Shown in pieces: positions 1 to 64,000 of a stretch of DNA of 64,000 nt. The notes under the pieces were generated by a model, which was not told where the DNA came from, made no database searches, and worked only from the letters and a program-made list of their open reading frames with translations. Position 1 is the stretch's first letter; each line of letters opens with the position of its first letter. Source of the stretch: an uncultured bacterium (GTDB taxonomy: Bacteria; Krumholzibacteriota; Krumholzibacteriia; LZORAL124-64-63). The position numbers were made by a program, and so were the translations under genes. The stretch covers positions 1,184,001-1,248,000 of the forward strand of contig CAVSGO010000007.1 of the NCBI GenBank assembly GCA_963727525.1. Direction: 5' to 3'.

Positions 1-1561
1 CGTCGAGGATGGCCACGAGCGAGACCTCGGGCAGATCGAGGCCTTCGCGCAACAGGTTCACGCCCACGAGGACCTCGCTCTCGCCCAGGCGGAGGTTGCG
101 CAGGATCTCGATGCGATCGAGGGCCGAGATATCCGAGTGCAGGTAACTCACCTTGAGCCCCGCCGCCTGGAGGTACTCCGTGAGGTCTTCCGACATCTTC
201 TTGGTGAGGGTAGTCACCAGCACGCGCTCGCTGCGGGCGGTGACGGTGCGGCAGCGATCGATGAGATCGTCCACCTGCGTCGCCACCGGTGACAGGATGA
301 TCGGCGGATCCACGAGACCGGTGGGCCGGATCACCTGCTCCACGATCACCCCCTCGCTCTTGCGTAGCTCGTAGTCGCCGGGCGTGGCCGACACGAAGAC
401 CGTGGTGGGCATCAGATCCTCGAATTCCTCGAAGAGCAGCGGTCGGTTGTCCAGGGCGCTCGGCAGGCGGAAGCCATGTTCCACGAGGGAGAGCTTGCGC
501 GAGCGGTCGCCGTTGTACATGGCGCCGATCTGCGGCACCGTGGCGTGCGACTCGTCGATGATCAGCAGAAACTCGCGCGGGAAGTAGTCGATCAGGCAGG
601 CCGGGCGCTCGCCCGGCTGGCGGTTGTCGAAGTAGCGCGAGTAGTTCTCCACCCCTGGGCAATGGCCGATCTGCAGGATCATCTCCATGTCGTAGCGCGT
701 GCGCGAGGCCAGACGTTGCGCTTCGAGCACCTTGCCGGCGGCGTCCAGCTCGTCTAGGCGGCGCTCGAGATCGCGGCCGATCGCATCCACCACGGCCTGG
801 CTCTGCGAGCGGTCGATGATGAACTGGCTCGCCGGAAAGATGGCCGCGCGATCGACCGTCTCGAGGGTGCGGCCGGTGAGCGGTTCGATCCAGGCCAGAC
901 GTTCGATCTCGTCGTCGAAGAACTCGATGCGCAGCGTGCGCTCCTCGTGAGCGGCACGCACCTCCACCACGTCGCCACGCACACGGAAGGTGCCGTAGGT
1001 GGGATTGACGTCGTTGCGCTGGTAGGTCGCGTCGATGAGTTGCGCAAGCAGGTCATCGCGGTCGCAACGTTCCCCACGGGCCACCGCGATGATACCCTCC
1101 TTGAACGTACGCGGATTGCCGAGGCCGTAGATCGCGGACACGCTGCACACGGCGATCACGTCGCGGCGCGCCAGCAGGCTGCTCGTGGTACGCAGGCGCA
1201 GGCGCTCGATCTCGTCGTTGATGCTGGCGTCCTTCTCGATGTACGTGTTGGTGGACGGGATGAACGCTTCCGGCTGGTAATAATCGTAATAACTGATGAA
1301 GAACTCGACCGCGTTGTGCGGAAAGAATGCCTTCAGCTCTCCATAGAGCTGCGCGGCGAGCGTCTTGTTGTGGCTGAATACGAGCGTGGGCCGCTCGTAC
1401 TGCGCGATGACGTTGGCGATGGTGAACGTCTTGCCCGAGCCGGTGACGCCGAGCAGCGTCTGGAAGCGCGAGCCGCACCGGGCCTCGGACACGAGCGTGG
1501 CGATGGCGTCCGGCTGGTCGCCGGTGGGCTTGAACGGCGCATGCAGTTCGAAGAGGCTCAC
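1..1561 (-). CDS. uvrB: Excinuclease ABC subunit B (partial, runs off the left edge)
   Basis: Minus-strand frame from GTG at 1561: MSLFELHAPFKPTGDQPDAI...QTLLGVTGSGKTFT...HNKTLAAQLY...FISYYDYYQPEA...GFRLPSALDNRPL. Absent from the ORF track because there is no stop in the window. Confidence 0.97.
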   Translation of the reverse strand, partial: MSLFELHAPFKPTGDQPDAIATLVSEARCGSRFQTLLGVTGSGKTFTIANVIAQYERPTLVFSHNKTLAAQLYGELKAFFPHNAVEFFISYYDYYQPEAFIPSTNTYIEKDASINDEIERLRLRTTSSLLARRDVIAVCSVSAIYGLGNPRTFKEGIIAVARGERCDRDDLLAQLIDATYQRNDVNPTYGTFRVRGDVVEVRAAHEERTLRIEFFDDEIERLAWIEPLTGRTLETVDRAAIFPASQFIIDRSQSQAVVDAIGRDLERRLDELDAAGKVLEAQRLASRTRYDMEMILQIGHCPGVENYSRYFDNRQPGERPACLIDYFPREFLLIIDESHATVPQIGAMYNGDRSRKLSLVEHGFRLPSALDNRPLLFEEFEDLMPTTVFVSATPGDYELRKSEGVIVEQVIRPTGLVDPPIILSPVATQVDDLIDRCRTVTARSERVLVTTLTKKMSEDLTEYLQAAGLKVSYLHSDISALDRIEILRNLRLGESEVLVGVNLLREGLDLPEVSLVAILD

Positions 1562-1565
1562 GGGG

Positions 1566-2462
1566 TCATGGTCCGCCGGCGCCGAGGGCGTCGCGGTCGA
1601 GGCTTACCGGACGTCCCGCACGCCAGCCGTCGGTGTCGATGAGCTGGCCGTTCAGTGTCACCTCCACGCCCGCGAGGTCGTCGAGCGTGATCGTGAGATG
1701 ATCCGCAGCGCCCCAGTACGCCACCGTGCCGTTGGCGGTAAGGTACACGCGGCCCGCCGCCGGTCCCGTCACCGGCAGGGGCGGCGGTGGGTCGGCCCAG
1801 ATCAGCGGGCGCGACTCCTGGCCGTCGGCGCGCACCGCGCAGTTCTGCGTATGCGGGAAGGTTACGCGCAGAATGAGCGGCCAGCGCTTGCCATCCTGAA
1901 GACCCATGCCCGCGCGGCCCGCCATGGCGTGCGGAAGGACCCGCACGCTGTCGGGCGGCGCTGCGACGCTGTCCGGCACGGTCGCTGTCGTCTCCGCCGG
2001 CGTGACGGTCTCGACCATCGGGAGCGCCGGCTCCGCCGGCGGCGCGGGTTTGTGCGTCACGAGGCGCCACACGCCGAGCACCACCACGCCCACCACCGCG
2101 AGAACGATCCCGACGCGCCAGAGCAAGGGACCGTATTGCACACCGACGCGACGCACCTCGACGGATTCCTCGGTCCATACGTCGGCCATCTCCGCGACCG
2201 GCGCCACATGCGGTCCAGCAGCCTGGTCATAGACGTCGACCACCTGCTCGGGATCGAGGCCCACGCTCGCCGCGTAGTGGCGCAGGAAGCTCTTGACGTA
2301 CAACGGCCCCGAGAGCTTCTGATACTCGTCGCGCTCGAGGGCCTCCAGCATGCGCAACGGGATCTTCGTGCGCTCGTGCACCTGCTCCAGGCTGAGTGCC
2401 CGGGCTTGCCGGGCCTCGCGCAGCATCTCGCCCGGGGTGCGTGGGGGCATGGCCTCAGACAT
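1566..2462 (-). CDS. rodZ: RodZ-like protein (HTH, one TM, periplasmic domain)
   Basis: GEMLREARQARALSLEQV...TKI...LEALE...YVKSFLRHYA..VGLD, then a single hydrophobic segment; RBS GAGGAG. Confidence 0.75.
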   Translation of the reverse strand: MSEAMPPRTPGEMLREARQARALSLEQVHERTKIPLRMLEALERDEYQKLSGPLYVKSFLRHYAASVGLDPEQVVDVYDQAAGPHVAPVAEMADVWTEESVEVRRVGVQYGPLLWRVGIVLAVVGVVVLGVWRLVTHKPAPPAEPALPMVETVTPAETTATVPDSVAAPPDSVRVLPHAMAGRAGMGLQDGKRWPLILRVTFPHTQNCAVRADGQESRPLIWADPPPPLPVTGPAAGRVYLTANGTVAYWGAADHLTITLDDLAGVEVTLNGQLIDTDGWRAGRPVSLDRDALGAGGP

Positions 2463-2471
2463 GGATGCTCC

Positions 2472-5243
2472 TCATCCGGATGTCGCCAATCCGTCCAGGC
2501 GCGCCCTCAGTCTGACGGCGGTGGCCTCGTTCTCGGCCAGGAGTTGCCGCTGCTGCTCCACCACATCGGCGGGCGCGTTGGCGACGAACTTCTCGTTGGC
2601 CAGCTTGGCGTGGCAGCCACGGATCCAGCCGTCGACCTTCGCCAGCTCCCTGGCCAGTCTTTCGCGTTCCTTCGCAAGGTCCACGAGGCCGGCCATCGGC
2701 AGAAAGACCTCGATCTCGCCCACCACGCCGACACCGGCGGGCTTCGGGTCTGGTCCGCCGTGCACCACGTAAACGCGCTCCAGCTTCGTGAGCAGGGCCA
2801 CGCGCTCGGCCACCGCTTCGCGCAGTGGCTCCACTTCGGCGGCCGTCGGCACGCGCAGCACGGCCGTGCCGCGCTTGCCCGGAGCCACGCCCAGCTCGCT
2901 GCGCAGGTTGCGCAACACGCCGGTGATCTCCATGACCCGGGCGAAATCGGCCTGGGCGGCCGCGAAGGGCGCCATCGTCGTGCACACGGGGTAGGGCGAG
3001 GTCATCACGTAGCCATGAGCCGGCGGCAACCAGCTCCACAGCTCCTCCGTGATGAAGGGCATCACCGGGTGCAGCAGCTTGTAGCTGATGGCGAGATCGA
3101 GGACCGCCACCAGCAGCACGGGACGTGCGCGCTCGGGATCGCGCAGGCGAGGCTTGATGGCTTCGAGATACCAGTCGCACAGCTCGTGCCGGAAGAAGTT
3201 GAAGGCCGCGTAGGCGCCGTCGTTGAGGCGCCGCTTCGCGTAGCAGTCGTTGCAGTCGGCCGCGGTCTGGCAGAGTCGCCCGAGGATCCAGCGGTCCTCC
3301 AGCTCGAGGTCGGCGTCCGCCACGGATATCGGCAACTCACCGCCGAAGGTGTCACGCCACACCGCCGCCAGGGTCGCTGCCGGCGCTTGCTCCCAGTCGC
3401 GACCGGCGCCCAGCTCGAGATGCCCCGCCGTGGGCGCCGACGCGGGATCGGCGGCTGGCAGACCCGCCGCATCCCAGGCGCCGAGCACCAGCTTGGTGGC
3501 CTGGAAGATCTTGTTGCAGAAGTTGCGCCCCACCTCCAGCGACGACTCGCTGAAGAAGATGTCTGCGCCCGTGGGCGTGAGCATGACGAGGGAACAGCGC
3601 AACGCGTCGGCGCCATAGTTGTCGATGAGGTCGATGGGGTCCGGGCTGTTGCCCAGCGACTTGCTCATCTTGCGCCCCTGCTCATCGCGCACGATGCCGT
3701 GGAATAGCACCTCGCCGAAGGGCGGTTCGCCGAGGAACTCGTAGCTCGCCATGATCATGCGCGCGACCCAGAAGAAGATGATGTCGGCCGCCGTCACCAG
3801 CAGTGACGTGGGATGGAAACGCGCGAGATCGTCGGTCTGCTGCGGCCACCCGAGCGGCGAGAACGTCCACAGCCAGCTCGAGAACCAGGTGTCCAGCACG
3901 TCGGGGTCCTGCTCCAGCGCCTGGCCACCGCAGGCCGGGCATCGCGTGGGTGGCTCCATGGCGGCGATCTCCTCGCCGCAGTCGCAGTACCACACGGGGA
4001 TGCGATGCCCCCACCAGAGCTGGCGCGAGATGCACCAGTCACGGATGTTGCGCATCCAGTTGTGGTACACCCCTACCCAGCGCTCCGGCTGCAACACGAC
4101 GGTGCCGTCCTCCACCGCCTTCACCGCGGGACCGGCGAGCTTCTCCATGCGCAGGAACCACTGGCGCGACAGATACGGTTCGATGACGGTGCCGCAGCGA
4201 TCGTGATGCCCCACCTGGTGCACGTGCGGCGCGACCTTGTCGAGCAGTCCCTGCTCCTCGAGGGCGGCCACCGTCGCCTTGCGGCAGGCGTAGCGATCGA
4301 GCCCGGCAAAGCGGCCGGCGGCGTCGTTCATGACACCGTGCTCGTCCATGCACACGACCTGCGGCAGTTCGTGCCGCTTGCCCACGAGAAAGTCGTTCGG
4401 ATCGTGGGCCGGCGTGATCTTCACCGTGCCGGTGCCCTTCTCCGGGTCGGCATGCGGGTCGCCGATGATCGGGATCTCCCGATCGGTGAGCGGCAGGCGC
4501 ACGCGCTTGCCGATGAGCGCGTTGCGCTGCGGATCGGTAGGGTTCACGGCCACGGCCGTGTCGCCGAACATGGTCTCCGGCCGTGTGGTCGCCACGGTGA
4601 TGTGCCCGTCACCGTCGGCCAGAGGGTACCGGATGTGCCACATGTGGCCGTTCACCTCGCGGTATTCCACCTCGTCATCGCTGATCGCGGTGAGGCAGTG
4701 GGGGCACCAGTTGACGAGGTAGACGTCGCGGTAGATCAGCCCCTTGGCCTTGAGATCGACGAAGGCGCGGGTGACGGCCCGATTGCGCGCCGCGTCCATC
4801 GTGAATGCCTCGCGCGGCCAGTCGAGGGAGCAGCCCAGGCGCCGCAGCTGCTGGGTGATGCGCCCGTGCGTCTTCTCCTTCCAGATCCAGGCCCGCTCCA
4901 GGAAGGCCTCACGGCCAGCGGCGCGCTTGTCGAGGCCTTCCTCGCGCATCAGGCGGGAGACGACCTGTTCGGTCGCGATGCTCGCGTGGTCGGTCCCGGG
5001 TACCCACAAGGTCTCGCGGCCGAGCATGCGGTTCCAGCGGATCAGCGTGTCCTGGATCGAGTTGCCGAGGCAGTGCCCCATGTGCAGGATACCGGTCACG
5101 TTGGGCGGCGGAAGGGTAATGACGAAGCGCTGGCCATCGGCGGCCGGGAGCGGCGCGAAGAGCCCCTCGCCCTCCCAGCGGGCATACCAAGCCTTCTCGA
5201 TACCCTGGGGCGCGTACTGGGCCTTCTGCCGGATGTCGGTCAC
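2472..5243 (-). CDS. valS: Valine--tRNA ligase
   Basis: PPPNVTGILHMGH, DWCISRQLWWGH, KMSKS, C-terminal coiled coil; GTG start at 5243 after GAGGGAG. Confidence 0.98.
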   Translation of the reverse strand: MTDIRQKAQYAPQGIEKAWYARWEGEGLFAPLPAADGQRFVITLPPPNVTGILHMGHCLGNSIQDTLIRWNRMLGRETLWVPGTDHASIATEQVVSRLMREEGLDKRAAGREAFLERAWIWKEKTHGRITQQLRRLGCSLDWPREAFTMDAARNRAVTRAFVDLKAKGLIYRDVYLVNWCPHCLTAISDDEVEYREVNGHMWHIRYPLADGDGHITVATTRPETMFGDTAVAVNPTDPQRNALIGKRVRLPLTDREIPIIGDPHADPEKGTGTVKITPAHDPNDFLVGKRHELPQVVCMDEHGVMNDAAGRFAGLDRYACRKATVAALEEQGLLDKVAPHVHQVGHHDRCGTVIEPYLSRQWFLRMEKLAGPAVKAVEDGTVVLQPERWVGVYHNWMRNIRDWCISRQLWWGHRIPVWYCDCGEEIAAMEPPTRCPACGGQALEQDPDVLDTWFSSWLWTFSPLGWPQQTDDLARFHPTSLLVTAADIIFFWVARMIMASYEFLGEPPFGEVLFHGIVRDEQGRKMSKSLGNSPDPIDLIDNYGADALRCSLVMLTPTGADIFFSESSLEVGRNFCNKIFQATKLVLGAWDAAGLPAADPASAPTAGHLELGAGRDWEQAPAATLAAVWRDTFGGELPISVADADLELEDRWILGRLCQTAADCNDCYAKRRLNDGAYAAFNFFRHELCDWYLEAIKPRLRDPERARPVLLVAVLDLAISYKLLHPVMPFITEELWSWLPPAHGYVMTSPYPVCTTMAPFAAAQADFARVMEITGVLRNLRSELGVAPGKRGTAVLRVPTAAEVEPLREAVAERVALLTKLERVYVVHGGPDPKPAGVGVVGEIEVFLPMAGLVDLAKERERLARELAKVDGWIRGCHAKLANEKFVANAPADVVEQQRQLLAENEATAVRLRARLDGLATSG

Positions 5244-5302
5244 GTTGATCTCCCTCACGAAGTCATCGAACGCCGGAGTTGCCAACCGCTTGGCTGGGCA
5301 GC

Positions 5303-5331
5303 AATGTAACACCGGTTGCGCGGAAGCTCAA
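5303..5331 (-). promoter_or_regulatory. sigma70 promoter of valS-rodZ-uvrB
   Basis: TTGAGC-N17-TACATT with TGn extension. Confidence 0.6.
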
Positions 5332-5483
5332 CACGAGCCCCGAAGCCGCTAGCTGTAAATTTCTGTGGCCTTTACCGCCACTTTGGTCGATCCTGAATGG
5401 GATCGGTCTACCCCGTCGCGACCGGGCGTTGGGCCGTTGTGTGCGCGGGGGGCGTTCCGTTGCGGAGGGATGAAGTGGATTCG

Positions 5484-6656
5484 ATGTCTTTCGAGATAAC
5501 TCACTGGGATCGCCTCTGTTGGGCCCGCCTTGGCTTTCTGGTCCTCGGCGGTGTTCTGCTTGCCGCTGGACCCGCGATCGCCAGCACCATCGCCGTTCCG
5601 GGCGGAGCCCCGACGATCGGCGCCGCGCTGGCGCAAGCCAGTTCCGGCGACATCATCCTCGTCGCCTGCGGCACCTACTACGAGCACGACCTGCGCGTCC
5701 CCTCCGGCGTGTCGCTGTGGAGCGGCACCTTGCAGTCCGCCTGTGCCACGATCGACGCCGGCGGCCGTGGCCGCGTGCTCGTGTGCGAGGCGGCCGATTC
5801 CACCACGGCCGTCGTCGGATTCACGCTCACCGGAGGCCGCGCGGAGGGACCGGGCGGCGCCGTGATATGCCGCAACGCCGCGGTGAAGCTCGCCAACTGC
5901 ACCTTGAGTGCCAACACGGCGACCGAGGGCGGCGCCCTCGCCGTGGTGGGCGCGGTGGGACCGACCGTGGAGAGCTGTCTTTTCGAGAACAACCAGGCCA
6001 GCAACGATGGCGGTGCCGTGTCCTGGCGCGCCGCTGGGCGTGGTGGCTTGCGCAATTGTGAACTGCGGGGCAACGCGGCCCTGCGCGGCGGTGCCATATT
6101 CGGCGACGGGTGCGGTGGGTTGCGGCTCGTGAACGTCACCTGCGTCGGCAACGAGGCCGGCAACGCGGGCGGCGCCGCGTATATCAGCAATGCGGCCGGG
6201 AGCCTCGAGGACTGCGTCCTCGCCGGCAACTGGGGCGGCATCGGCGGTGGCGCCCTGGTCCTGGCAGCGTCGTCCACCCGCGTCGTCGGGTGCACGCTGG
6301 GCGGCAACGAAGCCGAGCCCGACGGCGGGGTCCTGCTCAGCCTGAAAGCCGCGGCCACGCTGGATCACTGCCTCGTGGCCTACAACTCGACGGCCTCCAT
6401 CGCGGGCCAGGGTCCGCCTTGGCCGAGCCTCCTGGGTTGCGATCTCTTCGGCAACCGGGGCGGCGACTGGGCCGGCCCACTCGCCAGCATGCAGAACCAG
6501 GCGGGCAACTTTTCTCTCGATCCCCGCTTCTGCGGACAGAGCGAGGGCGACTACAGCCTCCAGGAATCGTCGCCGTGTCTGCCCGGTCGCGCGCCGCATC
6601 ATGCGGATCGGCCCGTCGGCGCACGGTCCGTGGGCTGCGCCGACGGCGGGCGGTGA
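5484..6656 (+). CDS. Secreted right-handed parallel beta-helix repeat protein
   Basis: Signal peptide, TI..AL..A..GD.I.V..GTY, repeated C..N.A..GGA units, C-terminal DPRFC..GDYSL...SPC; RBS GGAGG before ATG 5484. Confidence 0.8.
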   Translation: MSFEITHWDRLCWARLGFLVLGGVLLAAGPAIASTIAVPGGAPTIGAALAQASSGDIILVACGTYYEHDLRVPSGVSLWSGTLQSACATIDAGGRGRVLVCEAADSTTAVVGFTLTGGRAEGPGGAVICRNAAVKLANCTLSANTATEGGALAVVGAVGPTVESCLFENNQASNDGGAVSWRAAGRGGLRNCELRGNAALRGGAIFGDGCGGLRLVNVTCVGNEAGNAGGAAYISNAAGSLEDCVLAGNWGGIGGGALVLAASSTRVVGCTLGGNEAEPDGGVLLSLKAAATLDHCLVAYNSTASIAGQGPPWPSLLGCDLFGNRGGDWAGPLASMQNQAGNFSLDPRFCGQSEGDYSLQESSPCLPGRAPHHADRPVGARSVGCADGGR

Positions 6657-6688
6657 CCCACCGACCCGGCCAACCGGGGAGGGACGTC

Positions 6689-9172
6689 GTGCATCAGGAG
6701 TCGGTCCTTGCGCGGGCCATGCGACGGTTCAGTGTCATGGTGCTGGCGCCACTGCTGTGTCTGCTGTCCATCCCCACTGCGGTGAGCACCATCCAGAAGC
6801 CTGACCTCGGTCTGCGCATCCACAACCTCGAGGTCGCTGTCGTGGTACCGGGCGGTCCGGCCGATCGTGCCGGCGTGCGCGTGGGCGACCACGTCCGTGC
6901 CCTCGACGGTCACGTGCTGGCGTTCACGACCGAGTTCTACGCCGTCCAGGCCGCCACCTACAGCCTGCAGCCGCGCATCCTCACGGTCGAACGCGGCGGC
7001 GTGGTGCGCGACGTGGCACTCGTGCCGCGCCGCGTGTCGCAGCCGCGTCTGGTCTGGGGCCTGAGCATGTGGCTCGCTGGACTTGCGTTCCTGATGATCG
7101 GCTGGTGGGTGCTCACCCGCCGGCACGACGCCGTCGGGCGCAACTTCTTCGGCCTCTGCCTGGTCTTCGCGTTCTTCCTGCTCGACGTCCCGGATCTGCC
7201 CAACGCCACGTACATGACGGTGAAGGATTTCGTGCGCGAGGTCATGCAACTCCTGCTCCCCCTGTTCTTCCTGCGCTTCTTCCGGCTCTTCCCCACCACG
7301 CTGCCCGGTGCCCCCGCGCCGCGCAAGCCGCGGATCCTCATGTTGCCGCCGCTCGTCCTCTTCCTGCTCACCGTGGCGATGTACCTGACCCACCAGCGCG
7401 AAACCTCGCCGGCTGTGCGCGTGCTGACAGGCATCACGCTGCTCTATTTCGTCGTCTATTTCGTGGCAGGCCTCGTCGCGTTCGCGCGCAAGGTGTGGCG
7501 ACGCGACCGGCCCGTGCTGCACTCGAAGCTGCGCGTGATCTTGCTGGGTCTCGTCTGCGGCCTCGTGCCGTTCCTGACGGCTCACCTCATGGCCGGCCTG
7601 CCGGAGCCGCCGATCCCCCACACGGAGTACCTCGGTTTCTCCCTGCTGCTCGTGCCGGCCAGCTTCGCCCTCGCCATCATGCGCTACGGCGCGCTCGACA
7701 CGGCCTTCGTCGTACGCATAGGCCTGGTCTACGGCCTCGTGACGCTGGCGATCGTGGCGGCATACGTCGTCGCGGTGGCTGGACTCGGGCACCTCATCAC
7801 ACAGACATACGGGCTCGACGAGTTGCCGGTCATGGTGCTCGCCATCGCCGGTTGCAGCCTCGCGGTGCTGCCGCTGCGTCGGGCCATCCAGCGCTGGGTG
7901 GATTCGATGTTCTACCCGGCGCGCCGCGCCGATCGGGAAGCTCTCGCCCGACTCGCGCGAGAGCTGTCCGACCAGATGGATCAAACGGCGGCCCACGAAC
8001 TGCTGCTCGCCCGCCTGCACGCACTCTACCGGCCCGGGCACGTCGCCCTCATGCTGGCCGAGAACGATTTCCCGGCGCCGCTGCGCTGCGTGCACGCCCT
8101 CGCTGGCGGCAAGGTGCGGCCGGTCGACTGCGCGCTCGCCCCGGATGGCGCGTTGCCCGGCTTCCTCAACCGCATCCGGCGACCTGTGTACCGGGAGGAG
8201 TACGAGGATGCGCTGCCCGCGCATTCGCACGACGACGAGACCCGCACCGTACTCGACGACCTTGGCGCCGTGCTGCTTGTCCCTCTCGTGACGGGCAACG
8301 CCCTGCAGGGCATGATCGTGCTCGGGGCCAAGCGCAGCGGCGATCTCTACAGCCAGACCGATCTCACCAACCTCGGCCCCCTTGCCCTGCAGGCCGCGCC
8401 CGCGCTGCGCAGCTTGCGGCTGTATCGCGAGAGCCTGCGCCAGCGCCAGCTCGAGACCGAGCTGGGCGTGGCCCGCGAGATCCAGTCCCAGCTCCTGCCG
8501 ACGGCCCCGCTCGACACGGCGCGATTCAGCATCGCCGGCCACATGGAACCGTGCACGGAGATCGGTGGCGACTACTTCGACTACTTCCTCCTGGACGACG
8601 GCACGCTGGGCCTGGCGATCGCCGATGTCGCCGGCAAGGGCATTCCGGCCTCGCTCCTCATGACGACGGTGCGCGTGACGTTCCGCGCCGAAGCCCTGCC
8701 CGGCCGCGCGCCCGACGCGGTGGTGGGGGCCCTGAACCGCAGCCTGTCGCAGCTACTGGCCAGTGACCAATTCGTGAGCTTCTTCTACGGCATCTTCGAC
8801 CCGGAGACCCGGCAGATCACGTACAGCAACGCGGGCATGGATCCGCCACTGCTCCTGCGTGCCGACGGGAGCCGGGAGGTCCTGCGCAAGGGCGGGCCCG
8901 TGCTTGGCGTGGCGCCCGACCACACCTACCGTCGAGGGACGGTCCGTCTGGAGCCCGGCGACCTGCTGCTCGCCTACACCGACGGCATCACCGAGCAGAC
9001 GGCCCCCGACGGCGAATTCTTCGACCTGCCCCGCCTCGAGGCCCTCGCCAACCAGGCCCGGAACCTGTCGCCGCGAGATCTCTGTGTCAGGATTTTTGGC
9101 GCTGTCGCCGCGTTCGGCGGGCCGGAGGCCTCCGACGATGAGACCGCCATGGTCTTGAAATTCCACGGATAA
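6689..9172 (+). CDS. Membrane sensor PP2C/SpoIIE (RsbU-like) phosphatase with PDZ and GAF-like domains
   Basis: PDZ-like VVPGGPADRAGVRVGD, multiple TMs, AREIQSQLLP, GGDYFD, IADVAGKG, NAG, YTDG, DDET; start uncertain (6653/6689/6719). Confidence 0.88.
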   Translation: MHQESVLARAMRRFSVMVLAPLLCLLSIPTAVSTIQKPDLGLRIHNLEVAVVVPGGPADRAGVRVGDHVRALDGHVLAFTTEFYAVQAATYSLQPRILTVERGGVVRDVALVPRRVSQPRLVWGLSMWLAGLAFLMIGWWVLTRRHDAVGRNFFGLCLVFAFFLLDVPDLPNATYMTVKDFVREVMQLLLPLFFLRFFRLFPTTLPGAPAPRKPRILMLPPLVLFLLTVAMYLTHQRETSPAVRVLTGITLLYFVVYFVAGLVAFARKVWRRDRPVLHSKLRVILLGLVCGLVPFLTAHLMAGLPEPPIPHTEYLGFSLLLVPASFALAIMRYGALDTAFVVRIGLVYGLVTLAIVAAYVVAVAGLGHLITQTYGLDELPVMVLAIAGCSLAVLPLRRAIQRWVDSMFYPARRADREALARLARELSDQMDQTAAHELLLARLHALYRPGHVALMLAENDFPAPLRCVHALAGGKVRPVDCALAPDGALPGFLNRIRRPVYREEYEDALPAHSHDDETRTVLDDLGAVLLVPLVTGNALQGMIVLGAKRSGDLYSQTDLTNLGPLALQAAPALRSLRLYRESLRQRQLETELGVAREIQSQLLPTAPLDTARFSIAGHMEPCTEIGGDYFDYFLLDDGTLGLAIADVAGKGIPASLLMTTVRVTFRAEALPGRAPDAVVGALNRSLSQLLASDQFVSFFYGIFDPETRQITYSNAGMDPPLLLRADGSREVLRKGGPVLGVAPDHTYRRGTVRLEPGDLLLAYTDGITEQTAPDGEFFDLPRLEALANQARNLSPRDLCVRIFGAVAAFGGPEASDDETAMVLKFHG

Positions 9173-9234
9173 GAACGGCTAAAGAAAAACCGGCCCCGGA
9201 CTTGCTTCAGAATTGTCGGCCGTTCAGTCCGGGA

Positions 9235-9261
9235 TCAAGTCCCGGCCCGGATTGCCGATGA
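9235..9261 (+). promoter_or_regulatory. sigma28 (FliA/WhiG)-type promoter
   Basis: TCAA-N15-GCCGATGA versus consensus TAAA-N15-GCCGATAA. Confidence 0.55.
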
Positions 9262-9311
9262 CATCGATACGTCCGAAACCGAGGACCCTAGCCCAGGAAA
9301 GGGGGAGAGAG

Positions 9312-9377
9312 ATGGACGGCGACACCATCGTGATCGTACTCATGCTCATCGATCTCTTCTGGTGGTTGAGACGATGA
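9312..9377 (+). CDS. 21-aa hydrophobic micropeptide MDGDTIVIVLMLIDLFWWLRR
   Basis: Strong purine-rich RBS (GGAAAGGGGGAGAGAG) directly before ATG, promoter-like motif upstream and hairpin downstream. Confidence 0.55.
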   Translation: MDGDTIVIVLMLIDLFWWLRR

Positions 9378-9392
9378 TCCCAGCAGCCTGCT

Positions 9393-9429
9393 AGTCCCTA
9401 GTCGGGCCTCGCTCGCCGGCTAGGGACTT
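9393..9429. terminator. Hairpin between the micropeptide and the convergent tlpA gene
   Basis: AGTCCCTAGTCGG...CCGGCTAGGGACT inverted repeat followed by a pyrimidine run. Confidence 0.65.
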
Positions 9430-9444
9430 CCTCTGTTCCGCCGC

Positions 9445-9984
9445 TCAGATTGCGAGCACCTGCTTCACTTCCTTCTCGTACGTCTCCTTCGCATTCAATC
9501 CCACCCACGCCTTCACGACCGTACCCTGCGGATCGATGAGATACGTGGTCGGAATGCTCTGGACGTTGCCATACGCGGCCGCCACCTCGGGTCCGCGCGG
9601 ATCGGCGAGCACCGTGAACGTGAGCCCCATCTTGTCGACGAAGGCCGGCACCACGGCGGCCGGATTCTGATCGAGGGACACGGCCAGGACGACGAGCTTA
9701 TCGGCGTACTCCTCGCTCAGATCCTGCAGATGCGGCATCGACGCCCGGCAGGGCGGACACCAGGTCGCCCAGAAGTCGACGATGACGGCCTTGCCGCGGT
9801 AGTCGCTCAGCGACACGGCCTTGCCCGCCACATCCTTGAGCGTGAAATCGGGCGCCAGCTTCCCGATGCCGAACCCGCCGGTGGCCGCCATCGCCTTGTC
9901 GGCGGTACCGGAGTCCTTCTCGCCGCCGCAGCCGGCGACGACGAGCAACGCGCAGAAGGCCAGCAGGGTGAACTTGCGGGTCAC
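9445..9984 (-). CDS. TlpA/ResA-family thiol-disulfide reductase lipoprotein
   Basis: Lipobox LVVAGC, APDFTLKD, DFWATWCPPC, SIPTTYLID; GTG 9984 after GGAAAGGA. Confidence 0.9.
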   Translation of the reverse strand: MTRKFTLLAFCALLVVAGCGGEKDSGTADKAMAATGGFGIGKLAPDFTLKDVAGKAVSLSDYRGKAVIVDFWATWCPPCRASMPHLQDLSEEYADKLVVLAVSLDQNPAAVVPAFVDKMGLTFTVLADPRGPEVAAAYGNVQSIPTTYLIDPQGTVVKAWVGLNAKETYEKEVKQVLAI

Positions 9985-10143
9985 GATTCGGTCCTTTCCA
10001 TCGGGGGTCCAGGGATTCGCCACGGGGCCGGAACTCTTGCCATACCACACAAGTTCATTTGGCCCGTCGTCCCTCTATGGTATACCTTGGCGCGAGCATC
10101 CGAAAGGTCTCGCTCGCAGTCCCCGCCGGAAAGGACAGCCCCG

Positions 10144-11934
10144 ATGCCCCCGCATCCGAAGCCTCGCTGGTCCCGAATCGCGATCCTCGGCCTGACCCTC
10201 CTCGCAGCTGTCGGATCCCGATCCGTCCTGGCCGCCGACCTCGATGTGACGCCTCGCGACGAGACGGTGATGATCGGGCAGGATCTCATCCTGGAATTCC
10301 GCCTTCCCGACGGGGCCGTGGTGCCGGCCACCGACCTCGAGATCGTGGTCTCGGGCGAGAACACCGATGATATCCTCGCCTCCGCCTATCCGGTGAAGGA
10401 TCTTGGCGGCGGCCGCTACGAGTTCGCGTCGCCCACCATGGCCGACGCCGCTCCGGGCACGTACCCGCTGACGCTCACCGTCCGCTACCCGGGCAGCGAC
10501 GGCCCGCAAGAGGCGAACTGGACCGGCGACGTGGTGCTCGACTTCGGCGGCAAGTGGACGAGCGCGCGCATCACGTGGTTCATCGCCAACAAGGGTCTGC
10601 CGCTGTTCTTGCTCGTGGTGTTCGGGTTCGGCGTGCTCATGAGCTTCACGCCCTGCATCTATCCGATGATCCCGATCACCCTCGCCGTCATCGGCGCGCA
10701 GAGTACCGACAAGGGCCTGGTCAAGGGCTTCCTGATCGCCCTCACCTACGGTCTGGGACTGGCCATCGTCTACGCGGTGATCGGCGCCGTCAGCGCCACG
10801 GTGTTCAGCGGCATCACCGCCTTCTTGCAGAGTCCCGTGGTGCTCATTCCCATCGCGGTGCTCATGATCACGCTCAGCTTCGCGATGTTCGGCGCCTACG
10901 AATTGCAGGCTCCGGCGTTCCTGCGCGATCGCCTCACCGGCCCCGGCGGCAACCGCGCCGGAGTGGCGGGCGCGTTCGTCATGGGCATGGTCGCCGGCCT
11001 CGTGGCCTCGCCCTGCGTGGGACCGTTCCTCGGCGCCCTGCTCCTGTGGGTGGGCACGACGGGCAGCGTGTTTCTGGGCTTCTGGACGCTCTTCGTCTTC
11101 GGCCTCGGTCTCAGCCTGCTGCTGGTGATGGTGGGCACCTTCCCCGCCGCTATGGGCTCGCTGCCGCAGAGCGGCGGCTGGATGGACACCGTCAAGAGAG
11201 GCATGGGACTGCTCCTGCTCTACATGGCGTTCTTCTTCCTGCGCCCGGGCATGGTGCTACCCGCCGGGATCTTCTACCCCCTGCTCGGCATCGTGACCAT
11301 CATCGTCGCCACGTTCCTGGGTGCATTCGATCGCCTGGGCGAGACCAGCACCTGGTGGGACCGCACGCGCAAGGCCCTGGGTCTCGTGGCCCTCGCCGCC
11401 GGCATGTGGCTGCTCGTGGGATCCTGGATCCAGCACGGCTGGTTGCTGCCCCCGCTCAAGGGCGAGCCCGTCATCGTCACCGAGGCGGGCGACGCCGGCC
11501 TCCGCGACGCGATGACCACCGCCCCACTGCGGACCACCGCGCCGGCCGCGATGGAGCCGGAGGTGCCCTTCCAGAAGGTCCAGACCGGTGAACAGGTACA
11601 GGCCTTCCTCGACACACAGATCGCGGAAGCCAAGCGTACCGGCCAGCCCATCGTCATCGACTTCTGGGCCACGTGGTGCAAGATCTGCCACGAGCTGGAC
11701 GAGAAGGTCTGGGTGGATCCCGCGGTGATCCAGGAGAGCCAGCGCTACCATTGCCTGAAGGTCGACTGCACCGACATGGACGACGAGATGGAAGCCATCT
11801 GGGACCGGTTCAACATTAGCGGACTGCCGACTGTCGCGTTCATCGACAGCCGTGGCGAGATCCTGCACGGCCGCACGGTACGGGGCTTCAAGTCGGCTCC
11901 CGACATGGCGGCGTTGATGGCGTCGATCCGCTGA
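10144..11934 (+). CDS. dsbD: DsbD/CcdA-family disulfide reductase (membrane domain plus thioredoxin domain)
   Basis: FTPCIYPMIPI, ASPCVGP, DFWATWCKIC. Confidence 0.88.
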   Translation: MPPHPKPRWSRIAILGLTLLAAVGSRSVLAADLDVTPRDETVMIGQDLILEFRLPDGAVVPATDLEIVVSGENTDDILASAYPVKDLGGGRYEFASPTMADAAPGTYPLTLTVRYPGSDGPQEANWTGDVVLDFGGKWTSARITWFIANKGLPLFLLVVFGFGVLMSFTPCIYPMIPITLAVIGAQSTDKGLVKGFLIALTYGLGLAIVYAVIGAVSATVFSGITAFLQSPVVLIPIAVLMITLSFAMFGAYELQAPAFLRDRLTGPGGNRAGVAGAFVMGMVAGLVASPCVGPFLGALLLWVGTTGSVFLGFWTLFVFGLGLSLLLVMVGTFPAAMGSLPQSGGWMDTVKRGMGLLLLYMAFFFLRPGMVLPAGIFYPLLGIVTIIVATFLGAFDRLGETSTWWDRTRKALGLVALAAGMWLLVGSWIQHGWLLPPLKGEPVIVTEAGDAGLRDAMTTAPLRTTAPAAMEPEVPFQKVQTGEQVQAFLDTQIAEAKRTGQPIVIDFWATWCKICHELDEKVWVDPAVIQESQRYHCLKVDCTDMDDEMEAIWDRFNISGLPTVAFIDSRGEILHGRTVRGFKSAPDMAALMASIR

Positions 11935-11942
11935 GCGCGCGG

Positions 11943-12737
11943 TTACTGGAAACGCTTCTCGTTGCGGTAGTCGATGTCGAAGACGCGTAGCGGCAGGCCG
12001 TCGCTCTCGGTGAGCACCTCGAGGATGCCGTCGCCATCGATGTCGAGCAGCTGCACGCGGTTGCCGAACGCCTCGTCTTCCCACTTCACGGCCCCCGAAC
12101 CGGAGTCCAGGATCTGGCCGGTGTTCAGCACCAGTTCGGGGCGGCCGTCGCCGTCGACGTCGCCCACGACGAGGCGCGTGGCGTCGTAGTCCTGAAGGCT
12201 CGTCCAGTCGCGCGAGAAGCTCTGGCCGTCCACGTAATTCAGCTTGTGGTCGGCAAGCAGCACGATCTCCGCCTGCGGATCCTGGTCGACGTTGGCCACG
12301 GCGAACGCCTGGATCTGCTGGTAGTCGTTGGACAGCGATTCGAAGAGCAGCTGGAAACCGTCGAGCGACCACACGTAGAGTCGCCCACCCGAGGTGCGTG
12401 CCACGATCGCGTCGTCGAGGCCGTCGCCGCTGAGGTCGACGCAGAGCACCTCGTCGGCGTTGCCGGCGAGCTGGCGACTCTTCCACACCGGCTTGCTCTC
12501 GCCGTCGGGTTGCAGGGCGAACACGTCGACTTTGCCGTAGCGGTCGCCCACCACGATGTTCATGCCCGCTTCTCCGGACAGCGGCTCGAACATGGCCACG
12601 TGCTTGAGCCGCGCCGACGTCTCGGCGATGGCGCGGTACTGATCGTAAGAGAGTTCGTCCTGCGCGGCGGCGAGCGAGGCCGCCATAAGCAGGACCGGGA
12701 CCAGCAGGCGCCAGCAGTTGCAGCGAGTCGGGTTCAT
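11943..12737 (-). CDS. Secreted FG-GAP/VCBS-like repeat protein
   Basis: Signal peptide; DLSGDGLDD, NVDQDPQAE, DVDGDGRPE, DIDGDGILE Ca-binding loops. Confidence 0.8.
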   Translation of the reverse strand: MNPTRCNCWRLLVPVLLMAASLAAAQDELSYDQYRAIAETSARLKHVAMFEPLSGEAGMNIVVGDRYGKVDVFALQPDGESKPVWKSRQLAGNADEVLCVDLSGDGLDDAIVARTSGGRLYVWSLDGFQLLFESLSNDYQQIQAFAVANVDQDPQAEIVLLADHKLNYVDGQSFSRDWTSLQDYDATRLVVGDVDGDGRPELVLNTGQILDSGSGAVKWEDEAFGNRVQLLDIDGDGILEVLTESDGLPLRVFDIDYRNEKRFQ

Positions 12738-12817
12738 GTCTCTTCCTCACGGAGTCGGGACAGCGGTGCAGGGGATGCCCCTGACGATACTGCCGCCGGC
12801 CGGAATCGACCAGGACG

Positions 12818-12846
12818 TTGTCTCAGGCGCGTGGGATCGCTAAACT
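12818..12846 (+). promoter_or_regulatory. sigma70 promoter, leaderless yigZ
   Basis: TTGTCT-N17-TAAACT-N7-ATG, no SD. Confidence 0.65.
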
Positions 12847-12853
12847 CCCACAG

Positions 12854-13477
12854 ATGGACGACGCCTACCTCACGCTCGCCGGGCCGGCCGAGGCCGAGAT
12901 CCGTATCCAGCGCTCGCGGTTCCTCGCGCTGGCCGCGCCGGCCGCTGACGAGGCCACGGCCCGTGCCGCTGTCACCGCGATGCAGCAGCGCTACCACGAC
13001 TGCCGTCACGTCTGCCACGCCTGGCGGCTCGGCCGGGCCACCCATACCATCGAGGCCCGCCAGGACGCCGGAGAACCGGCGGGCACGGCCGGCGAGCCGA
13101 TCCTCGTGGCGATCCGCCAGGCTGACCTGGTGGACACCGTCGTCGTGGTGGCGCGCTATTTCGGGGGCATCAAGCTGGGCACCGGCGGCCTCGCCCGCGC
13201 GTATGGCGACGCCGCCCAGGGTGCGCTCACGGCCGCACCACGCCGCGAGGTGCGCCTCGGCCGCATGGCCGCCCTGGCGTTCGGCTACGCCTGGCAACGC
13301 ACGGTCGGACACGTCCTGGAGCAATGCGGCGGCCACTGCGTCGGCGAGGAATACGGGGCGGACGTCCGCTGGCGGGTATGGCTGCCCCTGGCCACGGTGG
13401 ACGCATTCACGACCGCCGTGTGCGAAGCCACGGCCGGCGCCGTGGCCGCGGCCTGGCATGACGAAGGCCCCGCCTGA
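12854..13477 (+). CDS. yigZ: YigZ/IMPACT family protein
   Basis: IQRSRF, HVCHAW, DAGEPAGTAG.PIL, VVVARYFGGIKLGTGGLARAY. Confidence 0.93.
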   Translation: MDDAYLTLAGPAEAEIRIQRSRFLALAAPAADEATARAAVTAMQQRYHDCRHVCHAWRLGRATHTIEARQDAGEPAGTAGEPILVAIRQADLVDTVVVVARYFGGIKLGTGGLARAYGDAAQGALTAAPRREVRLGRMAALAFGYAWQRTVGHVLEQCGGHCVGEEYGADVRWRVWLPLATVDAFTTAVCEATAGAVAAAWHDEGPA

Positions 13478-13517
13478 GCGGGGCCCTCGCGCGACGCGGT
13501 CAAGAGGTGCGGGTGTC

Positions 13518-14399
13518 CTAGCTCGCTTCCGCGTAATCCTGCATGTACCGGAACGTCTTGCTCGACCGGATCTTCTCGAACGCCTCTTCCTTGATCTGAC
13601 GGATCCGCTCGCGCGTCAGTCCCATGATCTGGCCGATCTCCTCGAGCGTCATCTCGCGCTCGCTGCCGAGGCCGTAGTACAGGCGCAGAACCTTCGCCTC
13701 GCGCTCCTTGAGGTCGCCGAGCATGCGGTGGATCGAGCTGTGCAGGTCGTCCTCCAGCACCTGGGCGTCGGGACCGGCGCTCGTGGTGTCCTCGAGGAAG
13801 TCGAGGTACGTACTGTCCTCGTCATTGCCGACGAAGTCGTCGAGGAAGAAGTTGTCCTGCATGAGCGGCAAGGTGTCCTTCACTTCGTCCACCGAGAGCT
13901 TCAGCTCCGCCGCGATCTCCTCGGGCTCCGGCTTGCGGCGCAGGCGCTGCTGCAGCTCGCCGCTGACCTTCTTGATCTGGTTCAGCACGCGCGCGCGATT
14001 CAGGGGCATGCGCACGATCTTGCTGTGGTTCGCCAGTGCCGCGAGAATCGACTGGCGGATCCACCACACGGCGTAGCTGATGAACTTGTAGCCGCGCGTC
14101 TCGTCGAAGCGCTGGGCCGCCTTCAGCAATCCGAGGTTGCCCTCGTTGATCAGATCCTCCAGGGGCACGCCGTAGTGCGCGTATTCTTTCGCGATCGAGA
14201 CCACGAAGCGCAGGTTCGCCTTCACCAATCTATGCAGCGCGGCCGCGTCGTTCCCGTGAATGCCGCGGGCGAGTTCGCACTCCTCCTCGCGGGTCAGCAA
14301 CTGGTACGCCTTCACTTCCTGGAAGTAGAGGTCGAGGTTGCTCATCAGCTGGTTGGTGGCACCGCTTTGCTTCTCACTGAATTTCTTCACGTTGGCCAT
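13518..14399 (-). CDS. Alternative sigma70-family factor (RpoD/RpoS-like, no region 1.1)
   Basis: LLTREEE, LVKANLRFVVSIAK, DLINEGNLGLLKAAQRFD, KFISYAVWWIRQSI, TLEEIG..MGLTRERIRQI. Confidence 0.93.
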   Translation of the reverse strand: MANVKKFSEKQSGATNQLMSNLDLYFQEVKAYQLLTREEECELARGIHGNDAAALHRLVKANLRFVVSIAKEYAHYGVPLEDLINEGNLGLLKAAQRFDETRGYKFISYAVWWIRQSILAALANHSKIVRMPLNRARVLNQIKKVSGELQQRLRRKPEPEEIAAELKLSVDEVKDTLPLMQDNFFLDDFVGNDEDSTYLDFLEDTTSAGPDAQVLEDDLHSSIHRMLGDLKEREAKVLRLYYGLGSEREMTLEEIGQIMGLTRERIRQIKEEAFEKIRSSKTFRYMQDYAEAS

Positions 14400-14461
14400 G
14401 GATCACCTCGTCAGCCCGGGGTCGCGTGGGGTTCATTGGGTCTTTGTTGTTTTCCTTACTA

Positions 14462-14476
14462 ACAAGATCCGGACCA
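14462..14476 (-). promoter_or_regulatory. Putative sigma54 -24/-12 promoter of the sigma factor gene
   Basis: TGGTCCGGATCTTGT (GG-N10-GT variant of TGGCAC-N5-TTGC). Confidence 0.45.
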
Positions 14477-14512
14477 CTTGGATGGGTTTCCGAGAACTCC
14501 AGGCGGAATTTG

Positions 14513-14537
14513 AAGCTGTTATTATTCAATGACTTAC
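14513..14537. promoter_or_regulatory. IHF-like site
   Basis: AAGCTGTTATTATTCAATGACTTAC contains CAANNNNTTR in an AT-rich pseudo-palindrome. Confidence 0.55.
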
Positions 14538-14691
14538 AACGTCGACCGAACACCTCTCGCCTGGCAATACATGAGATCAATCGTCCAGCTATGCCATATT
14601 GTCAAAATGGCGTCAATTCGGGGGTCAGTTTGTCAAAGTGATCGCACCTTTCGCGCTGGTCTACGCCGGGCCCGATGACTAGACTTCCGGC

Positions 14692-16803
14692 ATGCCGCAC
14701 CGACCGCCCGACACCTCTGGTTCGCCACCCGCCGCCGCCACCGCCGTGCGCGCCCTGACGTGGTTCGGCGTGCTCAGCATCCTGATTCTCGGGGCTGCGC
14801 TGGCCCACCACTCGCTGTCGGATCGAGACATATTCCTGCACGATCGCGCGGGGCGCGACATCCTGGCGGGCGAGGGCGTGCCGGCGACCAACGCCTATTC
14901 GTTCACGGCGCCGGATCAGCGCTGGGTGGACCACGAGTGGCTGTTCCAGACGCTCGTCGCCGCCGTGGCGGGGGGCGCCGACCTCGTCGCGCGGGCGCCG
15001 GCCTGGAACGCGTTGCGCATCGCGCTCGCCGTCGCCCTCGTCACCGTGCTCGTGCTGGGCGATGCCTGGCGCCGGCGGCGTGCGCCAGCGGGCTGGCTGT
15101 TGCTGCCGGCGGCCGTCTCCCTGGGCATGCTGTGGACACGCCTCACGCTGCGTCCCGAGCTGCTGAGCTACCTCTTCCTCGTCCTGGTGTGGCACGCGGT
15201 GGAAGGCGCCACGGGCGCACCCGGCACCGCGCGCTGGCGCGACATGTTCGATCCGCGGCGCCCGGCCGGTCGTGCCGTGCTGCTCACACTGGTGTGGGCG
15301 CAGTGCCACGGCTTCTACGCGCTGGCGGCCCTCGTCTGGCTCCTCGTCGGACTCACGGCGCCACGCGCGGCAGCGGGCCGGATCTCGCCGCGCCGTCTCG
15401 CCCTCGCCGGTGGCGCCCTCGCGCTCCTGGCCGGACTCGCCACGCCGTCGCTCGTGCAGGGCCTGCTCTACCCGCTGCGGGCCCTGACCCAGTTCACGCG
15501 CCCCGGTCCGCAACTGACATCGCTCGTCAGCGAACTCGTGCCCCTGCTGCGCTCGCCGGACAGCCTCGCCTGGACGATCCGCGTCACGCTTTTCAGCTAC
15601 GTCTGGGGTGCAATATGGGTGGTGGCCACGTGGGGCCGCGTGCCGCGCGGACGCGTGCTCTTCTGGCTGGTCGCCGCCGTCGCGGCGTGGCAGACGCAGC
15701 GCAACCTCGCGCTGTACGCAGTGGCCTTCATGCTGCTGCACACGGGACTCGACGGCCCTCCGGCGTGGTTCGCGCGACGGGTTCGTGCAACCTGGCGACC
15801 GGCCGCGGCGGCGGCGGCCGCGCTGCTCGCACTCGCCGTCGTCGGGCTCTGGTTGCCGGCCCTGACGAGCAACCGGTTCTACCTCGCGGAAGGCGTCGCG
15901 CGGCGCTGGGGCGGCGGCGTGACGCCGACCAATTACCCCTTCGCGCAGGCGGCACGGCTGGGCGGCGAGCTGCGCCTCGCCAACACCATCGACGCCGCAT
16001 CCACGCTCATCGACGCCACGGCCGGCCGCGTGTGCATCGACGGCCGCACCGAGGCCTATCCCGCGTCCGCGTGGCGCGACTACGCCACCCTCAAGGATGG
16101 CGGCGCCGATGCCCTCGCGCAGCTGCGAACGTGGCGCGCCGATCGCGTGGTCATCGCACATCGCAGCACCGCGGCCGACCGCCTGCTCCGCACGTTGTTG
16201 CAAGCGCCAGACTGGCACCTCGTCGATGCCGACGACGCCGGCGTTCTCTTCGCCCCCGGCGCCGACGACACGAACGCGACAGCCGCGAACCGCGCGCTCC
16301 TGCGCGCGCGTAGCGACGCCTTCGCCGCCACGTTGCCCACCTCGGCGTCCGTGCGCGCCGCCGATCGCTGCGCAGCGTGGGCCGGTCTGCTCGACGCGGC
16401 GGATCTCGGCACCGAGGCAGCCGCTCTGCTACGGCGCGGCCAGGCGCTCGCACCCGACCACCCCGCCATCCTGCACAATCTCGGCAACCATCTGATGGCC
16501 GCGGGCGACCTCGGCGGGGCCCGCACCCTCTTCCTGCGCGCCGCGCGCATCAACCCGCGCGCGGCGGGCGCGCTGGTGAATGCCGGAGTGTGCGCATTCC
16601 GACTCGGCGACCAGCGCGGTGCGGCCACTACCCTGCGCAAGGCCACCCGCGTGGATCCGCGGCGCTTCGAGGCCTGGGCGAACCTGGCCGAGGTGCGGCG
16701 CGCGGTCGGCGACATCGGCGGCGCGGCCACCGCCTACAGGAAGGCCCTGGCGCTGCGCGATGATCCGCGTCTGCGCGCCAGGGCCCGGTCGCTTGGCCAG
16801 TGA
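14692..16803 (+). CDS. Multi-pass membrane protein (GT-C-like) with C-terminal TPRs
   Basis: DIFLHDRAG...YSFTAP..RWVDHEWLFQ, RPEL, LVWAQCHG, IDGRTEAY, about 4 TPRs. Confidence 0.7.
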   Translation: MPHRPPDTSGSPPAAATAVRALTWFGVLSILILGAALAHHSLSDRDIFLHDRAGRDILAGEGVPATNAYSFTAPDQRWVDHEWLFQTLVAAVAGGADLVARAPAWNALRIALAVALVTVLVLGDAWRRRRAPAGWLLLPAAVSLGMLWTRLTLRPELLSYLFLVLVWHAVEGATGAPGTARWRDMFDPRRPAGRAVLLTLVWAQCHGFYALAALVWLLVGLTAPRAAAGRISPRRLALAGGALALLAGLATPSLVQGLLYPLRALTQFTRPGPQLTSLVSELVPLLRSPDSLAWTIRVTLFSYVWGAIWVVATWGRVPRGRVLFWLVAAVAAWQTQRNLALYAVAFMLLHTGLDGPPAWFARRVRATWRPAAAAAAALLALAVVGLWLPALTSNRFYLAEGVARRWGGGVTPTNYPFAQAARLGGELRLANTIDAASTLIDATAGRVCIDGRTEAYPASAWRDYATLKDGGADALAQLRTWRADRVVIAHRSTAADRLLRTLLQAPDWHLVDADDAGVLFAPGADDTNATAANRALLRARSDAFAATLPTSASVRAADRCAAWAGLLDAADLGTEAAALLRRGQALAPDHPAILHNLGNHLMAAGDLGGARTLFLRAARINPRAAGALVNAGVCAFRLGDQRGAATTLRKATRVDPRRFEAWANLAEVRRAVGDIGGAATAYRKALALRDDPRLRARARSLGQ

Positions 16804-16810
16804 TGCCCGG

Positions 16811-18229
16811 CTAGGAGGACACCTGCACCGTGTAGGTGACCGTCTTCTCGCCATCCTTCGGCACGTCGACGACGAACTCGAGCGCCTGCGCGCTGAGCTT
16901 CTGGAACGGCTGCGAACTCTCCAGCACCTCCCAATCGCCGCCCACCATCTCCTGCACGTGCACCGACACGGCCTCATCCTTGTGGTTGCGCAGGGTGATC
17001 GCGAACGTCGAACGGCTCACGGTGTCGGCGACCTTGCGAAAGTCCTTCTGCACACGCGTGGCCACCACGTCGAAGGCCTTGCCCACCTCGAGGTTCACAC
17101 GCTCGTCCTTCGGCGTGTGGTCGATGCGGTCCTCGCCCAGAAGTTGACGGCTGCCGCTCTGCGCCTCGCCATAGACCCGCACGACGCCCGCCGGCATGGG
17201 CAGACCGAGGTGGTTGTCCTGGCGGTTCTCGAAGGCGTAGGTCACCGTCACGTCCTGCGGCATCTCGCCCCAGCCGCCGCGCCTGAAGAACTGCCCCTGC
17301 GCCCGCGTCGTGTATTGCTTGGTCACCGTCACGCCGTCCGCGTCGAAGAGCGACACCTGCTTGGTCTGGTTGTCCTTGAGCGTCGTGGGCCAGTTCACCG
17401 TGTAGAGGTGGTAGTCGTAGAGCGCCTCCTCGGTGACGGCGCGGGCCTCGTCAGCCATCGCGTACACCTGCCCCTTCATCGCGATGGGCGGCCGGGCGGC
17501 CTGATGGATGTCGCCGGCGACGAGCATGAGCTTGGCGTCGTCGTAGGTGGCGCCGCTGCGATTGTCGACCGACACCCACGCCTGCAGACTCGCCTGGTCG
17601 CCCTTCGGCGTGAGCTGCAGAATGTAGTCCGCGGCCCAGCTCAGGCCACCGGTGAGATAGGATGCATCGATCTCGGCATCGCCGGCGCGCTTGGCCTCCG
17701 CACGCCACACGAGGGTGGGGCGGGCGCGTAGATCCGCGGGCAGCGATGGCAGCACGATGCGGCCGGGCATGTCGAAGACGATCTCACCATTCACCGCGTA
17801 CACCGGCCCGTTGGCCATGCCCAGCAGCTTGCCCGTGATGCGACCGCCGGTCTCCTGCTGCCAGGCGACGTCATGGCCCACGTACTTCTCCATGATCTTC
17901 TCGCGCGACATCAGATCGAACTCGTAGTTCTGCTCGAGCACGGACAAGCCCGTCTTGCCGCCGATCGCGAGCACCAGCGTCTTGGGTTGGATCTGCGACG
18001 GCACGCCCTGGAACTCGAGAGCGACAGCGCCGGCGGGCACCGCGACCCGACGCACCTCGCGCACAAGCCCGAGGTTCTGGTTGTAGACTGTCAGCTCGAG
18101 CTGGGTGCGCTGCGTGGGTTCGGACACCACGGTGGCCGGTGCGTCACCAGCCGCGCCGGCGGGCGCATCGGCCGCCAGCATCGCCCCGGACAGCGCCGCA
18201 AGCGTGAGGATTCGCAAGCGGTTGGACAT
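16811..18229 (-). CDS. DUF4139-domain secreted protein
   Basis: Signal peptide, LTVYNQNLGLVRE, LEQNYEFDL, YLTGGLSWAADY, DYHLY, GEDRIDHTP. Confidence 0.85.
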   Translation of the reverse strand: MSNRLRILTLAALSGAMLAADAPAGAAGDAPATVVSEPTQRTQLELTVYNQNLGLVREVRRVAVPAGAVALEFQGVPSQIQPKTLVLAIGGKTGLSVLEQNYEFDLMSREKIMEKYVGHDVAWQQETGGRITGKLLGMANGPVYAVNGEIVFDMPGRIVLPSLPADLRARPTLVWRAEAKRAGDAEIDASYLTGGLSWAADYILQLTPKGDQASLQAWVSVDNRSGATYDDAKLMLVAGDIHQAARPPIAMKGQVYAMADEARAVTEEALYDYHLYTVNWPTTLKDNQTKQVSLFDADGVTVTKQYTTRAQGQFFRRGGWGEMPQDVTVTYAFENRQDNHLGLPMPAGVVRVYGEAQSGSRQLLGEDRIDHTPKDERVNLEVGKAFDVVATRVQKDFRKVADTVSRSTFAITLRNHKDEAVSVHVQEMVGGDWEVLESSQPFQKLSAQALEFVVDVPKDGEKTVTYTVQVSS

Positions 18230-18264
18230 ATCGTCACTCCTTGTTCAGGTCATGCAGTCAACGC

Positions 18265-18291
18265 TAAAGAGGCGCCCCGGCGGGACGATCC
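18265..18291 (+). promoter_or_regulatory. sigma28-type promoter of cheY-like gene
   Basis: TAAA-N15-GACGATCC. Confidence 0.5.
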
Positions 18292-18341
18292 CTCCCATAA
18301 CACATCAGCGGGCCGGAAAGTGCCACGACGCGGAGGCATAC

Positions 18342-18725
18342 ATGCTGGGAACCGTCATCATCGCGGACGATGCACCTTTCATGCGGGCCATGTTGCGCGG
18401 GATCGTGACCGACCTCGGGCTGGAGGTCGCCGGCGAAGCCTCCGACGGCGCCGAGGCCGTGGCGCTCTACCGGCAACACGCCCCCACCCTCGCCCTGATC
18501 GATCTCACGATGCCCGGCGTCGATGGTGTCGAGGCCGTGCGACAGATCGTGGCTCATGACCCCGCCGCCGCACTCGTCATGGTGTCGGCGCTCGGACAGA
18601 AGGACGCCGTGCTCGCGGCGGTCAAGGCCGGCGCGCTCGACTTCATCATCAAGCCGTTCGAAGCCGACCGGGTCGAGGCCACCTTGCAGAAGATCCTCGG
18701 TCGCTTGCCCGTGACCGTGGCCTAG
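18342..18725 (+). CDS. cheY: Single-domain response regulator, CheY-like
   Basis: IIADDAPFMR, IDLTMP, MVSALGQ, FIIKPF; RBS GGAGG. Confidence 0.85.
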   Translation: MLGTVIIADDAPFMRAMLRGIVTDLGLEVAGEASDGAEAVALYRQHAPTLALIDLTMPGVDGVEAVRQIVAHDPAAALVMVSALGQKDAVLAAVKAGALDFIIKPFEADRVEATLQKILGRLPVTVA

Positions 18726-19510
18726 CTCAGCAACACGAGCGCGACCACGCCCAGGGGCAGACAGTACAGCGCGAACTTCCAGAAGTGGCGCTGCACCACT
18801 GCCAGCGCCGTCCAGCGGATCGCGAGCAACCCCACGACGAACGCCGTGAAGGCGGCGAGTGCGAGCCCCGTCGCGCCCACGCGCGAGGTAAGGTTGCCGT
18901 CCATGAGTTGCAGCACCAGCGCCCCGGCAATCGCCGGCACGGCGAGCAGGAAGCTGAAGCGCGCCGCCTCCGCCCGGGCCAGACCCAGCCACAGCGACGC
19001 CGCGATCGTGGATCCCGAGCGGCTCACGCCGGGACAGATGGCCACGGCCTGCGCACAACCCACGAGCAGCGCCCTGCCCAGGGTGGGCGGCCGCGGCTCC
19101 CAGATCCCCGCCAGCTCCGTGGCCTGATCCCGCGCGGCACGCGTGGACAGCAGCACCAGGCCGGTGAAGATGAGCCCTCCGGCCGCGAACACCGGTGCGC
19201 CGAACAGCCCTTCGACCGTGTCCTTGAGTGCGAGCCCCACGATCACCGCCGGAACCGTGCCCACTGCCAGAGCCATGAGGTACTGGATGGCTGGACGGTC
19301 GAAGCGCAGCAAGCGCAGGATTTCGCGCCGGTACACCACGAGCACCGAGACCAGCGTGCCGCAGTGCAGCACCACGTCGAGAAAGAAATCGTCCGCCGAT
19401 GCGCCGAACAAATGCTGCAAGAGCACGAGGTGTCCGGAACTGCTGACGGGAAGAAACTCGGTCAGACCCTGCACGATGGCGAGGATCAGCGACTCCAGCA
19501 ACGGGGACAT
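18722..19510 (-). CDS. uppP: Undecaprenyl-diphosphate phosphatase
   Basis: IVQGLTEFLPVSSSGH, PGVSRSGSTI, ARFSFLL. Confidence 0.96.
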   Translation of the reverse strand: MSPLLESLILAIVQGLTEFLPVSSSGHLVLLQHLFGASADDFFLDVVLHCGTLVSVLVVYRREILRLLRFDRPAIQYLMALAVGTVPAVIVGLALKDTVEGLFGAPVFAAGGLIFTGLVLLSTRAARDQATELAGIWEPRPPTLGRALLVGCAQAVAICPGVSRSGSTIAASLWLGLARAEAARFSFLLAVPAIAGALVLQLMDGNLTSRVGATGLALAAFTAFVVGLLAIRWTALAVVQRHFWKFALYCLPLGVVALVLLS

Positions 19511-19527
19511 GGTTTCTCCTGGGACGC

Positions 19528-20373
19528 TCAGGCGTTCTCGCGCGCGAGGCGCGCGAGCCGGTAGTGGTGGCGCGCCTCAGGCGTGCTGCCGAGGGCGTCG
19601 TATGTGAGGGCGAGTTGATACTGCAGGCGGCTATCCTCGGGGAACGCCGCCTCGGCGGCCTGCAGCGCGGTGAGCGCTTCGGGAAAGCGCGTGAGCTTGT
19701 GCAGGCAGGTGCCGCGATAGAACTGGGCTCGCGTGAGCTGGGGCGCCTGCCGCAGCACACGATCGAAGCGTTCGAGGGCGTCGCCATAGCAGCCCTGACG
19801 TAGCAGACACATGCCCGCGTAATAGCTTCCGCGCGCGTCGGAAGGATCGGCGGCCACGGCCTTCTCGAAACAGTTGAGCGCCCGATCGAGCATGCCGGCC
19901 CGCAGATGCACCATCCCGAGCCCGTGGTAGGCATCACGATCCGGCTTGCTCGCGATCGCGGCCTCGAACGCGCGCACCGCCTCGTCGGTGCGCCCTTCCT
20001 CCGCGTACAGCGCGCCGAGGTTGTAATACGTCTCCGCCGATGCATCCTCGTGGAAGATCGCCTTGCGGTAGGCGCGCACCGCGTCGTCGCTGCGTCCGCG
20101 ACGGTCGAGGGTGACGCCAAGATTGGTCAACAACGCGCCGCTGGTGGGATTGACCGCGAGCCCGTCGCGGAACCAGCGCTCCGCGTCTTCGAGGTCGCCC
20201 GCCTTCAGGCACACGCAGCCGAGGCGGTAGTACCAGTCCCAGTGTCCGCTCTCCTGGACGACCGCGCGCCGGTAGGCGCGGACAGCCTCGGCCCAGTCGC
20301 GCTTCAGCTCGGCATCGCGACCGGCCTGGTACCACGCGGCGGCATCGGGTTGGGCTTCGGGTTGGGCGCACAT
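19528..20373 (-). CDS. TPR repeat protein (about 8 repeats), probably leaderless
   Basis: Tandem TPRs (YYRLG, LTNLG, YYNLG, YHGLG, YYAG, FYRG, YQLA); ATG 20373 lies 7 nt after a -10 box. Confidence 0.85.
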   Translation of the reverse strand: MCAQPEAQPDAAAWYQAGRDAELKRDWAEAVRAYRRAVVQESGHWDWYYRLGCVCLKAGDLEDAERWFRDGLAVNPTSGALLTNLGVTLDRRGRSDDAVRAYRKAIFHEDASAETYYNLGALYAEEGRTDEAVRAFEAAIASKPDRDAYHGLGMVHLRAGMLDRALNCFEKAVAADPSDARGSYYAGMCLLRQGCYGDALERFDRVLRQAPQLTRAQFYRGTCLHKLTRFPEALTALQAAEAAFPEDSRLQYQLALTYDALGSTPEARHHYRLARLARENA

Positions 20374-20380
20374 GGGCGGT

Positions 20381-20409
20381 ATGGTAGTCGAGGCGGGTCG
20401 GTCGGTCAA
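20381..20409 (-). promoter_or_regulatory. sigma70 promoter for TPR-uppP (leaderless)
   Basis: TTGACC-N17-TACCAT-N7-ATG. Confidence 0.7.
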
Positions 20410-21188
20410 CGATCCTCGATGTGCACCTCGAGCAGGATCCGCGTCTCGCCGCTCGTTCCCAGGGCGCTACGCGGAATGCGGACCGGGACCACCAGCGCCA
20501 CCGGCGCATCGGACCGCGGGCCATCCTCGTGGTAGCCGGGCGTGTGCGGGGTTCCCGGCACGGGTGGCGAGGAGTCGAATCCGGCCGGGCTGCCGTCGGG
20601 GCCGGGAACCGGGCTCTGGGCGGCGAGCTGCTGCTGCAGGATCTGCCCGATGGTGAGGCTCAGGATGGCCTTGAGCGCCTCACGCACCCCCTCGCCGTTG
20701 GTCACGTCCGCCGGGAACGACAGCAAGCCCCACGGATTGAGCAGGCTCTCGAGGCGGTCCACCGGCAGCACCGCGGCGGCATCGCGGTTGTTGTACTGCA
20801 GCACCACCGGCACCGACATGAGATCGCGGTTCCAGGTATCGAGGAAGCCCTTCAGCGCCTCCATGGCACTGAGCGCCTGGTCGAGCTCGTCGGGGCCCGA
20901 ACTGCAAGCGAAGACGATCCCATCGAAGGGCGGACGCTGTGTCGGCGCCAGCGCCAGGTTCTCGCGCCCCACGTCCACGGCCTGGACGAAGACCTGCCAG
21001 TCGCCCTGCTGGCCATTGCGCAGCATGAAGGCGATCTGGCGACTCGAGTCCTCCGTGGCGACGGCCAGCCGGTGCTCCGGGGGGAGCGATTGCTGGATTC
21101 GCGCCAGGGTCTGTCGCTTTCCGACGCCTGCCGGACCATAGTACAGGATCCGGCAAGATCGTGTGGCCGTATGCTGGGCAGTGAGCAC
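20406..21188 (-). CDS. Degenerate MglA-like small GTPase with C-terminal extension
   Basis: RILYYGPAGVGK, FDGIVF, VPVVLQYNNRD, LNP...FPA....GEGV..ALKAI resemble MglA; GTG 21188 after GGAGG. Confidence 0.75.
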   Translation of the reverse strand: MLTAQHTATRSCRILYYGPAGVGKRQTLARIQQSLPPEHRLAVATEDSSRQIAFMLRNGQQGDWQVFVQAVDVGRENLALAPTQRPPFDGIVFACSSGPDELDQALSAMEALKGFLDTWNRDLMSVPVVLQYNNRDAAAVLPVDRLESLLNPWGLLSFPADVTNGEGVREALKAILSLTIGQILQQQLAAQSPVPGPDGSPAGFDSSPPVPGTPHTPGYHEDGPRSDAPVALVVPVRIPRSALGTSGETRILLEVHIEDR

Positions 21189-21233
21189 CTTGCGCCTCCG
21201 TCGCGAACCATCGCTTGTGAGCAACACCTGGCA

Positions 21234-21248
21234 GCAACATCCGTGCCA
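21234..21248 (-). promoter_or_regulatory. sigma54 -24/-12 promoter
   Basis: TGGCACGGATGTTGC, exact match to TGGCACG-N4-TTGC. Confidence 0.8.
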
Positions 21249-21263
21249 TTCGAATGGTCATTG

Positions 21264-21288
21264 AAGCGACTCCTGGGCAACGGGTTAC
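21264..21288. promoter_or_regulatory. IHF-like site upstream of the sigma54 promoter
   Basis: AAGCGACTCCTGGGCAACGGGTTAC, same spacing as the 14513 and 45184 motifs. Confidence 0.4.
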
Positions 21289-21500
21289 GTCGTCCGCCGA
21301 TACGGACCCGGCAAAATGCACCCTGGAGGCGCCCCGGCAGCGGGGACTTCGCCATGGCATTGCGGAAGGCCCCGCGGCGAGTTCCTGAAGTTTCTGCTCA
21401 GTCCCGATGGGTGAGGCAAGGATCTTGCTGTCCCACCGCGAGATCAGGCGGTACGCGCCGCCACCGCACCACGGGACGGACCCCCATACGGGAGCGAACG

Positions 21501-21941
21501 ATGGCCAGCAATACCCCGCAGATCCTCAAAACGATGTTCTCCCGGCTGCTGAACGTGGAGGTCGAACCGGCGCTCGCCGCCAAGCTGAGCGCGGTCATCG
21601 ACAGCGTGACCGAGCGGGTGGGCAACAACTTCGACCTCGAGACGGTCCAGGGCCAGAACACGTTCCGGGCACTGCTGTGCTCGATGGTCGTTCACGGCTG
21701 GGGCAACGGGATGCATCCCTTCCACAACCCTGAGAACGACCTCGAAGGCCAGCCCATCGAGGTGCGGGTGAGTAAGGACATCCTGATGCAGATGGCTGAT
21801 CTGCAGTCGCTGCGGTACGTGAAGAAGGATGCGGAAGGGCGGGTCAGGAAGGCCCTCTTCGAACCCGATCAGAACACCCGGATCCGCCAGCAGATCGACG
21901 ACATCCTCGGCGAGATCAGTGCGACCAAGTGGTCCGAATAG
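21501..21941 (+). CDS. Hypothetical protein (146 aa)
   Basis: RBS GGGAG, ATG 21501, normal globular composition and high third-position GC; family not recognised. Confidence 0.8.
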   Translation: MASNTPQILKTMFSRLLNVEVEPALAAKLSAVIDSVTERVGNNFDLETVQGQNTFRALLCSMVVHGWGNGMHPFHNPENDLEGQPIEVRVSKDILMQMADLQSLRYVKKDAEGRVRKALFEPDQNTRIRQQIDDILGEISATKWSE

Positions 21942-21951
21942 GTCGCCCATG

Positions 21952-21990
21952 GACGACGCGCGACCAGGGGGCCCCCGATCGCGCGTCGTC
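21952..21990. terminator. Hairpin between convergent genes
   Basis: GACGACGCGCGA...TCGCGCGTCGTC. Confidence 0.65.
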
Positions 21991-21998
21991 TTGAAGAT

Positions 21999-22553
21999 CT
22001 AGAAGAGTTTCTGGCCCTCGGCGAGGATCTCGTTCAGCGCGTCCTTGAAGTACGTCGTGCCGCTGGCGGCCTCGGCCCCCACTTTCTCCTTGTACAGCTC
22101 CCACGATTTCTTGATCTCCGGCCCCAGGACCTCGAGCAGATTGCCGTCGGCCAGGGCGCGATCGCGCGCCTCGCGGTTGTACACGACGATATCCGAGACG
22201 AGCGCCCGGGCGAGCATCTCGGTCTTGTCGCGACGCCGTCGGGCCGTCGACCGCGTAGGCGCTTCCGCCACGGCCACGGCCGGTTCGGTACGCGCTGCGG
22301 CGGGACGCGGCGCCGGTGTCGCCGGCGCGGTGGGCGCCTCGACGGGCGACGTGAAGTTCTCGAAGCTCTCGAGGCTCTCGAGCCCCGTCACGGCGGCTGC
22401 CGGACGCGGCGAGGGCGCAGCGGTCTCCGGCGCCGTACCATCGAGGGTGAAGACGGTCTTGCAGTTCGGACAGCGTACGCGCACCTTGCGCCGGGGCACC
22501 TTGTCGTCGTTCAGGCGGTACCGCACGCGGCAACCGGTGCAGGTGGTGATCAT
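21999..22553 (-). CDS. Zinc-ribbon (MJ0042-type) protein with Pro/Ala linker and RomX-like C-terminal domain
   Basis: CTGC...CPNC; C-terminus LARALVSDIVVYN...EIKKSWELYKEKV...YFKDALNEIL; RBS GAGGAGAGG. Confidence 0.75.
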   Translation of the reverse strand: MITTCTGCRVRYRLNDDKVPRRKVRVRCPNCKTVFTLDGTAPETAAPSPRPAAAVTGLESLESFENFTSPVEAPTAPATPAPRPAAARTEPAVAVAEAPTRSTARRRRDKTEMLARALVSDIVVYNREARDRALADGNLLEVLGPEIKKSWELYKEKVGAEAASGTTYFKDALNEILAEGQKLF

Positions 22554-22602
22554 GGCCAGAATCCTCTCCTCTCAGGTTCAGCGCTCCAGGAACACGTGAG
22601 GA

Positions 22603-22629
22603 TCTTCGGCCGCTACCTGTCGATCTTTA
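22603..22629 (-). promoter_or_regulatory. sigma28-type promoter
   Basis: TAAA-N15-GCCGAAGA. Confidence 0.7.
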
Positions 22630-22642
22630 ATCCTGAATAGCC

Positions 22643-24724
22643 TCACCCGGCCGCCACGGGCACCAGCTTGCCGTAAGCCAGCTGGAGCTGGCGATGCAGG
22701 GGCGCCACGGCGGGCGCCTCCAGATGGGGATCCCCGGCCAGCAGGGCGCGCGCATCCTCGGCGCAGGCGCGCGCGAGGTCGCCGTCGCGTAGCGGGTTGG
22801 CCAGGCGGAAGCCCGGCACGCCGTGCTGACGCTCGCCCCAGAGGTCGCCCGGACCACGCAGGCGCAGGTCCTCCTCGGCCAGTTCGAAGCCGTCGGTGGT
22901 GCGCGCGAAGAACTGCAGACGATGCCACGTGGCCTCGGCGAGGTGGTCGTCGGCCATGAGCCAGCACCACGACGCGCCGCCGCCGCGGCCGATGCGCCCG
23001 CGCAGCTGGTGGAGCTGCGCCAGGCCGAAGCGCTCCGGATGGTGGATCACCATCCAGGCGGCGTTCGGCACATCGACCCCGACCTCCACCACCGTGGTGG
23101 CCACCAGCACGTCGATCTCGTTGGCAGCGAAGGCGGTCATCGCCGCCTCCTTCTCGCGCGGCTTGAGCCGGCCGTGCACCAATCCCACGCGCTGGGATCG
23201 GAAGGCGCCGGACGCGAGGTTCGCGGCCTCGCTCACGGCGGCCTTGATGTCGAGCGTCTCGCTCTCCTCCACCACGGGATAGATCACGTAGCCCTGGCGC
23301 CCAGCCTGCACGAGGTCGCGGCACTGCGCGTACACGCGCGTTTCGGCTCCCGCGTTCACGACCTGCGTGTCCACGGGCTGGCGGCCGGCGGGCATCTCGT
23401 CGAGGAGCGAGAGATCGAGATCGCCGTACAGCGTGAGTGCGAGGCTACGCGGGATGGGAGTGGCGCTCATCACGAGCAGGTGCGCGGGCACCTCGCCGTC
23501 GCCGCGCGCCGTGCGCCCGCGCTGCCGTACGCCGAAACGATGCTGCTCGTCGACGATGGCCAGGCCCAGGTTCGGCAATTGCACCTGGTCCTGGATCACG
23601 GCGTGCGTACCCACGAGCAGATCCACCTCGCCCTGGTTCGCGGCGCGGATGCGGCGGCGGCGCTCGGCAGCGGGCAGGGAACCGGTGAGCACCTCCACCG
23701 ATACGTTCAGTGGCGCGGCCAGGCGCTGCAATGTGCGGCCGTGCTGCTGCGCAAGCACCTCGGTGGGCGCCATGAGCAGGGCCTGGTATCCCTGCTCGAT
23801 CACGAAGAGCGCCGCGATGAGCGCCACCAGCGTCTTGCCCGACCCCACGTCGCCCTGCAGGAGACGGTGCATGGCGCGGCCCCGCCGCAGGTCAGCCAGG
23901 ATCTCGGCCAGCACGCGACGCTGGCCGCCGGTGAGCGCGAAGGGCAGCGCTGCCACGAGACGCGTGGTGAGGTCGCCCGGCTTCTCCAGCGCGATGCCGG
24001 GCTGGTCGACCTGCGCGCCGCGCCGCAGAGCCATGATGAGCTGGATGGCGAGCAGCTCGTCGTACACCAGACGGCGGCGGGCGGCGTCGTGCTGGGCTTG
24101 GTCGTCGGGGAAGTGGATGCCGCGCAGTGCGGTGCGCAGATCCACGAAACCGCGCCGGCGGCGCAGGGCGTCGGGCAGGTGATCGACCACCTGGGGTGCA
24201 AGGTCGGTGAGCGTTTGGTGTACCAGGCGGCGCAGCCAGTGCTGACCGATGCCCGCGGTGAGCGGGTACACCGGCACCAGCCGACCGGTGTGGAGCTGCT
24301 CGTTCTCGGCCTCGAGCACCTCCCAATCGGGATGGGTGAGCTGGCGACGGCCGCCGTGCACCTGCACCAGGCCGCTGAGCATCACCTTCTGGCCGCTGCG
24401 CAGTTGCTTGAGGAGCTGGCGCTGGTTGAACCAGACGCAGAAGATCACCCCGCTGTCGTCGGCCACGGTGACCGTCTGCAGGCTGCCGCCGCGCCGCGTG
24501 CGCCGGTCCCCGCAGGTGAGCACTTCGCCCAGGATCGTGGCTTCCTCTCCCACGCGGAGACTGCGAATGGGGATGGCGGTCGTGCGGTCGAAGAACCGCC
24601 GCGGGTAGTGCCGGAGCACGTCGGCGGCCGTCTCCAGGCCCAGGCGCGCCAGGGCAACGGATCGCACTGGACCCACCGTGCGCAGGTACTGGACCGGGCT
24701 GTCGAGGGAGAGCGGCGGTTTCAT
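22643..24724 (-). CDS. recG: ATP-dependent DNA helicase RecG
   Basis: [57 protein letters not shown]. Confidence 0.98.
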
Positions 24725-24750
24725 GGGCCATCCGATTGCGGGAAAAGACC

Positions 24751-24779
24751 TTGCCGTCCAGGCGTCCGCATGTTAAATT
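24751..24779 (+). promoter_or_regulatory. sigma70 promoter of rpmB
   Basis: TTGCCG-N17-TAAATT with TGn extension. Confidence 0.65.
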
Positions 24780-24816
24780 CCCCGGCCCTGGAATTCAATG
24801 CCCATCGGAGGGTGTC

Positions 24817-25008
24817 ATGAGCCGCAAGTGCTCCGTCTGCGACAAGGGTCCACAGTACGGTAACCGGGTCAGCCACGCGCATAATCTGACCCGGCACCGC
24901 TGGATGCCGAACCTTCAGAAGATCAAGTTCGAGCAGGGCGGCAAGGTCGTCCGCGGGTACGTGTGCACACGATGCATCCGCGCCGGCACCGTCAAGAAGG
25001 TCGTCTGA
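24817..25008 (+). CDS. rpmB: 50S ribosomal protein L28 (Zn-ribbon, C+ form)
   Basis: [31 protein letters not shown]...CTRC; RBS GGAGGG. Confidence 0.96.
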
Positions 25009-25018
25009 GTCCCCTGCG

Positions 25019-26458
25019 TCAGCGAACCCGCTTGAAGACGTGCGTCAGCCCTTTCGACTCCACGAGAGGGCTGGTGGCGCCGATATCGAGCTTGGCGATC
25101 GTCGAGCGCAGTGGCTCGACCATATCCTTCGGATTCACCCACCCGATATCGCCCCCCTGCGCCGCTGTCGGCCCTGTCGAGAAGCGCACGGCCAGCGAGC
25201 CGAAGTCGTCGCCGCGCGCGAGCGCGACCTTGAGGCTGTCGGCCGCCCGCGGGTCACCGGTGACGATATGCATGAGATGCACCTTGCCGGTCTCGCGTGC
25301 GCTGGCGACCTGCGCCCCTTCCGTCGTCAGTTCCCGGCGCCATTGCGCGAGCTCGCCCTGGCTCGATGGGTCGCGCCGGTCGAGTAGGCCGACGACCTGC
25401 AGCGCATCGTCGTAGCGGCCGAGCTTCTCCAGGATCTGCCCCTTCACCACCAGACCCGACAGCTGTGACGAATCCTGCGCCACCGCGCGGTCGACCTCGG
25501 ACAGGGCTTGCTCCAGCTCGCCGACACCCTCGAGGTGGATACCATAGTTGAGGTGGCCGATCGGATCGTCGGGCGCCAGGGTGACGTAGCGCGCGAATTG
25601 CTCGCCTGCCTCGTCGACGTGGCCCTGGATCTCGAGCACGTTGGCCAGGTTGAAGCGGTGCCGCGGCTCCTCGGGCGCCATCTTCACCGCCTGACGAAGT
25701 GCCGCGAGAGCCGAATCGGGCTTGTTGGCCGAGAACCACGCCTCGCCAAGGCCTCCGTAGGTTTCACCGCTGGGTTGCATCGCCACGGCGCGCTGGAAAA
25801 TGCCCACAGCTTGCCTGGACTGGTGCGCCATGATCTTCAGTTCGCCCAGCGTCACCAGGTCCCCGGCATTCTCCCCCTCGACATCCATGGCGTCGCGGAG
25901 ATGCTCCGCCGCCTGGCCCCAGAGCTGCTTGCGCTTGGCGAGATTCGCGAGCAGACGGTGCAGCCAGGGTTCGTCCATACCCTGGATCTGGAGCTGGTTG
26001 AGCAAGTTGTAGGCCTTGGCGTCCTGGCCCCGGTTCATCGCCAGACGCGCCAAACCCTCGAGAATGCCGGCGTGGCGCTGGTCGAGCGCAAGACCCTTCT
26101 CCCACTCGGCCTCGGCGGAGTCGAGCTTGCCCGTGCCCAGAAGCGCACGGCCGTACCAGTAATGGGCGTCGGCATTGTCCGGCGCCAGCCGCGCCGCCTT
26201 CTCGCCGTAGTCCACGCCCGCCGCGTTGTCATCCTGCGACACCGCGATCACGGTGAGCGGCAGCAGTGCGTCCACGGAGTCGCCGGAGCGCTGCAAGCAC
26301 TCCTTCAGTGCCGGCTTCGCCGCGGCGTAATCCTGAGCCTTGAAGAGCCGCACCCCCTCGCCGCACGGGTCGGCCAGGGGAGCCATGGGTTGTGCACGGG
26401 CGGCGGTGGCGGCGAGGCAGAGCGCAAGGAGCAGGACGGACAGACGGTTCACGGACAT
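25019..26458 (-). CDS. Exported TPR protein with C-terminal parvulin PPIase domain
   Basis: Signal peptide, many TPRs, HLMHIV...FGSLA..FS.GP.AAQGGDIGW...SPLVES..G.HVFK. Confidence 0.85.
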   Translation of the reverse strand: MSVNRLSVLLLALCLAATAARAQPMAPLADPCGEGVRLFKAQDYAAAKPALKECLQRSGDSVDALLPLTVIAVSQDDNAAGVDYGEKAARLAPDNADAHYWYGRALLGTGKLDSAEAEWEKGLALDQRHAGILEGLARLAMNRGQDAKAYNLLNQLQIQGMDEPWLHRLLANLAKRKQLWGQAAEHLRDAMDVEGENAGDLVTLGELKIMAHQSRQAVGIFQRAVAMQPSGETYGGLGEAWFSANKPDSALAALRQAVKMAPEEPRHRFNLANVLEIQGHVDEAGEQFARYVTLAPDDPIGHLNYGIHLEGVGELEQALSEVDRAVAQDSSQLSGLVVKGQILEKLGRYDDALQVVGLLDRRDPSSQGELAQWRRELTTEGAQVASARETGKVHLMHIVTGDPRAADSLKVALARGDDFGSLAVRFSTGPTAAQGGDIGWVNPKDMVEPLRSTIAKLDIGATSPLVESKGLTHVFKRVR

Positions 26459-26519
26459 CCTCTCGGGTTTCGCGACGGTGACGCGCTGCAAACAACCCCG
26501 GATCCCGCTCCGGGTTCCC

Positions 26520-28175
26520 CTAAGCGATCCAGCGCCTCACCGGTCCGAGCCAGAATCCGCGGCTGGCCCACCACCAGCGCGGCTGATCGGGTCTCACCGC
26601 GCGGCGTGCCTCCACCAACCGTTCGGCGTCGGCGCCCCGGCCCTGGCGACGCCAGAGGCCGGCCAGCGGGACGATCCAGGCATCCGGCCACACCGCGGCG
26701 GGCGGCGCCGCCGCGCTACCCGCGGCCGCCGCAGCCACGAGCCAGAGCGCTCCGGTCTCCTCGTCGGCCGTTCCCACGTCGATCAGCGACTGCGCCAGCG
26801 ACAGGGCGGTGTCAGGTTGCCCATCGCGCAGCTCTCGATGAATGGCAAGCTGCTGCCAGGCCGCCGCTCCGGGCTGGTCCGCGGCCGCCTCCGGCGGAAC
26901 CTCGTCCGGCGCCTCGGGCGCCAGCCCCATCCGCACGGCGAGTCGCGCGCGCAGCAGCAGCAGACGTTGGTCCTGCCCGGCACTGCCGGGCCAGTGCGCC
27001 ACGCCGTGCTCCACACGATCGGTGAGGCCGAGCGTGAGCGCGTATGCCAGCGCGAGAAAGTGCAACTCCACGTCGCCGGTCCACAGCTCCATCAGCTCGT
27101 CGAGACGCGCGAGGCAACGATCGGGACGTTCGTCGGCGTCGTCGCACGCGGCCAGTAGCAGGGCCGCGCGTGCGAAGTGATGCGGGAGATCGTCCCAGCC
27201 CGCGAGAAGCCTGCGGCTCGCGTCGACATCGCCGAGCAGGAACGCCACCACCGCGCGCAGATAGGCCAGGAAGATCTCCTCGTGCCGGCCCGCGGCGCCC
27301 TCGGTGCGCGGCATGGCGTCGGCGAGGAAGTCGTGCGCCGCCGCGACGTCGCCCTGATCGGCGAGGATCAGGCCTTTCAGGCACACGGCCGTGCGATAGC
27401 GACCATTGATGGCCAGCGACGCGTCCACCTCGCGCAAGGCGTCGTCATCGCGTCCGACCTGGAAGAGTGCCGCAGCGTGTTTGGCACGGATGTCCGGATA
27501 CCGCGGGTGCTCGGCCGCGAGTTCGCCCAGCCGGGCGAGCCCCTGCTCCCACTCCCCCGCCTGGCAACGCGCCACGGCATCGGCGAGCCGATCTTTCAGG
27601 GCGTCTCCTGCCACCTCCTGGCGCAGGAGTCGCGGCAGATCGTTGGGCAGAGTCGTGGCGTCGAATCCGCCATCGCGGGCGAGCACGTCGAGCAGGCGGT
27701 GCGGCACCCGCCGACCCGACTCCACCAGAGCGTCGAGGCTATTCGCGGACTCGCGCTCGCGGTGTTGCGCCTGCAGCGCCGTCGCCTCGAGCAAACGCGC
27801 CTCGCAGTAGTCGGGATTGCGACGCAGCGCCTCGCGCGCCGCCGTGAGCGCGAGCGACCAGTCGCCCGCCAGACCGGCGGCCGCGCCGCAGAAGAATTGC
27901 AGGTCGGGAAATTCGGGCCAGGCGTCAGCAGCAGCCCGCAGGTCGTCGAGCGCACGCGCCGGTTCGCCGGCGCGTAGCAGCCGGCGCCCCTCGGACATGA
28001 GCGCCTTGCGCAGATAGAAGCCCGCGAGGGACCCCCGCGGGCTGCGATCGTCGAGCGCCCCTGCCTCCCGCAGCCGCGTGGCCGCCTCGGCGTAACGCCC
28101 CCCCTCGAAGAGCGCGATGCCCTCCGCGTAGGGATCACCGCCCCGACCACCGAAGAGCTTGCTGAAGATGGTCAT
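26520..28175 (-). CDS. TPR repeat protein directly after ftsZ
   Basis: ATG 1 nt after the ftsZ stop; TPR-like units (PEFPDL, NPDYCEA, HPRYPDI). Confidence 0.75.
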   Translation of the reverse strand: MTIFSKLFGGRGGDPYAEGIALFEGGRYAEAATRLREAGALDDRSPRGSLAGFYLRKALMSEGRRLLRAGEPARALDDLRAAADAWPEFPDLQFFCGAAAGLAGDWSLALTAAREALRRNPDYCEARLLEATALQAQHRERESANSLDALVESGRRVPHRLLDVLARDGGFDATTLPNDLPRLLRQEVAGDALKDRLADAVARCQAGEWEQGLARLGELAAEHPRYPDIRAKHAAALFQVGRDDDALREVDASLAINGRYRTAVCLKGLILADQGDVAAAHDFLADAMPRTEGAAGRHEEIFLAYLRAVVAFLLGDVDASRRLLAGWDDLPHHFARAALLLAACDDADERPDRCLARLDELMELWTGDVELHFLALAYALTLGLTDRVEHGVAHWPGSAGQDQRLLLLRARLAVRMGLAPEAPDEVPPEAAADQPGAAAWQQLAIHRELRDGQPDTALSLAQSLIDVGTADEETGALWLVAAAAAGSAAAPPAAVWPDAWIVPLAGLWRRQGRGADAERLVEARRAVRPDQPRWWWASRGFWLGPVRRWIA

Positions 28176-28176
28176 C

Positions 28177-29505
28177 TCAGTCCATGTACTTGCGCGTGTA
28201 TGCTGGCGCATTCAGGTCGTCCAGCAGAGCATCGCTGCGGAAACCGCCGCTCTTCGGCCGCGCAGGACGCAGTTCCTGCGCTTCGCCCACCGGCCTGAGG
28301 TACCGCTGCGACGTCTCGTTCGACGACTCCGTCGGCGCCTGCGGCATCACCACCTCGGGCTCGTCGCTGCCTCCGGCCGCGGCCATGGCCGCCATGGGCT
28401 CAGCTTCCTGCACAAGTTCAGGGTCCGGAGCGATCGCCGCAACCGGTTCGGGCACGACCTCGACGACAGGCTCGGGCTCCACCGATGCCAACACCACAGG
28501 CTCCGGCTCCGCCACGAACGGCCGACGGTACGCCGGCGTCGTCTGCGCGCTCGCCGGGAAGCCGGTGGCGATGACGGTGACCTGCAGCTCGTCGCCCAGG
28601 CTGTCGTCGTTGCCGTAGCCGAAGATGACGTGGGCTTGCGGGCCCGCCGCTTCCTGGATGTGCTGCATCGCACCCGAGGTGTCCATGAGCGTGACCTGCT
28701 TACCGACCAGATTCACGAGCACCGCCTGGGCGCCGTGGATGTCGACGTTCTCGAGCAGCGGCGAGGCCACGGCCGCGCGGGCGGCCTTGATCGCCCGCTC
28801 CTCGCCCGTCGCCGTGCCGGTACCCACGAGCGCCACGCCCATGCCCTGCATGACAGTGCGGACGTCGGCGAAGTCGAGGTTCACCACGGCCGGACGCGAG
28901 ATGATCTCGTAGATGCCCCGCGTGGCCTGGTAGAGCACGTCGTCCGCGGTGCGGAACGCTTCCTGCATGGTGGCCGTGGGCGACACGACCTCGAGCAGCC
29001 GCTGGTTAGGAATGACGATGAGCGTGTCCACATGCTCGCGCAGAGCGGCGATGCCGGCCTCGGCCTGGCGCCGCCGCACGTCGCCCTCGAAGAGGAATGG
29101 CTTGGTGACGATCGCCACGGTCAGCGCGCCAGCCGCCTTCGCCACCTCTGCCACCACCGGCGCGGCCCCCGTGCCTGTGCCGCCACCCATGCCGGCGGTG
29201 ACGAAGACCATGTCGGCCCCGTCGACGATGGACGCGAGGTGCTCGCGATCCTCCTCGGCCGCCTTGCGCCCGATCTCGGGATTCCCGCCCGCGCCGAGGC
29301 CTCGCGTCAAACGTGAACCGATAGCCGTAACCTGATGGGCTTTCGAGTCCTTCAGGACCTGCGCGTCGGTATTGATGGCGTGGAATTCGACACCGGAGAG
29401 CCCAGCCTCGATCATACGATTGACGGCGTTGCCGCCTGCCCCGCCGATGCCGAGCACCTTGATATTAGCCAGCCGCTCGGGGTTGTCGGCAAACTGGATA
29501 TTCAT
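28177..29505 (-). CDS. ftsZ: Cell division protein FtsZ
   Basis: [29 protein letters not shown]-terminal [22 protein letters not shown]. Confidence 0.98.
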
Positions 29506-29611
29506 ATTGGACCGCCTCCTCCTTGAGAAAGGTCCAGCCGCAGAGACTCCTTGTCTCATCTGATTGAATTAACACAAACGGAGCGATTGGCCAAGGGGAT
29601 TCTGGGAATGC

Positions 29612-30829
29612 TCAGCGCTTCTTTCCACCCAGCCAGTTCTTCAACCGGTCGACGACGCGCGTCGAACGTTCCGGAACCGACGGCGCTTGCGGCTCCACCG
29701 CGCCGGCGCCCGCCCACAGCGCAAGCCCCAGCGCGGTGGCCCACTGGCCCTCGCCAAGGTGCTCGGCGCCCGGCAGATCATCGGGCAGGAACCGCGGCTG
29801 CACGCTCATGCCGAAGACCTCCTCGCACAGCGGCACGCTGCCGTCGCAGCGGCTGCCGCCGCCGGTGAGGATGAGGCCGGCGGCGAGGTCGGTGAGAGGG
29901 CGATCGCTGCCGAGGTCGGACTTGACGAGGGTGAGGATCTCCTCGAGGCGGGGTTCGAGGATGGCGGCCACCAGCCCTGGCGTCTCCTGCGGGCGATCGT
30001 CATCGAACAGCACATCCAGCGATGCCGACTCCACCAGACTGCGCAGCGCGACGCCGCGGGCGCACTTGAGGCGCTCGGCCGCGTCGAGTTCCACGCGCAG
30101 GCCATGCGAGAGGTCGCGCGTCAGGTGCATGCCACCCCACGGCACGCTACCCACGCCCACGAGGCGGCCGGCGCGCAGCATGGCCCAGTGTGTCGCCAGA
30201 CCGCCAATGTCCACGAGCAGCACGCCCGCATCCTTCTCGGCCTCGGAAACGAGGCAAGCGGCGGCCGCGAGCACGTCGACCGCATGGCCGGCGGCCGTGT
30301 AACCCGCCGCGTCGATAGCCTGCTCGACATTGCGCACCACCGAGCGCGAGCCCGTGATGAGGTGCGCCTGCACCTCGAGCTGGCTGCCGGTACGGCCGCG
30401 CGGATCCACGATGTTGCCGACGCGATCCACCGTGTAGGACACAGGATTCACGGCAAGGATCTGGTGGTCGAACGGGATGGCGAGGCTGCGGGCCTTGGCG
30501 ATGACGGCCTCGATGTCGCGGTCGCGGATCGCGCGGGGCGCCGAGCCCACCTGCACCTGGCCGCGCGCCCACACCGAGCGCAGGTGCGGACCGGCGACGT
30601 TGTGGAAGAACGCCTCCACCTCCAGTTCGGCGGCCGACTCGAGGGCGCGCAGCGTGCGCTGGATGGCGCGGCTGCCGGCGCGCAGATCCACGAAGTCGCC
30701 GTCCTGAAACCCCGCGGCCCGTTCGCTTGCGGCGCCGAGCACGGCCAGCCGACCATCGTCGAGCACCTCGACGGCCACCGCACGAAAGACGGTGGTGCCG
30801 AAGTCGCAGGCGACGATGACGTGGCCCAT
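29612..30829 (-). CDS. ftsA: Cell division protein FtsA (divergent)
   Basis: DFGTT, VDIGG, AERLK, ILTGGGS, C-terminal amphipathic helix; position between ftsQ and ftsZ. Confidence 0.9.
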   Translation of the reverse strand: MGHVIVACDFGTTVFRAVAVEVLDDGRLAVLGAASERAAGFQDGDFVDLRAGSRAIQRTLRALESAAELEVEAFFHNVAGPHLRSVWARGQVQVGSAPRAIRDRDIEAVIAKARSLAIPFDHQILAVNPVSYTVDRVGNIVDPRGRTGSQLEVQAHLITGSRSVVRNVEQAIDAAGYTAAGHAVDVLAAAACLVSEAEKDAGVLLVDIGGLATHWAMLRAGRLVGVGSVPWGGMHLTRDLSHGLRVELDAAERLKCARGVALRSLVESASLDVLFDDDRPQETPGLVAAILEPRLEEILTLVKSDLGSDRPLTDLAAGLILTGGGSRCDGSVPLCEEVFGMSVQPRFLPDDLPGAEHLGEGQWATALGLALWAGAGAVEPQAPSVPERSTRVVDRLKNWLGGKKR

Positions 30830-30832
30830 GAT

Positions 30833-31642
30833 CTACCTCGCGTCGGCGACCGGGGGTACGAAGGTGATACGATCGGAGAAGCGCAGGTCGACGTCGCTTC
30901 CGGCGGGCACCTGCGCCTGCGCCATGATATAGCGGTCGAGGCGCGCGCGGTAGTCCTCGCGGCCGACGCGCAGGCTACCGCGTCCGTCCTGGAGCACGAT
31001 CGCGAAGCCCTCGCGCCGGCAGAGCACGAAGTCGACCGGCGCCACCGCCTCGAGGCCGGTGGCGGCGAGCGCGTCGACGAGGGCGAGCACGTCGCTCACC
31101 GCCGGCTCCTGCAGCATCCCGTCGCTCGCGAGCCGCGCGTCGACGAGCACGGGCAGGCCCGGCGCCTCGAGGTGCGCCGGTACCGGGAGCACGCGGCCGT
31201 TCTCCAGCAGCAAGCGCGGTCGGCCTCCCGTCTTGGCGGCGGGTAACTCGAGGACGGGGCGCCACTCCCGGAAATCGACGACCACCGTGCCGGGCAGCCG
31301 CCGCCGTACGCGCAGGTCGCGCACCCAGGGCAGAGCCTGGAGCTGCGCCGCGACCTCGTCGGTGGAGAGGCGGAAGATGTTGTGGTGCAGGCAGCCTGCG
31401 AGGGCGCGCTGGAGCGCCGCCTCTTCGGTGTAGCGATAAGGTCCCGACTCCAGGCGCGTGACCGCGAAGAGGGGTGCCGTGAGCAGCCACCACACGGCGA
31501 CGCCGAGGGCCGCCGCGACCAGGACGGCGGCTGCCCCACGCCCCAGCAGGCGCCGGCGCGAGGCACCGCGCTTCTTGCGGCGCGCCATGCCACGCGTCCT
31601 CGTATCGGCGAATTCGCCGATGATGAGCGCCGGTCCTCTCAT
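30833..31642 (-). CDS. ftsQ: Cell division protein FtsQ
   Basis: One TM, POTRA (LPWVRDLRVRRRLPGTV), C-terminal VDLRF. Confidence 0.88.
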   Translation of the reverse strand: MRGPALIIGEFADTRTRGMARRKKRGASRRRLLGRGAAAVLVAAALGVAVWWLLTAPLFAVTRLESGPYRYTEEAALQRALAGCLHHNIFRLSTDEVAAQLQALPWVRDLRVRRRLPGTVVVDFREWRPVLELPAAKTGGRPRLLLENGRVLPVPAHLEAPGLPVLVDARLASDGMLQEPAVSDVLALVDALAATGLEAVAPVDFVLCRREGFAIVLQDGRGSLRVGREDYRARLDRYIMAQAQVPAGSDVDLRFSDRITFVPPVADAR

Positions 31643-33003
31643 GGCGTGGCCCGCTCGTCGAGATGCGAGGTGATCGTGTCCACGAGGCGACCGATGTCGC
31701 CCGCGCCGAGAGTGAGTAGCAGATCGCCAGACTGCACCTGATCGTCGAGCCACGCCGGCACGTCGCGCGGGCTCGCGAGGACGGTGACGACGCCGGCGTC
31801 CTTCTCGCGCAGGCCGTCGGCGATGAGATCGCTGGTCACGTCGCCTGGGTCGACTTCGCTCGCCGCATACACCGGCAGCAGGGCCACGGTGTCCGCACCG
31901 GCAAGGGAATCGGCGAACTCGCGCTGAAACCGCCGCGTGCGCGAGTAACGATGGGGCTGAAAGAGCACGGCCACGCGCCGGTCGAAGCTGCGCGCCACTT
32001 CCATGGTGGCCTGGATCTCGGTGGGGTGGTGCCCGTAGTCGTCGAGCACGAGCACGTCGCCGTGCACGCCGCGATTCTCGCAGCGGCGACCCACGCCGCG
32101 AAACCCGGACAGTCCGCGCGCGATGGACGCGAAATCCACGCCCAGCTCCAGTCCCACGGCCACAGCCGCGAGCGCATTGCGCAGATTATGGCTTCCGCGC
32201 ACCGGTAGCTCGATCGTCCCCAGTTCCTCGCCGAAGGCATGCACCACGGTGCGTTGCGCCGTGACCTCGGCGCGGACCTGCGCCTCGGTCGTCAGTCCGT
32301 ACGTGAGGACCTTGCGATCCAGGCGCGCGGCGAGGGCGCGGACCTCGGCGTCGTCGTGACAGAGCACGGCGGTGCCGTAGAACGGCACGCGCGCGAGGAA
32401 GGCGGAGAAGGCCTCGCGCAGATGGTCGAGATCGGGATAGAAGTCGACATGCTCGAGGTCGATGTTCGTGACCACCGCGATGGTGGGGCTCAGGCGCAGA
32501 AAGGTACCGTCGCTCTCGTCGGCCTCGGCCACCAGGTACTCGCCCTTGCCGAGCTGCGCGTTGGTGCCCGTGGCCAGCACCTTGCCGCCCACGATCACCG
32601 TGGGGTCGATCCCCCCCTCGCCCAGCACCGCCGCCACCATGCTCGTGGTGGTGGTCTTGCCATGCGAACCGGCGATGGCCACGCCGTACTTCAGACGCAT
32701 CAGCTCGGCCAGCATGTCGGCGCGGCGGATCACGGGGATGCGGCGATTGCGCGCCGCGCGGATCTCGGGGTTGGCATCGGTGACGGCGGACGAGTAGACG
32801 ACGACATCCGCCCCCGTGACACGGTCGGCGCCGTGACCGACGAACACGCGCGCGCCGAGCTCGCTCAGGCGCCGGGTGGTGGCGGTCTCGTGCAGATCAC
32901 TGCCGCTCACGCGGAATCCAAGGTTGAGCAGGATCTCGGCGATGCCGCTCATCCCGACGCCGCCGATGGCTACCAGGTGGATGTGACGGGTGTTGCGAAA
33001 CAT
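31639..33003 (-). CDS. murC: UDP-N-acetylmuramate--L-alanine ligase
   Basis: IGGVGMSGIA, AGSHGKTTTT, EADESDGTF, DDYGHHPTEI. Confidence 0.97.
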   Translation of the reverse strand: MFRNTRHIHLVAIGGVGMSGIAEILLNLGFRVSGSDLHETATTRRLSELGARVFVGHGADRVTGADVVVYSSAVTDANPEIRAARNRRIPVIRRADMLAELMRLKYGVAIAGSHGKTTTTSMVAAVLGEGGIDPTVIVGGKVLATGTNAQLGKGEYLVAEADESDGTFLRLSPTIAVVTNIDLEHVDFYPDLDHLREAFSAFLARVPFYGTAVLCHDDAEVRALAARLDRKVLTYGLTTEAQVRAEVTAQRTVVHAFGEELGTIELPVRGSHNLRNALAAVAVGLELGVDFASIARGLSGFRGVGRRCENRGVHGDVLVLDDYGHHPTEIQATMEVARSFDRRVAVLFQPHRYSRTRRFQREFADSLAGADTVALLPVYAASEVDPGDVTSDLIADGLREKDAGVVTVLASPRDVPAWLDDQVQSGDLLLTLGAGDIGRLVDTITSHLDERATP

Positions 33004-33025
33004 GATGCCTCCGTGCCCCTCGATC

Positions 33026-34129
33026 CTACGCCGCCGGCGCTCCCGATGCCAGCCGCAAAACGTCGGCGGCAATATCGGCGGCCGCGCGCGGCCGCGCCAG
33101 GCTGGCGGCGGCCGTCGCCATCGCGGCCAGGCGGGCGCGATCGCCGACGATGGCCTCGACCATGGGCGCCAGCGTGTCCGCGCGGCAATCGCGGTCCTCC
33201 AGCACGACGGCGGCGCCGGCCGCCTCGCGGGCGCGGGCATTGCGGAGCTGGTGATCGTCGGTCGCGTGCGGGAAGGGCACCAGTACCGCCGGACGGCCGG
33301 TCACGGCCAGCTCGGCCAGCGTCATCGCGCCAGCCCGACACACCACGAGGTCGGCCCAGCGCAGCCCGGGCGCCATGGCATCGATGTAGGGCATCACGCG
33401 TACCCGCGCCGGCGACCAGGCGGCGAATGCCGCCGCCACCTCCGCATGGGCGGTGGGGCCCGTCTGCACGACGAGCGCGAGGTCGCCTCGTTGCCGCCAC
33501 CGCGGCGCGATCGCCGCCAGGGTTTCATTGAGCGTGCGGGCGCCGCCGCTGCCGCCGACGACGAGCACGCGCACATCGCCCTGCGGCAGATCAGGCGCCG
33601 TCGCCGTACCCGCGCTGAAGGCCGCGCGCACGGGATTGCCGGTCAGCACGCAACGTGCGGCCGGCAGCCAGCGCCGCGCCGCCTCCTCCCCCAGATAGAT
33701 GCGCTGCGCCCATCGCGCGGCGAGTCGGTTGGCCGATCCGGGCACCGCATTCTGCTCCTGGATCGCGCAGGCGATGCCGCGCGCACGCGCCGCCGCCATC
33801 ACCGGGCCGGTGACGTAGCCGCCGGTGCCGAGCACCACCTGCGGACGCCAGCGGCCGAGCAGCACCCACGCCGCGAGCGCCCCGCGGCCGAAGTTTCCCA
33901 GGAACCGCGTGCGAGCCACCGCACCGAGGCCGCGAAAGCCCGAAGCCGGCACCGCATGGAATGGCAGACCGGCGTCGGTGGCGAGGCGGCGCTCGATACC
34001 CCCCGGCGTGCCCGCGAAACGGATCTCGATGGTCGGCGCCTGTGCGCGCAGCGCCTCTGCGATGGCCAGCGCGGGGTAGACGTGCCCCCCCGTACCACCA
34101 CCGGTGAGCAGCACGCGCGGCGCGGTCAC
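33026..34129 (-). CDS. murG: MurG glycosyltransferase
   Basis: GGGTGGHVYP, GTGGY, EQN..PG.AN, GNPVR, GGSGGA, CRAGAMTLAE. Confidence 0.97.
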   Translation of the reverse strand: MTAPRVLLTGGGTGGHVYPALAIAEALRAQAPTIEIRFAGTPGGIERRLATDAGLPFHAVPASGFRGLGAVARTRFLGNFGRGALAAWVLLGRWRPQVVLGTGGYVTGPVMAAARARGIACAIQEQNAVPGSANRLAARWAQRIYLGEEAARRWLPAARCVLTGNPVRAAFSAGTATAPDLPQGDVRVLVVGGSGGARTLNETLAAIAPRWRQRGDLALVVQTGPTAHAEVAAAFAAWSPARVRVMPYIDAMAPGLRWADLVVCRAGAMTLAELAVTGRPAVLVPFPHATDDHQLRNARAREAAGAAVVLEDRDCRADTLAPMVEAIVGDRARLAAMATAAASLARPRAAADIAADVLRLASGAPAA

Positions 34130-35298
34130 GACCGGCCCGGCAACCAGTTCTGGCGCCACTGCTGGTAGCTGCGTCCCTGGCGCTCGATGCTCAGGATGAT
34201 GCCCACGGCCGCGAGGTTGGACACCAGCGCCGACCCGCCGTAGCTGACGAACGGCAGCGGCACGCCCATCACCGGGATCATGCCCGTCACCATGCCGATG
34301 TTCGTGAAGCCGTAGACGGCAATCATGGCACTCAGGCCCGCGGCGACGAGGCGTCCGAAGGTGTCCTGCGCGCGCTGCGCGATGCCCAGGCCGCGCCACG
34401 CGAAGATCAGCAGCGCCACCACCACGATGACGGTGCCGATGAGACCCAGTTCCTCGCCGAGGTAGCTGAATGCGAAGTCGGTGTGCTGCTCCGGCAAGAA
34501 GGAGAACTTGTTGTGGCTGTTGCCCGGACCCAGCCCGTGCCAGCCGCCGGCGCCCAGGCCGATGAGCGACTGGTGCACCTGGTAGCCGAAAGGCGGCTCG
34601 TCGCCGCGGCCCTCGCCGAGCCAGCCGAGGCGCCAGGCGTCGATGCGCGTGTGCAGCTTGGACACGGCGAGGTAGCCTGCAGTGGTGCACAGCACCGCCG
34701 CCGGCGGCACCAGCGCGAGGAGACGCCAGGAGAGACCCGCCAGCAAGACCACGAGCAGAGTGCTGATCGCCACCACCACCACGTTGCCGAAATTGGGCTG
34801 CAGGATGAGGATCACCATGAGTACGCCCGGTCCCGCCGCGAGGGTGCGCAGCAGGTTGCGCCAGGCCAGGGGCTCGGTGACGGCTGGCGCGCCGAGCCGC
34901 GCGGCGAGGAAAATCACCACGGCGATCTTCGCCACCTCGAGCGGCTGCACGGGGAAGAGTCCGAAGAAGGAAAACCAGCGCTCGATGCCCGCCTGCTTGC
35001 CGATCACCGGGATAGCCGTGAGCAAAAGCCCCACCGCCAGCACGCTCCAGTACACGAAAGGCCGCCGCAGGAACCCGAGGTCGAGGCTCGCGAGCACCAC
35101 CAGCGCCACCAGACCCAGCGCCAGGCGCACGAGCTGCTTGACGAGGTAGTAATATTGCCCGAGCGAACCCGCCTGAGCCTCGGGCCGGAAGCTCCCGGCG
35201 CCGTATACGGCGAGGGTGCCGAGGATGCAGAGCGCAAGCACGGCGAAGAGCAGCATGCGATCGCCGTCGCGGAAGATGCGCAGCAAGCGTCCGCCCAC
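34126..35298 (-). CDS. ftsW: SEDS protein FtsW
   Basis: QPLEVAK, QPNFG, GYQ..QSLI, LPEQHTDF, LPFVSYGGS. Confidence 0.94.
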   Translation of the reverse strand: MGGRLLRIFRDGDRMLLFAVLALCILGTLAVYGAGSFRPEAQAGSLGQYYYLVKQLVRLALGLVALVVLASLDLGFLRRPFVYWSVLAVGLLLTAIPVIGKQAGIERWFSFFGLFPVQPLEVAKIAVVIFLAARLGAPAVTEPLAWRNLLRTLAAGPGVLMVILILQPNFGNVVVVAISTLLVVLLAGLSWRLLALVPPAAVLCTTAGYLAVSKLHTRIDAWRLGWLGEGRGDEPPFGYQVHQSLIGLGAGGWHGLGPGNSHNKFSFLPEQHTDFAFSYLGEELGLIGTVIVVVALLIFAWRGLGIAQRAQDTFGRLVAAGLSAMIAVYGFTNIGMVTGMIPVMGVPLPFVSYGGSALVSNLAAVGIILSIERQGRSYQQWRQNWLPGRS

Positions 35299-35299
35299 G

Positions 35300-36652
35300 T
35301 CAGTCTCCCTTCGCGCCGAGGGCGCGCGCCGCCGCGGCGAAGGCCTCGCCGCGGTGGCGGTAGTCGCGAAACATGTCGAAGCTCGCGCACGCCGGGCTCA
35401 GCAGCACCGTCGCCTCCGGCGCGGCGAGCAGGGCAGCCAGGCGCACCGCCTCCTCCATGCTCGTGGTCGGATGCGTGGGCACCAGATCGCCGACGGCGGC
35501 CGCAATGGCGGGCCCCTCCTCGCCGATCGTGACGACGGCCCGCACCTGGGCCATGGCGTCGCGCAGGGGCGTATAGTCCTCGCCCTTGCCCCGCCCGCCG
35601 GCGATGAGGACCACGTCGCCAGGGTAGTCGCGCAGGCCGGCGCACACCGCATGCACGTTGGTGGCCTTGGTATCGTCCACGAAGCGCACGCCGCCGAGCC
35701 GACCGACCGGCTGGTGGCGATGCGCCAGACCACGGAACGACCGCAGCCCCTCGGCGATGACGTCGGGCGCCAGGCCCAGCGGCAGGACCGCCGCCGCGCT
35801 GGCCAGCGCGTTGAGTACGTTGGGTGGCGACGGCAACGCGAGTTCGGACACGGCGAGCAGGCGTACGTCTTCGAGGAAGAGGTCGTCGCCGCGGCGATGC
35901 ACGGTCGCACCGGCGTCGCGTGCGCCGAAGAGCACGCGCCGTCCTCGGTGCGACCAGGCCAGCGCCTCCGGGCAAGCCGTCCAGGTGACGAAGGCGCCGT
36001 CATCGGCCACGTGCTCGACGAGCCGCCGCTTCGCCGCGAAGTAGGCGGCGAGATCGGCGTAGCGGTCGAGGTGGTCGGGAGCTAGGTTCAGCACCACGGC
36101 GACGGTCGGGCGGTAGGTGGCGATGGTCTCGAGCTGGAAGCTGCTGCACTCGATCACGGGGATCGCCTCGGGCGGGAGCGTATCGGCGACCATGGCGAGG
36201 GGCTTGCCGAGGTTGCCGAGCCCCTCGGACACGAAGCCGGCCGTACACAGCAGGTGGGCGATCCAGGCCGTCGTCGTGGACTTGCCGTTGGTGCCGGTGA
36301 CGGCCACGCTGCGGCCGCCGAAGACGCGGGCCGACCACTCCAGCTCGCCGTGCACGGGCACGCCCCGGGCGACCAGCTGCTGCAGACGCGGATGCGCGAG
36401 GGAGACGCCCGGGCTGAGCACGACCGCGTCGATACTCGCGCGCAGCGCACCGTCCCAGTCGCCGCCCGTGTGCAGCGCGTCGAAGGCGTCGCCCGCGAGG
36501 TCGTCGGCCTGCCAGCGCGCGTCGACCCTGTCCTGCGGGGCGTCGTCCACACCCACGATGCGCGCACCGTGCCGGCGCAGCATGGCCGCCGCGGCGCAAC
36601 CGCTGCGGGCCAGGCCCACCACCAGGATCGTCTTGCCGCGCACGTCGATCAC
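35300..36652 (-). CDS. murD: UDP-MurNAc-L-Ala--D-Glu ligase
   Basis: GLARSG, TGTNGKSTT, ECSSFQL, DDTKATN, LLSPACASFD. Confidence 0.97.
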   Translation of the reverse strand: MIDVRGKTILVVGLARSGCAAAAMLRRHGARIVGVDDAPQDRVDARWQADDLAGDAFDALHTGGDWDGALRASIDAVVLSPGVSLAHPRLQQLVARGVPVHGELEWSARVFGGRSVAVTGTNGKSTTTAWIAHLLCTAGFVSEGLGNLGKPLAMVADTLPPEAIPVIECSSFQLETIATYRPTVAVVLNLAPDHLDRYADLAAYFAAKRRLVEHVADDGAFVTWTACPEALAWSHRGRRVLFGARDAGATVHRRGDDLFLEDVRLLAVSELALPSPPNVLNALASAAAVLPLGLAPDVIAEGLRSFRGLAHRHQPVGRLGGVRFVDDTKATNVHAVCAGLRDYPGDVVLIAGGRGKGEDYTPLRDAMAQVRAVVTIGEEGPAIAAAVGDLVPTHPTTSMEEAVRLAALLAAPEATVLLSPACASFDMFRDYRHRGEAFAAAARALGAKGD

Positions 36653-36661
36653 GCCACGCTC

Positions 36662-37747
36662 CTACTGCAACTTGATGGTGCTCATGCTCAACAGCGCGAG
36701 CAGGATGCCCACGATCCAGAAACGTACCACCACCTGCGTCTCCGACCAGCCGCTCAGCTCGAAGTGATGGTGCAGCGGTGCCATGCGGAAGAGACGCCGG
36801 CCCTTCGTCCAGCGGAAGAAGCTCACCTGGCAGATCACAGAGACCGCCTCGATCACGAACATACCGCCCACGATGACGAGCAGCAGCTCCTTCTTCACGA
36901 GAATGGCCACCGTGCCGAGCGCGCCGCCCAGCGCGAGGCTGCCGGTGTCGCCCATGAACACGCGCGCGGGATGCGCGTTGAACCAGAGGAATCCCAGGGA
37001 TGCGCCCACGACCGAGGCGCAGTACACCGTAAGCTCGCCGGCGCCGGGCAGGTAGAGGATGTTGAGATAGTCGGCGAAAACCTTGTTGCCCGACAGGTAC
37101 GACACGGCAGCGAAGGCCGCGAACGACAGCGCGCTCAGCCCGATGGCCAGGCCGTCGAGTCCGTCGGACAGGTTCACCGCGTTGCTCGTGCCGCTGACCA
37201 CGAGCACGATGAGGGGGATATAGAACCAGCCCCAGTTGATGAGCAGATCCTTGAAGAACGGCACCGACGTCTTCGTGAGCACGGCGCTGCCGTCGCTCGT
37301 GATCAGGATGATGCCGAGCACCAGGCCGAAGCCCACCTGACCCGCCATCTTCACGCGGCCGACCATGCCCTTGGGCCGCTTCTTCACCACTTTCAGGTAG
37401 TCGTCGACAAAGCCCAGCGCCCCCATCCACACCGTGGCCAGCAACGCGAGCCGCACGTAGGTGCTATCGAGCCGCGCCCACAGCGCCGTGGGCACGACGA
37501 TGGCGGTGAGGATCAGCAGCCCGCCCATCGTGGGCGTTCCCGCCTTGGCCTTGTGGTGGGCCGGCCCGTCCTCGCGGATGGTCTCGCCGAGTTGCATCGT
37601 GGCGAGCTTGCGGATGAGCCAGTCACCGAAGATGAAGGCGATGAGCAACGCCGTGATGGTGGCATAGGCGGCGCGGAAGGTGATGTACTGGAAGACGTTG
37701 AACACCGACCACTGGGTGTGTAGCGGATAGAGCAGGTGATAGAACAT
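36662..37747 (-). CDS. mraY: Phospho-MurNAc-pentapeptide transferase
   Basis: [40 protein letters not shown]. Confidence 0.98.
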
Positions 37748-37753
37748 CGGCCG

Positions 37754-39175
37754 TCACTCCGGGGCGTCGGGGCCAGGCCAGCGCCGCGCCAGTTCGTCGA
37801 TGAGTTTCTCCATGGCCGACGAGCGCGAACCCTTGACGAGGATGCGATCGCCCGGCGATGTCGCGGCGGCCAGTACGTCGGCCGCCCGGGCATGCGTCGC
37901 GCAATACTCGGCGATCCCGCCGCCCTCGTCAAACCCCGCGACGAGCGGCCGCGCCGCTTCGCCCACGGCCACCAGGCGGGCGATGCCGAGCGCCGCGAGG
38001 GCGTGTCCGGTCTCGTGGTGCAGTATCGCGCTCCGGTCGCCCAGCTCGCCCATCGCGCCCACGGCCGCCCAGGCGACGCCGCCCTGCAGGGTGAGGAGCG
38101 CCGCGGCGGCTCCGCGTAGACTCTCCGGGTTGGCATTGTAACAGTCATCGAGCAGCACGCGCCCGCCCAGGCGCCGCACATGGCCCCGGTGCGGCGACGG
38201 CGCGAAGGACGCCAGGCCGCGGGCGATCGCGGCGTCGTCGACGCCGGCGGCGCGCGCCGCGAGCACGGCGGCGGCGAGGTTGGCGGCGTTGTGCTCGCCC
38301 GGCAGCGGCACCGCCCAGGTGGTGTCGTCAAGGTGCAGCCAGCCGGCCGGTTCGCCGGCGCCCGGTTCCCAGCGCCAGCGATGATCGCCGCCGTCGCGGC
38401 CGAAGGTCACGACCGGCCCATGCGCCCGCTCCTGCCAGTCGGAAAAACCCGGACTGTCGTGGTTGAGGATGGCCACGCCGTCCGGCGGCAGCACGTCGAG
38501 CATCTCCCCCTTGCCGCGGATCACTCCGGCGAGGGAGCCGAAACCGGCCAGGTGCGCCGCCGCGGCGTTGGTGATGATGCCGATCGCCGGCTGCGCCAGG
38601 GCGCCGAGCGCAGCGATCTCGCCCACGGCGGACGCGCCCATCTCGACCACGGCGTAGCGGTGGGTGGCATTCAGGCCAAGGAGCGTGAGGGGCACCCCGA
38701 GATCGTTGTTCAGGTTGCGGGCCGTCGCGTGCACGGGCCCCGCCGCCGACAGGCAGGCAACGAGCAGATCCTTGGTCGTGGTCTTGCCGTTGGTGCCGGT
38801 GACGCCGATCACGTGCACCGTCGTCTGACGCGCGCGCCAGCACGCGGCCAGGCGGGCCAGCGCGGCGCGTGGCCGCGGGCTCACGAGCACGGTGCCGTGG
38901 TCGGGCAGCGTGGTGGGGTCGACCTCGTCCGAGAGCGCGCAGGCACCCGCCGCGAGCGCGCTCGCGATGAACGCGCGCCCGTCGACGTGCTCGCCCGGCA
39001 GCGCCACGAAGAGCACGTCGGTCGTGACCTGGCGCGAGTCGAGGACCGCGCCGGCGAAGGCTCCGCACAGCGCCGCGGCGTGCACCTCGCGACCACCGGC
39101 GAGGGCCCGCGACAGGAGCCCGGCTGCGGCCAGTTCGGTCGCGGCCTCTCGCAGGCGGTAGCGTGTCTCAGGCAT
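37754..39175 (-). CDS. murF: UDP-MurNAc-tripeptide--D-Ala-D-Ala ligase
   Basis: TGTNGKTTTKD, NLNNDLGVPLT, DDCYNANPES, KGSR. Confidence 0.96.
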   Translation of the reverse strand: MPETRYRLREAATELAAAGLLSRALAGGREVHAAALCGAFAGAVLDSRQVTTDVLFVALPGEHVDGRAFIASALAAGACALSDEVDPTTLPDHGTVLVSPRPRAALARLAACWRARQTTVHVIGVTGTNGKTTTKDLLVACLSAAGPVHATARNLNNDLGVPLTLLGLNATHRYAVVEMGASAVGEIAALGALAQPAIGIITNAAAAHLAGFGSLAGVIRGKGEMLDVLPPDGVAILNHDSPGFSDWQERAHGPVVTFGRDGGDHRWRWEPGAGEPAGWLHLDDTTWAVPLPGEHNAANLAAAVLAARAAGVDDAAIARGLASFAPSPHRGHVRRLGGRVLLDDCYNANPESLRGAAAALLTLQGGVAWAAVGAMGELGDRSAILHHETGHALAALGIARLVAVGEAARPLVAGFDEGGGIAEYCATHARAADVLAAATSPGDRILVKGSRSSAMEKLIDELARRWPGPDAPE

Positions 39176-40679
39176 GATTCTCGATCCAATCGGAGACGAC
39201 CTCGCGATCGTCCAGGTGCAGGCGGCGCGACGCGATGAGCTGGTAGTCCTCGTGGCCCTTGCCCGCGATGACGACGATGTCGTCCGCTGCCGCCGCCGCG
39301 AGGGCGGCCGCGATCGCGCTACGCCGGTCCAGTTCCACGACCCGTCCGCGCGCACGTGTCGATGACGCCGCATCGAAACCGGCGACGATCTCGGCCGCGA
39401 TGGCGGCCGGATCCTCGCTGCGCGGATTATCGGACGTGATCCAGACAAGATCGGCGAGTTCGGCGGCAACGCCGCCCATCAGCGGCCGCTTGCCGCGGTC
39501 GCGATCGCCCCCGCAGCCGAAGACCACGAGCAGCCGGCCGCGCGTCAGCTCGCGGCAGGTGGTGAGCACGGCCGCCAGCGCGTCGTGGGTGTGCGCGTAA
39601 TCGACCACCGCGAGCCCGCCGGCGGGCAGGACGAAGCGTTCGAGCCGACCGGGCACCTGCGGCATGTCGGCGAGGGCGTCGACGCAGGCGTCGGGCGCGT
39701 GGCCGAGCGCGAGTCCGGCGGCGAGGGCCGCGGCGAGATTTTCCACGTTGAACCGGCCGACCAGCGGGCTGCGCAGCGCGAGAGCCCGGCCACGCCAGTC
39801 GAGGCGCAGGGCGATGCCGCCGGCGTCCAGCCGGGCGTCGGTGACGCGCAGATCGGCGTCCACGTGGGAGCCGGTCGCGAAACGCACGACCTCGAGCCCT
39901 GTGGTGTCGAGAGCCGCGAACGCCGGGTCACCGGCGTTGATCACGGCCATGCCCGTTGCCTTGCCACGCCGCGGACCGTCGCGCAATAGTTCGAGGATCC
40001 GCGCTTTCGCCGCGAGGTAGCTCGCGAGGTCGTGGTGATAGTCGAGGTGGTCGCGACCGAGGTTCGTGAAGACCGCCACGTCGAGGGCCAGCTCGCCGGT
40101 GCGCTCCTGGTCGAGGGCGTGCGACGACACCTCCATCGCCGCGGCGCGGCAGCCGCCGGCGACCATGCGCCCGAGCCAGTGGAAGAGCACCGGGCCTCCC
40201 GGCGTGGTGAGCGGCGCAGGAAGCTGCGTGTGCCCATCATCGTAACGGATGGTGCCGAGCAGGCCGCACGGTCCCACCAGACTGGCCAGCATGTCTCGCA
40301 TGAGGAACGCCACGGTGGTCTTGCCGTTCGTACCGGTGACACCGGCGACAGTGAGCCGGGAGTCCGGTCGTCCCTCGCACTCGCGCGCCAGGCGGGCAGG
40401 CAACCCATGGGTGCTGGGGGCCACCACCCAGGCGGCGGGTTCGCGGTCGGTCAGGGACGACCGGACCTCCTCGTGACGGGCGGCGTCGATCGCCACGGCG
40501 GCCGCGCCCTGGGCAAGCGCAGCGTCCACGAAGCGATGACCGTCCCGTACTGCCACGAAGAGCGAGTCAGGACCTGCCTGACGGGAATCTTCGGTGACGC
40601 GGGCGATGGCCTCATCGGCTCGCCCGAAGATCTCGAGGTCTGGCCAGGGCGCGCACAGCGCATTCAACGCGCTGCCCAC
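39168..40679 (-). CDS. murE: UDP-MurNAc-dipeptide--meso-DAP ligase
   Basis: TGTNGKTT, MEVSSH, DHLDYH, DYAHT, DNPR (DAP-type), AGKGHE. Confidence 0.96.
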   Translation of the reverse strand: MGSALNALCAPWPDLEIFGRADEAIARVTEDSRQAGPDSLFVAVRDGHRFVDAALAQGAAAVAIDAARHEEVRSSLTDREPAAWVVAPSTHGLPARLARECEGRPDSRLTVAGVTGTNGKTTVAFLMRDMLASLVGPCGLLGTIRYDDGHTQLPAPLTTPGGPVLFHWLGRMVAGGCRAAAMEVSSHALDQERTGELALDVAVFTNLGRDHLDYHHDLASYLAAKARILELLRDGPRRGKATGMAVINAGDPAFAALDTTGLEVVRFATGSHVDADLRVTDARLDAGGIALRLDWRGRALALRSPLVGRFNVENLAAALAAGLALGHAPDACVDALADMPQVPGRLERFVLPAGGLAVVDYAHTHDALAAVLTTCRELTRGRLLVVFGCGGDRDRGKRPLMGGVAAELADLVWITSDNPRSEDPAAIAAEIVAGFDAASSTRARGRVVELDRRSAIAAALAAAAADDIVVIAGKGHEDYQLIASRRLHLDDREVVSDWIENHA

Positions 40680-42769
40680 GTCGACTCCATCGTCACGACC
40701 AGTCCGTCGGACGGCAGCGGTTCGCCCGCAGCCGGCGCCTGCGACACCACGTAGCCCACGCCGTCGATGCGCACGGCGATGCCGAGTCGCGCGGCGAGGG
40801 CCTGCACCTGGCGGTTGCTCAGTCCGCCGAGATCGGGGCACACGGCCGCCGTCTGGGGCGCCACGGTCGTGCCGCGCACCGTCAGCACCACGGTGCTGCC
40901 GGTTGCGATGCGGGTGCCCGGTGCTGGAACCTGCTGCAGGACGATGCCGTTCTTGTCGGCGCCGTCCACCAGCAGGCCGGCGGCGACGAGCCGCGCCGTG
41001 GCGACCGGGCTACTCAGATAGAGCACGTCGGGGACGGTGAGCCGCGCGCCAGGCGGATCCATGGCCAGGCGGACGCTCCCACGGTCGAGATCGGTGAGCC
41101 AATCGGTGCTGCGGCGGATCTCCTGCACCACCTGGCCGAAGAGCGGCACGGCGCTCTGGGCCGCGTAGTGATGCCAGCCCCGCGGCTCGTCCAGCACGGT
41201 GAGGATCACGAGACGGGGGGCGTCCCATGGCACGATTCCCGCGAACGTGGCCACGTACTTGTTCGGCGCGTAGCCGCGGCCGTCGACGCTCTTCTGCGCC
41301 GTGCCCGTCTTGCCGCCGAGGGCGATCCAGTCCCGTTGCGCGGCCACGCCGGTGCCCGACGACACGACGCGCGCCATCGCCGTGCGCAGCGTGCGTGCCA
41401 GTGCCGGCGGCATCACCATGCGCAGCGGCGTGGGCGGACAATGGCGCACGAGACTGCCGTCCTGATCGCGAATCTCGCGCACGAGGCGTGGCGCGAAGAG
41501 CGTGCCTCCGTTCGCCACCGCCGCCACGGCCAGGCCGAGTTGCAGGGGCGTGACGGCCACCTCCTGACCGATCGCCATCGTCGCCTGCGACCGTCCCGAC
41601 CACTGCGCAGGCGCATGCAGCAGCCCGGCCGGTTCGACCGGGTAGGGCGCGTTCGTGCGCTGGCCGAACCCGAAGGTCTGCAGGTCGCGGTAGAACTCGC
41701 GTGGTGTGAGGTTGGCCACGGCCCGTGCGAAGAACACGTTGCTCGACTTCGCAAAGGCGTCCATGAAGCTGGTGCGACCGAACTCGTGGCCATCCGCCTC
41801 GCGGATGACGAAGCGGTCGAAGTGGCCGTCGGCGCAGTCGATCGTGGTGGCCGTGTCGATGGCGCCTGCTCCGAGCAGCGAGGCGGCGGTGAAGATCTTG
41901 AAGACCGAGCCCGGCTCGTACTGGAAGCTGAAGTTGCGGTTGTTCCACATCGCCGCATCCGTCACGCGTGCGGTGCGGTCGGCCAGGGTGGGCCAACTCG
42001 CTGCGGCCAGCACGTCGCCGCAGCTCGGATCGATGATGAGCACCGAACCACCGGCTGCGCCGTACTCGCTGACCGCGCGGGTGAGCTGCGACTCGCAGAT
42101 CTCCTGCAGGTCCGCATCGATCGTCAGCTCGACGTCGTGACCGTGTACCGCCGGCGTGACCACCACGTCACCGAGGTTGCGGCGCGGATCGGCTGAACGC
42201 AGACGGATCGCGCGTCCGGGTTGACCGGCCAGCAGCGCGTCGAGGCCGCACTCGAGGCCAGCGGTGCGCTCGTCGCCCCGGGAATCCTGGTGGTAGAAGC
42301 CGATGAGAGACGCCCCGACACCATCCAGCGGATACACGCGCGCGCTGCCCTCGTCGATGGTGATCGCGGGAAAGCGGCGCAACGCCTCCTGCTGCGCAGG
42401 CTCGAGGAACGCATCGCGCCGCAGCGGCAAGAACGCGCCATGCGCCTTCGTGATACGCCGCGCGAGCGCCGCCGGATCCATCCCGACCACAGGGCCGAGC
42501 ACCCTGGCGAGCGGCAGCGGATCCTCCACTCGACTCGTGGCGACGCCCAGGGTCGTGGCCGTGACCGACAGCGCGAGGGGCCGCCCGTGGCGATCGAAGA
42601 TGTCGCCGCGGCGCGGCGCCAGCGTGTGGGCCTTCACCCACTGCGCATCGGCCAGCTCGCGGTAGTTCGTGTGTTCGAGGACCTGGACCTGGATGAGGCG
42701 CGCCACGAGGAGGAGCCCGCCGAGCAGCACGAGTCCGCGGGCCACGCCGAATCGCGCGCGTGTGGTCAT
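40664..42769 (-). CDS. ftsI: Class B penicillin-binding protein FtsI with PASTA domains
   Basis: RGDIFDR, EPGSVFK, SSN, KTGT, C-terminal PASTA-like repeats. Confidence 0.93.
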   Translation of the reverse strand: MTTRARFGVARGLVLLGGLLLVARLIQVQVLEHTNYRELADAQWVKAHTLAPRRGDIFDRHGRPLALSVTATTLGVATSRVEDPLPLARVLGPVVGMDPAALARRITKAHGAFLPLRRDAFLEPAQQEALRRFPAITIDEGSARVYPLDGVGASLIGFYHQDSRGDERTAGLECGLDALLAGQPGRAIRLRSADPRRNLGDVVVTPAVHGHDVELTIDADLQEICESQLTRAVSEYGAAGGSVLIIDPSCGDVLAAASWPTLADRTARVTDAAMWNNRNFSFQYEPGSVFKIFTAASLLGAGAIDTATTIDCADGHFDRFVIREADGHEFGRTSFMDAFAKSSNVFFARAVANLTPREFYRDLQTFGFGQRTNAPYPVEPAGLLHAPAQWSGRSQATMAIGQEVAVTPLQLGLAVAAVANGGTLFAPRLVREIRDQDGSLVRHCPPTPLRMVMPPALARTLRTAMARVVSSGTGVAAQRDWIALGGKTGTAQKSVDGRGYAPNKYVATFAGIVPWDAPRLVILTVLDEPRGWHHYAAQSAVPLFGQVVQEIRRSTDWLTDLDRGSVRLAMDPPGARLTVPDVLYLSSPVATARLVAAGLLVDGADKNGIVLQQVPAPGTRIATGSTVVLTVRGTTVAPQTAAVCPDLGGLSNRQVQALAARLGIAVRIDGVGYVVSQAPAAGEPLPSDGLVVTMESTWAAR

Positions 42770-43218
42770 GGCCGCTCCACCCCTGCGGTGGCGGCCGCGA
42801 CAGCATCACCGCCGCCGACGTTGCGCAGTACGCGTCGCCACAGATGACCACCACCATGGTGGTTAGGCGTGACCATGACCAGGACCTGCCCCGGGTCGTC
42901 GGGATTGATCATACCCAGCTCGCGGCACGCACGGTCGACCACGACGAGGCGCGACGATGTCTCGTTCCAGCGCGCGGTGAGCACCGCATGCCGGGTGATG
43001 AGCGCGGTACGCTCGCGGGTGAGCGCGCCGATCTCGCTGCGCGCGCGCGTGACCTGGTTGCCGAGAAAGATCGCCGCGGCGAGACCGGCCACGACGAGCA
43101 TCCCGGCGATGACGCCGCACATCACGGGGCGGCCGAGGGTGGCCCGTCGCCGCGCCATCGTGCGCGGGATCTGGCGGGTGGCACCGGTGAAGAGCCCGGC
43201 GACGGTCTGGGTGGTCAC
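42766..43218 (-). CDS. ftsL: FtsL-like cell division protein
   Basis: One TM plus coiled coil, A..ELGM; located between rsmH and ftsI with 4-nt overlaps. Confidence 0.7.
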   Translation of the reverse strand: MTTQTVAGLFTGATRQIPRTMARRRATLGRPVMCGVIAGMLVVAGLAAAIFLGNQVTRARSEIGALTRERTALITRHAVLTARWNETSSRLVVVDRACRELGMINPDDPGQVLVMVTPNHHGGGHLWRRVLRNVGGGDAVAAATAGVERP

Positions 43219-44159
43219 GGCGAGCTCCTTGCGGCCGGGGCCAGAACGCGAACCGCGCGCAGCTTGGCGCTGCGCGCGCGTGGATTTTCGGCGATCTCCG
43301 CCGCACCGGGTGTCACGGGGCGGCGCGTGAGCGGCTCGAGCGTGCGCGTGTGTCCGCAGATGCACACCGGCACCGACGGTGGGCACAGACAGTCGCGCCG
43401 CTCGCGATCGATCCAGCGCTTGACGATGCGATCCTCGAGCGAGTGGTAGGCGATGACGACGACGCGCGCGCCGCCGCCAAGCAGCGCGGGCAGGGCATCG
43501 AGGGTGTCGGCGAGGGCCCCCAGCTCGTCGTTGACGGCGATGCGCAGGGCCTGGAACACGCGGCTGAGCACGGCGTTGACGGGCGCCCCCCTGGGGAGCG
43601 CCGTGGTCACGACCTCGCGCAACTGCGCCGTGGTGCGGATCGGCTCCGTCCGACCCGCACCCTTGATGGCCCTTGCCAGTGGCCGCGCTCCGCGCTCCTC
43701 TCCGTATTCTTGCAGGATCCTGGTGAGTGCCATCTCGTCCAGTTCCTCGAGCAGAGCGTGAGCGGGCTGGCCTCGATGCTGGTGGAAGCGCAAGTCCAGC
43801 GGGCCGTCGGCGCGATACGTGAACCCCTTCGTGGGATCGTCGAGCTGCCGCGAGCTGACACCCAGATCCAGCAACAGACCATCCGCACCCTGCCAGTGCG
43901 TATCCGCCAGCGCCTGCGCGATCTGGCGGAAACTCCCATGCCAGCAGTTCAGCCCGGAGCGGTCGGCCGAGATCCGTCTGCATGACGCGACCGCTTCCTC
44001 GTCGAGGTCCAGTCCCAGGACGGTGGCTCCGGCGTCCAGCAGCGCCTGGCTGTGCCCGCCGAATCCGAAGGTCCCGTCGACGATCCGCTTGCCCGGTCCC
44101 GGCTCGAGCCAGCCGAGGACCTCATCCGTGAGCACCGGGACATGCAGCGGCTCGTTCAT
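43215..44159 (-). CDS. rsmH: 16S rRNA m4C1402 methyltransferase
   Basis: HVPVL, DGTFGFGGHS, DLGVSS.QLD, FQALRIAVNDEL, YHSLEDR, NPRARSAKLR. Confidence 0.97.
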   Translation of the reverse strand: MNEPLHVPVLTDEVLGWLEPGPGKRIVDGTFGFGGHSQALLDAGATVLGLDLDEEAVASCRRISADRSGLNCWHGSFRQIAQALADTHWQGADGLLLDLGVSSRQLDDPTKGFTYRADGPLDLRFHQHRGQPAHALLEELDEMALTRILQEYGEERGARPLARAIKGAGRTEPIRTTAQLREVVTTALPRGAPVNAVLSRVFQALRIAVNDELGALADTLDALPALLGGGARVVVIAYHSLEDRIVKRWIDRERRDCLCPPSVPVCICGHTRTLEPLTRRPVTPGAAEIAENPRARSAKLRAVRVLAPAARSSP

Positions 44160-44560
44160 GCCGACTGGACGGGCTGAGTGCCTGCCACCACCTTCCAACC
44201 TTGCGGCAACCACGTGCCGCGCTCGAGTTCGCGATCCCAGTCCTCCATGGCCAGGATCGCATCGAGATACGCGCTCCAACCGACGAGCCGCAGGCAGTGG
44301 CCGAAGGACCGGAGGCCCCGGCTCCAGCGGATCAGCGGCGAGACGCAGCGGTAGTCCATGTGCAGGAGACGCCGGCCGTCAAACACGAGCTGGCAGCTGC
44401 GCGCTGGCAACGCCAGGCTCACCTGGCGCATCAATTCCTGACAACCGTCACGATCGAGGATGCCGGCGAGGGAAACCCGGACCAGGTCGCCACGCTGATT
44501 GATGCGAAACACGAGAGCCCCTGCCTTCGCAGCGGCCGGCCGGATCTCACCTCGCGGCAT
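44156..44560 (-). CDS. STAS-like small protein (134 aa)
   Basis: VRVSLAGILD...LVFDGRRLLHMD...LRLVG.S..L..IL pattern; RBS GGAAGGAG; ATGA overlap with rsmH. Confidence 0.65.
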   Translation of the reverse strand: MPRGEIRPAAAKAGALVFRINQRGDLVRVSLAGILDRDGCQELMRQVSLALPARSCQLVFDGRRLLHMDYRCVSPLIRWSRGLRSFGHCLRLVGWSAYLDAILAMEDWDRELERGTWLPQGWKVVAGTQPVQSA

Positions 44561-44598
44561 GTGGGCTCCTTCCCATGACGTCACCCCTCCATGGGCGA

Positions 44599-45048
44599 TC
44601 AACCGAAGAACGTATCCAGGTGCGCGGACGCCGGCGCGCCCAGCGTGGCCTCGACGATGGCGTAGCGCTCCGGATCCCAGAGCTCGATGTAGTGCCCCAT
44701 GCCGATGCACAGGACGCGGCCCGTCACGCCGACGGTCTGCAACAACTCGTTGGGCACCGCCACGCGCCCCTGGCTGTCGGGCACGATCAGCTGGCTCACC
44801 TTGCTGAGTCCGCGCAGCACCATGCGCTTGTCGCGTCCCGCCTCGCCCGTCTGCGCCACCTTGTCGAAGGCCGCGACGAAGGCATCCCGGGGCATGAGAT
44901 TCAGCGATCCATCGGGTCCCTTGGTGATCACGAATCCGTCGTCCTTTGCGGCCTTCGCACCCCGGCGCAGCTTGAACGGCAGGTTGAACCGCCCCTTGGG
45001 GTCCACCGCGCGCTCGTAGGAGCCGAAGTATGTGGATTCGCTCATCAT
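44599..45048 (-). CDS. mraZ: Division/cell wall cluster repressor MraZ
   Basis: FGSYERAVDPKGR..LP, DSQGRV.VP, GMG.YIELW. Confidence 0.93.
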   Translation of the reverse strand: MMSESTYFGSYERAVDPKGRFNLPFKLRRGAKAAKDDGFVITKGPDGSLNLMPRDAFVAAFDKVAQTGEAGRDKRMVLRGLSKVSQLIVPDSQGRVAVPNELLQTVGVTGRVLCIGMGHYIELWDPERYAIVEATLGAPASAHLDTFFG

Positions 45049-45061
45049 CGAAACCTGTTTT

Positions 45062-45097
45062 CACCAATCTTCACCATAAGACCCCACTGCCAACCAC
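45062..45097 (-). promoter_or_regulatory. MraZ operator direct repeats
   Basis: GTGGTT / GTGGGG / ATGGTG / TTGGTG at exact 10-bp period between promoter and start. Confidence 0.75.
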
Positions 45098-45100
45098 TGG

Positions 45101-45129
45101 ACTGTAGTTCTTCCCCACCACAAAGTCAA
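45101..45129 (-). promoter_or_regulatory. sigma70 promoter of the dcw operon
   Basis: TTGACT-N17-TACAGT. Confidence 0.75.
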
Positions 45130-45140
45130 TAGGCTCGCGC

Positions 45141-45172
45141 AAAAAAAAGTGCGGTCCCTGTCCAGGGACCGC
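45141..45172 (-). terminator. Rho-independent terminator ending the glycosylation operon
   Basis: GCGGTCCCT-N4-AGGGACCGC then T8 on the minus strand. Confidence 0.85.
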
Positions 45173-45183
45173 GATTCCGTCGC

Positions 45184-45208
45184 AAGATATTGTCCGATAA
45201 CGAATTAT
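45184..45208. promoter_or_regulatory. IHF-like site
   Basis: AAGATATTGTCCGATAACGAATTAT. Confidence 0.4.
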
Positions 45209-45212
45209 AACG

Positions 45213-46505
45213 TCAGAGCTTCAGGTCCCCCATCCGTGGTACCAGCAGATCGCGCCATGGCGCTTGCGTCACCGACCGGAAACGCACCAGCATGATCGTG
45301 CTACCGACGGCGTAGGCCACGCTCGACGCCCAGGCGGCCCCCACGGCGCCATGGGTCGGGATCCAGGCCAGACAGAGGGCAACGTTGGCCGCCACCGTCG
45401 CGGCGCTGGCCTGGGTATTCCAGCCCGACCGGCCGCGGCCGATGAAATCGCCCGCCAGCACCGCCCCCGGGGCGAAGCAGACGATGCCAGGCAGCAATGC
45501 GCGCAGAGGCGCGGCCGACGCCGCGTAACTGCCACGAAAGAGCCACCCGAACACGGGTCCAGCGAGCAACGCCACGAACACCGCCCCCACGGCCGTGAGC
45601 GTCAAGCCCAGGCGCACCGCGCGCGCGGCCGTGGCGTCGCGCACGTGCGGATCGCCGACGTCGGCCGAGGAATGCACGAGGAACGGATTGAGCGCCTCGG
45701 GCAGCATCCAGAGCATCTCCCCCGCCCACACCGCCACGCTATAGATCCCCACCGCCGCCGCGCCGTGATCGAACTCGAGGAAGCCCTGGTCCACGCGCAG
45801 GAGCAGGAGATACGCCACCGCCGAAAGCTGACCGAGCCAGCCGTGGCGCAGACACCAGCCCACGAGGCGCGGGATCGACGGCGCCGACGCGAACTCCGCA
45901 CGCCCGGACAGCGCGCGTACGGCGAGGATCGCGAGGGCGACCGCCGCCCCCACCTGCACCGCGGCGTACACGCCGATCGCCCCCCGCAGGTTGAGCGAAC
46001 CGACGAGGACGAGGACCGCCACACCAGCGAGCTGGGCGATGGCGCGGCCGGCGTTCACGATGGTGCCGGTCACGAGCCGACCGGTGGCCAGCAGGTCGTA
46101 GGTATGGATATCGAAGGCCACCAGTGCCAGCGTGGCCGCGGCCGTGGCGACGAGGCCGAAGCGATCCCACCCCAGGTGCCGCGTGATCCCGGACCAGGCG
46201 TGCCCCCGCTGCACGGCGAGCACGACCGCGGCGAGCACGAGTGCCAGCAGTCCGAGCCAGCACGCCTGCGCCACGAGCAGGCGCCGCGCGGGAAGCGTGC
46301 GCTGGCGTAGCGGCGGCACGGCGGCCAGGCCCATGCCGCCGTTGAGCAGGGCGGCGACGACCATGGCCACCATCATCGTGAGGCTGAAGTATCCCTGCCC
46401 CGCGGGACCGAGATGGCCCGCGAGCAGAACCACGACGAGTGCGCCCGCCGCCTTCTGCACGATGCGCCAGACGACGATGCGCGAACCCGTGCCGACCATT
46501 GTCAC
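45213..46505 (-). CDS. Oligosaccharide flippase (Wzx/MOP family)
   Basis: About 12 TMs, LGPAGQGYF, RVDQ, VGIYSVA, IP.HGAVGAAWASSVAY. Confidence 0.85.
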   Translation of the reverse strand: MTMVGTGSRIVVWRIVQKAAGALVVVLLAGHLGPAGQGYFSLTMMVAMVVAALLNGGMGLAAVPPLRQRTLPARRLLVAQACWLGLLALVLAAVVLAVQRGHAWSGITRHLGWDRFGLVATAAATLALVAFDIHTYDLLATGRLVTGTIVNAGRAIAQLAGVAVLVLVGSLNLRGAIGVYAAVQVGAAVALAILAVRALSGRAEFASAPSIPRLVGWCLRHGWLGQLSAVAYLLLLRVDQGFLEFDHGAAAVGIYSVAVWAGEMLWMLPEALNPFLVHSSADVGDPHVRDATAARAVRLGLTLTAVGAVFVALLAGPVFGWLFRGSYAASAAPLRALLPGIVCFAPGAVLAGDFIGRGRSGWNTQASAATVAANVALCLAWIPTHGAVGAAWASSVAYAVGSTIMLVRFRSVTQAPWRDLLVPRMGDLKL

Positions 46506-47506
46506 GGCCCACCCCGCAGCGTCCGCCGCATCGCCGCCGCCACGGTCCACAGCGGATGCGAGCGGCGGAGCTGGCAACGCACCTCCTCGGCCGCCCCCAT
46601 CAGGCGCTTGAACTGCCGCAGGCCGGTGCGCCCCGCGTAGCCGCCGAAGTCAAGGACCCGCGCGCCGCGTGCACATCCCTCGACGATGTCCTGCCAGTAG
46701 AGCAGGGTCGAGGGAAAGACCTCGCGCGCCAGATCCGGACGGCTCGCGCCGTAGAGCGCCGCGACGCGGTCGCGCCAGGCGATGCAGAAATGGCCGCCGA
46801 CGATCACTCCCCGCCGCCGCACCAGGGCGAAGAACGCGTGCTGTGAACGCTCGCGCAACAGGGCCTGCATGAACTCGAGCGGCACCGGCGCCTGCGCCCA
46901 GCTGGCGGCCACGTCCAGATAGATGGCATACCAGGCGGCGACGTCGTCGGGATCGGTGCTCGTGTGCAGTGTGCAGCCGCGTTTCAGCCCGCGATTGCGT
47001 TCGTTGCGGCGGTTATTCGAGAGCACGGTGCGCTCGATGTGGGCGAGGCCGCCCGAGAGATCGATCACGGCGGTAGCCACGTCTTCCCGTTGCCAGCCGG
47101 ACGCCGCCGGCACGAGCGCCGACTGCGCCGCACTCAGCGTCACCGCGGCGGTGATCGTGCGGCCGCGCACACTCGCGCCGCAGGCGTCGAGAAGGGCCCC
47201 GGCCACGCGCCTCCGTTCGGCCGGCGTCAGGTCGTCGCTCACCTGGGGGCCGGCCGGACTGCCCTCGAGGCCGCTCTCGAGCCGATCGAAACCGTGGCGA
47301 CGGCGGCTGAGCGCCACCAGCCCGCCCACGAGAGCGCCCTCGCGGTGGGCCGCCCACCAGCGCTGCGCGGCATGCGGGTAGTACCGGGCCGCGGCGTCGT
47401 TCCACCATGCGGACGCGGCGAAGTCGGTCGCCGCGACACCGTCGAGCCACGCATCCCAGCCCGCGGGCGCCGTACCGCCGCTCGTGACCGTGATCACCGC
47501 AGGCAT
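46502..47506 (-). CDS. GNAT/FemAB-like acyltransferase
   Basis: RRNERNRGLKRG, YGAS, LLYWQ.I, LDFGG...GLRQFK.LMGA. Confidence 0.8.
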   Translation of the reverse strand: MPAVITVTSGGTAPAGWDAWLDGVAATDFAASAWWNDAAARYYPHAAQRWWAAHREGALVGGLVALSRRRHGFDRLESGLEGSPAGPQVSDDLTPAERRRVAGALLDACGASVRGRTITAAVTLSAAQSALVPAASGWQREDVATAVIDLSGGLAHIERTVLSNNRRNERNRGLKRGCTLHTSTDPDDVAAWYAIYLDVAASWAQAPVPLEFMQALLRERSQHAFFALVRRRGVIVGGHFCIAWRDRVAALYGASRPDLAREVFPSTLLYWQDIVEGCARGARVLDFGGYAGRTGLRQFKRLMGAAEEVRCQLRRSHPLWTVAAAMRRTLRGGP

Positions 47507-48921
47507 GGTCGCTCGAGCAACGTGGCCAGAGCATCACGGACCCCGCGCCGGTCGCCCAGCGCCGCGAGGTCGAGTAGGTGCGGCATCAGGCGGGCCGCCG
47601 CGTCGGGATCACCGGTGCGGCAACGCGCCTGGTTGATCAGCGGGTTGGCGCTGGTCTCGAGCACCTCGCCGGGATCCAGCAACGACTCGTGGCACTTCTC
47701 GCCGGGCCGCAGGCCCACGATCTCGATCCCGGGTCCGAGATCGTCGTTCTCCACGTCGAATCCCGACAGCGCGAGCAGCGTGCGCGCCAGTTCCAGGATC
47801 GACACCGGGTCGCCCATTTCGAGGATGTACGTAGCACCCGCCTCGCCCAGGACCATGGCCTCGAGGACCAGAAGCGCCGCTTCCTTGATGGTCATGAAGT
47901 AACGCGTCATCTGCGGGTCCGTGATCGGCAACGGCAAGCCCTGAGCGATGCGCCGCTGGAAGAACGGCACCACCGAGCCGCGGCTGCCGAGCACATTGCC
48001 AAAGCGCACCGTCATGAAGCGCGTCGACCCGGGACCGGCCTGGGCATGCCGTACGAGAAGCTCTGCGAGCTTCTTCGTGGCGCCCATGATGCTCTGCGGC
48101 GCGACCGCCTTGTCGGTGCTCACCATCACGAAGCGCTCGGCGACGACCTCCCGCGCGAACGCGATGAGATTGGCCGTGCCGCCGCCGTTGACGACCACGG
48201 CCTCCTCGGGATTCGCCTCCATCAGGGGCACGTGCTTGTGGGCCGCGGCGTGCAGAATGAGCTGCGGGCGGTGCCGCTGCGCGAGCACAGTGAGACGGGC
48301 CGCGTCGCGCACGTCGCACACCACCGTCGTGAGCCGGGTCTTGCCGGCGCGCGGCGCCAGCTCGCCGTGGATCTCGAAGAGGCTGTTTTCGCCGCGGCCG
48401 AGCAAGATGAGTTCCTGCGGCTGCAGTGTCAGGAGCTGGCGGCACAGCTCGCCACCGATCGATCCGCCAGCACCGGTCACGAGTACGGTGCGCCCCTCCA
48501 CAACGTCGCGCGCCGGACCGGTCTGGAAGGTCACCGTCTCGCGGCCGAGCAGATCCTCGGGCGCGATGGGGCGCACCTGCTGGAAGCTGACGTCGCCCTC
48601 GATGATGGCGCGCAGGCCAGGCACGATGCGAAAGGGCAGCTTCGCGCGCCGGCACAGCATGAGCAAGCGGCGGATGAGCGCCCCGCGCGCACTCGGGATG
48701 GCCAGCAGGATCTCCTGCGCGCTGACCGCGCGGGCCGCGTCCACCAGGTGGGTCGTATCGCCGACCACCGGCAGCCCGACCACTTCCTTCCCCAGCAGGG
48801 CGGCATCGTCGTCGACGAAACCGACCGGCTCGACGGCCAGATCCTGTTCGCGGATCTGCCGCACCAGCGAGCGTCCGGCCTCGCCGGCGCCGACGATGAG
48901 CAAGCGCGCCTTGGTGGTCAA
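47494..48921 (-). CDS. CapD/PglF-like UDP-GlcNAc 4,6-dehydratase (no N-terminal TM block)
   Basis: IVGAGEAG, EDLLGR, TGAGGSIG, HAAAHKHVP, STDKAV, RFGNVLGSRGSV; TTG 48921 after GGAAAGGA. Confidence 0.92.
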   Translation of the reverse strand: MTTKARLLIVGAGEAGRSLVRQIREQDLAVEPVGFVDDDAALLGKEVVGLPVVGDTTHLVDAARAVSAQEILLAIPSARGALIRRLLMLCRRAKLPFRIVPGLRAIIEGDVSFQQVRPIAPEDLLGRETVTFQTGPARDVVEGRTVLVTGAGGSIGGELCRQLLTLQPQELILLGRGENSLFEIHGELAPRAGKTRLTTVVCDVRDAARLTVLAQRHRPQLILHAAAHKHVPLMEANPEEAVVVNGGGTANLIAFAREVVAERFVMVSTDKAVAPQSIMGATKKLAELLVRHAQAGPGSTRFMTVRFGNVLGSRGSVVPFFQRRIAQGLPLPITDPQMTRYFMTIKEAALLVLEAMVLGEAGATYILEMGDPVSILELARTLLALSGFDVENDDLGPGIEIVGLRPGEKCHESLLDPGEVLETSANPLINQARCRTGDPDAAARLMPHLLDLAALGDRRGVRDALATLLERPCLR

Positions 48922-50891
48922 CGAGCGTCCTTTCCCGATTCGCGACTGCCGCCGGGCTGGAACCAGAGCGTCCGCCAGGTAGATCCGCGTCCGCCCGCCC
49001 AGGCGCCGGTGAGTCCCGGCGGCGCCGAGATCGCGTTCCAGAACGGATCGGCGTCCCAGGCGTTCGGCCGCGGCCCCACGAGGGACACGTGCCCCCGCAA
49101 CAGTGCGACGACCAGCGGCCACTGCCTCCAGAGGGGCAAGATGCGCCCATCCCGGCCGGTCGCAATCGTGACCCGGAGATTATGCCCGCCCGCGCCGCGC
49201 CAGTCGATGATTTCCCGCCCCGAATGACCGCGCGACCAGACCGCCACCACCGCCAGGGCCGCCCCCACGACCAGCCCCAGCACCCTCAGGCCGGCGCGAC
49301 GCAGAGTCTGTCCATCGTCCGGGTCGAGCACGCCGCTCACGTCCGCACCGAAAGTCTCCGCCCGGGCCCCGGCCTCGAGCATCCAGGCTTCGTCGATGCG
49401 CCAACGCAGTCGGATGCGCGCGCGGCGCAGCTGCGCGAGCTCGGCCGCATCGCCCCGGGGAGCCTGCCAGAACACGACCTGGGACACCCGCAGCCGCTCG
49501 ACGAGTGCCGGCAGCTCCTGCACCGGCCCGAGCCACGGGATCTCCAGCTCCTGGTCCGTGACGGGCGCATCGGTCACGTAGCCCACGGGATCGATCCCCT
49601 CGCGGCGCGGGTCCGGACAGCCGCCCAACCACTGCTGGAGCTGCGCGGGCGTGGCCACGAGCAACGTGCGCTCCAGGGAGAAGTAGCCGCGCTCCATGCG
49701 ACGCCGCAGGCGGGTGAAGATCTGTTCACCCAGGATGGTCAGCCCGGTGAACAGCGCCAGGAAGAGCACGAGCACCGCGCGACTCACGACGTCCTGTCGA
49801 CCGAGGTACGGCGTCGCCAGCAGGAGCAGCCCCACGAGGCCCTGCTGCCGCACATACTCGCCCAGTCGCGTGAGTCGGCGCAGCCGCTCGCCCCGGTACC
49901 GCCCCAGGAGCAGGAACGTCACCGTCACGAGCAGGGCGGCGTACGCCAGGAAGCCGCGATACCAGGACAGCGGGAAGAGGGTCTCGGGAAACAATGGCTG
50001 GAACGCACGCCGCACCCCGTACGCAGTGAGGAAGGCGACGAGAAGCAGCACCATGTCCAGCAGCCAGAGCCCGATCTGGTCGAGCGGTTGCCGCCACTTC
50101 TTGAGCAGGTAGACGAGCACGCCCCACTTCTCGTAGAACGACATCAGGCTCGTCAGGTGCAGCCAGTAGCTGCGCGTCAGCGGGCCGCGCGCACTGGCGC
50201 GCCGGTGGCGGTGCACGAAACGCGCAGCGGGCGTGTAGACGACCTCATACCCGCAGCGCCACATGCGGTAGCACCAGTCGACGTCCTCGAAGTACAGGAA
50301 GAAGCGCTCGTCCATCGGTCCGCACCGCGCCAGCGCGTCGCGCCGCACCAGGAGGCAGCCGCCCAGCACCCAGTCCACCGGACGTTCGCTCAAATGGTCG
50401 AAGTCGCGCATGAGATGGCGACTCACCGTGCGGCTGCGGGGAACGACGCGTCCCAGCGGCGTCCGCCGCAGCAGCAGCGTGCGCAGGGTGTAGAAGCGCC
50501 GACACGACTCCTGCACGCTGCCGTCGTCGTTGAGCAGTTGCGGACCGATGATGCCGGCGCGCGGCCGTGCGGCGGCGAAGGCCACGAGCGCGTCGAGCGA
50601 GCCCGGCAGCACCACGATGTCGGGATTCAGGATGAGGTAATAGTCGGCCGCCACCTGCGCGAGTCCCTGGTTGCACCCGCGCGCGTAGCCCCGGTTCTCG
50701 GTGTTCATGAGCCAGTGGCAGGCCGGAAAACGATCGCGCACACGATCGAGATCGGGGGCGGTGCTCGCGTTGTCCACGACGACGATCTCGTGGGCACACG
50801 CCGGCGCTTGCTCGTGCAGCGAGGCCAGGCATCGCTCGAGATCGTCGGGCGTGTTGTAATGAATGATCACGATGCCGAGCGTCACCGACAT
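48918..50891 (-). CDS. GT2 glycosyltransferase fused to TM block and degenerate polyprenyl-phosphate sugar-1-P transferase domain
   Basis: VVDNAS, NPD, FLYFEDVD; TMs; SLVGPRP...PGLTG. Confidence 0.8.
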   Translation of the reverse strand: MSVTLGIVIIHYNTPDDLERCLASLHEQAPACAHEIVVVDNASTAPDLDRVRDRFPACHWLMNTENRGYARGCNQGLAQVAADYYLILNPDIVVLPGSLDALVAFAAARPRAGIIGPQLLNDDGSVQESCRRFYTLRTLLLRRTPLGRVVPRSRTVSRHLMRDFDHLSERPVDWVLGGCLLVRRDALARCGPMDERFFLYFEDVDWCYRMWRCGYEVVYTPAARFVHRHRRASARGPLTRSYWLHLTSLMSFYEKWGVLVYLLKKWRQPLDQIGLWLLDMVLLLVAFLTAYGVRRAFQPLFPETLFPLSWYRGFLAYAALLVTVTFLLLGRYRGERLRRLTRLGEYVRQQGLVGLLLLATPYLGRQDVVSRAVLVLFLALFTGLTILGEQIFTRLRRRMERGYFSLERTLLVATPAQLQQWLGGCPDPRREGIDPVGYVTDAPVTDQELEIPWLGPVQELPALVERLRVSQVVFWQAPRGDAAELAQLRRARIRLRWRIDEAWMLEAGARAETFGADVSGVLDPDDGQTLRRAGLRVLGLVVGAALAVVAVWSRGHSGREIIDWRGAGGHNLRVTIATGRDGRILPLWRQWPLVVALLRGHVSLVGPRPNAWDADPFWNAISAPPGLTGAWAGGRGSTWRTLWFQPGGSRESGKDAR

Positions 50892-51607
50892 CACGGAATC
50901 TTCTTCAGCCGCAGGGCCCACACCACCCACGCCGCTTCCAAGATGATCCGTCGCGACATCTTGCTCATGCCGACCTGCCGATCGACGAAGAGTATCGGAA
51001 TCTCCTTGATGCGCATCCCGCGTTTCCACACGTGGTACGTCACCTCGATCTGGAAACTGTAGCCGTCGCTCTTGATCCGGTCGAGGGGCAGCGCCGCGAG
51101 GGTCGAGCGGCGGAAGCACTTGAAGCCGCCCGTGCAATCGCTGACCGGCAGGCCCGTGATCAAGCGCGCGTAGTGATTGGCGCCCACGCTGAGGATGAGC
51201 CGGCTCAGCGGCCAGTTCACCACCGTGATGCCATGCAGATAGCGGCTACCGAGCACGAGATCGTGGTCGGCGATCTCGCGCAGGAATTGGGGCAGCGCCG
51301 TGGGGTCGTGGCTATGATCGGCATCCATCTCGAAGATCACGTCGCATTCGGTGTTGGCCAGCACCCACTGGAAGCCGGCGATGTAGGCCTGTCCCAGGCC
51401 GGCCTTGCTGGGCCGCAGCAGTAGATGCAGCCGCGTGCCGAAGCCGGGCAGACCGCGCACCACGTCGGCCGTGCCATCGGGCGAGCTGTCGTCCACGACC
51501 AGCACGGCGAGCCGGGGATCCTGCGCGAGGATCTCGGGTACGATGCGCGCGATGTTCTCCGCCTCGTTGTAGGTCGGTACCACCACGATGGGCCGCATCT
51601 CACTCAT
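50891..51607 (-). CDS. Polyprenol monophosphomannose synthase
   Basis: PTYNEAEN, VDDSSPDGT, EMDADHSH, DCTGGFK, GYSFQIE, FVDR..G.SKM. Confidence 0.92.
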   Translation of the reverse strand: MSEMRPIVVVPTYNEAENIARIVPEILAQDPRLAVLVVDDSSPDGTADVVRGLPGFGTRLHLLLRPSKAGLGQAYIAGFQWVLANTECDVIFEMDADHSHDPTALPQFLREIADHDLVLGSRYLHGITVVNWPLSRLILSVGANHYARLITGLPVSDCTGGFKCFRRSTLAALPLDRIKSDGYSFQIEVTYHVWKRGMRIKEIPILFVDRQVGMSKMSRRIILEAAWVVWALRLKKIP

Positions 51608-54035
51608 GTCGCCTCCACCCCACCACCAGCAGTACGACGATGCCTAAAAGTCCGATCAGGCTGGCGACGAATCCCGCGCGCAGACCAGGCGTGTGGTAGG
51701 CGAACCGCACCTCGTGTTTTCCCGCCGGCAACGCCACGGCCCGCAACGCGTGGTCGGCCGTCAGCAACGGCTGTGCCGCGCCGTCCACGTGGACGATCCA
51801 GCCCGGAGCGGCGAGGTCGGCAAGCACGAGCACCGCGGGCGACGGCGCCTCGGTCGCCAGCACGATCTCGTCGGGACCGTCCTTCACGAACGTCGGGCGC
51901 GGCAGTGGTGCCTCGGCGGGCACGGGCGGCGGTTCCGGGACCTGGTCGAGCACGACGGCCGCGCTCGCGTCGTGACGACCGGCGACGATCGCATCGAGGA
52001 ATGGACCGAGCGAATCGTTCGCCGCGATTGTGAAGCGGTCGACCAGCCGGGCCCGCGGCAAGGCGGCGCGATTGTGGTAGAGCCACATGTTCCCGACAGT
52101 CTGCGGCGTGGGTTCGAGGTCGAGCCCGACCTGGCGCAGCACGTCGAACGCCTCGGCCGGCAGCGCGCGCGCGAAGGTGACCGTCGTCGCTCCGAGCCAG
52201 TTCGCGAGGTGGCCGCTGGGCATCTGCCCGAAGAGCCGCTGGCGCAGTTCCTCGGCCACCGCCGGCTTGGCCGGGTAGTAGCCGCCGAGCGACCGCACAC
52301 CCACGGTCATGTAGGCATTGCTCTGGCTGTCGCGCGCCAGCGGGTACACGCGCTCGTGCCCCACCCCGGCCTGAAGCGCGGCGGCCAGAGCCGGATCGAC
52401 GAGCGGGGCGCGCTGGCGACGATAGGGATGCTCGAGCCGGGCGGCGGCCAGGAGGCGCCCGCGTCCCTGCGAGTCGGCCACGACCTGCTGCAGGGCTGTC
52501 TGCGGTGCCGTCACCAGCCTCGCCACGGAACCCAGGTCCACGCACAGGAGCAGCGCGAGCACCCACACCAGCGCCCGCGCCCGGAAGACCGCGTGCCGCG
52601 TGGCCAGGAAGATCGCCCCGGCGGCCGCGAGCAGCACCAGGCCGTCGCGCACGAGGAAACTCTTCTGGAGAGCCCAGGCGCCGTCGAGCAGCACGTCGAC
52701 CGCCTGCTTGCCCGTGCCCGCGGCGACGTCCCGCAGATGGCTGCGGAACGCGCCGGCCGTGGCGCCGGACGCGCCGGCGACGAGCGTGAGCGCGCCGAGC
52801 GCCGCGAGCACGATGAGCACGATGCGCCGTTGCCGGTCACGTCCGGGGGCATCCTCGGCCAGCGCCGCCGCCCCCTGGCCCGCCAGGACCGCTGCCACGA
52901 AGGCCAGTAGCACCAGGATCATCGAGGGCACGCGGAACTTGTCGAAATACGGCAGTGCGGCATACATCGCCTGGTACAGGCCCGGACTGCGGCCTCCCAG
53001 GGCTACCAGCAGCGCCAGCACACCGGCGACCGCGCAGCAGAGCACCAGGCTGCGCCGCCGCGTCCACCAGGCCGCGCCGGCCAGCACCAGCCATAGCCAG
53101 CCGAGGTAATTGGGATAGTCGGTGAAGGGCATCGGTCCCATGTACGTGGCCTTGCCGAAGCCCATGGCGCCGGGCTGCACCAGCGTCGGGATCTCCTGCG
53201 GTCCGAGGCTCCAGGCCGTGGCGTAGTCGAAGCCCACACCGCCTCCCGCTCCGCTCCCGCCGCGGGTCGAGATGGCCGCGTAGTCGTGCACCGGAAGCAG
53301 CATCACGGCGCCCACCAGGAACGCGAGCGCCAGGGCAACGGCCACCAGTCCGGCGCGCCGCAACCGCGCGCCGATCGGCACGACGTCACCCAGGGGCCAG
53401 GCGACGTGCCACACGACGATGAATCCGAGCAGCAGAAGCGTGTAGTACGTGATCTGCACGTGCCCGCGCAGGAATTGCAGTCCGAGCAGCAATGCCAGCC
53501 AGCCCACAGAACGCAGGCGCCCGCGCGTGAGCACGTCGAAGGTCAACCCCACCAGCCAGGGCAGGTACATCGCCGCGCCCAGCTTGCTGCCGTGTCCGTA
53601 CACGCTCCACGCCACGATGCGCGCGAACATGAGCCAGCCCACGGCGCCCACGACCCGCGCCGCCAGCGGCAGGCGCCAGCGGCCCAGCAGCCACACCATG
53701 CCCAGACCGCCGAAGACGAGATGGGCAAGCAGCCACGTCAGCGGCGGGAAATGGAGCTGGCGCTGGAGGAACTCGAGGATCAGGCCCGGCGGATAGAGCC
53801 CTGGTGTGTAGGCTAGCGAACCGAAGGTGGGCATGCCGATGAAGATGAACGGAGTCCACTGGGGATAGCCGCCCGCCGCGTCGCCGGCCAGCCGGAACGC
53901 GTCGGAGCTCTCGGCGTCGGCGCTCTGGAACACGTGGCCGCGGAACATGGCCCCCGGATAGAGCCATGCCAGTATCAGGACCACGGCCAGGGCGGGCGCC
54001 CAGGCGCGCAGTCGGGACAGCGGCGGCATGGTCAC
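51600..54035 (-). CDS. YfhO-family membrane protein (GT-C-like)
   Basis: WTPFIFIGMP, HVQITYY, KFRVP, ALPRA, PGW...VDG...A.HALRAV.LPAGKHEV.F.Y. Confidence 0.85.
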   Translation of the reverse strand: MTMPPLSRLRAWAPALAVVLILAWLYPGAMFRGHVFQSADAESSDAFRLAGDAAGGYPQWTPFIFIGMPTFGSLAYTPGLYPPGLILEFLQRQLHFPPLTWLLAHLVFGGLGMVWLLGRWRLPLAARVVGAVGWLMFARIVAWSVYGHGSKLGAAMYLPWLVGLTFDVLTRGRLRSVGWLALLLGLQFLRGHVQITYYTLLLLGFIVVWHVAWPLGDVVPIGARLRRAGLVAVALALAFLVGAVMLLPVHDYAAISTRGGSGAGGGVGFDYATAWSLGPQEIPTLVQPGAMGFGKATYMGPMPFTDYPNYLGWLWLVLAGAAWWTRRRSLVLCCAVAGVLALLVALGGRSPGLYQAMYAALPYFDKFRVPSMILVLLAFVAAVLAGQGAAALAEDAPGRDRQRRIVLIVLAALGALTLVAGASGATAGAFRSHLRDVAAGTGKQAVDVLLDGAWALQKSFLVRDGLVLLAAAGAIFLATRHAVFRARALVWVLALLLCVDLGSVARLVTAPQTALQQVVADSQGRGRLLAAARLEHPYRRQRAPLVDPALAAALQAGVGHERVYPLARDSQSNAYMTVGVRSLGGYYPAKPAVAEELRQRLFGQMPSGHLANWLGATTVTFARALPAEAFDVLRQVGLDLEPTPQTVGNMWLYHNRAALPRARLVDRFTIAANDSLGPFLDAIVAGRHDASAAVVLDQVPEPPPVPAEAPLPRPTFVKDGPDEIVLATEAPSPAVLVLADLAAPGWIVHVDGAAQPLLTADHALRAVALPAGKHEVRFAYHTPGLRAGFVASLIGLLGIVVLLVVGWRRHE

Positions 54036-54053
54036 ACGGCCCTCCTTCGCGAT

Positions 54054-54983
54054 TCAGGTTAGCATTCCCGGCGCAGGATTGTCCACCGGCGCCGCCCGCA
54101 GCTCGTCGAGGGCACCTTGTACCAGGGCCAGGGCCGTCGCCCAGCGGCCGTGCCACAGATGCCACACGTAGTGGCCGCCGAAGTAGGCGAGCTGGCCCAG
54201 GGCGAGCGCGGGCCAGTCGCGGACCGGCCAGTGGCGGCGCAGCAGCTTGATGTGGCTGCGGCTGCGCAGGTACGCCTTCCGCGGACTGCCGACGCCGAGG
54301 CTGGCGCTCACACGGTGCAGGATGAGCGCGCGTGGCACGTGCAGGATCTCGCCGCCCCGCTCGCGCATGCGCAGGCTGTAGTCGGCATCCTCGCCGTAGA
54401 AGTAGAAATCGGTGTCGAGCAGACCGAGCCGCTGAAGGTTCTCACGCGCGAGCAGCAAGGCGCACCCCGTGCCGTAGTCGACGAAACGCTGCTCGAGGGA
54501 GAGCTTGCCGGTGAGCTTGCGGATCCCCTCGTGGCTCACCCAGCCGCTCCAGCGGCCCACACGCCCACCGTCGTACCAGGCGCGCGCGGGGTCGTCGAAG
54601 TAGCAGATGCGCGGCGTGGCCGCCCAGGCGCGCGGCTCGGCCGCGAGCGCGGTGGTGAGCCGTTCGAGGCTGCCCTGGGGCACGCTCGTGTCGTTGTTCA
54701 GCAGGAGCACCTGGTCCTGCGGCAGCCCTTCCTCGAGCAGGCGTTGCAGGGCGAGGTTGTTGCCCGCCGCCCACCGCAGGTTGCGGTCCGACTCGATGAT
54801 CTCGACCTCGGGATGGTGCTTGCGCACGAAGGCCAGCGAGCTGTCCGTGGACGCGTTGTCGACGAGAAGCACTCGCAGATCGGGATAGCCCGCGTCCCGG
54901 AGGGAGCGCAGGCAGTCCGGCAGGACCTCGCGGCCGTTCCAGTTCACCACCACGACCACCAGGCTCGGCAGGGTATCAGACAC
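54054..54983 (-). CDS. GT2 glycosyltransferase
   Basis: VNWNG, VDNASTD, LLNND, YFYGEDAD. Confidence 0.9.
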   Translation of the reverse strand: MSDTLPSLVVVVVNWNGREVLPDCLRSLRDAGYPDLRVLLVDNASTDSSLAFVRKHHPEVEIIESDRNLRWAAGNNLALQRLLEEGLPQDQVLLLNNDTSVPQGSLERLTTALAAEPRAWAATPRICYFDDPARAWYDGGRVGRWSGWVSHEGIRKLTGKLSLEQRFVDYGTGCALLLARENLQRLGLLDTDFYFYGEDADYSLRMRERGGEILHVPRALILHRVSASLGVGSPRKAYLRSRSHIKLLRRHWPVRDWPALALGQLAYFGGHYVWHLWHGRWATALALVQGALDELRAAPVDNPAPGMLT

Positions 54984-55899
54984 GATCGCGCACCCGGAAC
55001 GCCTCGGTCGGCCGGCGCTGGCTGACGATCAGTTCCGCGATCAGCCCCAGGCTGATGAACTGGATGGCCATGATGACGAGCACGAGTCCGAGCACCAGCA
55101 TCGGGCGCACGCGCAGCGCGTGTCCCACGAGCCAGGTGACGAGGAAGTACAGGCAGATCGCCAACCCCGCCGTCCCCGTGCCCACGCCGAGCCGGCCGAA
55201 GAAATGCAGCGGCGAGGTGCCGCGCGCGTGCAGGAACGACACGGTGAGCAGATCGAGGAAGCCGTGCAGAAAACGGTCGAGGCCATACTTGGTGACGCCG
55301 TACTTCCGCCGGTGGTGGCGCACCGGGATCTCCGTGACACGGAAGCCATCGAGATGCGCGAGCGCCGGCACGTAGCGGTGCATCTCGCCATAGAGCGGCA
55401 GCCGCTGGGTGACTTCGCGGCGGTACGCCTTGAGCCCGCAATTGAAGTCGTGCAGGGCGAGTCCGCACATCCGGCTCGTGGCCCAATTGTAAATCTTGGA
55501 GGTGTTGTTCTTGACCCACGTGTCCTTGCGATCCTGCTTCCAGCCCGAGACGAGGTCCCAGCCCTCGTCGAGGGTGGCGAGCAAGCGCGGGATCTCGACA
55601 GGATCGTCCTGCAGGTCGGCGTCCATGGTGACGACGATGCGCCCCTGCGCGGCAGCGAAACCCGCCGCTAGCGCCGCCGCCTTGCCATAGTTGCGCGCCA
55701 GGCGGATGCCGTGCACGTGGGAGTCGGCCGCAGCCTGGGCCTGGATCGCTTCCCAGGTGCTATCGCGCGAGCCGTCGTCAATGATCCACATCTCCCAGGC
55801 GAGGCCGGCGGCCGCCGCCACGTCGCGCACCTGCGCCACCAGTTCGGGGAGCGATTCGGCCTCGTTGAACGCGGGCACCACGATGGCGACATCAACCAC
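54976..55899 (-). CDS. GT2 polyprenyl-phosphate glycosyltransferase (ArnC/GtrB-like)
   Basis: PAFNE, DDGSRD, MDADLQDDP, DFNCGLKAY, two C-terminal TMs. Confidence 0.9.
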   Translation of the reverse strand: MVDVAIVVPAFNEAESLPELVAQVRDVAAAAGLAWEMWIIDDGSRDSTWEAIQAQAAADSHVHGIRLARNYGKAAALAAGFAAAQGRIVVTMDADLQDDPVEIPRLLATLDEGWDLVSGWKQDRKDTWVKNNTSKIYNWATSRMCGLALHDFNCGLKAYRREVTQRLPLYGEMHRYVPALAHLDGFRVTEIPVRHHRRKYGVTKYGLDRFLHGFLDLLTVSFLHARGTSPLHFFGRLGVGTGTAGLAICLYFLVTWLVGHALRVRPMLVLGLVLVIMAIQFISLGLIAELIVSQRRPTEAFRVRDRV

Positions 55900-56950
55900 C
55901 CTGACGCCTCCTGGCCACGGTCCACATGACCTCGCGTGCGATCCCCTCGGCGAACGGCACTTGCGGCGCGTATCCGATGAGCGCCTCGCCGTGCGAGCGG
56001 TCGGCGTAGGTGTGGCGGACGTCGCCCTTGGCCGTCTCGGTGTAGGCGATCTGCGCCTGGGTGTGCGGCGCGGTCTTGCGCAGAAGCGCCGCGATCAGCT
56101 CGAGCGCGTCGGCCAGCACGATGCGTGAGCCGCCGCCCACGTTGAACACCGGCCCGCCCGCCGGCGCCGCCACGCTCAGCAGATTGGCGCGCACGGCGTC
56201 GGTGACGTAGGTGAAATCGCGCGTCTGCCGGCCATCGCCATACACGCGGAAGGGCCGTCCGTCGAGCGCCGCCTCGCAGAACTTGCGGAAGGCCATGTCG
56301 GGCCGTTGCCGCGGGCCGTACACCGTGAAGTATCGCAGACTCGCCGTCGGAACCTGGAAACCCTCGGCGTACAGCACGCAGAGATGCTCGGCCGCCAGCT
56401 TGCTCACGCCGTAAGGGGAGCGCGGCATGGGCAGCATGTCCTCCGTCACAGGATACTGCGGCTGGTCGCCGTACACGGAACTGGAGCTTGAGTAGACGAG
56501 GCGCGCGAGGTCGCCGCCCACACGCGGATCGCGGCAAGCTTCGAGTAGCCGCTGGGTCGCCAGCACGTTCCAGTCGAGGTAGTGAGTGAACTCGCGTCCC
56601 CAGCTCGCCCTCACGCCCGCCTGCGCGGCCAGATGGAAACAGGCGCGAGCGCCGGCCAGGAGGTCGACCGCATCGAGGTCGTTCAGATCGCGTTCCAGGA
56701 ACGTGAACCGCGGATGGGCCTGGGCCGTGCCCAGGTTCTCGCGCTTGAGGGCCGGATCGTAGTAGTCGGTAAGCCGGTCGACGCCCACCACGTCGCATTC
56801 CAGCGCGAGGAGGGCCTCCGTGAGGTGGCTGCCGATGAAGCCCGCGCACCCCGTGACGACCACGCGGGCGCCCGGCGCAAGGATATCGCGCACGGCCGCG
56901 GGCAAGTCGGCCGTGAGGGCTGACCAGTCATGCTCCCAGGCCGCGCTCAC
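55892..56950 (-). CDS. NAD-dependent nucleotide-sugar epimerase
   Basis: TGCAGFIG, HLAAQAGVR, SSSSVYG, YGVSK, YGPRQRPDM. Confidence 0.92.
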   Translation of the reverse strand: MSAAWEHDWSALTADLPAAVRDILAPGARVVVTGCAGFIGSHLTEALLALECDVVGVDRLTDYYDPALKRENLGTAQAHPRFTFLERDLNDLDAVDLLAGARACFHLAAQAGVRASWGREFTHYLDWNVLATQRLLEACRDPRVGGDLARLVYSSSSSVYGDQPQYPVTEDMLPMPRSPYGVSKLAAEHLCVLYAEGFQVPTASLRYFTVYGPRQRPDMAFRKFCEAALDGRPFRVYGDGRQTRDFTYVTDAVRANLLSVAAPAGGPVFNVGGGSRIVLADALELIAALLRKTAPHTQAQIAYTETAKGDVRHTYADRSHGEALIGYAPQVPFAEGIAREVMWTVARRRQGG

Positions 56951-59900
56951 TGACCGCCTCCCTGGATGGTCTCCTTCATGCGGCTGTTCTCCTGATCGCG
57001 CGCCTTCGCGTCGAGCTTCTGCATGCGGTCGCGCAGCGTGGGATCGGGCTTGCCGGTCGCCGTCTCGTACCGCGTCACGAGGTCGCGGCATTTGCCGACC
57101 TCGCCTGCCGACTCGTACACGCGAAAGAGCAGATCATAGGCGAACGTCCACTGCGGTGCACGGTCGATCTGCTGTTCGAGCCAGGCGGCTGCCTGGTCGG
57201 CGCGGTCAAGGCCGAGCAGACCGCGCACGCCCGCCAGGATGGCCTGCTCCTCGATGGCCGGATCGATGCGGCCGTGCAGCGACTCGAGGAACGCGAGCGC
57301 CTTGGCGATCTGGCCATGTTCCATCAGCAACGCCGGGTAATAGCCGGTGGCGACGAGCGCGTTGGTCGGATCGAAGCGTAACGCCAGTTCGTAGCAGGTC
57401 AGGGCGCGGTCCGTGAGGTGGTCGTACGCCGTGGTATCGGCCGCGGCGAGATCGCCGTTGCTGGTACGCAGCTCCTCTGAATCCCGCAGGTAATCGAAGC
57501 CGGCGCGTGCGATCGAGACCGGGTAGTTGCCCAGGAGGTTCAACGTATTGGCGTCGCGATAGACGTCGGTGCGGTCGTGACCGACCAGCTCCAGGACCGG
57601 CGCGAGGTCGAGCCGCGTCGGCAGGCCGTACTTCTCCAGGTTCAGCGCCGGCGGCGTATCGCTCTGCCAGCCGACAGCCTCGGCGAAGCGCTGGTGCCGG
57701 GGTGCGTCGTCACCCGTGAGCAGTGCGCTCAGCTCGTACGCGCCCAGGACGTTGGCGAGCAGGCGCTCGCCATCGGTGGTGGGCAGGTTGTCCGGCGACT
57801 TGGTCTCGAGGAGCCGGTACGCCAGCCCTTCCATCTGCAGGAAGGGGAAGTAGGTGGCCATGTTCTCGCGCGGGATGGTCACGGCGAAGAACACGGGCCG
57901 TGGGTGCGCCGACCTGCGATTCGTGTCGACCACGTCCTGGACCACGTAGTCGCGCACGTAGACATAGGTGATGTTGCCGGTGTCCGCGTCGCGCAAGGCA
58001 CGTGGCCGCAGCGCCTCGACCTGCGCCTTGGTGAAGCTGAGCGGGATACCGGGATTCCTGCCGCGGAGCTGCTCCACGTACCACGGCAGGTTGACCAGCG
58101 AGAGGTTCACCACGGTCACGTCGCGCCGGAAGTGCTCCACCTCCTGCAGGTACCAGATCGGGAAGGTGTCGTTGTCGCCGTTGGTGAAGACGATCGCGTT
58201 CTCGTCGAGGCCGGCCAGGATGTTGTACGCGTACTGGTAGGGGATGCGGTTCTCGTGCCGGTCGTGCTCGAACCACTTCACATGGTGCGGCTGGATGAGC
58301 GGCAGCGCGGCAATGAGCACGAGCAAGGCGGCCGCCACCTTCGCCAGCACTCCAGTGGGCACGGCACGCACGGCCGCCACGGGCGCCAGGCGCCGCGGCA
58401 TGCCCCGTTGCTCGCCATAGGCGAGCAACGCGCCGCCGAGCACCGCCCCGTAGCACACCATGACGAAGAGCCGATCTTGCCCCGCGGCGAAGAGCGAGAG
58501 CATGAGCCCTCCGACCACCATCAACGCGATGAACATGAGTCCGAGTCCGAGCCGCGCGCCCCAGGAGCGCGCATTCCAGGCCGCCGGCGGCGGGGCGGCC
58601 GCGCGACCTCGCGCCGGTTCGCCAGGCCGGTCGATGAAGCGGCAGAGAAAAAGTCCCAGGAACGGGCCGCCGAAGAGGATGAATGGCAGCACGCCCGGAC
58701 GCGCGCCGGCGGGCGTGAAGACGAGCAGCACCATCGCCACGATGAACGCCGCACCCCAGCGCAACAGGAATCCCCGCGGCAGGAACGGACGCGCCGGCGG
58801 CGGCGGGTTGGCCTCGCGCTCGAGCTGGCCCAGGCTCGGTCCCTCGGGACCGGCGGTGAAACGCAGCAGGGCGGCCACCCCCAGTCCGATGAATACCGCG
58901 TAATACATGAAGGCCGCGAAGTAGAAATAGTCGCGTGCGCGGACCTCGTGGTCCGTGAAGTTGAGGTACAGCGTCAACAGATCGGCGTTCACGAGATACA
59001 GCGCCACCAGCATCCACAGCACGGGGCGCGCACGACGCACGCCGTTGACCAGCCCCAGGAGCCCCAGCGCGATGGGCCCGATGAGGGTGCCCAGGAACGC
59101 CGCCATCCCGTGCTTCTGCGACAGGAAGACGAACTGCTGCATGAGGAAGTCGTAGTAGTAGCGGAACTGGAAGCTCAGCGGCGCCTGGCGCTGGAGCGGA
59201 TTGAGCGCCGGGTACTGCTCGCGGCGCAGCACCGAGAGCAGGGTCTTGAAGTTGTCCGGCGTCGTCTGGTTGATCGCCGGCTCGGGATGCGCTCCGGCGC
59301 GGATGATCATCATCAGGTGCACCGACAGGCCCGCCACGAAGAGCAGCAGGGCGAGCAGCGCCAGCGGCCGCCGAGCCATGGCCCGCGCGACACACGCCAG
59401 CGTGTAGACGATGATCAGCGCCAGCAGGATGCCACCATTCGTGACGAAGGTGGTCGAGGCCAGGAACAGCGCCAGCCCCACCGACACGAGCATGAGGTCG
59501 AGGACCGGAAGCTGACGATCAGTGGTCATCCAGATCAGCAAGAAGATGCCCGGGTAGGCCAGCAACGACCCCAGGTGGAAACCGACGCCGAGGCCGAAGA
59601 GGTAGATGAGCAGCAGCAGCAGCCAGTTGCTACGCTCCTCCGTTCGGGTCTCGTACCAGCGCAGTCCGAGCCAGGTGAGCAGCGCCATCATGAAGCCGGC
59701 GAGACCATAGACCTCGGCCTCGATGGCATTGTTCCAGAACGTTTCCGAGAACGTCAGGAAGAGCGCCCCTACCACGCCGCCGGCGATGGCGATCCAGCCG
59801 CTGTCGGGATCGACCCGCCGCGCCAAGCGCACGATCACGAGGTAGCTCAGCATCACGGCGAGCGCGCTGAAGAACGCACTCATCCAGTTCACCGCGGCGG

Positions 59901-60147
59901 CGGTACGCGTGGACGCTGTCGTGGTGTCGGCTTGCCCCAGGACGCAATCAAATACGCGGCCCACAAGCACGTAGAGCGGCGTGCCCGGCTGGTGCGGGAT
60001 GCCGACGATATGGCTAGTCGTGATGTACTCGGCGCAATCCCAGAAGCTGATGGTCGGCGCCATGGTGGCGGTGTAGACACCCAGGGCAAGCAGGAAGACG
60101 CCGCCCGCCACGAGGTTCCCCGGGCGCAGGTACCACTTGCGGTCCAA
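56947..60147 (-). CDS. DUF2723 (TMEM260-like) GT-C protein with C-terminal TPR-like region
   Basis: SFWDCAEY, HQPGTPLY, EAEVY, RDYFY, FTNGDNDTFP.WY.QEVE..RRDV. Confidence 0.88.
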   Translation of the reverse strand: MDRKWYLRPGNLVAGGVFLLALGVYTATMAPTISFWDCAEYITTSHIVGIPHQPGTPLYVLVGRVFDCVLGQADTTTASTRTAAAVNWMSAFFSALAVMLSYLVIVRLARRVDPDSGWIAIAGGVVGALFLTFSETFWNNAIEAEVYGLAGFMMALLTWLGLRWYETRTEERSNWLLLLLIYLFGLGVGFHLGSLLAYPGIFLLIWMTTDRQLPVLDLMLVSVGLALFLASTTFVTNGGILLALIIVYTLACVARAMARRPLALLALLLFVAGLSVHLMMIIRAGAHPEPAINQTTPDNFKTLLSVLRREQYPALNPLQRQAPLSFQFRYYYDFLMQQFVFLSQKHGMAAFLGTLIGPIALGLLGLVNGVRRARPVLWMLVALYLVNADLLTLYLNFTDHEVRARDYFYFAAFMYYAVFIGLGVAALLRFTAGPEGPSLGQLEREANPPPPARPFLPRGFLLRWGAAFIVAMVLLVFTPAGARPGVLPFILFGGPFLGLFLCRFIDRPGEPARGRAAAPPPAAWNARSWGARLGLGLMFIALMVVGGLMLSLFAAGQDRLFVMVCYGAVLGGALLAYGEQRGMPRRLAPVAAVRAVPTGVLAKVAAALLVLIAALPLIQPHHVKWFEHDRHENRIPYQYAYNILAGLDENAIVFTNGDNDTFPIWYLQEVEHFRRDVTVVNLSLVNLPWYVEQLRGRNPGIPLSFTKAQVEALRPRALRDADTGNITYVYVRDYVVQDVVDTNRRSAHPRPVFFAVTIPRENMATYFPFLQMEGLAYRLLETKSPDNLPTTDGERLLANVLGAYELSALLTGDDAPRHQRFAEAVGWQSDTPPALNLEKYGLPTRLDLAPVLELVGHDRTDVYRDANTLNLLGNYPVSIARAGFDYLRDSEELRTSNGDLAAADTTAYDHLTDRALTCYELALRFDPTNALVATGYYPALLMEHGQIAKALAFLESLHGRIDPAIEEQAILAGVRGLLGLDRADQAAAWLEQQIDRAPQWTFAYDLLFRVYESAGEVGKCRDLVTRYETATGKPDPTLRDRMQKLDAKARDQENSRMKETIQGGGQ

Positions 60148-60195
60148 ACTGTCCCCTTACGTAAGCGGAATGAATACGCGCACTTCAGGCCGCAG

Positions 60196-60224
60196 AAGGT
60201 AACACACGGTCAAATGGGCGACAA
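60196..60224 (-). promoter_or_regulatory. Internal sigma70 promoter before the DUF2723 gene
   Basis: TTGTCG-N17-TACCTT with TGn extension. Confidence 0.55.
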
Positions 60225-60227
60225 CCC

Positions 60228-61196
60228 TCAACCCCTGACGGTGGCGTCGGTTCCCGCCGGGCGGCGGCTCCAGAACACGACCCCTCCCACGAGGCTGAAC
60301 GCCACCATCACCAGGAAGGCCATCATCTCCATGGCCACCACGGCGCGCGGTTCGAGCCCCGACCAGGGCAACAGGTAGGCCGACACGGTCTCGCGCAGCC
60401 CGATACCATTGATCGTCACCGGCAGTGTGAGGCTGATGGCCAGCATCGGCACCAGAACGAAGAGCTGCAGCACCTGAGCGCCCGCGAGCGACAGATGGAG
60501 GCCCCAGGCCACGGCCAGGTGCGTGACGATGCGCAGGGCCTGCACGACCAGGCTGTAGGCAAAGAGCCGCGCGAGGAGGCGCGGGCGCCGGCGGAAGGCC
60601 TGGAAATCGGCCACCACCATCGCCAGTTGCTCGGCCAGCGTGGGCATCCGCAACCGCCGGAGCCAGCCGGGCAACCGCGTACCCAGACGCCGCGACAGCA
60701 GGGCGGCGACCGCGCCACCCAGGACCAGCAGCACCCCGCCGAGCAGCCACGTCACCGGCGGCAACGGGATCCCGGCCCCCACGGCGACCGCGACGGCGAC
60801 CACCGCCACCATCGTCAGGGCGCTCAGGCCGAGCAGCCGATCCAGGAGCGTGGCGGCGAAGACCTTCGCCGCATCCTGCTCCCGGCGACCGAGATCGACG
60901 ACCTTGTAGATGTCGCCGCCCACGTTGGCAGGCAGGAAGTTGTTGAAGAACAGCCCCACCAGGTACAGCCGCACACACACGCGCATGCGGGTGCCGAGGC
61001 CGGCGGCATGCAGCAACCAGCCCCATTGCAGCGCGCCCCCGATCGCGGAGAGCCCGTAGACCGCGAGAGCCACCGCCAGCCACCCCCACATCGGCTGGCG
61101 CAGCGCGGCCTGGATCTCGGCCAGCGGCTGGCGCGAGAGCAACCAGGCCAGCAGGGCGAGACTGACGACGATCTTCGCCAGCTGCTTCGCGGTCAC
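60228..61196 (-). CDS. Lysylphosphatidylglycerol-synthase TM-domain (flippase-like) protein
   Basis: FFNNFLPANVGGD, LLDRLLG, LPVTINGIGLRE. Confidence 0.85.
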   Translation of the reverse strand: MTAKQLAKIVVSLALLAWLLSRQPLAEIQAALRQPMWGWLAVALAVYGLSAIGGALQWGWLLHAAGLGTRMRVCVRLYLVGLFFNNFLPANVGGDIYKVVDLGRREQDAAKVFAATLLDRLLGLSALTMVAVVAVAVAVGAGIPLPPVTWLLGGVLLVLGGAVAALLSRRLGTRLPGWLRRLRMPTLAEQLAMVVADFQAFRRRPRLLARLFAYSLVVQALRIVTHLAVAWGLHLSLAGAQVLQLFVLVPMLAISLTLPVTINGIGLRETVSAYLLPWSGLEPRAVVAMEMMAFLVMVAFSLVGGVVFWSRRPAGTDATVRG

Positions 61197-62314
61197 CGTT
61201 GCGCTCCGATCGCCACCCGCGCGAAGAGGTCGAGCGATTCACGCACGCACGTCGGCCACGCGAAGCTCGCAGCCCATACCCGCGCGGCGTCGCTGTAGCA
61301 GGCCCAGAGGTCGCGATCGTGCAGCAGGCTCAGCGCAGCGTGAGCCATGGCCTCGGCATCGCCGTAGGGCACGAGGATCCCGGTCTGCCCGTCGCGCACG
61401 GAGTCGCGCAGGCCGGGCCGGTCGCTCGCCACCACGGGCAAGCCGCACTGGTTGGCCTCCACCACCGTCAATCCCCACCCCTCCTTGGGGCTGGGGTTCA
61501 GGCACACGTGAGCCCGGTGCAGGGTGCGCACCAGCTCGTCCCAGGGCAGGTGGCCGGTGAAGGTGACGGCATCGGTCAGGCCGACCCGCGCCACGAGCCG
61601 GCGCAGCCGCGGCTCGTCCGGTCCGCGCCCCATGACGATCAGGTTCGCTTCCGGCAGCTCTTCTCGGATGTGCGCGAAGGCACGGATCGCCACGTCGTTG
61701 CTCTTGTAGCGTCGCAGCCGCGACCAGCACACCACCAGCGGCGTCTCGGTGCGCGGCGGCGGGTCGTCGAGGGCAAAGCGCTCGTGCGCGAGACCGCAGT
61801 GGATCACGGCGATGCGCTCGCGCGCGACGCCGCGCCGCGCGAGATCGTCGGCAGTGGACTGACTGATGACCTCGAATGTCGCGTGCCGGTAGACCAGCGG
61901 AATCGGCCACTCGCCGGCCCACACGTAGGTGGCAACCAGGGGGTTGGTCTCGCGGTACACCGTCCGCCCGAAGAGGTGCGGCACGATGACCAGCACCGGT
62001 ACCTTGCCCGCATAGAGCGGCGTGTAGAACGGGATCTTGTTGATGTCCTCGACGACGAGATCCCAGCTCTCCTCGCGCAGGCGCCGACGCACTACGGCCG
62101 GCAGCAGGATATTCGCGAAGCGCCAGTCGCCGTGGCGCCGCACCCGGACGCCGTCGAGCATATCGGTGGCCGGCGCGCCGGCATAGGCCGCGCAAATAAG
62201 TTCCACCTCGTGACCGTGGGCTGCCGCACCGCTGAGCAGGTGGTGCAGATGCTGCTCCGCGCCACCGCCGAGAGGGTCGCCGATGTCGCGCCAGTTCACC
62301 GCGAGGATCCTCAC
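61193..62314 (-). CDS. GT4 glycosyltransferase
   Basis: NWRD..P..GGAE, R...YK, EGWGLTVVEA. Confidence 0.92.
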   Translation of the reverse strand: MRILAVNWRDIGDPLGGGAEQHLHHLLSGAAAHGHEVELICAAYAGAPATDMLDGVRVRRHGDWRFANILLPAVVRRRLREESWDLVVEDINKIPFYTPLYAGKVPVLVIVPHLFGRTVYRETNPLVATYVWAGEWPIPLVYRHATFEVISQSTADDLARRGVARERIAVIHCGLAHERFALDDPPPRTETPLVVCWSRLRRYKSNDVAIRAFAHIREELPEANLIVMGRGPDEPRLRRLVARVGLTDAVTFTGHLPWDELVRTLHRAHVCLNPSPKEGWGLTVVEANQCGLPVVASDRPGLRDSVRDGQTGILVPYGDAEAMAHAALSLLHDRDLWACYSDAARVWAASFAWPTCVRESLDLFARVAIGAQR

Positions 62315-63072
62315 GGCTTGCGCCCCACGACGCCGATGGTGGGGGTGGTATACAGCGCCAGGCGACGTCGGCCGAACCAGTCGCGCCAGCCCTGGCCCAG
62401 GGTACCGAAGGGGCGCATGGGGAGCCGGGCGCCCGTGCGCGTGAGCACGACCTTTCGCAACGCGCGGTACCAGAGCCCCGGGACCATCCAGTCGCCGTAG
62501 CTTCGCTGCGGCACCAGGCCGGCCTGGCGCACCAGAGACTCCAGCTCGTCGATCGTGAACTGCGTCTCCCAGCCCGCAAACCACTTGCCCAGGGCGATGA
62601 GGACCTGCTTGCCCACGGTGTAGTAGTGGAACGTCTGCGGCACGTCCACCACGAGCACGCCGCCATCGCGCAGGACCCGCACGTTCTCGCGCAACAGCGG
62701 CAAGGGGTCGCGAAAGTGCTCGAGCAGGCCCTGATGGAAGACCACGTCGAAGGTGCCGTCGGGAAAGGGCATGGCCAGGCCGTCGCCACACACCGGCGCC
62801 ACGGGTGCCGACGCCGTCCGGGCCGCCTGCTGGGTCAAAAGTAGCGAGCCAGGCACGTAATCGAGGGTGATGATCTCGGCGCCGGCGGCTGCCAGGGTGA
62901 CGGCGTCGCGCCCCGTACCCGCGCCGACCTCGAGCACGCGCTTGCCGCGCAGGTCGCCCAGCGCGGTGATCTCGCGCACGAGGCGACCGTCGTTGCCGTA
63001 GACGTCGTCCAGGCCGTGCGCATCGGCTTGCTCCCAGAACTGCTGCCAGTGCCGCGGCGTCGATTCCCTCAC
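62311..63072 (-). CDS. Class I SAM-dependent methyltransferase
   Basis: VLEVGAGTG, MPFPDGTFDVVFHQGLLEHF. Confidence 0.9.
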   Translation of the reverse strand: MRESTPRHWQQFWEQADAHGLDDVYGNDGRLVREITALGDLRGKRVLEVGAGTGRDAVTLAAAGAEIITLDYVPGSLLLTQQAARTASAPVAPVCGDGLAMPFPDGTFDVVFHQGLLEHFRDPLPLLRENVRVLRDGGVLVVDVPQTFHYYTVGKQVLIALGKWFAGWETQFTIDELESLVRQAGLVPQRSYGDWMVPGLWYRALRKVVLTRTGARLPMRPFGTLGQGWRDWFGRRRLALYTTPTIGVVGRKP

Positions 63073-63476
63073 GGCTTCAGCCCCGCCGCCGCCCGGTCGA
63101 GCACGCCGTTCACGAACCCCACCGCGTGCTCGTCGCAGAACAAGCGTGCAAGCTCGCAAGCCTCGTTGATGGCCACCTTGTACGGCACCTCGGGGCTGTG
63201 ATGCAGCTCCGTGATGGCCAGCGTGAGGATGAGCCGTTCAAGCAGCCCGACCCGTTCGAGGTCCCAGTTCGCGAGCAACGGCGCGATCTCGCGCTCGTGG
63301 GCCGCGCCGTGATTGATGACCTTGCGCACGAGCTCGCGGGCGAAGTCGCTGGTCTCGTCGTTCGATTCGCGGCGGTCCAGCTGATCATCGAGGCACTGGA
63401 GCAGCCCCCCGCCGCTCACGCGGGAGGCGTACATGGCCTGCAGAACGATCGCGCGCCCCTTGCTGCGTTTGCCCAC
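63069..63476 (-). CDS. nusB: Transcription antitermination factor NusB
   Basis: RSKGR..VLQAMY, W...R...LERLIL, VAINEACELA, FVNGVLD. Confidence 0.94.
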   Translation of the reverse strand: MGKRSKGRAIVLQAMYASRVSGGGLLQCLDDQLDRRESNDETSDFARELVRKVINHGAAHEREIAPLLANWDLERVGLLERLILTLAITELHHSPEVPYKVAINEACELARLFCDEHAVGFVNGVLDRAAAGLKP

Positions 63477-63478
63477 GG

Positions 63479-63952
63479 TCACCCCTTGTCGATGGTGGCG
63501 TAGAGATCGATCATCTCGAGGGCGGTCATGGCCGCATCGAACCCCTTGTTGCCCGCCTTGGTTCCGGCCCGCTCGATCGCCTGGTCGAGAGTCTCGGCGG
63601 TGACGACACCGTAGACGACCGGGATGCTCGCTTCCAACCCCACCTGCGCGACGCCCTTCGTCAGCTCGTTGCTGATGTAGTGCCAATGGGGCGTGTCGCC
63701 CTGGATGACGCAACCCACGCAGATGACCGCCGCATACCGGCCGCTGCCGGCGAAGCGTTTGGCCACCGGCGGGATCTCGAAACCTCCAGGCACCCACGCC
63801 AGGTCCACCTGGTCGTCGCTCACACCGTGGCGGCGCAGGCAGTCGCGCGCGCCGTCCACCAGCTCGCTGGTGAAGAAATCGTTGAAGCGGCTGGCGACGA
63901 TGGCGATCTTCTGCCCACGCGCATCGAAGCGTCCCTCGTACGTCTTGCCCAT
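63479..63952 (-). CDS. ribH: 6,7-dimethyl-8-ribityllumazine synthase
   Basis: SRFN, VPGGFEIP, GCVIQGDTPH, QAIERAG.KAGNKG. Confidence 0.97.
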   Translation of the reverse strand: MGKTYEGRFDARGQKIAIVASRFNDFFTSELVDGARDCLRRHGVSDDQVDLAWVPGGFEIPPVAKRFAGSGRYAAVICVGCVIQGDTPHWHYISNELTKGVAQVGLEASIPVVYGVVTAETLDQAIERAGTKAGNKGFDAAMTALEMIDLYATIDKG

Positions 63953-63968
63953 GTCTCCTCCTGTGCGA

Positions 63969-64000
63969 TTACAGATGATCCAGCAGGTGGCCGAGGCGCG
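63969..64000 (-). CDS. ribBA: 3' end of probable GTP cyclohydrolase II (RibA/RibBA), partial
   Basis: ...RLGHLLDHL* immediately upstream of ribH; only about 10 codons visible. Confidence 0.55.
   Translation of the reverse strand, partial: RLGHLLDHL

Follow-up and report, generated by a model that had tools for sequence, protein, structure and literature searches.

Introduction

SofG, an orphan paralogue of MglA, carries an extension beyond its G domain, and the orphan MglA of Bdellovibrio is paired with the TPR protein Bd2492. Both are described in PMC4316618 as lacking an mglB gene beside them, and the same source reports Group 1 MglA proteins, the group that includes M. xanthus and T. thermophilus MglA (PDB 3T12, 5YMX, 6H17, 6IZW), from many phyla. 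A further pairing with a TPR protein is that of MglA and SgmX (PMC7519303). M. xanthus RomX (8ZNA) works together with RomR in the GEF/recruitment complex for MglA; its helix 1, with R14 and D19, has been assigned to MglA-GTP binding, and fusions of REC, zinc-finger and RomX-like domains have been noted in the AlphaFold DB (10.1101/2024.02.20.581209). GltJ starts with a switch made of a zinc ribbon and a flexible linker (7ZOK), followed by a protein-binding domain; the ligands of its ribbon are its own linker and the C-terminal helix of MglB, and the ligand of the ZitP zinc ribbon is PopZ (PMC11135422).

Here we describe a locus in a 64,000-nucleotide stretch of DNA (the window) from a metagenome-assembled genome (G000) of the Krumholzibacteriota, a poorly studied lineage, as an earlier note on this DNA had said. 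That note had proposed a Myxococcus-like polarity module outside the myxobacteria. The homologies to MglA and RomX are real; such an occurrence is not unusual per se, since Group 1 MglA is found in many phyla.

Results

The region 18265..22629 encodes, as read from its ORFs, a CheY-type receiver, UppP, an all-TPR protein, an MglA homologue, a 146-aa orphan protein and a zinc ribbon-RomX fusion (ZnR-RomX; Table 1). The five genes on which the earlier note had built its proposal are all in place, uppP does interrupt the cluster, and, again as noted, no mglB stands next to the MglA-like gene.

Table 1. Features of the locus (positions in the window)
Feature	Position	Strand	Evidence
Sigma-28 (FliA)-type promoter-like box before cheY, TAAAG-N14-GACGATCC	18265..18291	+	TAAAG-N14-GNCGA match
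CheY-type receiver, stand-alone, 127 aa	18342..18725	+	Pfam Response_reg E=3e-26
UppP/BacA undecaprenyl-diphosphatase	18722..19510	-	Pfam BacA E=2.3e-70
Cytoplasmic all-TPR protein, 293 aa	19528..20409	-	TPR_2 E=2.6e-44
MglA-derived pseudo-GTPase, 260 aa	20406..21188, ORF open to 21227	-	PDB phmmer and Foldseek: MglA
Sigma-54 promoter box TGGCACGGATGTTGC, for the MglA-like/TPR/uppP operon	21234..21248	-	perfect TGGCAC-N5-TTGCW
Sigma-54-like box AGGCAAGGATCTTGC, before the 146-aa gene	21414..21428	+	GG-N10-GC spacing, two mismatches
146-aa orphan protein gene, divergent from the MglA paralogue	21501..21941	+	ORF; no family match
ZnR-linker-RomX fusion, 184 aa	21999..22553	-	Zn_ribbon_4 E=3.4e-12; RomX 8ZNA E=6.8e-9
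Sigma-28 (FliA)-type promoter-like box before ZnR-RomX, TAAAG-N14-GCCGAAGA	22603..22629	-	TAAAG-N14-GNCGA match

Searches of Pfam and NCBIfam assigned the MglA-like protein to no family. A phmmer search of the PDB returned four sequences only, all of them MglA (E=2.3e-12 to 3.7e-11), and the best 12 Foldseek matches of its AF2 model (pLDDT 84, G domain above 90) were likewise all MglA (E 1.5e-14 to 5.4e-13), followed by Rab and Ras proteins at 2e-9 or weaker; Group 1 MglA is thus closest in both fold and sequence. A GGAGG box, read directly six bases 5' of the GTG at 21188, and the position of the sigma-54 box make the 260-aa product likelier than one of 273 aa. Its G domain is followed by a Pro-rich disordered linker and a conserved C-terminal motif of about 30 aa, a tail by which it differs from MglA. 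In having an extension of this kind it resembles SofG, in having no neighbouring mglB both SofG and the Bdellovibrio MglA, and in its pairing with a TPR protein the MglA proteins that go with SgmX and Bd2492.

The suspicion that the GTPase motifs are degenerate was borne out by comparison with the canonical MglA (MglA1) and with MglA2, the paralogue that occupies the same position in other families, where its GTPase motifs are complete and its disordered tail is long. Where MglA1 and MglA2 share GPGLxGKTTN, DRT, TVPGQ and NKRD, the G000 protein has GKR for GKT, ERQ for DRT, AVDVGRE for TVPGQ and NNRD for NKRD, and six residues are deleted before switch II. The form general to the window's family (GKR, ERQ, AVDxGxE, variable G4) is without three residues: the Thr of the P-loop, replaced by an invariant Arg, the Thr of switch I, which belongs to the Arg-Thr pair of MglA, and the catalytic Gln of switch II (TxxGQ in MglA). 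Among the 120 closest homologues GKR occurs in all 120, VPGQ is missing in 118, NKRD is kept in 3 (NRRD, NGRD, NHRD, NQSA, NARE and others replace it) and the tail motif is present in 115. The gene is nevertheless under purifying selection, with dN/dS of 0.10-0.35 in seven pairs, ratios that are rough because dS is about 1 or more. We call the protein an MglA-derived pseudo-GTPase because its motifs are lost and its G4 is free to vary while purifying selection acts on the gene; being without the switch motifs, it is therefore probably a fixed adaptor.

It is unlikely, in our judgement, that the protein is instead a working nucleotide switch in which the P-loop Arg and the Asp of AVDxG have taken over Mg2+ coordination or catalysis. 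GxxxxGK is intact, and the invariance of the Arg behind it points to selection, not drift; a D-x-G resembling the DxxG of Ras stands where MglA has T-x-x-G, the G domain is confidently modelled, and three deeper members of the family keep GKT or GKS, one of them also NKRD. These features leave room for unorthodox nucleotide binding, but a freely variable guanine-specificity motif, the loss of both switch residues and the deletion before switch II argue against it.

The MglA-like gene and MglA2 occupy the same slot in the interval from the orphan to the TPR gene, share the tail motif xVPVxIxRxxL...IRIxLEVxV and are both preceded by a sigma-54 box. In the G-domain tree a long branch (length 1.14) carries the family form, which does not group with MglA2, so its orthology with MglA2 rests on position, tail motif and promoter. 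A genome search for canonical mglAB found an mglB-mglA operon 78 kb away in G000, in the context DnaX-YbaB-RecR-MglB-MglA-CinA-RecA. MglA and part of this context recurred in 17/17 other loci fetched, and in 12 of the 17 MglA was 67-86% identical and MglB was detected. Because this operon stands elsewhere in G000, the locus is an accessory paralogue module, not the main switch.

ZnR-RomX was correctly recognized as a zinc-ribbon protein with a RomX-like end. An MJ0042/GltJ-type zinc ribbon (residues 1-36), which also matches that of GltJ (7ZOK, E=3.5e-4) and like it has four Cys, at 5, 8, 28 and 31, is followed by a disordered linker and a three-helix RomX domain (about 105-184), of which residues 109-179 align without gaps to RomX 7-77. 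The order of zinc ribbon, flexible linker and protein-binding domain is that of GltJ, but the last domain is RomX, not GYF, and there is no membrane anchor; RomX, on the other hand, has no ribbon and linker in front. The fusion, which lacks the REC domain of those noted in the AlphaFold DB, is kept phylum-wide, with C5, C8, C28, C31, R116 and D121 invariant, and was the only RomX-like sequence that tblastn found in G000. R116 and D121 are the equivalents of RomX R14 and D19, and lie in a conserved LARAxxSDIxxYN helix 1. The helix-3 residues that bind the REC domain of RomR are not kept: L75/R76 are replaced by A178/E179 and the protein ends before W87. Judged by these residues, ZnR-RomX keeps the MglA-GTP-binding positions of helix 1 without the RomR-binding ones; a crude screen for a RomR-like REC plus Pro-rich protein found none.

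Measured against the RomX domain of G000, median identity was 75% for window-family loci that have the MglA-like gene (n=12) and 40.5% for those from which it has been lost and whose MglA1 is degenerate (n=6). For loci of other families that carry MglA2 it was 59.5% (n=20; only 8 genomes of these families have a confirmed canonical MglA1 locus), and for loci in which no MglA turned up it was 30.5% (n=2). Since both diverged groups may each be a single clade, this may amount to at most two independent divergence events. Orphan identity falls smoothly over the same four groups (74.5, 60.5, 55.5 and 50.5%).

Promoter-like boxes, seen earlier as sigma-54 and sigma-28 promoters of several genes, were found before four genes and are conserved. 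The box before the MglA-like gene, by which this gene differs from mglA, is the sole perfect TGGCAC-N5-TTGCW match in the 64 kb (21233-21248; 0.05 expected). TGGCAY-N5-TTGC is kept in 16/17 window-family loci (AGGCAC in the 17th), and similar boxes precede MglA2 in 11 of 13 scanned loci of other families; a single rpoN and 22 strong matches to activators are present in G000. A GGCA(A/G)G-N4-TTTGC box faces the orphan in 15/17 window-family loci, including G000, where an ancestral sigma-54-like box at about 21307-21322 has, as read from the alignment, lost 4 bases. TAAAG-N14-GNCGA, a pattern written after the sites were seen and with a flagellin promoter as template, has exactly two matches in the window, at 18265 and 22629 (0.07 expected; two matches in 0/100 shuffles). 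By eye, CTAAAG-N14-G(T/C)CGA-like boxes precede cheY in 6/16 other family loci; before ZnR-RomX, TAAA-N15-GCCGA(T/A) is found with equal spacing in L015, L018, L022 and L023, with near-matches in L014 and L016.

One flagellin gene of G000 has CTAAAG-N14-GCCGACAA. Genome-wide the FliA-type box has 14 matches, which precede a flagellin, two MCPs, an MCP-like sensor, three single receivers (including the window cheY), an Hpt protein, a hybrid kinase, a small TPR protein and ZnR-RomX; 3 of the 14 have no convincing gene behind them. As cheY and ZnR-RomX share this box with a flagellin, MCPs and CheY-like genes, their expression looks tied to the chemotaxis/late flagellar regulon. The search of G000 for type IV pilus and flagellar genes brought up flagellins, four CheW matches, PilB/PilT-type ATPases and one Roadblock protein.

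Sigma-54 is common in flagellar hierarchies. Together with the shared FliA-type boxes, a CheY of the chemotaxis type and flagellin in 23/24 window-family genomes, this could mean that in the window's family the module serves the flagellum (e.g. its placement or number, or a swimming/surface switch) and not type IV pili or gliding polarity. We think this improbable: the PilB/PilT-type ATPases of G000 speak against it, G006, the one family genome in which no flagellin was found, still has the MglA-like gene, and the core module occurs in genomes where flagellin was not found. Among other families flagellin was not found in 9/16 genomes, many of them with MglA2. For this last reason the flagellar tie is not ancestral.

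The closest solved relatives of CheY are Thermotoga and Bacillus-type CheY (E=1.7e-32), and its translation shows the acidic pair D9-D10, D54, S82 and K104. It adjoins the cluster in 16/16 window-family loci; a comparable CheY (E<=1e-20) was found in 1/24 loci from other families, which have a different receiver gene downstream of MglA2; the linkage of cheY to the cluster is confined to the window's family. The TPR protein matched only generic TPR families of NCBIfam, below their cut-offs. Its gene overlaps the MglA-like stop by 4 bases and lies downstream of the MglA paralogue in 16/16 window-family loci, and a TPR homologue (E<=1e-12) was present in 22/24 loci of other families. On the same strand, 17 bp further downstream, uppP is presumably the last gene of the MglA-like/TPR operon; it lies between the TPR gene and cheY in 13/16 window-family loci.

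The orphan had no match in Pfam, NCBIfam or the PDB, and a fold search with its AF2 model (pLDDT 69) gave no convincing match. It is present in 149/151 sampled genomes of the phylum, its full-length matches there being at least 49% identical, and in 146 as a single match; only 34 representatives were found among 1.84 billion. HGWGxGMHP and LRYxxxD..G..LFE.D are invariant. Three MglA-free genomes of family f5 (99-100% complete) retain it, and the loci fetched from two of these also have a divergent ZnR-RomX, TPR and UppP. The orphan is thus restricted to the phylum, nearly universal within it and independent of MglA.

The expected co-occurrence in relatives extends far outside G000. The core genes follow one another phylum-wide as ZnR-RomX, orphan, MglA paralogue and TPR, an order kept in 16/16 window-family loci that have the MglA-like gene. 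In the window's family a DUF4139 protein and a membrane protein with TPRs are encoded nearby. As recG, rpmB, a SurA-like gene and uppP are also syntenic with the cluster in many loci, the conserved order may partly mirror slow rearrangement. It is even conceivable, if doubtful, that we see a conserved neighbourhood without shared function, in which RomX would work with MglA1/MglB, TPR-UppP in envelope biogenesis and the orphan in something unrelated. That the orphan is retained without any MglA, that its conservation does not track MglA integrity, and the DUF4139 and TPR membrane protein neighbours would fit such a history. However, in 21/24 loci from eight other families the orphan has an MglA gene no more than about 5 kb away, despite a RecG identity between families of only about 42-48%; two sigma-54-type boxes lie in the one intergenic region that serves both divergent genes, the MglA-like stop overlaps the TPR start, and loss of MglA is accompanied by divergence of the RomX domain.

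Discussion

From homology we infer a role of the module in polarity or motility, and the binding partners proposed here are all predictions from sequence. The ancestral core would consist of ZnR-linker-RomX, the phylum-specific 146-aa protein, a sigma-54-driven MglA2 with a disordered tail and conserved end motif, and the TPR protein. In the window's family MglA2 would have turned into a pseudo-GTPase while its MglA fold, its tail motif and its sigma-54 promoter were retained. It would have stopped cycling between GTP and GDP and become a fixed adaptor, with the TPR protein, encoded by the gene that overlaps its stop, as its most likely partner. ZnR-RomX may bind GTP-bound MglA1 through its conserved helix 1, and the zinc ribbon may replace RomR as a docking or MglB-contacting element. 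In this flagellated family expression of the module seems to have become tied to chemotaxis and the late flagellar regulon.

To our mind there is about an even chance that the locus represents the version particular to this family of an accessory MglA module retained next to recG in Krumholzibacteriota, in which the paralogue would be a pseudo-GTPase acting as a fixed adaptor and ZnR-RomX would bind MglA1-GTP.

Results

Gene content and conservation of the locus

Reading of the open reading frames placed six genes in the cluster (the G+C content of the window is about 69%), and domain, PDB and fold matches bore out, gene by gene, the content claimed in the earlier note. The translated receiver has the acidic pair D9-D10 as well as D54, S82 and K104, the residues expected of a receiver domain; its NCBIfam CheY equivalog scores are under the cut-off. 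Flanking cheY are genes for a 703-aa protein that has TPR repeats at its C-terminus and was taken for a membrane protein, and for a 472-aa DUF4139 protein, each found in 14 of 16 loci of the family; their synteny with the cluster is seen within the family only.

Genes and predicted promoter elements of the cluster, with other features of the window
Feature	Position	Strand	Evidence or remark
Left-edge ORF	1-1561		Taken for uvrB from the look of the first residues
703-aa protein and DUF4139 protein	14692-18229		
CheY-type receiver	18342-18725	+	Response_reg E=3e-26 (PF00072, 92.2 bits); best solved relatives Thermotoga and Bacillus-type CheY, E=1.7e-32
UppP/BacA	18722-19510	-	BacA E=2.3e-70
TPR protein, 293 aa	19528-20409	-	TPR_2 E=2.6e-44
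MglA-like protein (ORF)	20406-21227	-	MglA in sequence and fold searches
Sigma-54 box TGGCACGGATGTTGC	21234-21248	-	Upstream of MglA-like gene; sole perfect consensus in the window, 0.05 expected
CGGCAAAATGCA	21307-21322		Aligns to the box GGCAAGCAWTTTGCA before the 146-aa gene in orthologous loci
Sigma-54-like box	21414-21428		Before 146-aa gene; correct GG-N10-GC spacing
146-aa orphan	21501-21941	+	No Pfam, NCBIfam or PDB match
ZnR-RomX, 184 aa	21999-22553	-	Zinc ribbon, residues 1-36; RomX, residues 109-179
ORFs of a division/cell-wall (dcw) cluster	~34000-46600		Taken for such from the look of the first residues

The names carried by homologues assign the genome of the window to Candidatus Krumholzibacteriota. 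Of 24 further genomes from the window's family, 17 have an orthologue of the MglA-like protein at E<=1e-37. In the 16 loci fetched from these 17 the order and orientation of the TPR gene, the MglA-like gene and the divergent 146-aa gene are kept throughout, and cheY is always adjacent; ZnR-RomX comes next in 15 loci, the sixteenth stopping at a contig edge, and uppP lies between cheY and the TPR gene in 13. The surroundings of the 146-aa gene were also fetched from 24 genomes that belong to eight other families. ZnR-RomX adjoins the 146-aa gene in all 24 (four times as a partial hit), an MglA gene lies less than about 5 kb from it in 21, and 22 of these loci have a TPR homologue. The synteny in relatives that the earlier note had proposed as a check is seen within the family and beyond it. 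In nine further loci, which come from the window's family and represent seven of its genera, the stretch from the 146-aa gene to the TPR gene is free of any MglA gene. Three genomes of another family, f5, which are 99-100% complete, gave no MglA match whatever and still carry the 146-aa gene; the loci fetched from two of them also have TPR, UppP and a ZnR-RomX that is divergent.

Between ZnR-RomX and the 146-aa gene, loci of other families have a gene of about 270-310 aa (L049:8485-9375, L034:10025-10843, L038:9899-10810, L050:9750-10679), the product of which has an RsbW/SpoIIAB-type HATPase_c_2 domain in its C-terminal half (E=1.4e-17) and an N-terminal half without family that might be receiver-like. 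G000, the genome of the window, has no orthologue of this gene at the locus, just a 26-33% partial match at C7:1691527-1691910. Directly downstream of MglA2, the second MglA found at this locus outside the window's family, families f3, f5 and f7 have a gene for a single-domain receiver of some 119 aa (L049:13138-13497, L034:3367-3720). Its G000 orthologue (C7:1857497-1857865, 50% identical) is distinct from the CheY of the window, lies 650 kb away and sits behind a 591-aa gene, at a guess a sensor kinase.

An MglA fold with altered GTPase motifs

The MglA-like protein matched no family in Pfam or NCBIfam, and among PDB sequences it matched MglA only (T. thermophilus and M. xanthus, E=2.3e-12 to 3.7e-11). 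An AF2 model computed with 17 orthologues as input (pLDDT 84, pTM 0.71) had MglA as the best 12 Foldseek matches (E 1.5e-14 to 5.4e-13, TM by target 0.70-0.77), followed by Rab and Ras at 2e-9 or weaker, so the likeness to MglA claimed in the earlier note holds in the modelled structure as well. By sequence and fold the protein has a Ras-like G-domain that is nearest to MglA, a small GTPase of Group 1 of the MglA family.

The GTPase motifs were compared with those of MglA1, the canonical MglA encoded next to MglB elsewhere in the genome, and of MglA2, and counted in the 120 closest database homologues of the MglA-like protein. The P-loop pattern GxxxxGK[S/T] is replaced by GPAGVGKR in the window, and GKR is found in 120 of 120 homologues; three deeper members of the family retain GKT or GKS and have the look of an intermediate state. 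Switch I, with the intrinsic Arg finger and Thr of the MglA proteins, reads SRQ in the window protein, ERQ being the commonest form among 17 family members. At switch II the T-x-x-G-Q motif with its catalytic Gln has given way to AVDVGRE, and VPGQ is absent from 118 of the 120. The NKxD motif of G4 is NNRD in the window; NKRD persists in three homologues, and there are at least 20 variants.

GTPase motifs of the MglA proteins of the phylum and of the form found in the window's family
Motif	MglA1 and MglA2	Family form
P-loop	GKT	GKR
Switch I	DRT	ERQ
Switch II	TVPGQ	AVDxGxE after a 6-residue deletion
G4	NKRD	NNRD, NRRD, NHRD, NQSA, NARE, others

Other segments of the protein are near-invariant, e.g. 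LPVDRLESLLNPWGLLSFPA, and a C-terminal tail motif is present in 115 of the 120 homologues. We rejected the possibility that the gene is a pseudogene and consider that it is not decaying, because the reading frame is uninterrupted in 17 genera and seven pairs gave dN/dS values of 0.10-0.35, ratios that are rough with dS near or above 1. We conclude from its sequence that the protein is probably an MglA-derived pseudo-GTPase. As the P-loop Arg is invariant, there is room for some unorthodox nucleotide binding, and thereby for a working switch with unorthodox motifs; set beside the altered switch I, switch II and G4 motifs, such a switch seems unlikely to us. No Roadblock gene, and so no mglB within four genes, was found at the locus of the putative pseudo-GTPase.

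Relation to MglA1 and MglA2

The search for a canonical mglAB pair proposed in the earlier note found one at a distance of 78 kb, where the gene order is DnaX-YbaB-RecR-MglB-MglA-CinA-RecA. This MglA1 has 205 aa and the motifs GPGLGGKTTN, TVPGQ and NKRD, and it is encoded directly downstream of the Roadblock protein MglB, the sole Robl_LC7 match in G000. The MglA proteins of the orphan locus in other families are 49-60% identical to MglA1 of G000, but just 23-31% to the MglA-like protein. Because genomes with such a locus also keep an mglB-mglA operon elsewhere, the phylum appears to have two paralogues, MglA1 with MglB and the locus-resident MglA2.

MglA2 of other families has a disordered tail of 170-400 residues, which ends in xVPVxIxRxxL...IRIxLEVxV; the tail of the family form is shorter and Pro-rich, with the same end motif. 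The two also have in common a sigma-54 box upstream and the same slot in the locus. On these grounds we regard the MglA-like protein as a derived MglA2. In a G-domain tree the branch point of the family form, which has a branch length of 1.14, was not resolved.

We also fetched the mglBA loci of five genera that do not have the MglA-like gene. Their MglA1 is 31-40% identical to that of G000, and their MglB is undetectable or just 29% identical. Some MglA1 proteins of these genera (L075-L079, all of the window's family) have GKTA and PGR or PGL in place of PGQ. Judged by sequence, decay in these genera seems to extend to the whole of the MglA system, with flagellin genes still present.

The ZnR-RomX fusion

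ZnR-RomX begins with a zinc ribbon of the MJ0042 type (PF13717, E=3.4e-12, 46.5 bits with the cut-off at 30.3; TIGR02098, 37.7 bits with the cut-off at 20.9) of the form CxxC-N19-CxxC, in which C5, C8, C28 and C31 are invariant. This ribbon matches the zinc ribbon of GltJ (7ZOK, E=3.5e-4), which has the same spacing of the four Cys residues; the ligands described for that ribbon are its own linker and the C-terminal helix of MglB, and the ligand of the ZitP ribbon is PopZ (PMC11135422). The RomX-like domain claimed in the earlier note was confirmed at the sequence level by a gapless alignment to the three-helix domain of RomX (8ZNA, E=6.8e-9). By tblastn it is the sole RomX-like sequence in G000.

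In the RomX preprint, helix 1 (R11, R14, D19) is assigned to binding of MglA-GTP and helix 3 (L75, R76, W87) to binding of the receiver domain of RomR (10.1101/2024.02.20.581209). The equivalents of R14 and D19, R116 and D121, are invariant in 20 of 20 sequences, and R11 is opposite M113 in the window protein, as far as the alignment goes. In helix 3, A178 and E179 are opposite L75 and R76, and the protein ends five residues later, before W87. A crude tblastn screen of REC-containing reading frames in G000 for RomR found no protein with REC and a Pro-rich region; it matched just enhancer-binding, GGDEF, kinase and CheB-like architectures.

The ZnR-RomX fusion is a phylum-wide feature, in which C5, C8, C28, C31, R116, D121 and the C-terminal ALNxILAxG are invariant or nearly so. 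A word-based database search returned close relatives only, and the best 80 loci of a genome-contig scan were titled Krumholzibacteriota or had no taxon; the exceptions were a few loci with the labels Latescibacterota, Fibrobacteraceae, Gemmatimonadales or Deltaproteobacteria, which we read as doubtful. Conservation of the RomX domain tracks the state of MglA, possibly in only two independent events; that of the 146-aa protein just falls with distance.

Median identity to the G000 proteins at loci grouped by the state of MglA
Loci	n	RomX domain	146-aa protein
Family, with MglA-like gene	12	75%	74.5%
Family, without MglA-like gene	6	40.5%	60.5%
Other families, MglA2 gene at locus	20	59.5%	55.5%
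No MglA found	2	30.5%	50.5%

Promoter elements and motility genes

The sigma54 and sigma28 boxes that the earlier note had seen before several genes were recovered by pattern matching in the window. The perfect sigma-54 box is just upstream of the GGAGG-GTG start of the MglA-like gene at 21188. It combines TGGCAC-N5-TTGC with GG-N10-GC spacing, and G000 has one rpoN and 22 strong matches to sigma-54 activators; a sigma-54 promoter is predicted here. Of 17 family loci, 16 have TGGCAY-N5-TTGC and one has AGGCAC instead, and similar boxes precede MglA2 in 11 of 13 scanned loci of other families. A sigma-54-like box is aimed at the 146-aa gene in 15 of 17 family loci. In G000 the older copy of this box, CGGCAAAATGCA, has lost four bases and the GG-N10-GC spacing, and the correctly spaced box lies 100 bp beyond.

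Strict sigma-28 consensus sequences have no match in the window (TAAA-N14-16-GCCGATAA and TAAAG-N13-16-CCGATA, 0 each). The FliA-type pattern TAAAG-N14-GNCGA, chosen after the sites had been seen and modelled on the flagellin promoter CTAAAG-N14-GCCGACAA of G000, occurs twice, before cheY and before ZnR-RomX (0.07 expected; two in 0 of 100 shuffles). In the whole genome it has 14 matches. Three have no convincing gene downstream; the others stand before ZnR-RomX and before genes for a flagellin, an MCP-like sensor, two MCPs, an Hpt protein, a small TPR protein, a hybrid kinase and three single receivers, one of them the CheY of the cluster. Four other family loci have a comparable box before ZnR-RomX and two more a near-match; before cheY such a box was read by eye in six. 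A scan for sigma-70 promoters and terminators gave nothing beyond chance.

The genome search for type IV pilus and flagellar genes that the earlier note had suggested yielded five flagellin matches, four CheW matches and PilB/PilT-type ATPases. Three of the flagellin genes are in tandem (C7:1006948-1009440 and C7:1008898), and only the third has a clear CTAAAG-N14-GCCGACAA, the other two having different upstream sequences. Since flagellin was not found in nine of 16 genomes of other families, many of them with MglA2, the flagellar tie is not ancestral.

The 146-aa orphan

The 146-aa protein was found in 149 of 151 sampled Krumholzibacteriota genomes, as a single match in 146, full-length matches being at least 49% identical. 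Its 653 close database homologues are all unnamed or "hypothetical", and a profile search of 1.84 billion proteins returned just 34 representatives, mostly fragments. HGWGxGMHP and LRYxxxD..G..LFE.D are invariant. The AF2 model (pLDDT 69, pTM 0.54) predicts three helices at the N-terminus, then a loop and a hairpin, and a last helix at the C-terminus. Foldseek found nothing in the PDB at E<=0.001 (best 0.93), VIA-align no convincing match in 48,161 chains (best Z 6.5), and the ESM Atlas no usable match. About a dozen of the best 50 VIA-align rows are sigma-70/ECF sigma region-2 domains or complexes (Z 4.6-6.4), which recur but span only residues 1-89 of the model and are under the tool's meaningful level for helical bundles; we take this likeness of the model as a weak lead only. 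The persistence of the protein without MglA argues against an obligate partnership with it.

Discussion

MglA, MglB and RomR-RomX form the best understood front-rear polarity switch of bacteria, and almost all that is known of it comes from Myxococcus. The locus described here holds three variants of its parts: an MglA paralogue that evolution appears to have turned into a pseudo-GTPase and that is nevertheless under selection, a RomX without the RomR-binding residues that is fused to a GltJ-type zinc ribbon, and a predicted sigma-54 and FliA-type promoter wiring in a flagellated organism. It must be noted that the phylum is uncultured, that all results are computed, and that MglA homologues beyond myxobacteria have been amply documented before.

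MglA homologues in many phyla and orphan MglA genes without a coupled mglB are described in PMC4316618, and RomX-like domains joined to zinc fingers, including REC, zinc-finger and RomX-like fusions in the AlphaFold DB, in the RomX preprint (10.1101/2024.02.20.581209). Our literature search brought up no published account of a second, tailed MglA that is under sigma-54 throughout a phylum, of conversion of MglA2 into a GKR pseudo-GTPase, of FliA-type wiring of such an MglA module or of a lineage-specific 146-aa orphan; nor, outside the supplementary table of the RomX preprint, of a REC-less ZnR-RomX as sole RomX. A query for pseudoGTPase and MglA returned nothing on the topic. Among the matches listed, the papers on RomX and MglA were all on Myxococcus, and none of those on Krumholzibacteriota was on motility by its title.

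What is shown are the homologies, motif states, selection, gene order and promoter boxes; in the following account, which we consider the likeliest, all bindings are inferred. A sigma-54 activator would turn on the mglA-like/TPR/uppP operon together with the divergent orphan gene. Presumably without a nucleotide cycle, the putative pseudo-GTPase may act as a constant adaptor, and its likeliest partner would be the TPR protein, the gene of which overlaps its stop codon. MglA reportedly pairs with SgmX, and likewise with Bd2492, both being MglA-TPR pairs like the one proposed. ZnR-RomX may bind MglA1-GTP via helix 1, with the zinc ribbon standing in for RomR. In the window's family FliA-type control and the adjacent CheY would link the system to chemotaxis.

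A bolder reading would be that Krumholzibacteriota have a two-GTPase polarity system, the tailed MglA2 of which has repeatedly been disabled or lost. In the window's family it would have become a GKR pseudo-GTPase, a permanently "on-like" or decoy scaffold that forms a sigma-54-controlled hub with its TPR partner and the 146-aa protein, and is wired to chemotaxis via a FliA-dependent CheY and a RomR-independent ZnR-RomX adaptor bridging MglA1-GTP and MglB. We consider this bolder reading improbable. The three variants at the locus raise the questions of which MglA surfaces work without a nucleotide cycle, whether a zinc ribbon can substitute for RomR, and whether MglA-type systems are in dialogue with flagellar chemotaxis. 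If the bolder reading were true, it would provide a bacterial case of a small-GTPase-derived pseudo-enzyme that organises cell polarity, and would add the 146-aa orphan to the components of MglA-type systems.

Follow-up and report, generated by a model that had tools for sequence, protein, structure and literature searches.

The 64,000-nucleotide stretch of DNA analysed here (the window), from an uncultured bacterium of the class Krumholzibacteriia, carries a gene for a relative of the polarity GTPase MglA in which most nucleotide motifs have been altered. We consider it probable that the product is a conserved pseudo-GTPase that no longer cycles and that acts as a constitutive adaptor of its own polarity-type module. 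Since the residues for GTP hydrolysis are lost, the protein probably serves permanently as an adaptor, next to a RomX-like partner and a TPR protein, and not as an on/off switch.

Gene, start site and reading frame

The gene lies on the reverse strand and has the following features:

20406..21188, (-) strand: degenerate MglA-like coding sequence, 260 aa, with a GTG start and the stop codon at 20406-20408 (from the ORF list)
21195..21199, (-) strand: GGAGG Shine-Dalgarno sequence, six bases 5' of the GTG at 21188 (read from the sequence)

The longest frame at the locus is a 273-aa ORF that also starts with GTG (20406..21227, reverse strand). The start at 21188, which had been chosen in the initial annotation, is nevertheless to be preferred, because of the GGAGG upstream of it and because the N-termini of the orthologs align there. 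The resulting protein is identical to a database protein (P0001). All strings quoted in the initial annotation (YYGPAGVGKR, SSRQIAF, AVDVG, NNRD, a Pro-rich linker and VVPVRIPR...RILLEVHIE) are found in this ORF.

Of the 54 loci in which the TPR gene described below is present as well, 53 have an open frame; the remaining locus (L056) is a partial match only. An in-frame TGA was found in one of the 39 strong genomic matches (G130). Among the 61 genomes of the same family, 39 contain the gene and 22 do not, so that some lineages can dispense with it.

The G domain resembles MglA

20616..21188, (-) strand: G domain, residues 1-191, AlphaFold2 pLDDT mostly 90-97

By sequence and by predicted fold, the G domain is closest to MglA. 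Searches of Pfam and NCBIfam with the protein returned no family above threshold. The best phmmer match in the PDB is MglA of Thermus thermophilus (E 2.3e-12), followed by MglA of Myxococcus xanthus (E 3.4e-11), in both cases over residues 24-196, and an hhalign comparison of the family profile with the canonical MglA profile gave a probability of 100 and an E value of 1.6e-40 over 185 columns. The AlphaFold2 model (mean pLDDT 86.4) has the order b1-a1-b2-b3-b4-a3-b5-a4-b6-a5, with no helix predicted between b3 and b4, a segment that ranges from 16 to 19 residues among 120 homologs. When this model was used as a Foldseek query, the top 11 matches were all MglA (E down to 9.7e-15; first non-MglA match 1.5e-9), with TM-scores of 0.71-0.79 against MglA structures when normalised to the target. 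The relationship to MglA that had been read from the sequence is thus borne out by phmmer, hhalign and Foldseek. The G-domain fold expected of the pseudoGTPase class, whose members no longer hydrolyse GTP but may or may not bind nucleotide, is present in the AlphaFold2 and Foldseek results.

Nucleotide motifs are replaced

Four stretches correspond to nucleotide motifs of MglA:

21114..21137, (-) strand: P-loop GPAGVGKR, residues 18-25, with Arg25 at the position of MglA Thr26
21033..21041, (-) strand: switch I remnant R50-Q51-I52, with R50 at the Arg-finger position and Q51 aligned to Thr54
20961..20975, (-) strand: switch II remnant D72-V-G74-R75-E76, replacing T-V-P-G-Q (hhalign register)
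20781..20792, (-) strand: G4 remnant N133-N-R-D136, replacing NKRD

All motif counts given here cover 120 homologs, and the register relative to MglA is taken from the hhalign profile alignment. In the P-loop, G18, G23, K24 and R25 are each found in 120/120 sequences. Arg therefore stands in every homolog where the GxxxxGK[ST] motif has the Ser or Thr with the Mg2+-binding hydroxyl; in MglA, it is Thr26 that binds Mg (PMC3199381). At position 51, the equivalent of the Mg/gamma-phosphate ligand Thr54, we found Q (97), E (17), H (5) and A (1), and Thr or Ser in 0/120. Retention of the switch-I Arg, which had been suspected before, holds: R50, aligned to the intrinsic Arg-finger position (MglA Arg53), is present in 117/120.

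Switch II required a correction. The initial annotation was right that TVPGQ (where MglA has Thr78 instead of the usual Asp, and Gln82 as the catalytic residue) is replaced and that the catalytic Gln is lost, to Arg in this protein, but the replacing string is not AVDVG. In the profile alignment, TVPGQ corresponds to D72, a deletion of one residue, V73, G74 and R75; the Gly is kept and Thr has become Asp. D72 (120/120), G74 (119/120) and E76 (118/120) are invariant or nearly so, while position 75 (MglA Gln82) holds R in 62 homologs, Q in 25, H in 8, K in 7 and other residues in 18. The G4 motif [NT]KxD reads NNRD: N133 is kept in 118/120 and R135 in 116/120, Lys occurs at position 134 in only 4/120, and position 136 is D (85), E (13), G (8), A (5), N (4), S (3), K (1) or P (1). 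The changes from GKT to GKR and from NKRD to NNRD had thus been read correctly. The G5 Ala is kept in 104/120. The hhalign alignment also places a three-residue deletion in the b2 segment, whose Phe residues contact MglB in MglA (PMC3199381).

In M. xanthus, the MglA changes T26N, T54A, Q82A/R and K142A gave no complementation, according to the available text of PMC3000849. The replacement of both Mg2+ ligands and of the catalytic Gln suggests that GTP hydrolysis has been lost here, and since the switch II helix appears to be gone as well, a GTP/GDP cycle would no longer be possible. The argument of the initial annotation that the altered motifs speak against a working GTPase cycle is supported by these replacements.

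Linker and C-terminal tail

20499..20615, (-) strand: Pro-rich linker, residues 192-230, pLDDT 55-76 and <50 at residues 217-222
20553-20567, (-) strand: PPVPG motif within the linker, residues 208-212
20409..20498, (-) strand: C-terminal tail VVPVRIPR...RILLEVHIEDR, residues 231-260, pLDDT 82-87

The Pro-rich linker noticed at the outset contains a short motif that is nearly invariant (P208 in 120, P209 in 119, P211 in 117 and G212 in 118 of 120 homologs). The tail is conserved as well, with P235 and P239 each in 120/120, R240 in 118, L253 in 116 and E254 in 115. It had been described as beta-rich, which the model does not bear out, as DSSP found no strands in this part. A tail of this type is also found at the end of the canonical long-form orthologs introduced below and of many long MglA-like proteins of other phyla.

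The altered motifs are under selection

In 83 close pairs, dN/dS ranged from 0.07 to 0.37, which is within the range of the UppP and ZnR genes in the same pairs. Only close pairs were used for dN/dS values, because dS saturates at low values when GC3 is near 0.85-0.9, as it is here; the wider set (all pairs with dS 0.1-1.2, median dN/dS 0.41) served only for the relative order of the regions. The relative medians rose from the G domain (0.36) over the tail (0.43) to the linker (0.73), so the G domain is the most constrained part. The motif changes are therefore fixed and under purifying selection across the clade and are not decay. Strain-specific decay, which the initial annotation had named as the alternative, was looked for and is contradicted by Arg25 in 120/120 and by close-pair ratios like those of neighbouring genes.

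A conserved locus

The gene occupies a slot in the order RecG / ZnR-RomX-like / orf146 / degenerate MglA-like gene / TPR / UppP. The neighbours discussed in this section are:

19528..20409, (-) strand: TPR protein, 293 aa, TTG start; Pfam TPR_2, E 2.6e-44
21501..21941, (+) strand: orf146, divergently transcribed, a very conserved protein with family unassigned
18342..18725, (+) strand: CheY-type single-domain response regulator; Pfam Response_reg, E 3.2e-26

In 54 of 55 related loci the TPR gene is the next gene downstream, on the same strand. Reading the N-terminus of its product by eye gave no sign of a signal peptide. Its TTG start overlaps the stop of the MglA-like gene as TTGA, but this overlap is particular to the window genome. 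In 53 related loci, the two genes are mostly separated by 11-103 bases, and they overlap in two of these loci; an operon-like arrangement is therefore supported, and we rejected conserved translational coupling. We also rejected an apparent MglA-like/TPR fusion (P0124, a 639-aa ORF in L125), which arises from a frameshift in the linker and runs through an Arg-rich wrong frame into the TPR frame. A complex prediction for the MglA-like and TPR proteins gave no answer (score 0.00), which counts neither for nor against binding.

The upstream neighbour orf146 is found in 54/55 loci at 72-82% identity, and at 53-61% in other families of the class. It has no match in Pfam, the PDB sequences or the Atlas, and its AlphaFold2 model is poor (mean pLDDT 65.9). 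The response regulator, which matches CheY structures down to E 9.8e-33, is encoded on the strand opposite to the module and is present in related loci wherever the contig extends far enough. The module as a whole is located near a cell-division and cell-wall cluster.

An MglB gene lies within four genes for 390/449 family members, as given in the accessible part of PMC4316618. The degenerate gene has none within that distance: the sole Roadblock/MglB match in the genome (C7:1283613-1283873) is beside the canonical mglA, about 78 kb away. A second MglA-like match exists in 39/39 genomes with the degenerate gene, and in the window genome it is this canonical mglA.

Stepwise origin from a long-form gene

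In 7/7 loci from 7 genomes outside family f1, each picked as a long MglA-like match, the same slot holds a protein of 369-527 aa with all canonical motifs (GKTTN, DRTLFFDFLP, TVPGQ and NK[RQ]D) and the same tail. Syntenic intermediates occur in three genera of the window's family; they keep GKT/GKS and NKRD/NHQD/NKQD, and TVPGQ and the switch-I Thr are absent from them. Degeneration was thus stepwise, as these GKT/GKS intermediates exist.

The GKR clade forms a monophyletic group with the intermediates in the tree (100/100), and the stem of this group measures 1.94 changes per site. We do not take the tree as proof of orthology: owing to the very long branch, it does not recover the clade as sister to the long forms of Krumholzibacteriia. 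Orthology rests on synteny and the tail, and on this basis the degenerate gene corresponds by position to a second, long-form MglA-like gene, which is fully canonical in sister families of the class, and is not a fresh MglA duplicate. The earlier description as an MglA paralog that competes for MglA partners has to be revised accordingly, as the gene has conserved neighbours of its own.

The degenerate protein has all the features of a tail-bearing long-form class, namely a G domain, a linker, the tail and the slot between orf146 and TPR. Long forms from other Krumholzibacteriia families and from one named Eisenbacteria record likewise combine a G domain and a disordered linker with a tail of the pattern h-V-P-V-x-h-P-R...R-h-h-L-E-h-x-h, and those of Krumholzibacteriia share the slot and the neighbours. 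In the canonical long forms, however, the MglA motifs are intact and the linkers are 150-330 residues long, whereas here the motifs are replaced and the linker has about 40 residues. Our literature search found no description of this class; the survey in PMC4316618, in its available part, took only proteins of 150-240 aa.

A paired change in the RomX-like neighbour

21999..22553, (-) strand: zinc-ribbon plus RomX-like protein, 184 aa; Pfam Zn_ribbon_4, E 3.4e-12
22446-22553, (-) strand: zinc ribbon (ZnR), residues 1-36 of this protein
22017-22229, (-) strand: RomX-like, putatively three-helix domain, residues 109-179 of this protein

The RomX-like domain was recognised by phmmer against the PDB (RomX, 8zna_A, E 6.8e-9; 71 residues, covering RomX residues 7-77), and the ZnR in the same way matches that of GltJ/AgmX (7zok_A, E 3.5e-4). 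In GltJ, it is the linker to which MglA-GTP binds, whereas the ZnR interacts with the linker and with MglB (PMC11135422). No RomX-like match other than the protein at 21999..22553 was found in the genome at E <= 10, with a single-sequence query that a distant second copy could escape. This protein differs from M. xanthus RomX in its N-terminal zinc ribbon, to which the RomX-like part is joined by a Pro/Ala-rich linker. Both proteins have the residues equivalent to RomX Arg-14 and Asp-19, but the equivalent of Arg-11 is Met in the GKR clade. In fact, Met is found at this position in 49/49 readable GKR-type loci, whereas the 5/5 intermediate and 10/10 canonical loci have Arg and Met occurs in 0/15. 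The change from Arg to Met and the P-loop change from Thr to Arg each occurred once and on the same branch, so the 49/0 split amounts to one event and is not statistical proof of contact.

Helix 1 of RomX binds MglA-GTP, and an R11A/R14A double mutant abolishes binding; the interface, as presented in the available text of bioRxiv 10.1101/2024.02.20.581209, is an AlphaFold model backed by mutants and not a solved complex.

Possible functions

In the reading that we consider probable, the ancestor would have been a second long-form MglA-like GTPase with G domain, disordered linker and conserved tail, belonging to a Krumholzibacteriia module together with the zinc-ribbon/RomX-like protein, orf146 and a cytoplasmic TPR protein. 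Within one GTDB family, the losses began with the switch-I Thr and with Pro-Gly-Gln and the helix of switch II; replacement of the P-loop Thr by Arg and loss of the G4 Lys followed. Lys24, Arg25, Asp72 and Glu76, with Arg50, probably lock the former active site in one state, which may be self-liganded or may hold a nucleotide without Mg2+. As a constitutive adaptor, the protein would bind its RomX-like neighbour through the face of the G domain, and the linker motif and the tail would bind other partners, for which the TPR protein is the obvious candidate.

A bolder version, which is possible but which we regard as doubtful, is that the paired change in the two proteins hard-wired the switch, yielding a self-liganded mimic of the GTP state that binds the RomX-like protein permanently and without nucleotide. 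The guanidinium of Arg25 would be placed where Mg2+ normally sits, the network of Lys24, Arg25, Asp72 and Glu76 would imitate the GTP state, and the helix of the RomX-like partner that points into the nucleotide pocket would have lost its Arg-11 equivalent on the same branch.

The initial annotation had also considered a decoy or competitor. Such a protein would mimic MglA and titrate the partners of the canonical MglA, for example the sole RomX-like protein, as a built-in dominant-negative. The presence of a second MglA-like match in every genome with the gene, of a canonical mglA beside mglB in the window genome, and of one RomX-like domain (at E <= 10) and one Roadblock gene in that genome would suit this role, as the RomX-like protein might be shared. 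There is also a parallel to M. xanthus alleles: in this protein, Asp naturally takes the place of Thr78 and the P-loop Thr is missing, and in the accessible part of PMC3000849 T78D is described as a stable allele that is dominant over wild type, and T26N, a change of the Ras type, as modelled on a dominant-negative. Nevertheless, we find this role unlikely. The gene traces back to a distinct long-form GTPase that has conserved neighbours of its own, and not to the mglBA operon, the b2 segment that would contact MglB (PMC3199381) is three residues shorter, and the parallel change in the RomX-like partner fits a dedicated pair better than a shared one. A decoy is thus less economical than a dedicated adaptor.

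It is more improbable still that the protein remains an enzyme, as a Mg2+-independent NTPase or nucleotide-dependent switch in which Arg25 replaces the metal and Glu76 (or Gln75) activates the water. For such an activity speak the invariant GxxxxGK, the conservation of Asp72 and Glu76, the Arg-finger position (117/120), Gln75 in 25/120, and the retention of N133 and the G5 Ala. Moreover, Mg2+ adds nothing to the nucleotide affinity of T. thermophilus MglA (PMC3199381), so that loss of the metal ligands need not abolish binding. However, position 75 is not conserved and accepts 13 different residues, the guanine-specifying Asp136 is replaced in 35/120 (by neither Asp nor Glu in 22/120), the G4 Lys is rare and no switch II helix is predicted. 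We know of no precedent for an Arg at the Walker A Ser/Thr position that supports catalysis. Finally, a decaying gene or annotation artefact with no function is scarcely credible. The in-frame TGA in G130, the linker frameshift in L125/P0124 and the 22 family genomes without the gene could be read in this way, but the frame is open in all but one of the loci examined, the altered P-loop and the switch II Asp are invariant in 120/120, dN/dS is low in close pairs, the GGAGG is correctly spaced from the start and the AlphaFold2 model is confident.

Comparison with known systems

Compared with MglA of M. xanthus and T. thermophilus (Group 1 of the Ras superfamily), the protein keeps the switch-I Arg at the Arg-finger position and the third-position Arg of G4, together with the 'QYN' context. 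It differs in having GKR for GKT, Gln for the switch-I Thr and D-x-G-R-E for TVPGQ, in the lost G4 Lys, in a switch II that is shortened by one residue and lacks a predicted helix, and in the three-residue deletion in the b2 segment, which in MglA makes the screw movement and contacts MglB. It also has no adjacent mglB and a C-terminal extension of 70 residues. In the last two points it can be likened, by description, to SofG, an orphan MglA paralog of M. xanthus that is also without a cognate MglB and longer than MglA, but SofG has retained the Arg finger and is active as a GTPase in vitro, according to the text available from PMC4316618.

A precedent for the change from an oscillating to a fixed polarity factor is MglA of Bdellovibrio bacteriovorus, which is without its former GAP and acts at one pole together with RomR and the TPR protein Bd2492; in the accessible text of PMC3983030, its GTP-binding residues are conserved, whereas they are replaced in the degenerate protein, whose TPR gene adjoins directly downstream. 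Eukaryotic pseudoGTPases such as the psGD of AAGAB and the pG domains of p190RhoGAP keep the G fold as a protein-binding module after loss of the G motifs. They belong to an unrelated lineage and, as class i members, have lost the P-loop motif wholly, as described in the available parts of PMC12490416 and PMC5593906, whereas GxxxxGK is invariant here.

Significance

The MglA family is the model for a Ras-like switch that sets and reverses bacterial cell polarity, and our literature search found no description of a natural, strongly selected member that has abandoned the switch. A single gene slot offers an evolutionary series that runs from canonical through intermediate to fully degenerate forms, and the RomX-like neighbour changed on the branch on which the P-loop changed. 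This makes two questions concrete: which MglA-type surfaces matter without nucleotide cycling, and does RomX recognise the protein or the nucleotide? If the two proteins were indeed hard-wired together, a polarity module timed by GTP would have become a constitutive landmark. The locus also points to an undescribed module, composed of the ZnR-RomX-like protein, orf146, a long-form MglA-like protein with its tail and the TPR protein, which is conserved throughout an entire uncultured class.

Gene model and family assignment

The gene for the degenerate MglA-like protein can be read from two starts:

20406..21227, minus strand: longer form of the ORF, 273 aa, GTG start
20406..21188, minus strand: shorter form, 260 aa
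21195-21199, minus strand: GGAGG, read from the sequence, six bases before the GTG at 21188

The start at 21188 is the better choice, because of this GGAGG and because the N-termini of the database protein P0001 and its orthologs coincide with it. Pfam and NCBIfam gave no family match for the protein, the best being a sub-threshold AAA_24 hit (E 0.04). Among the sequences of solved structures, MglA was the sole match (T. thermophilus MglA, E 2.3e-12; M. xanthus MglA, E 3.4e-11; residues 24-196 of the 273-aa form). An hhalign comparison of 38 family members with 13 canonical MglA proteins gave a probability of 100 (E 1.6e-40, 185 columns). The AlphaFold2 model, with the family alignment as input (mean pLDDT 86.4, pTM 0.73), had MglA structures as its top 11 Foldseek matches in the PDB (E from 9.7e-15; TM-score to target 0.71-0.79), followed by Rab29 (1.5e-9). 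Since sequence, profile and Foldseek matches all point to MglA, the protein is an MglA-family G domain with a C-terminal extension.

Changes in the nucleotide motifs

All strings quoted in the initial annotation were found in the sequence (YYGPAGVGKR, SSRQIAF, AVDVG, NNRD, the Pro-rich stretch and VVPVRIPR...RILLEVHIE). We read the motifs in the register of the hhalign profile alignment with canonical MglA. In the P-loop, Arg25 occupies the position of MglA Thr26. In switch I, Arg50 lies at MglA Arg53 and Gln51 at Thr54, and three residues of the b2 segment are absent (FLP of DFLP). In switch II, Asp72 lies at MglA Thr78 and is followed by a one-residue deletion, Gly74 at Gly81 and Arg75 at Gln82; Asp72 is the usual G3 residue, absent from MglA itself. 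In G4, NKRD is replaced by N133-N-R-D136. The annotation had aligned TVPGQ with AVDVG; the profile register differs and keeps the switch-II Gly. The claimed loss of the catalytic Gln stands, with Arg75 in its place, as do GKR and NNRD. Small GTPases carry a switch II helix between strands b3 and b4. The model has no helix between b3 (62-72) and b4 (90-96), a segment that is poorly conserved and 16-19 residues long among homologs.

In MglA, Q82A is reported to abolish intrinsic and MglB-stimulated hydrolysis (PMC3199381); T26N, T54A, Q82A, Q82R and K142A are described as M. xanthus alleles without complementation, and T78D as stable and dominant (PMC3000849). The degenerate protein thus unites, in nature, several changes of which each alone inactivates MglA.

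Conservation and distribution

A word-indexed protein search returned 271 proteins at E <= 1e-3. The 120 matches listed are 46-100% identical and 258-347 aa long and, where named, are called 'hypothetical' or 'MglA' and come from Krumholzibacteria.

Conservation of positions in the degenerate protein among the 120 matches listed (of 271)
G18, G23, K24, R25: 120/120 each
N27: 119/120
R50: 117/120
Position 51: Q 97, E 17, H 5, A 1
D72: 120/120
G74: 119/120
Position 75: R 62, Q 25, H 8, K 7, others 18
E76: 118/120
N133: 118/120
Position 134: Lys in only 4/120
R135: 116/120
Position 136: D 85, E 13, G 8, A 5, N 4, S 3, K 1, P 1

The gene is under purifying selection. Its NG86 dN/dS was 0.07-0.37 over 83 close locus pairs (one further pair gave no value); the same pairs gave 0.04-0.37 for UppP and 0.10-0.39 for the ZnR gene, which encodes the zinc-ribbon protein upstream. 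By region, dN/dS rose from the G domain (0.36) to the tail (0.43) and the linker (0.73) in the 307 pairs whose dS was 0.1-1.2; saturation of synonymous sites at a GC3 near 0.85-0.9 inflates the absolute values, and the ranking stays informative.

The family is tight. In an exhaustive profile search only 16 representatives scored at E <= 1e-30, and scores fell from 1e-41 to 1e-31, where ordinary MglA-like proteins start. Scanning 151 genomes of the phylum sample, we found strong matches (E <= 1e-67) in 39/61 genomes of the window's GTDB family, 22 being without the gene, and in 0/90 genomes of the other eight families. One of the 39 (G130:C15:44166-44810) has an in-frame TGA and a match to residues 2-224 only, which is either a sequencing error or a real loss in that lineage.

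A conserved slot that holds a canonical GTPase in other families

The neighbourhood was fixed across 55 related loci in public MAGs. Directly downstream, on the same strand, 54/55 loci have the TPR gene, the exception ending at a contig edge. The divergent orf146 is upstream in 54/55 and the ZnR gene beyond it in 49/55, the other six having <760 bases upstream. The flanks are RecG on one side and, on the other, genes for UppP, CheY and DUF4139 proteins. A 639-aa 'MglA-like plus TPR' ORF in one MAG (L125 2867-4786, = P0124) is not a true fusion; it is produced by a frameshift within the linker.

In seven genomes outside the window's family (families f3, f5, f7 and f8, plus genome G076) the long MglA-like match occupies the same slot in 7/7 cases, between divergent orf146 and the TPR gene, with RecG and ZnR. 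These proteins, 369-527 aa long, contain all canonical MglA motifs, followed by a long acidic/Pro-rich linker and a tail of the same kind as that of the degenerate protein, for example IVIPVRVPREKL...LEIVLQLEIE. The degenerate gene thus sits where these families have a canonical GTPase, in a module that includes RomX-like and TPR proteins. Long tail-bearing forms fell outside the range of the survey that defined the MglA groups, which is described as covering only 150-240-aa proteins (PMC4316618).

In three genera of the window's family the slot holds intermediates with GKT or GKS and NKRD, NHQD or NKQD; TVPGQ and the switch-I Thr are already gone and the tail is kept. G2 and G3 (hydrolysis machinery and switch) were thus lost first, then the G1 hydroxyl and the G4 Lys. 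Of 80 loci anchored on orf146, 53 had a GKR-type divergent neighbour, 5 an intermediate and 11 a canonical long form; in the other 11 it was not found. In a maximum-likelihood tree built from 48 G domains, the GKR clade had 100/98 support and was monophyletic with the intermediates (100/100), the stem of this group being 1.94 changes per site long. Renewed constraint followed a burst of change. Tail-bearing long forms formed a 100/100 clade; the tree leaves open where the long GKR/intermediate branch attaches.

Linker and C-terminal tail

The linker (residues 192-230) has low confidence in the model; its PPVPG is nearly invariant among homologs. The last 30 residues are conserved (P235 and P239 120/120, R240 118/120 among the matches listed). 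The tail had been called beta-rich, but the model places it at pLDDT 82-87 and assigns no strands. Many long MglA-like proteins from other phyla end in a tail of this type, one tail-bearing representative being from Eisenbacteria. The tail is therefore ancestral and has outlasted the nucleotide motifs, which marks it as a main functional element.

The long MglA-like proteins P0129-P0265, from many phyla, have canonical G domains, long linkers and one of several endings: the V-P-V...L-x-L-x tail of the degenerate protein, a basic amphipathic (KKKKGFFKRLFG-like) helix, or a hydrophobic, probably transmembrane segment. These endings look like alternative anchoring devices and appear to be undescribed in the literature consulted.

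Neighbouring genes

21999-22553, minus strand: ZnR gene, product of 184 aa (zinc ribbon, Pro/Ala-rich linker, RomX-like three-helix domain)
21501-21941, plus strand: orf146, the most conserved gene of the neighbourhood
18342-18725, plus strand: CheY-type single-domain response regulator (E 9.8e-33 to solved CheY chains)
16811-18229, minus strand: DUF4139/DUF4140 protein, 472 aa, likely signal peptide

The upstream protein carries a zinc ribbon of the MJ0042 type (Pfam E 3.4e-12) matching the ZnR of GltJ/AgmX (7zok_A, E 3.5e-4), and its C-terminal 71 residues match M. xanthus RomX (8zna_A, E 6.8e-9). A single-sequence search at E <= 10 gave no other RomX-like match in the genome, and the architecture of the protein recalls the ZnR-linker switch of GltJ. 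RomX-MglA binding is reported to require GTP, and an AlphaFold model turns helix 1 of RomX towards the nucleotide pocket; exchange activity is lost in both the R11A/R14A and the D19A mutant, and R11A/R14A also loses binding (bioRxiv 10.1101/2024.02.20.581209). More recent work makes the case for RomRX as an effector, not a GEF (PMC13408092).

The RomX-like domain is very conserved, with the Arg-14 and Asp-19 equivalents kept in the loci where the stretch was read. The Arg-11 equivalent splits exactly with P-loop type: Met in 49/49 readable GKR-type loci (4 more unreadable), Arg in 5/5 intermediate and 10/10 canonical loci (1 more unreadable). Direct contact near the pocket would be expected to give such a split; because one clade means one event, it is a lead rather than a test. 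The preprint model (bioRxiv 10.1101/2024.02.20.581209) puts three MglA glutamates at the RomX interface. Mapped by hand from the alignment with the solved MglA sequences, Glu-111 falls on Asp103, invariant among the 120 matches listed, and Glu-115 on Ser or Ala.

No signal peptide is evident in the downstream TPR protein. Known TPR partners of MglA are SgmX (PMC7519303, PMC7668184) and Bd2492 of Bdellovibrio (PMC3983030). For the product of orf146, identity is 72-82% within the family and still 53-61% across the class; dN/dS goes down to 0.01-0.2, and the invariant motifs include HGWG.GMHP and LFEPD.N.R. It had no match in Pfam, PDB sequences or Atlas, and its AlphaFold2 model is poor (pLDDT 65.9). 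In related loci, the CheY-type gene is kept beside the module on the opposite strand. Because RomX binds a receiver domain in M. xanthus, this regulator is a possible input to the module. The DUF4139/DUF4140 gene belongs to the conserved neighbourhood of most related loci.

A division and cell-wall cluster lies at 28-38 kb of the window (MraY, MurD, FtsW, MurC and FtsZ among its members). At its end, between RecG and ftsZ, 25019-29559 (minus strand) encodes two large TPR proteins, one with a C-terminal PPIase domain. PilB/PilT-type ATPases are encoded in the genome.

Possible function

In the MglA fold of the degenerate protein neither Mg2+ ligand remains, the catalytic Gln and the G4 Lys are missing, and no switch II helix is predicted. 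We infer from its sequence that it is incapable of GTPase cycling. The invariant charged residues Lys24, Arg25, Arg50, Asp72 and Glu76 around the former active site would hold one conformation, and the protein, as a constitutive adaptor, would link the RomX-like protein to any partner of the tail and the PPVPG motif. We regard this reading as reasonably likely. The protein may still bind nucleotide: among the 120 matches listed, GxxxxGK is invariant, N133 is retained in 118 and the G5 Ala in 104, and Mg2+ is reported to make no contribution to the nucleotide affinity of MglA (PMC3199381). However, the G4 Lys is gone and the guanine-specifying Asp is replaced in 35/120 of these matches. We hold an unconventional active NTPase to be improbable.

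The initial annotation had also offered a decoy or competitor. A second, MglA-like match is present in each of the 39 gene-bearing genomes; in the window's genome it is a canonical mglA (GKTTN, DRTLFFDF, TVPGQ, NKRD) about 78 kb away, immediately downstream of a Roadblock/LC7 gene; the genome gave no other Roadblock match. That the degenerate protein serves as a decoy for the partners of this canonical MglA seems unlikely to us. Decay deserves almost no credence: the altered residues are fixed (R25 in 120/120 listed) and dN/dS is 0.07-0.37.

The degenerate protein belongs to the MglA family by descent. Of the features that define the family it lacks the G1, G3 and G4 motifs and MglB coupling, and it should therefore not be annotated as MglA. 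It is a putative pseudoGTPase in the way it works, a class described mainly in eukaryotes (PMC12490416). Our literature search for an MglA-type pseudoGTPase, inactive or degenerate MglA paralogs and Krumholzibacter MglA found no description. Although its host is uncultured, the protein is subject matter for bacterial polarity research.
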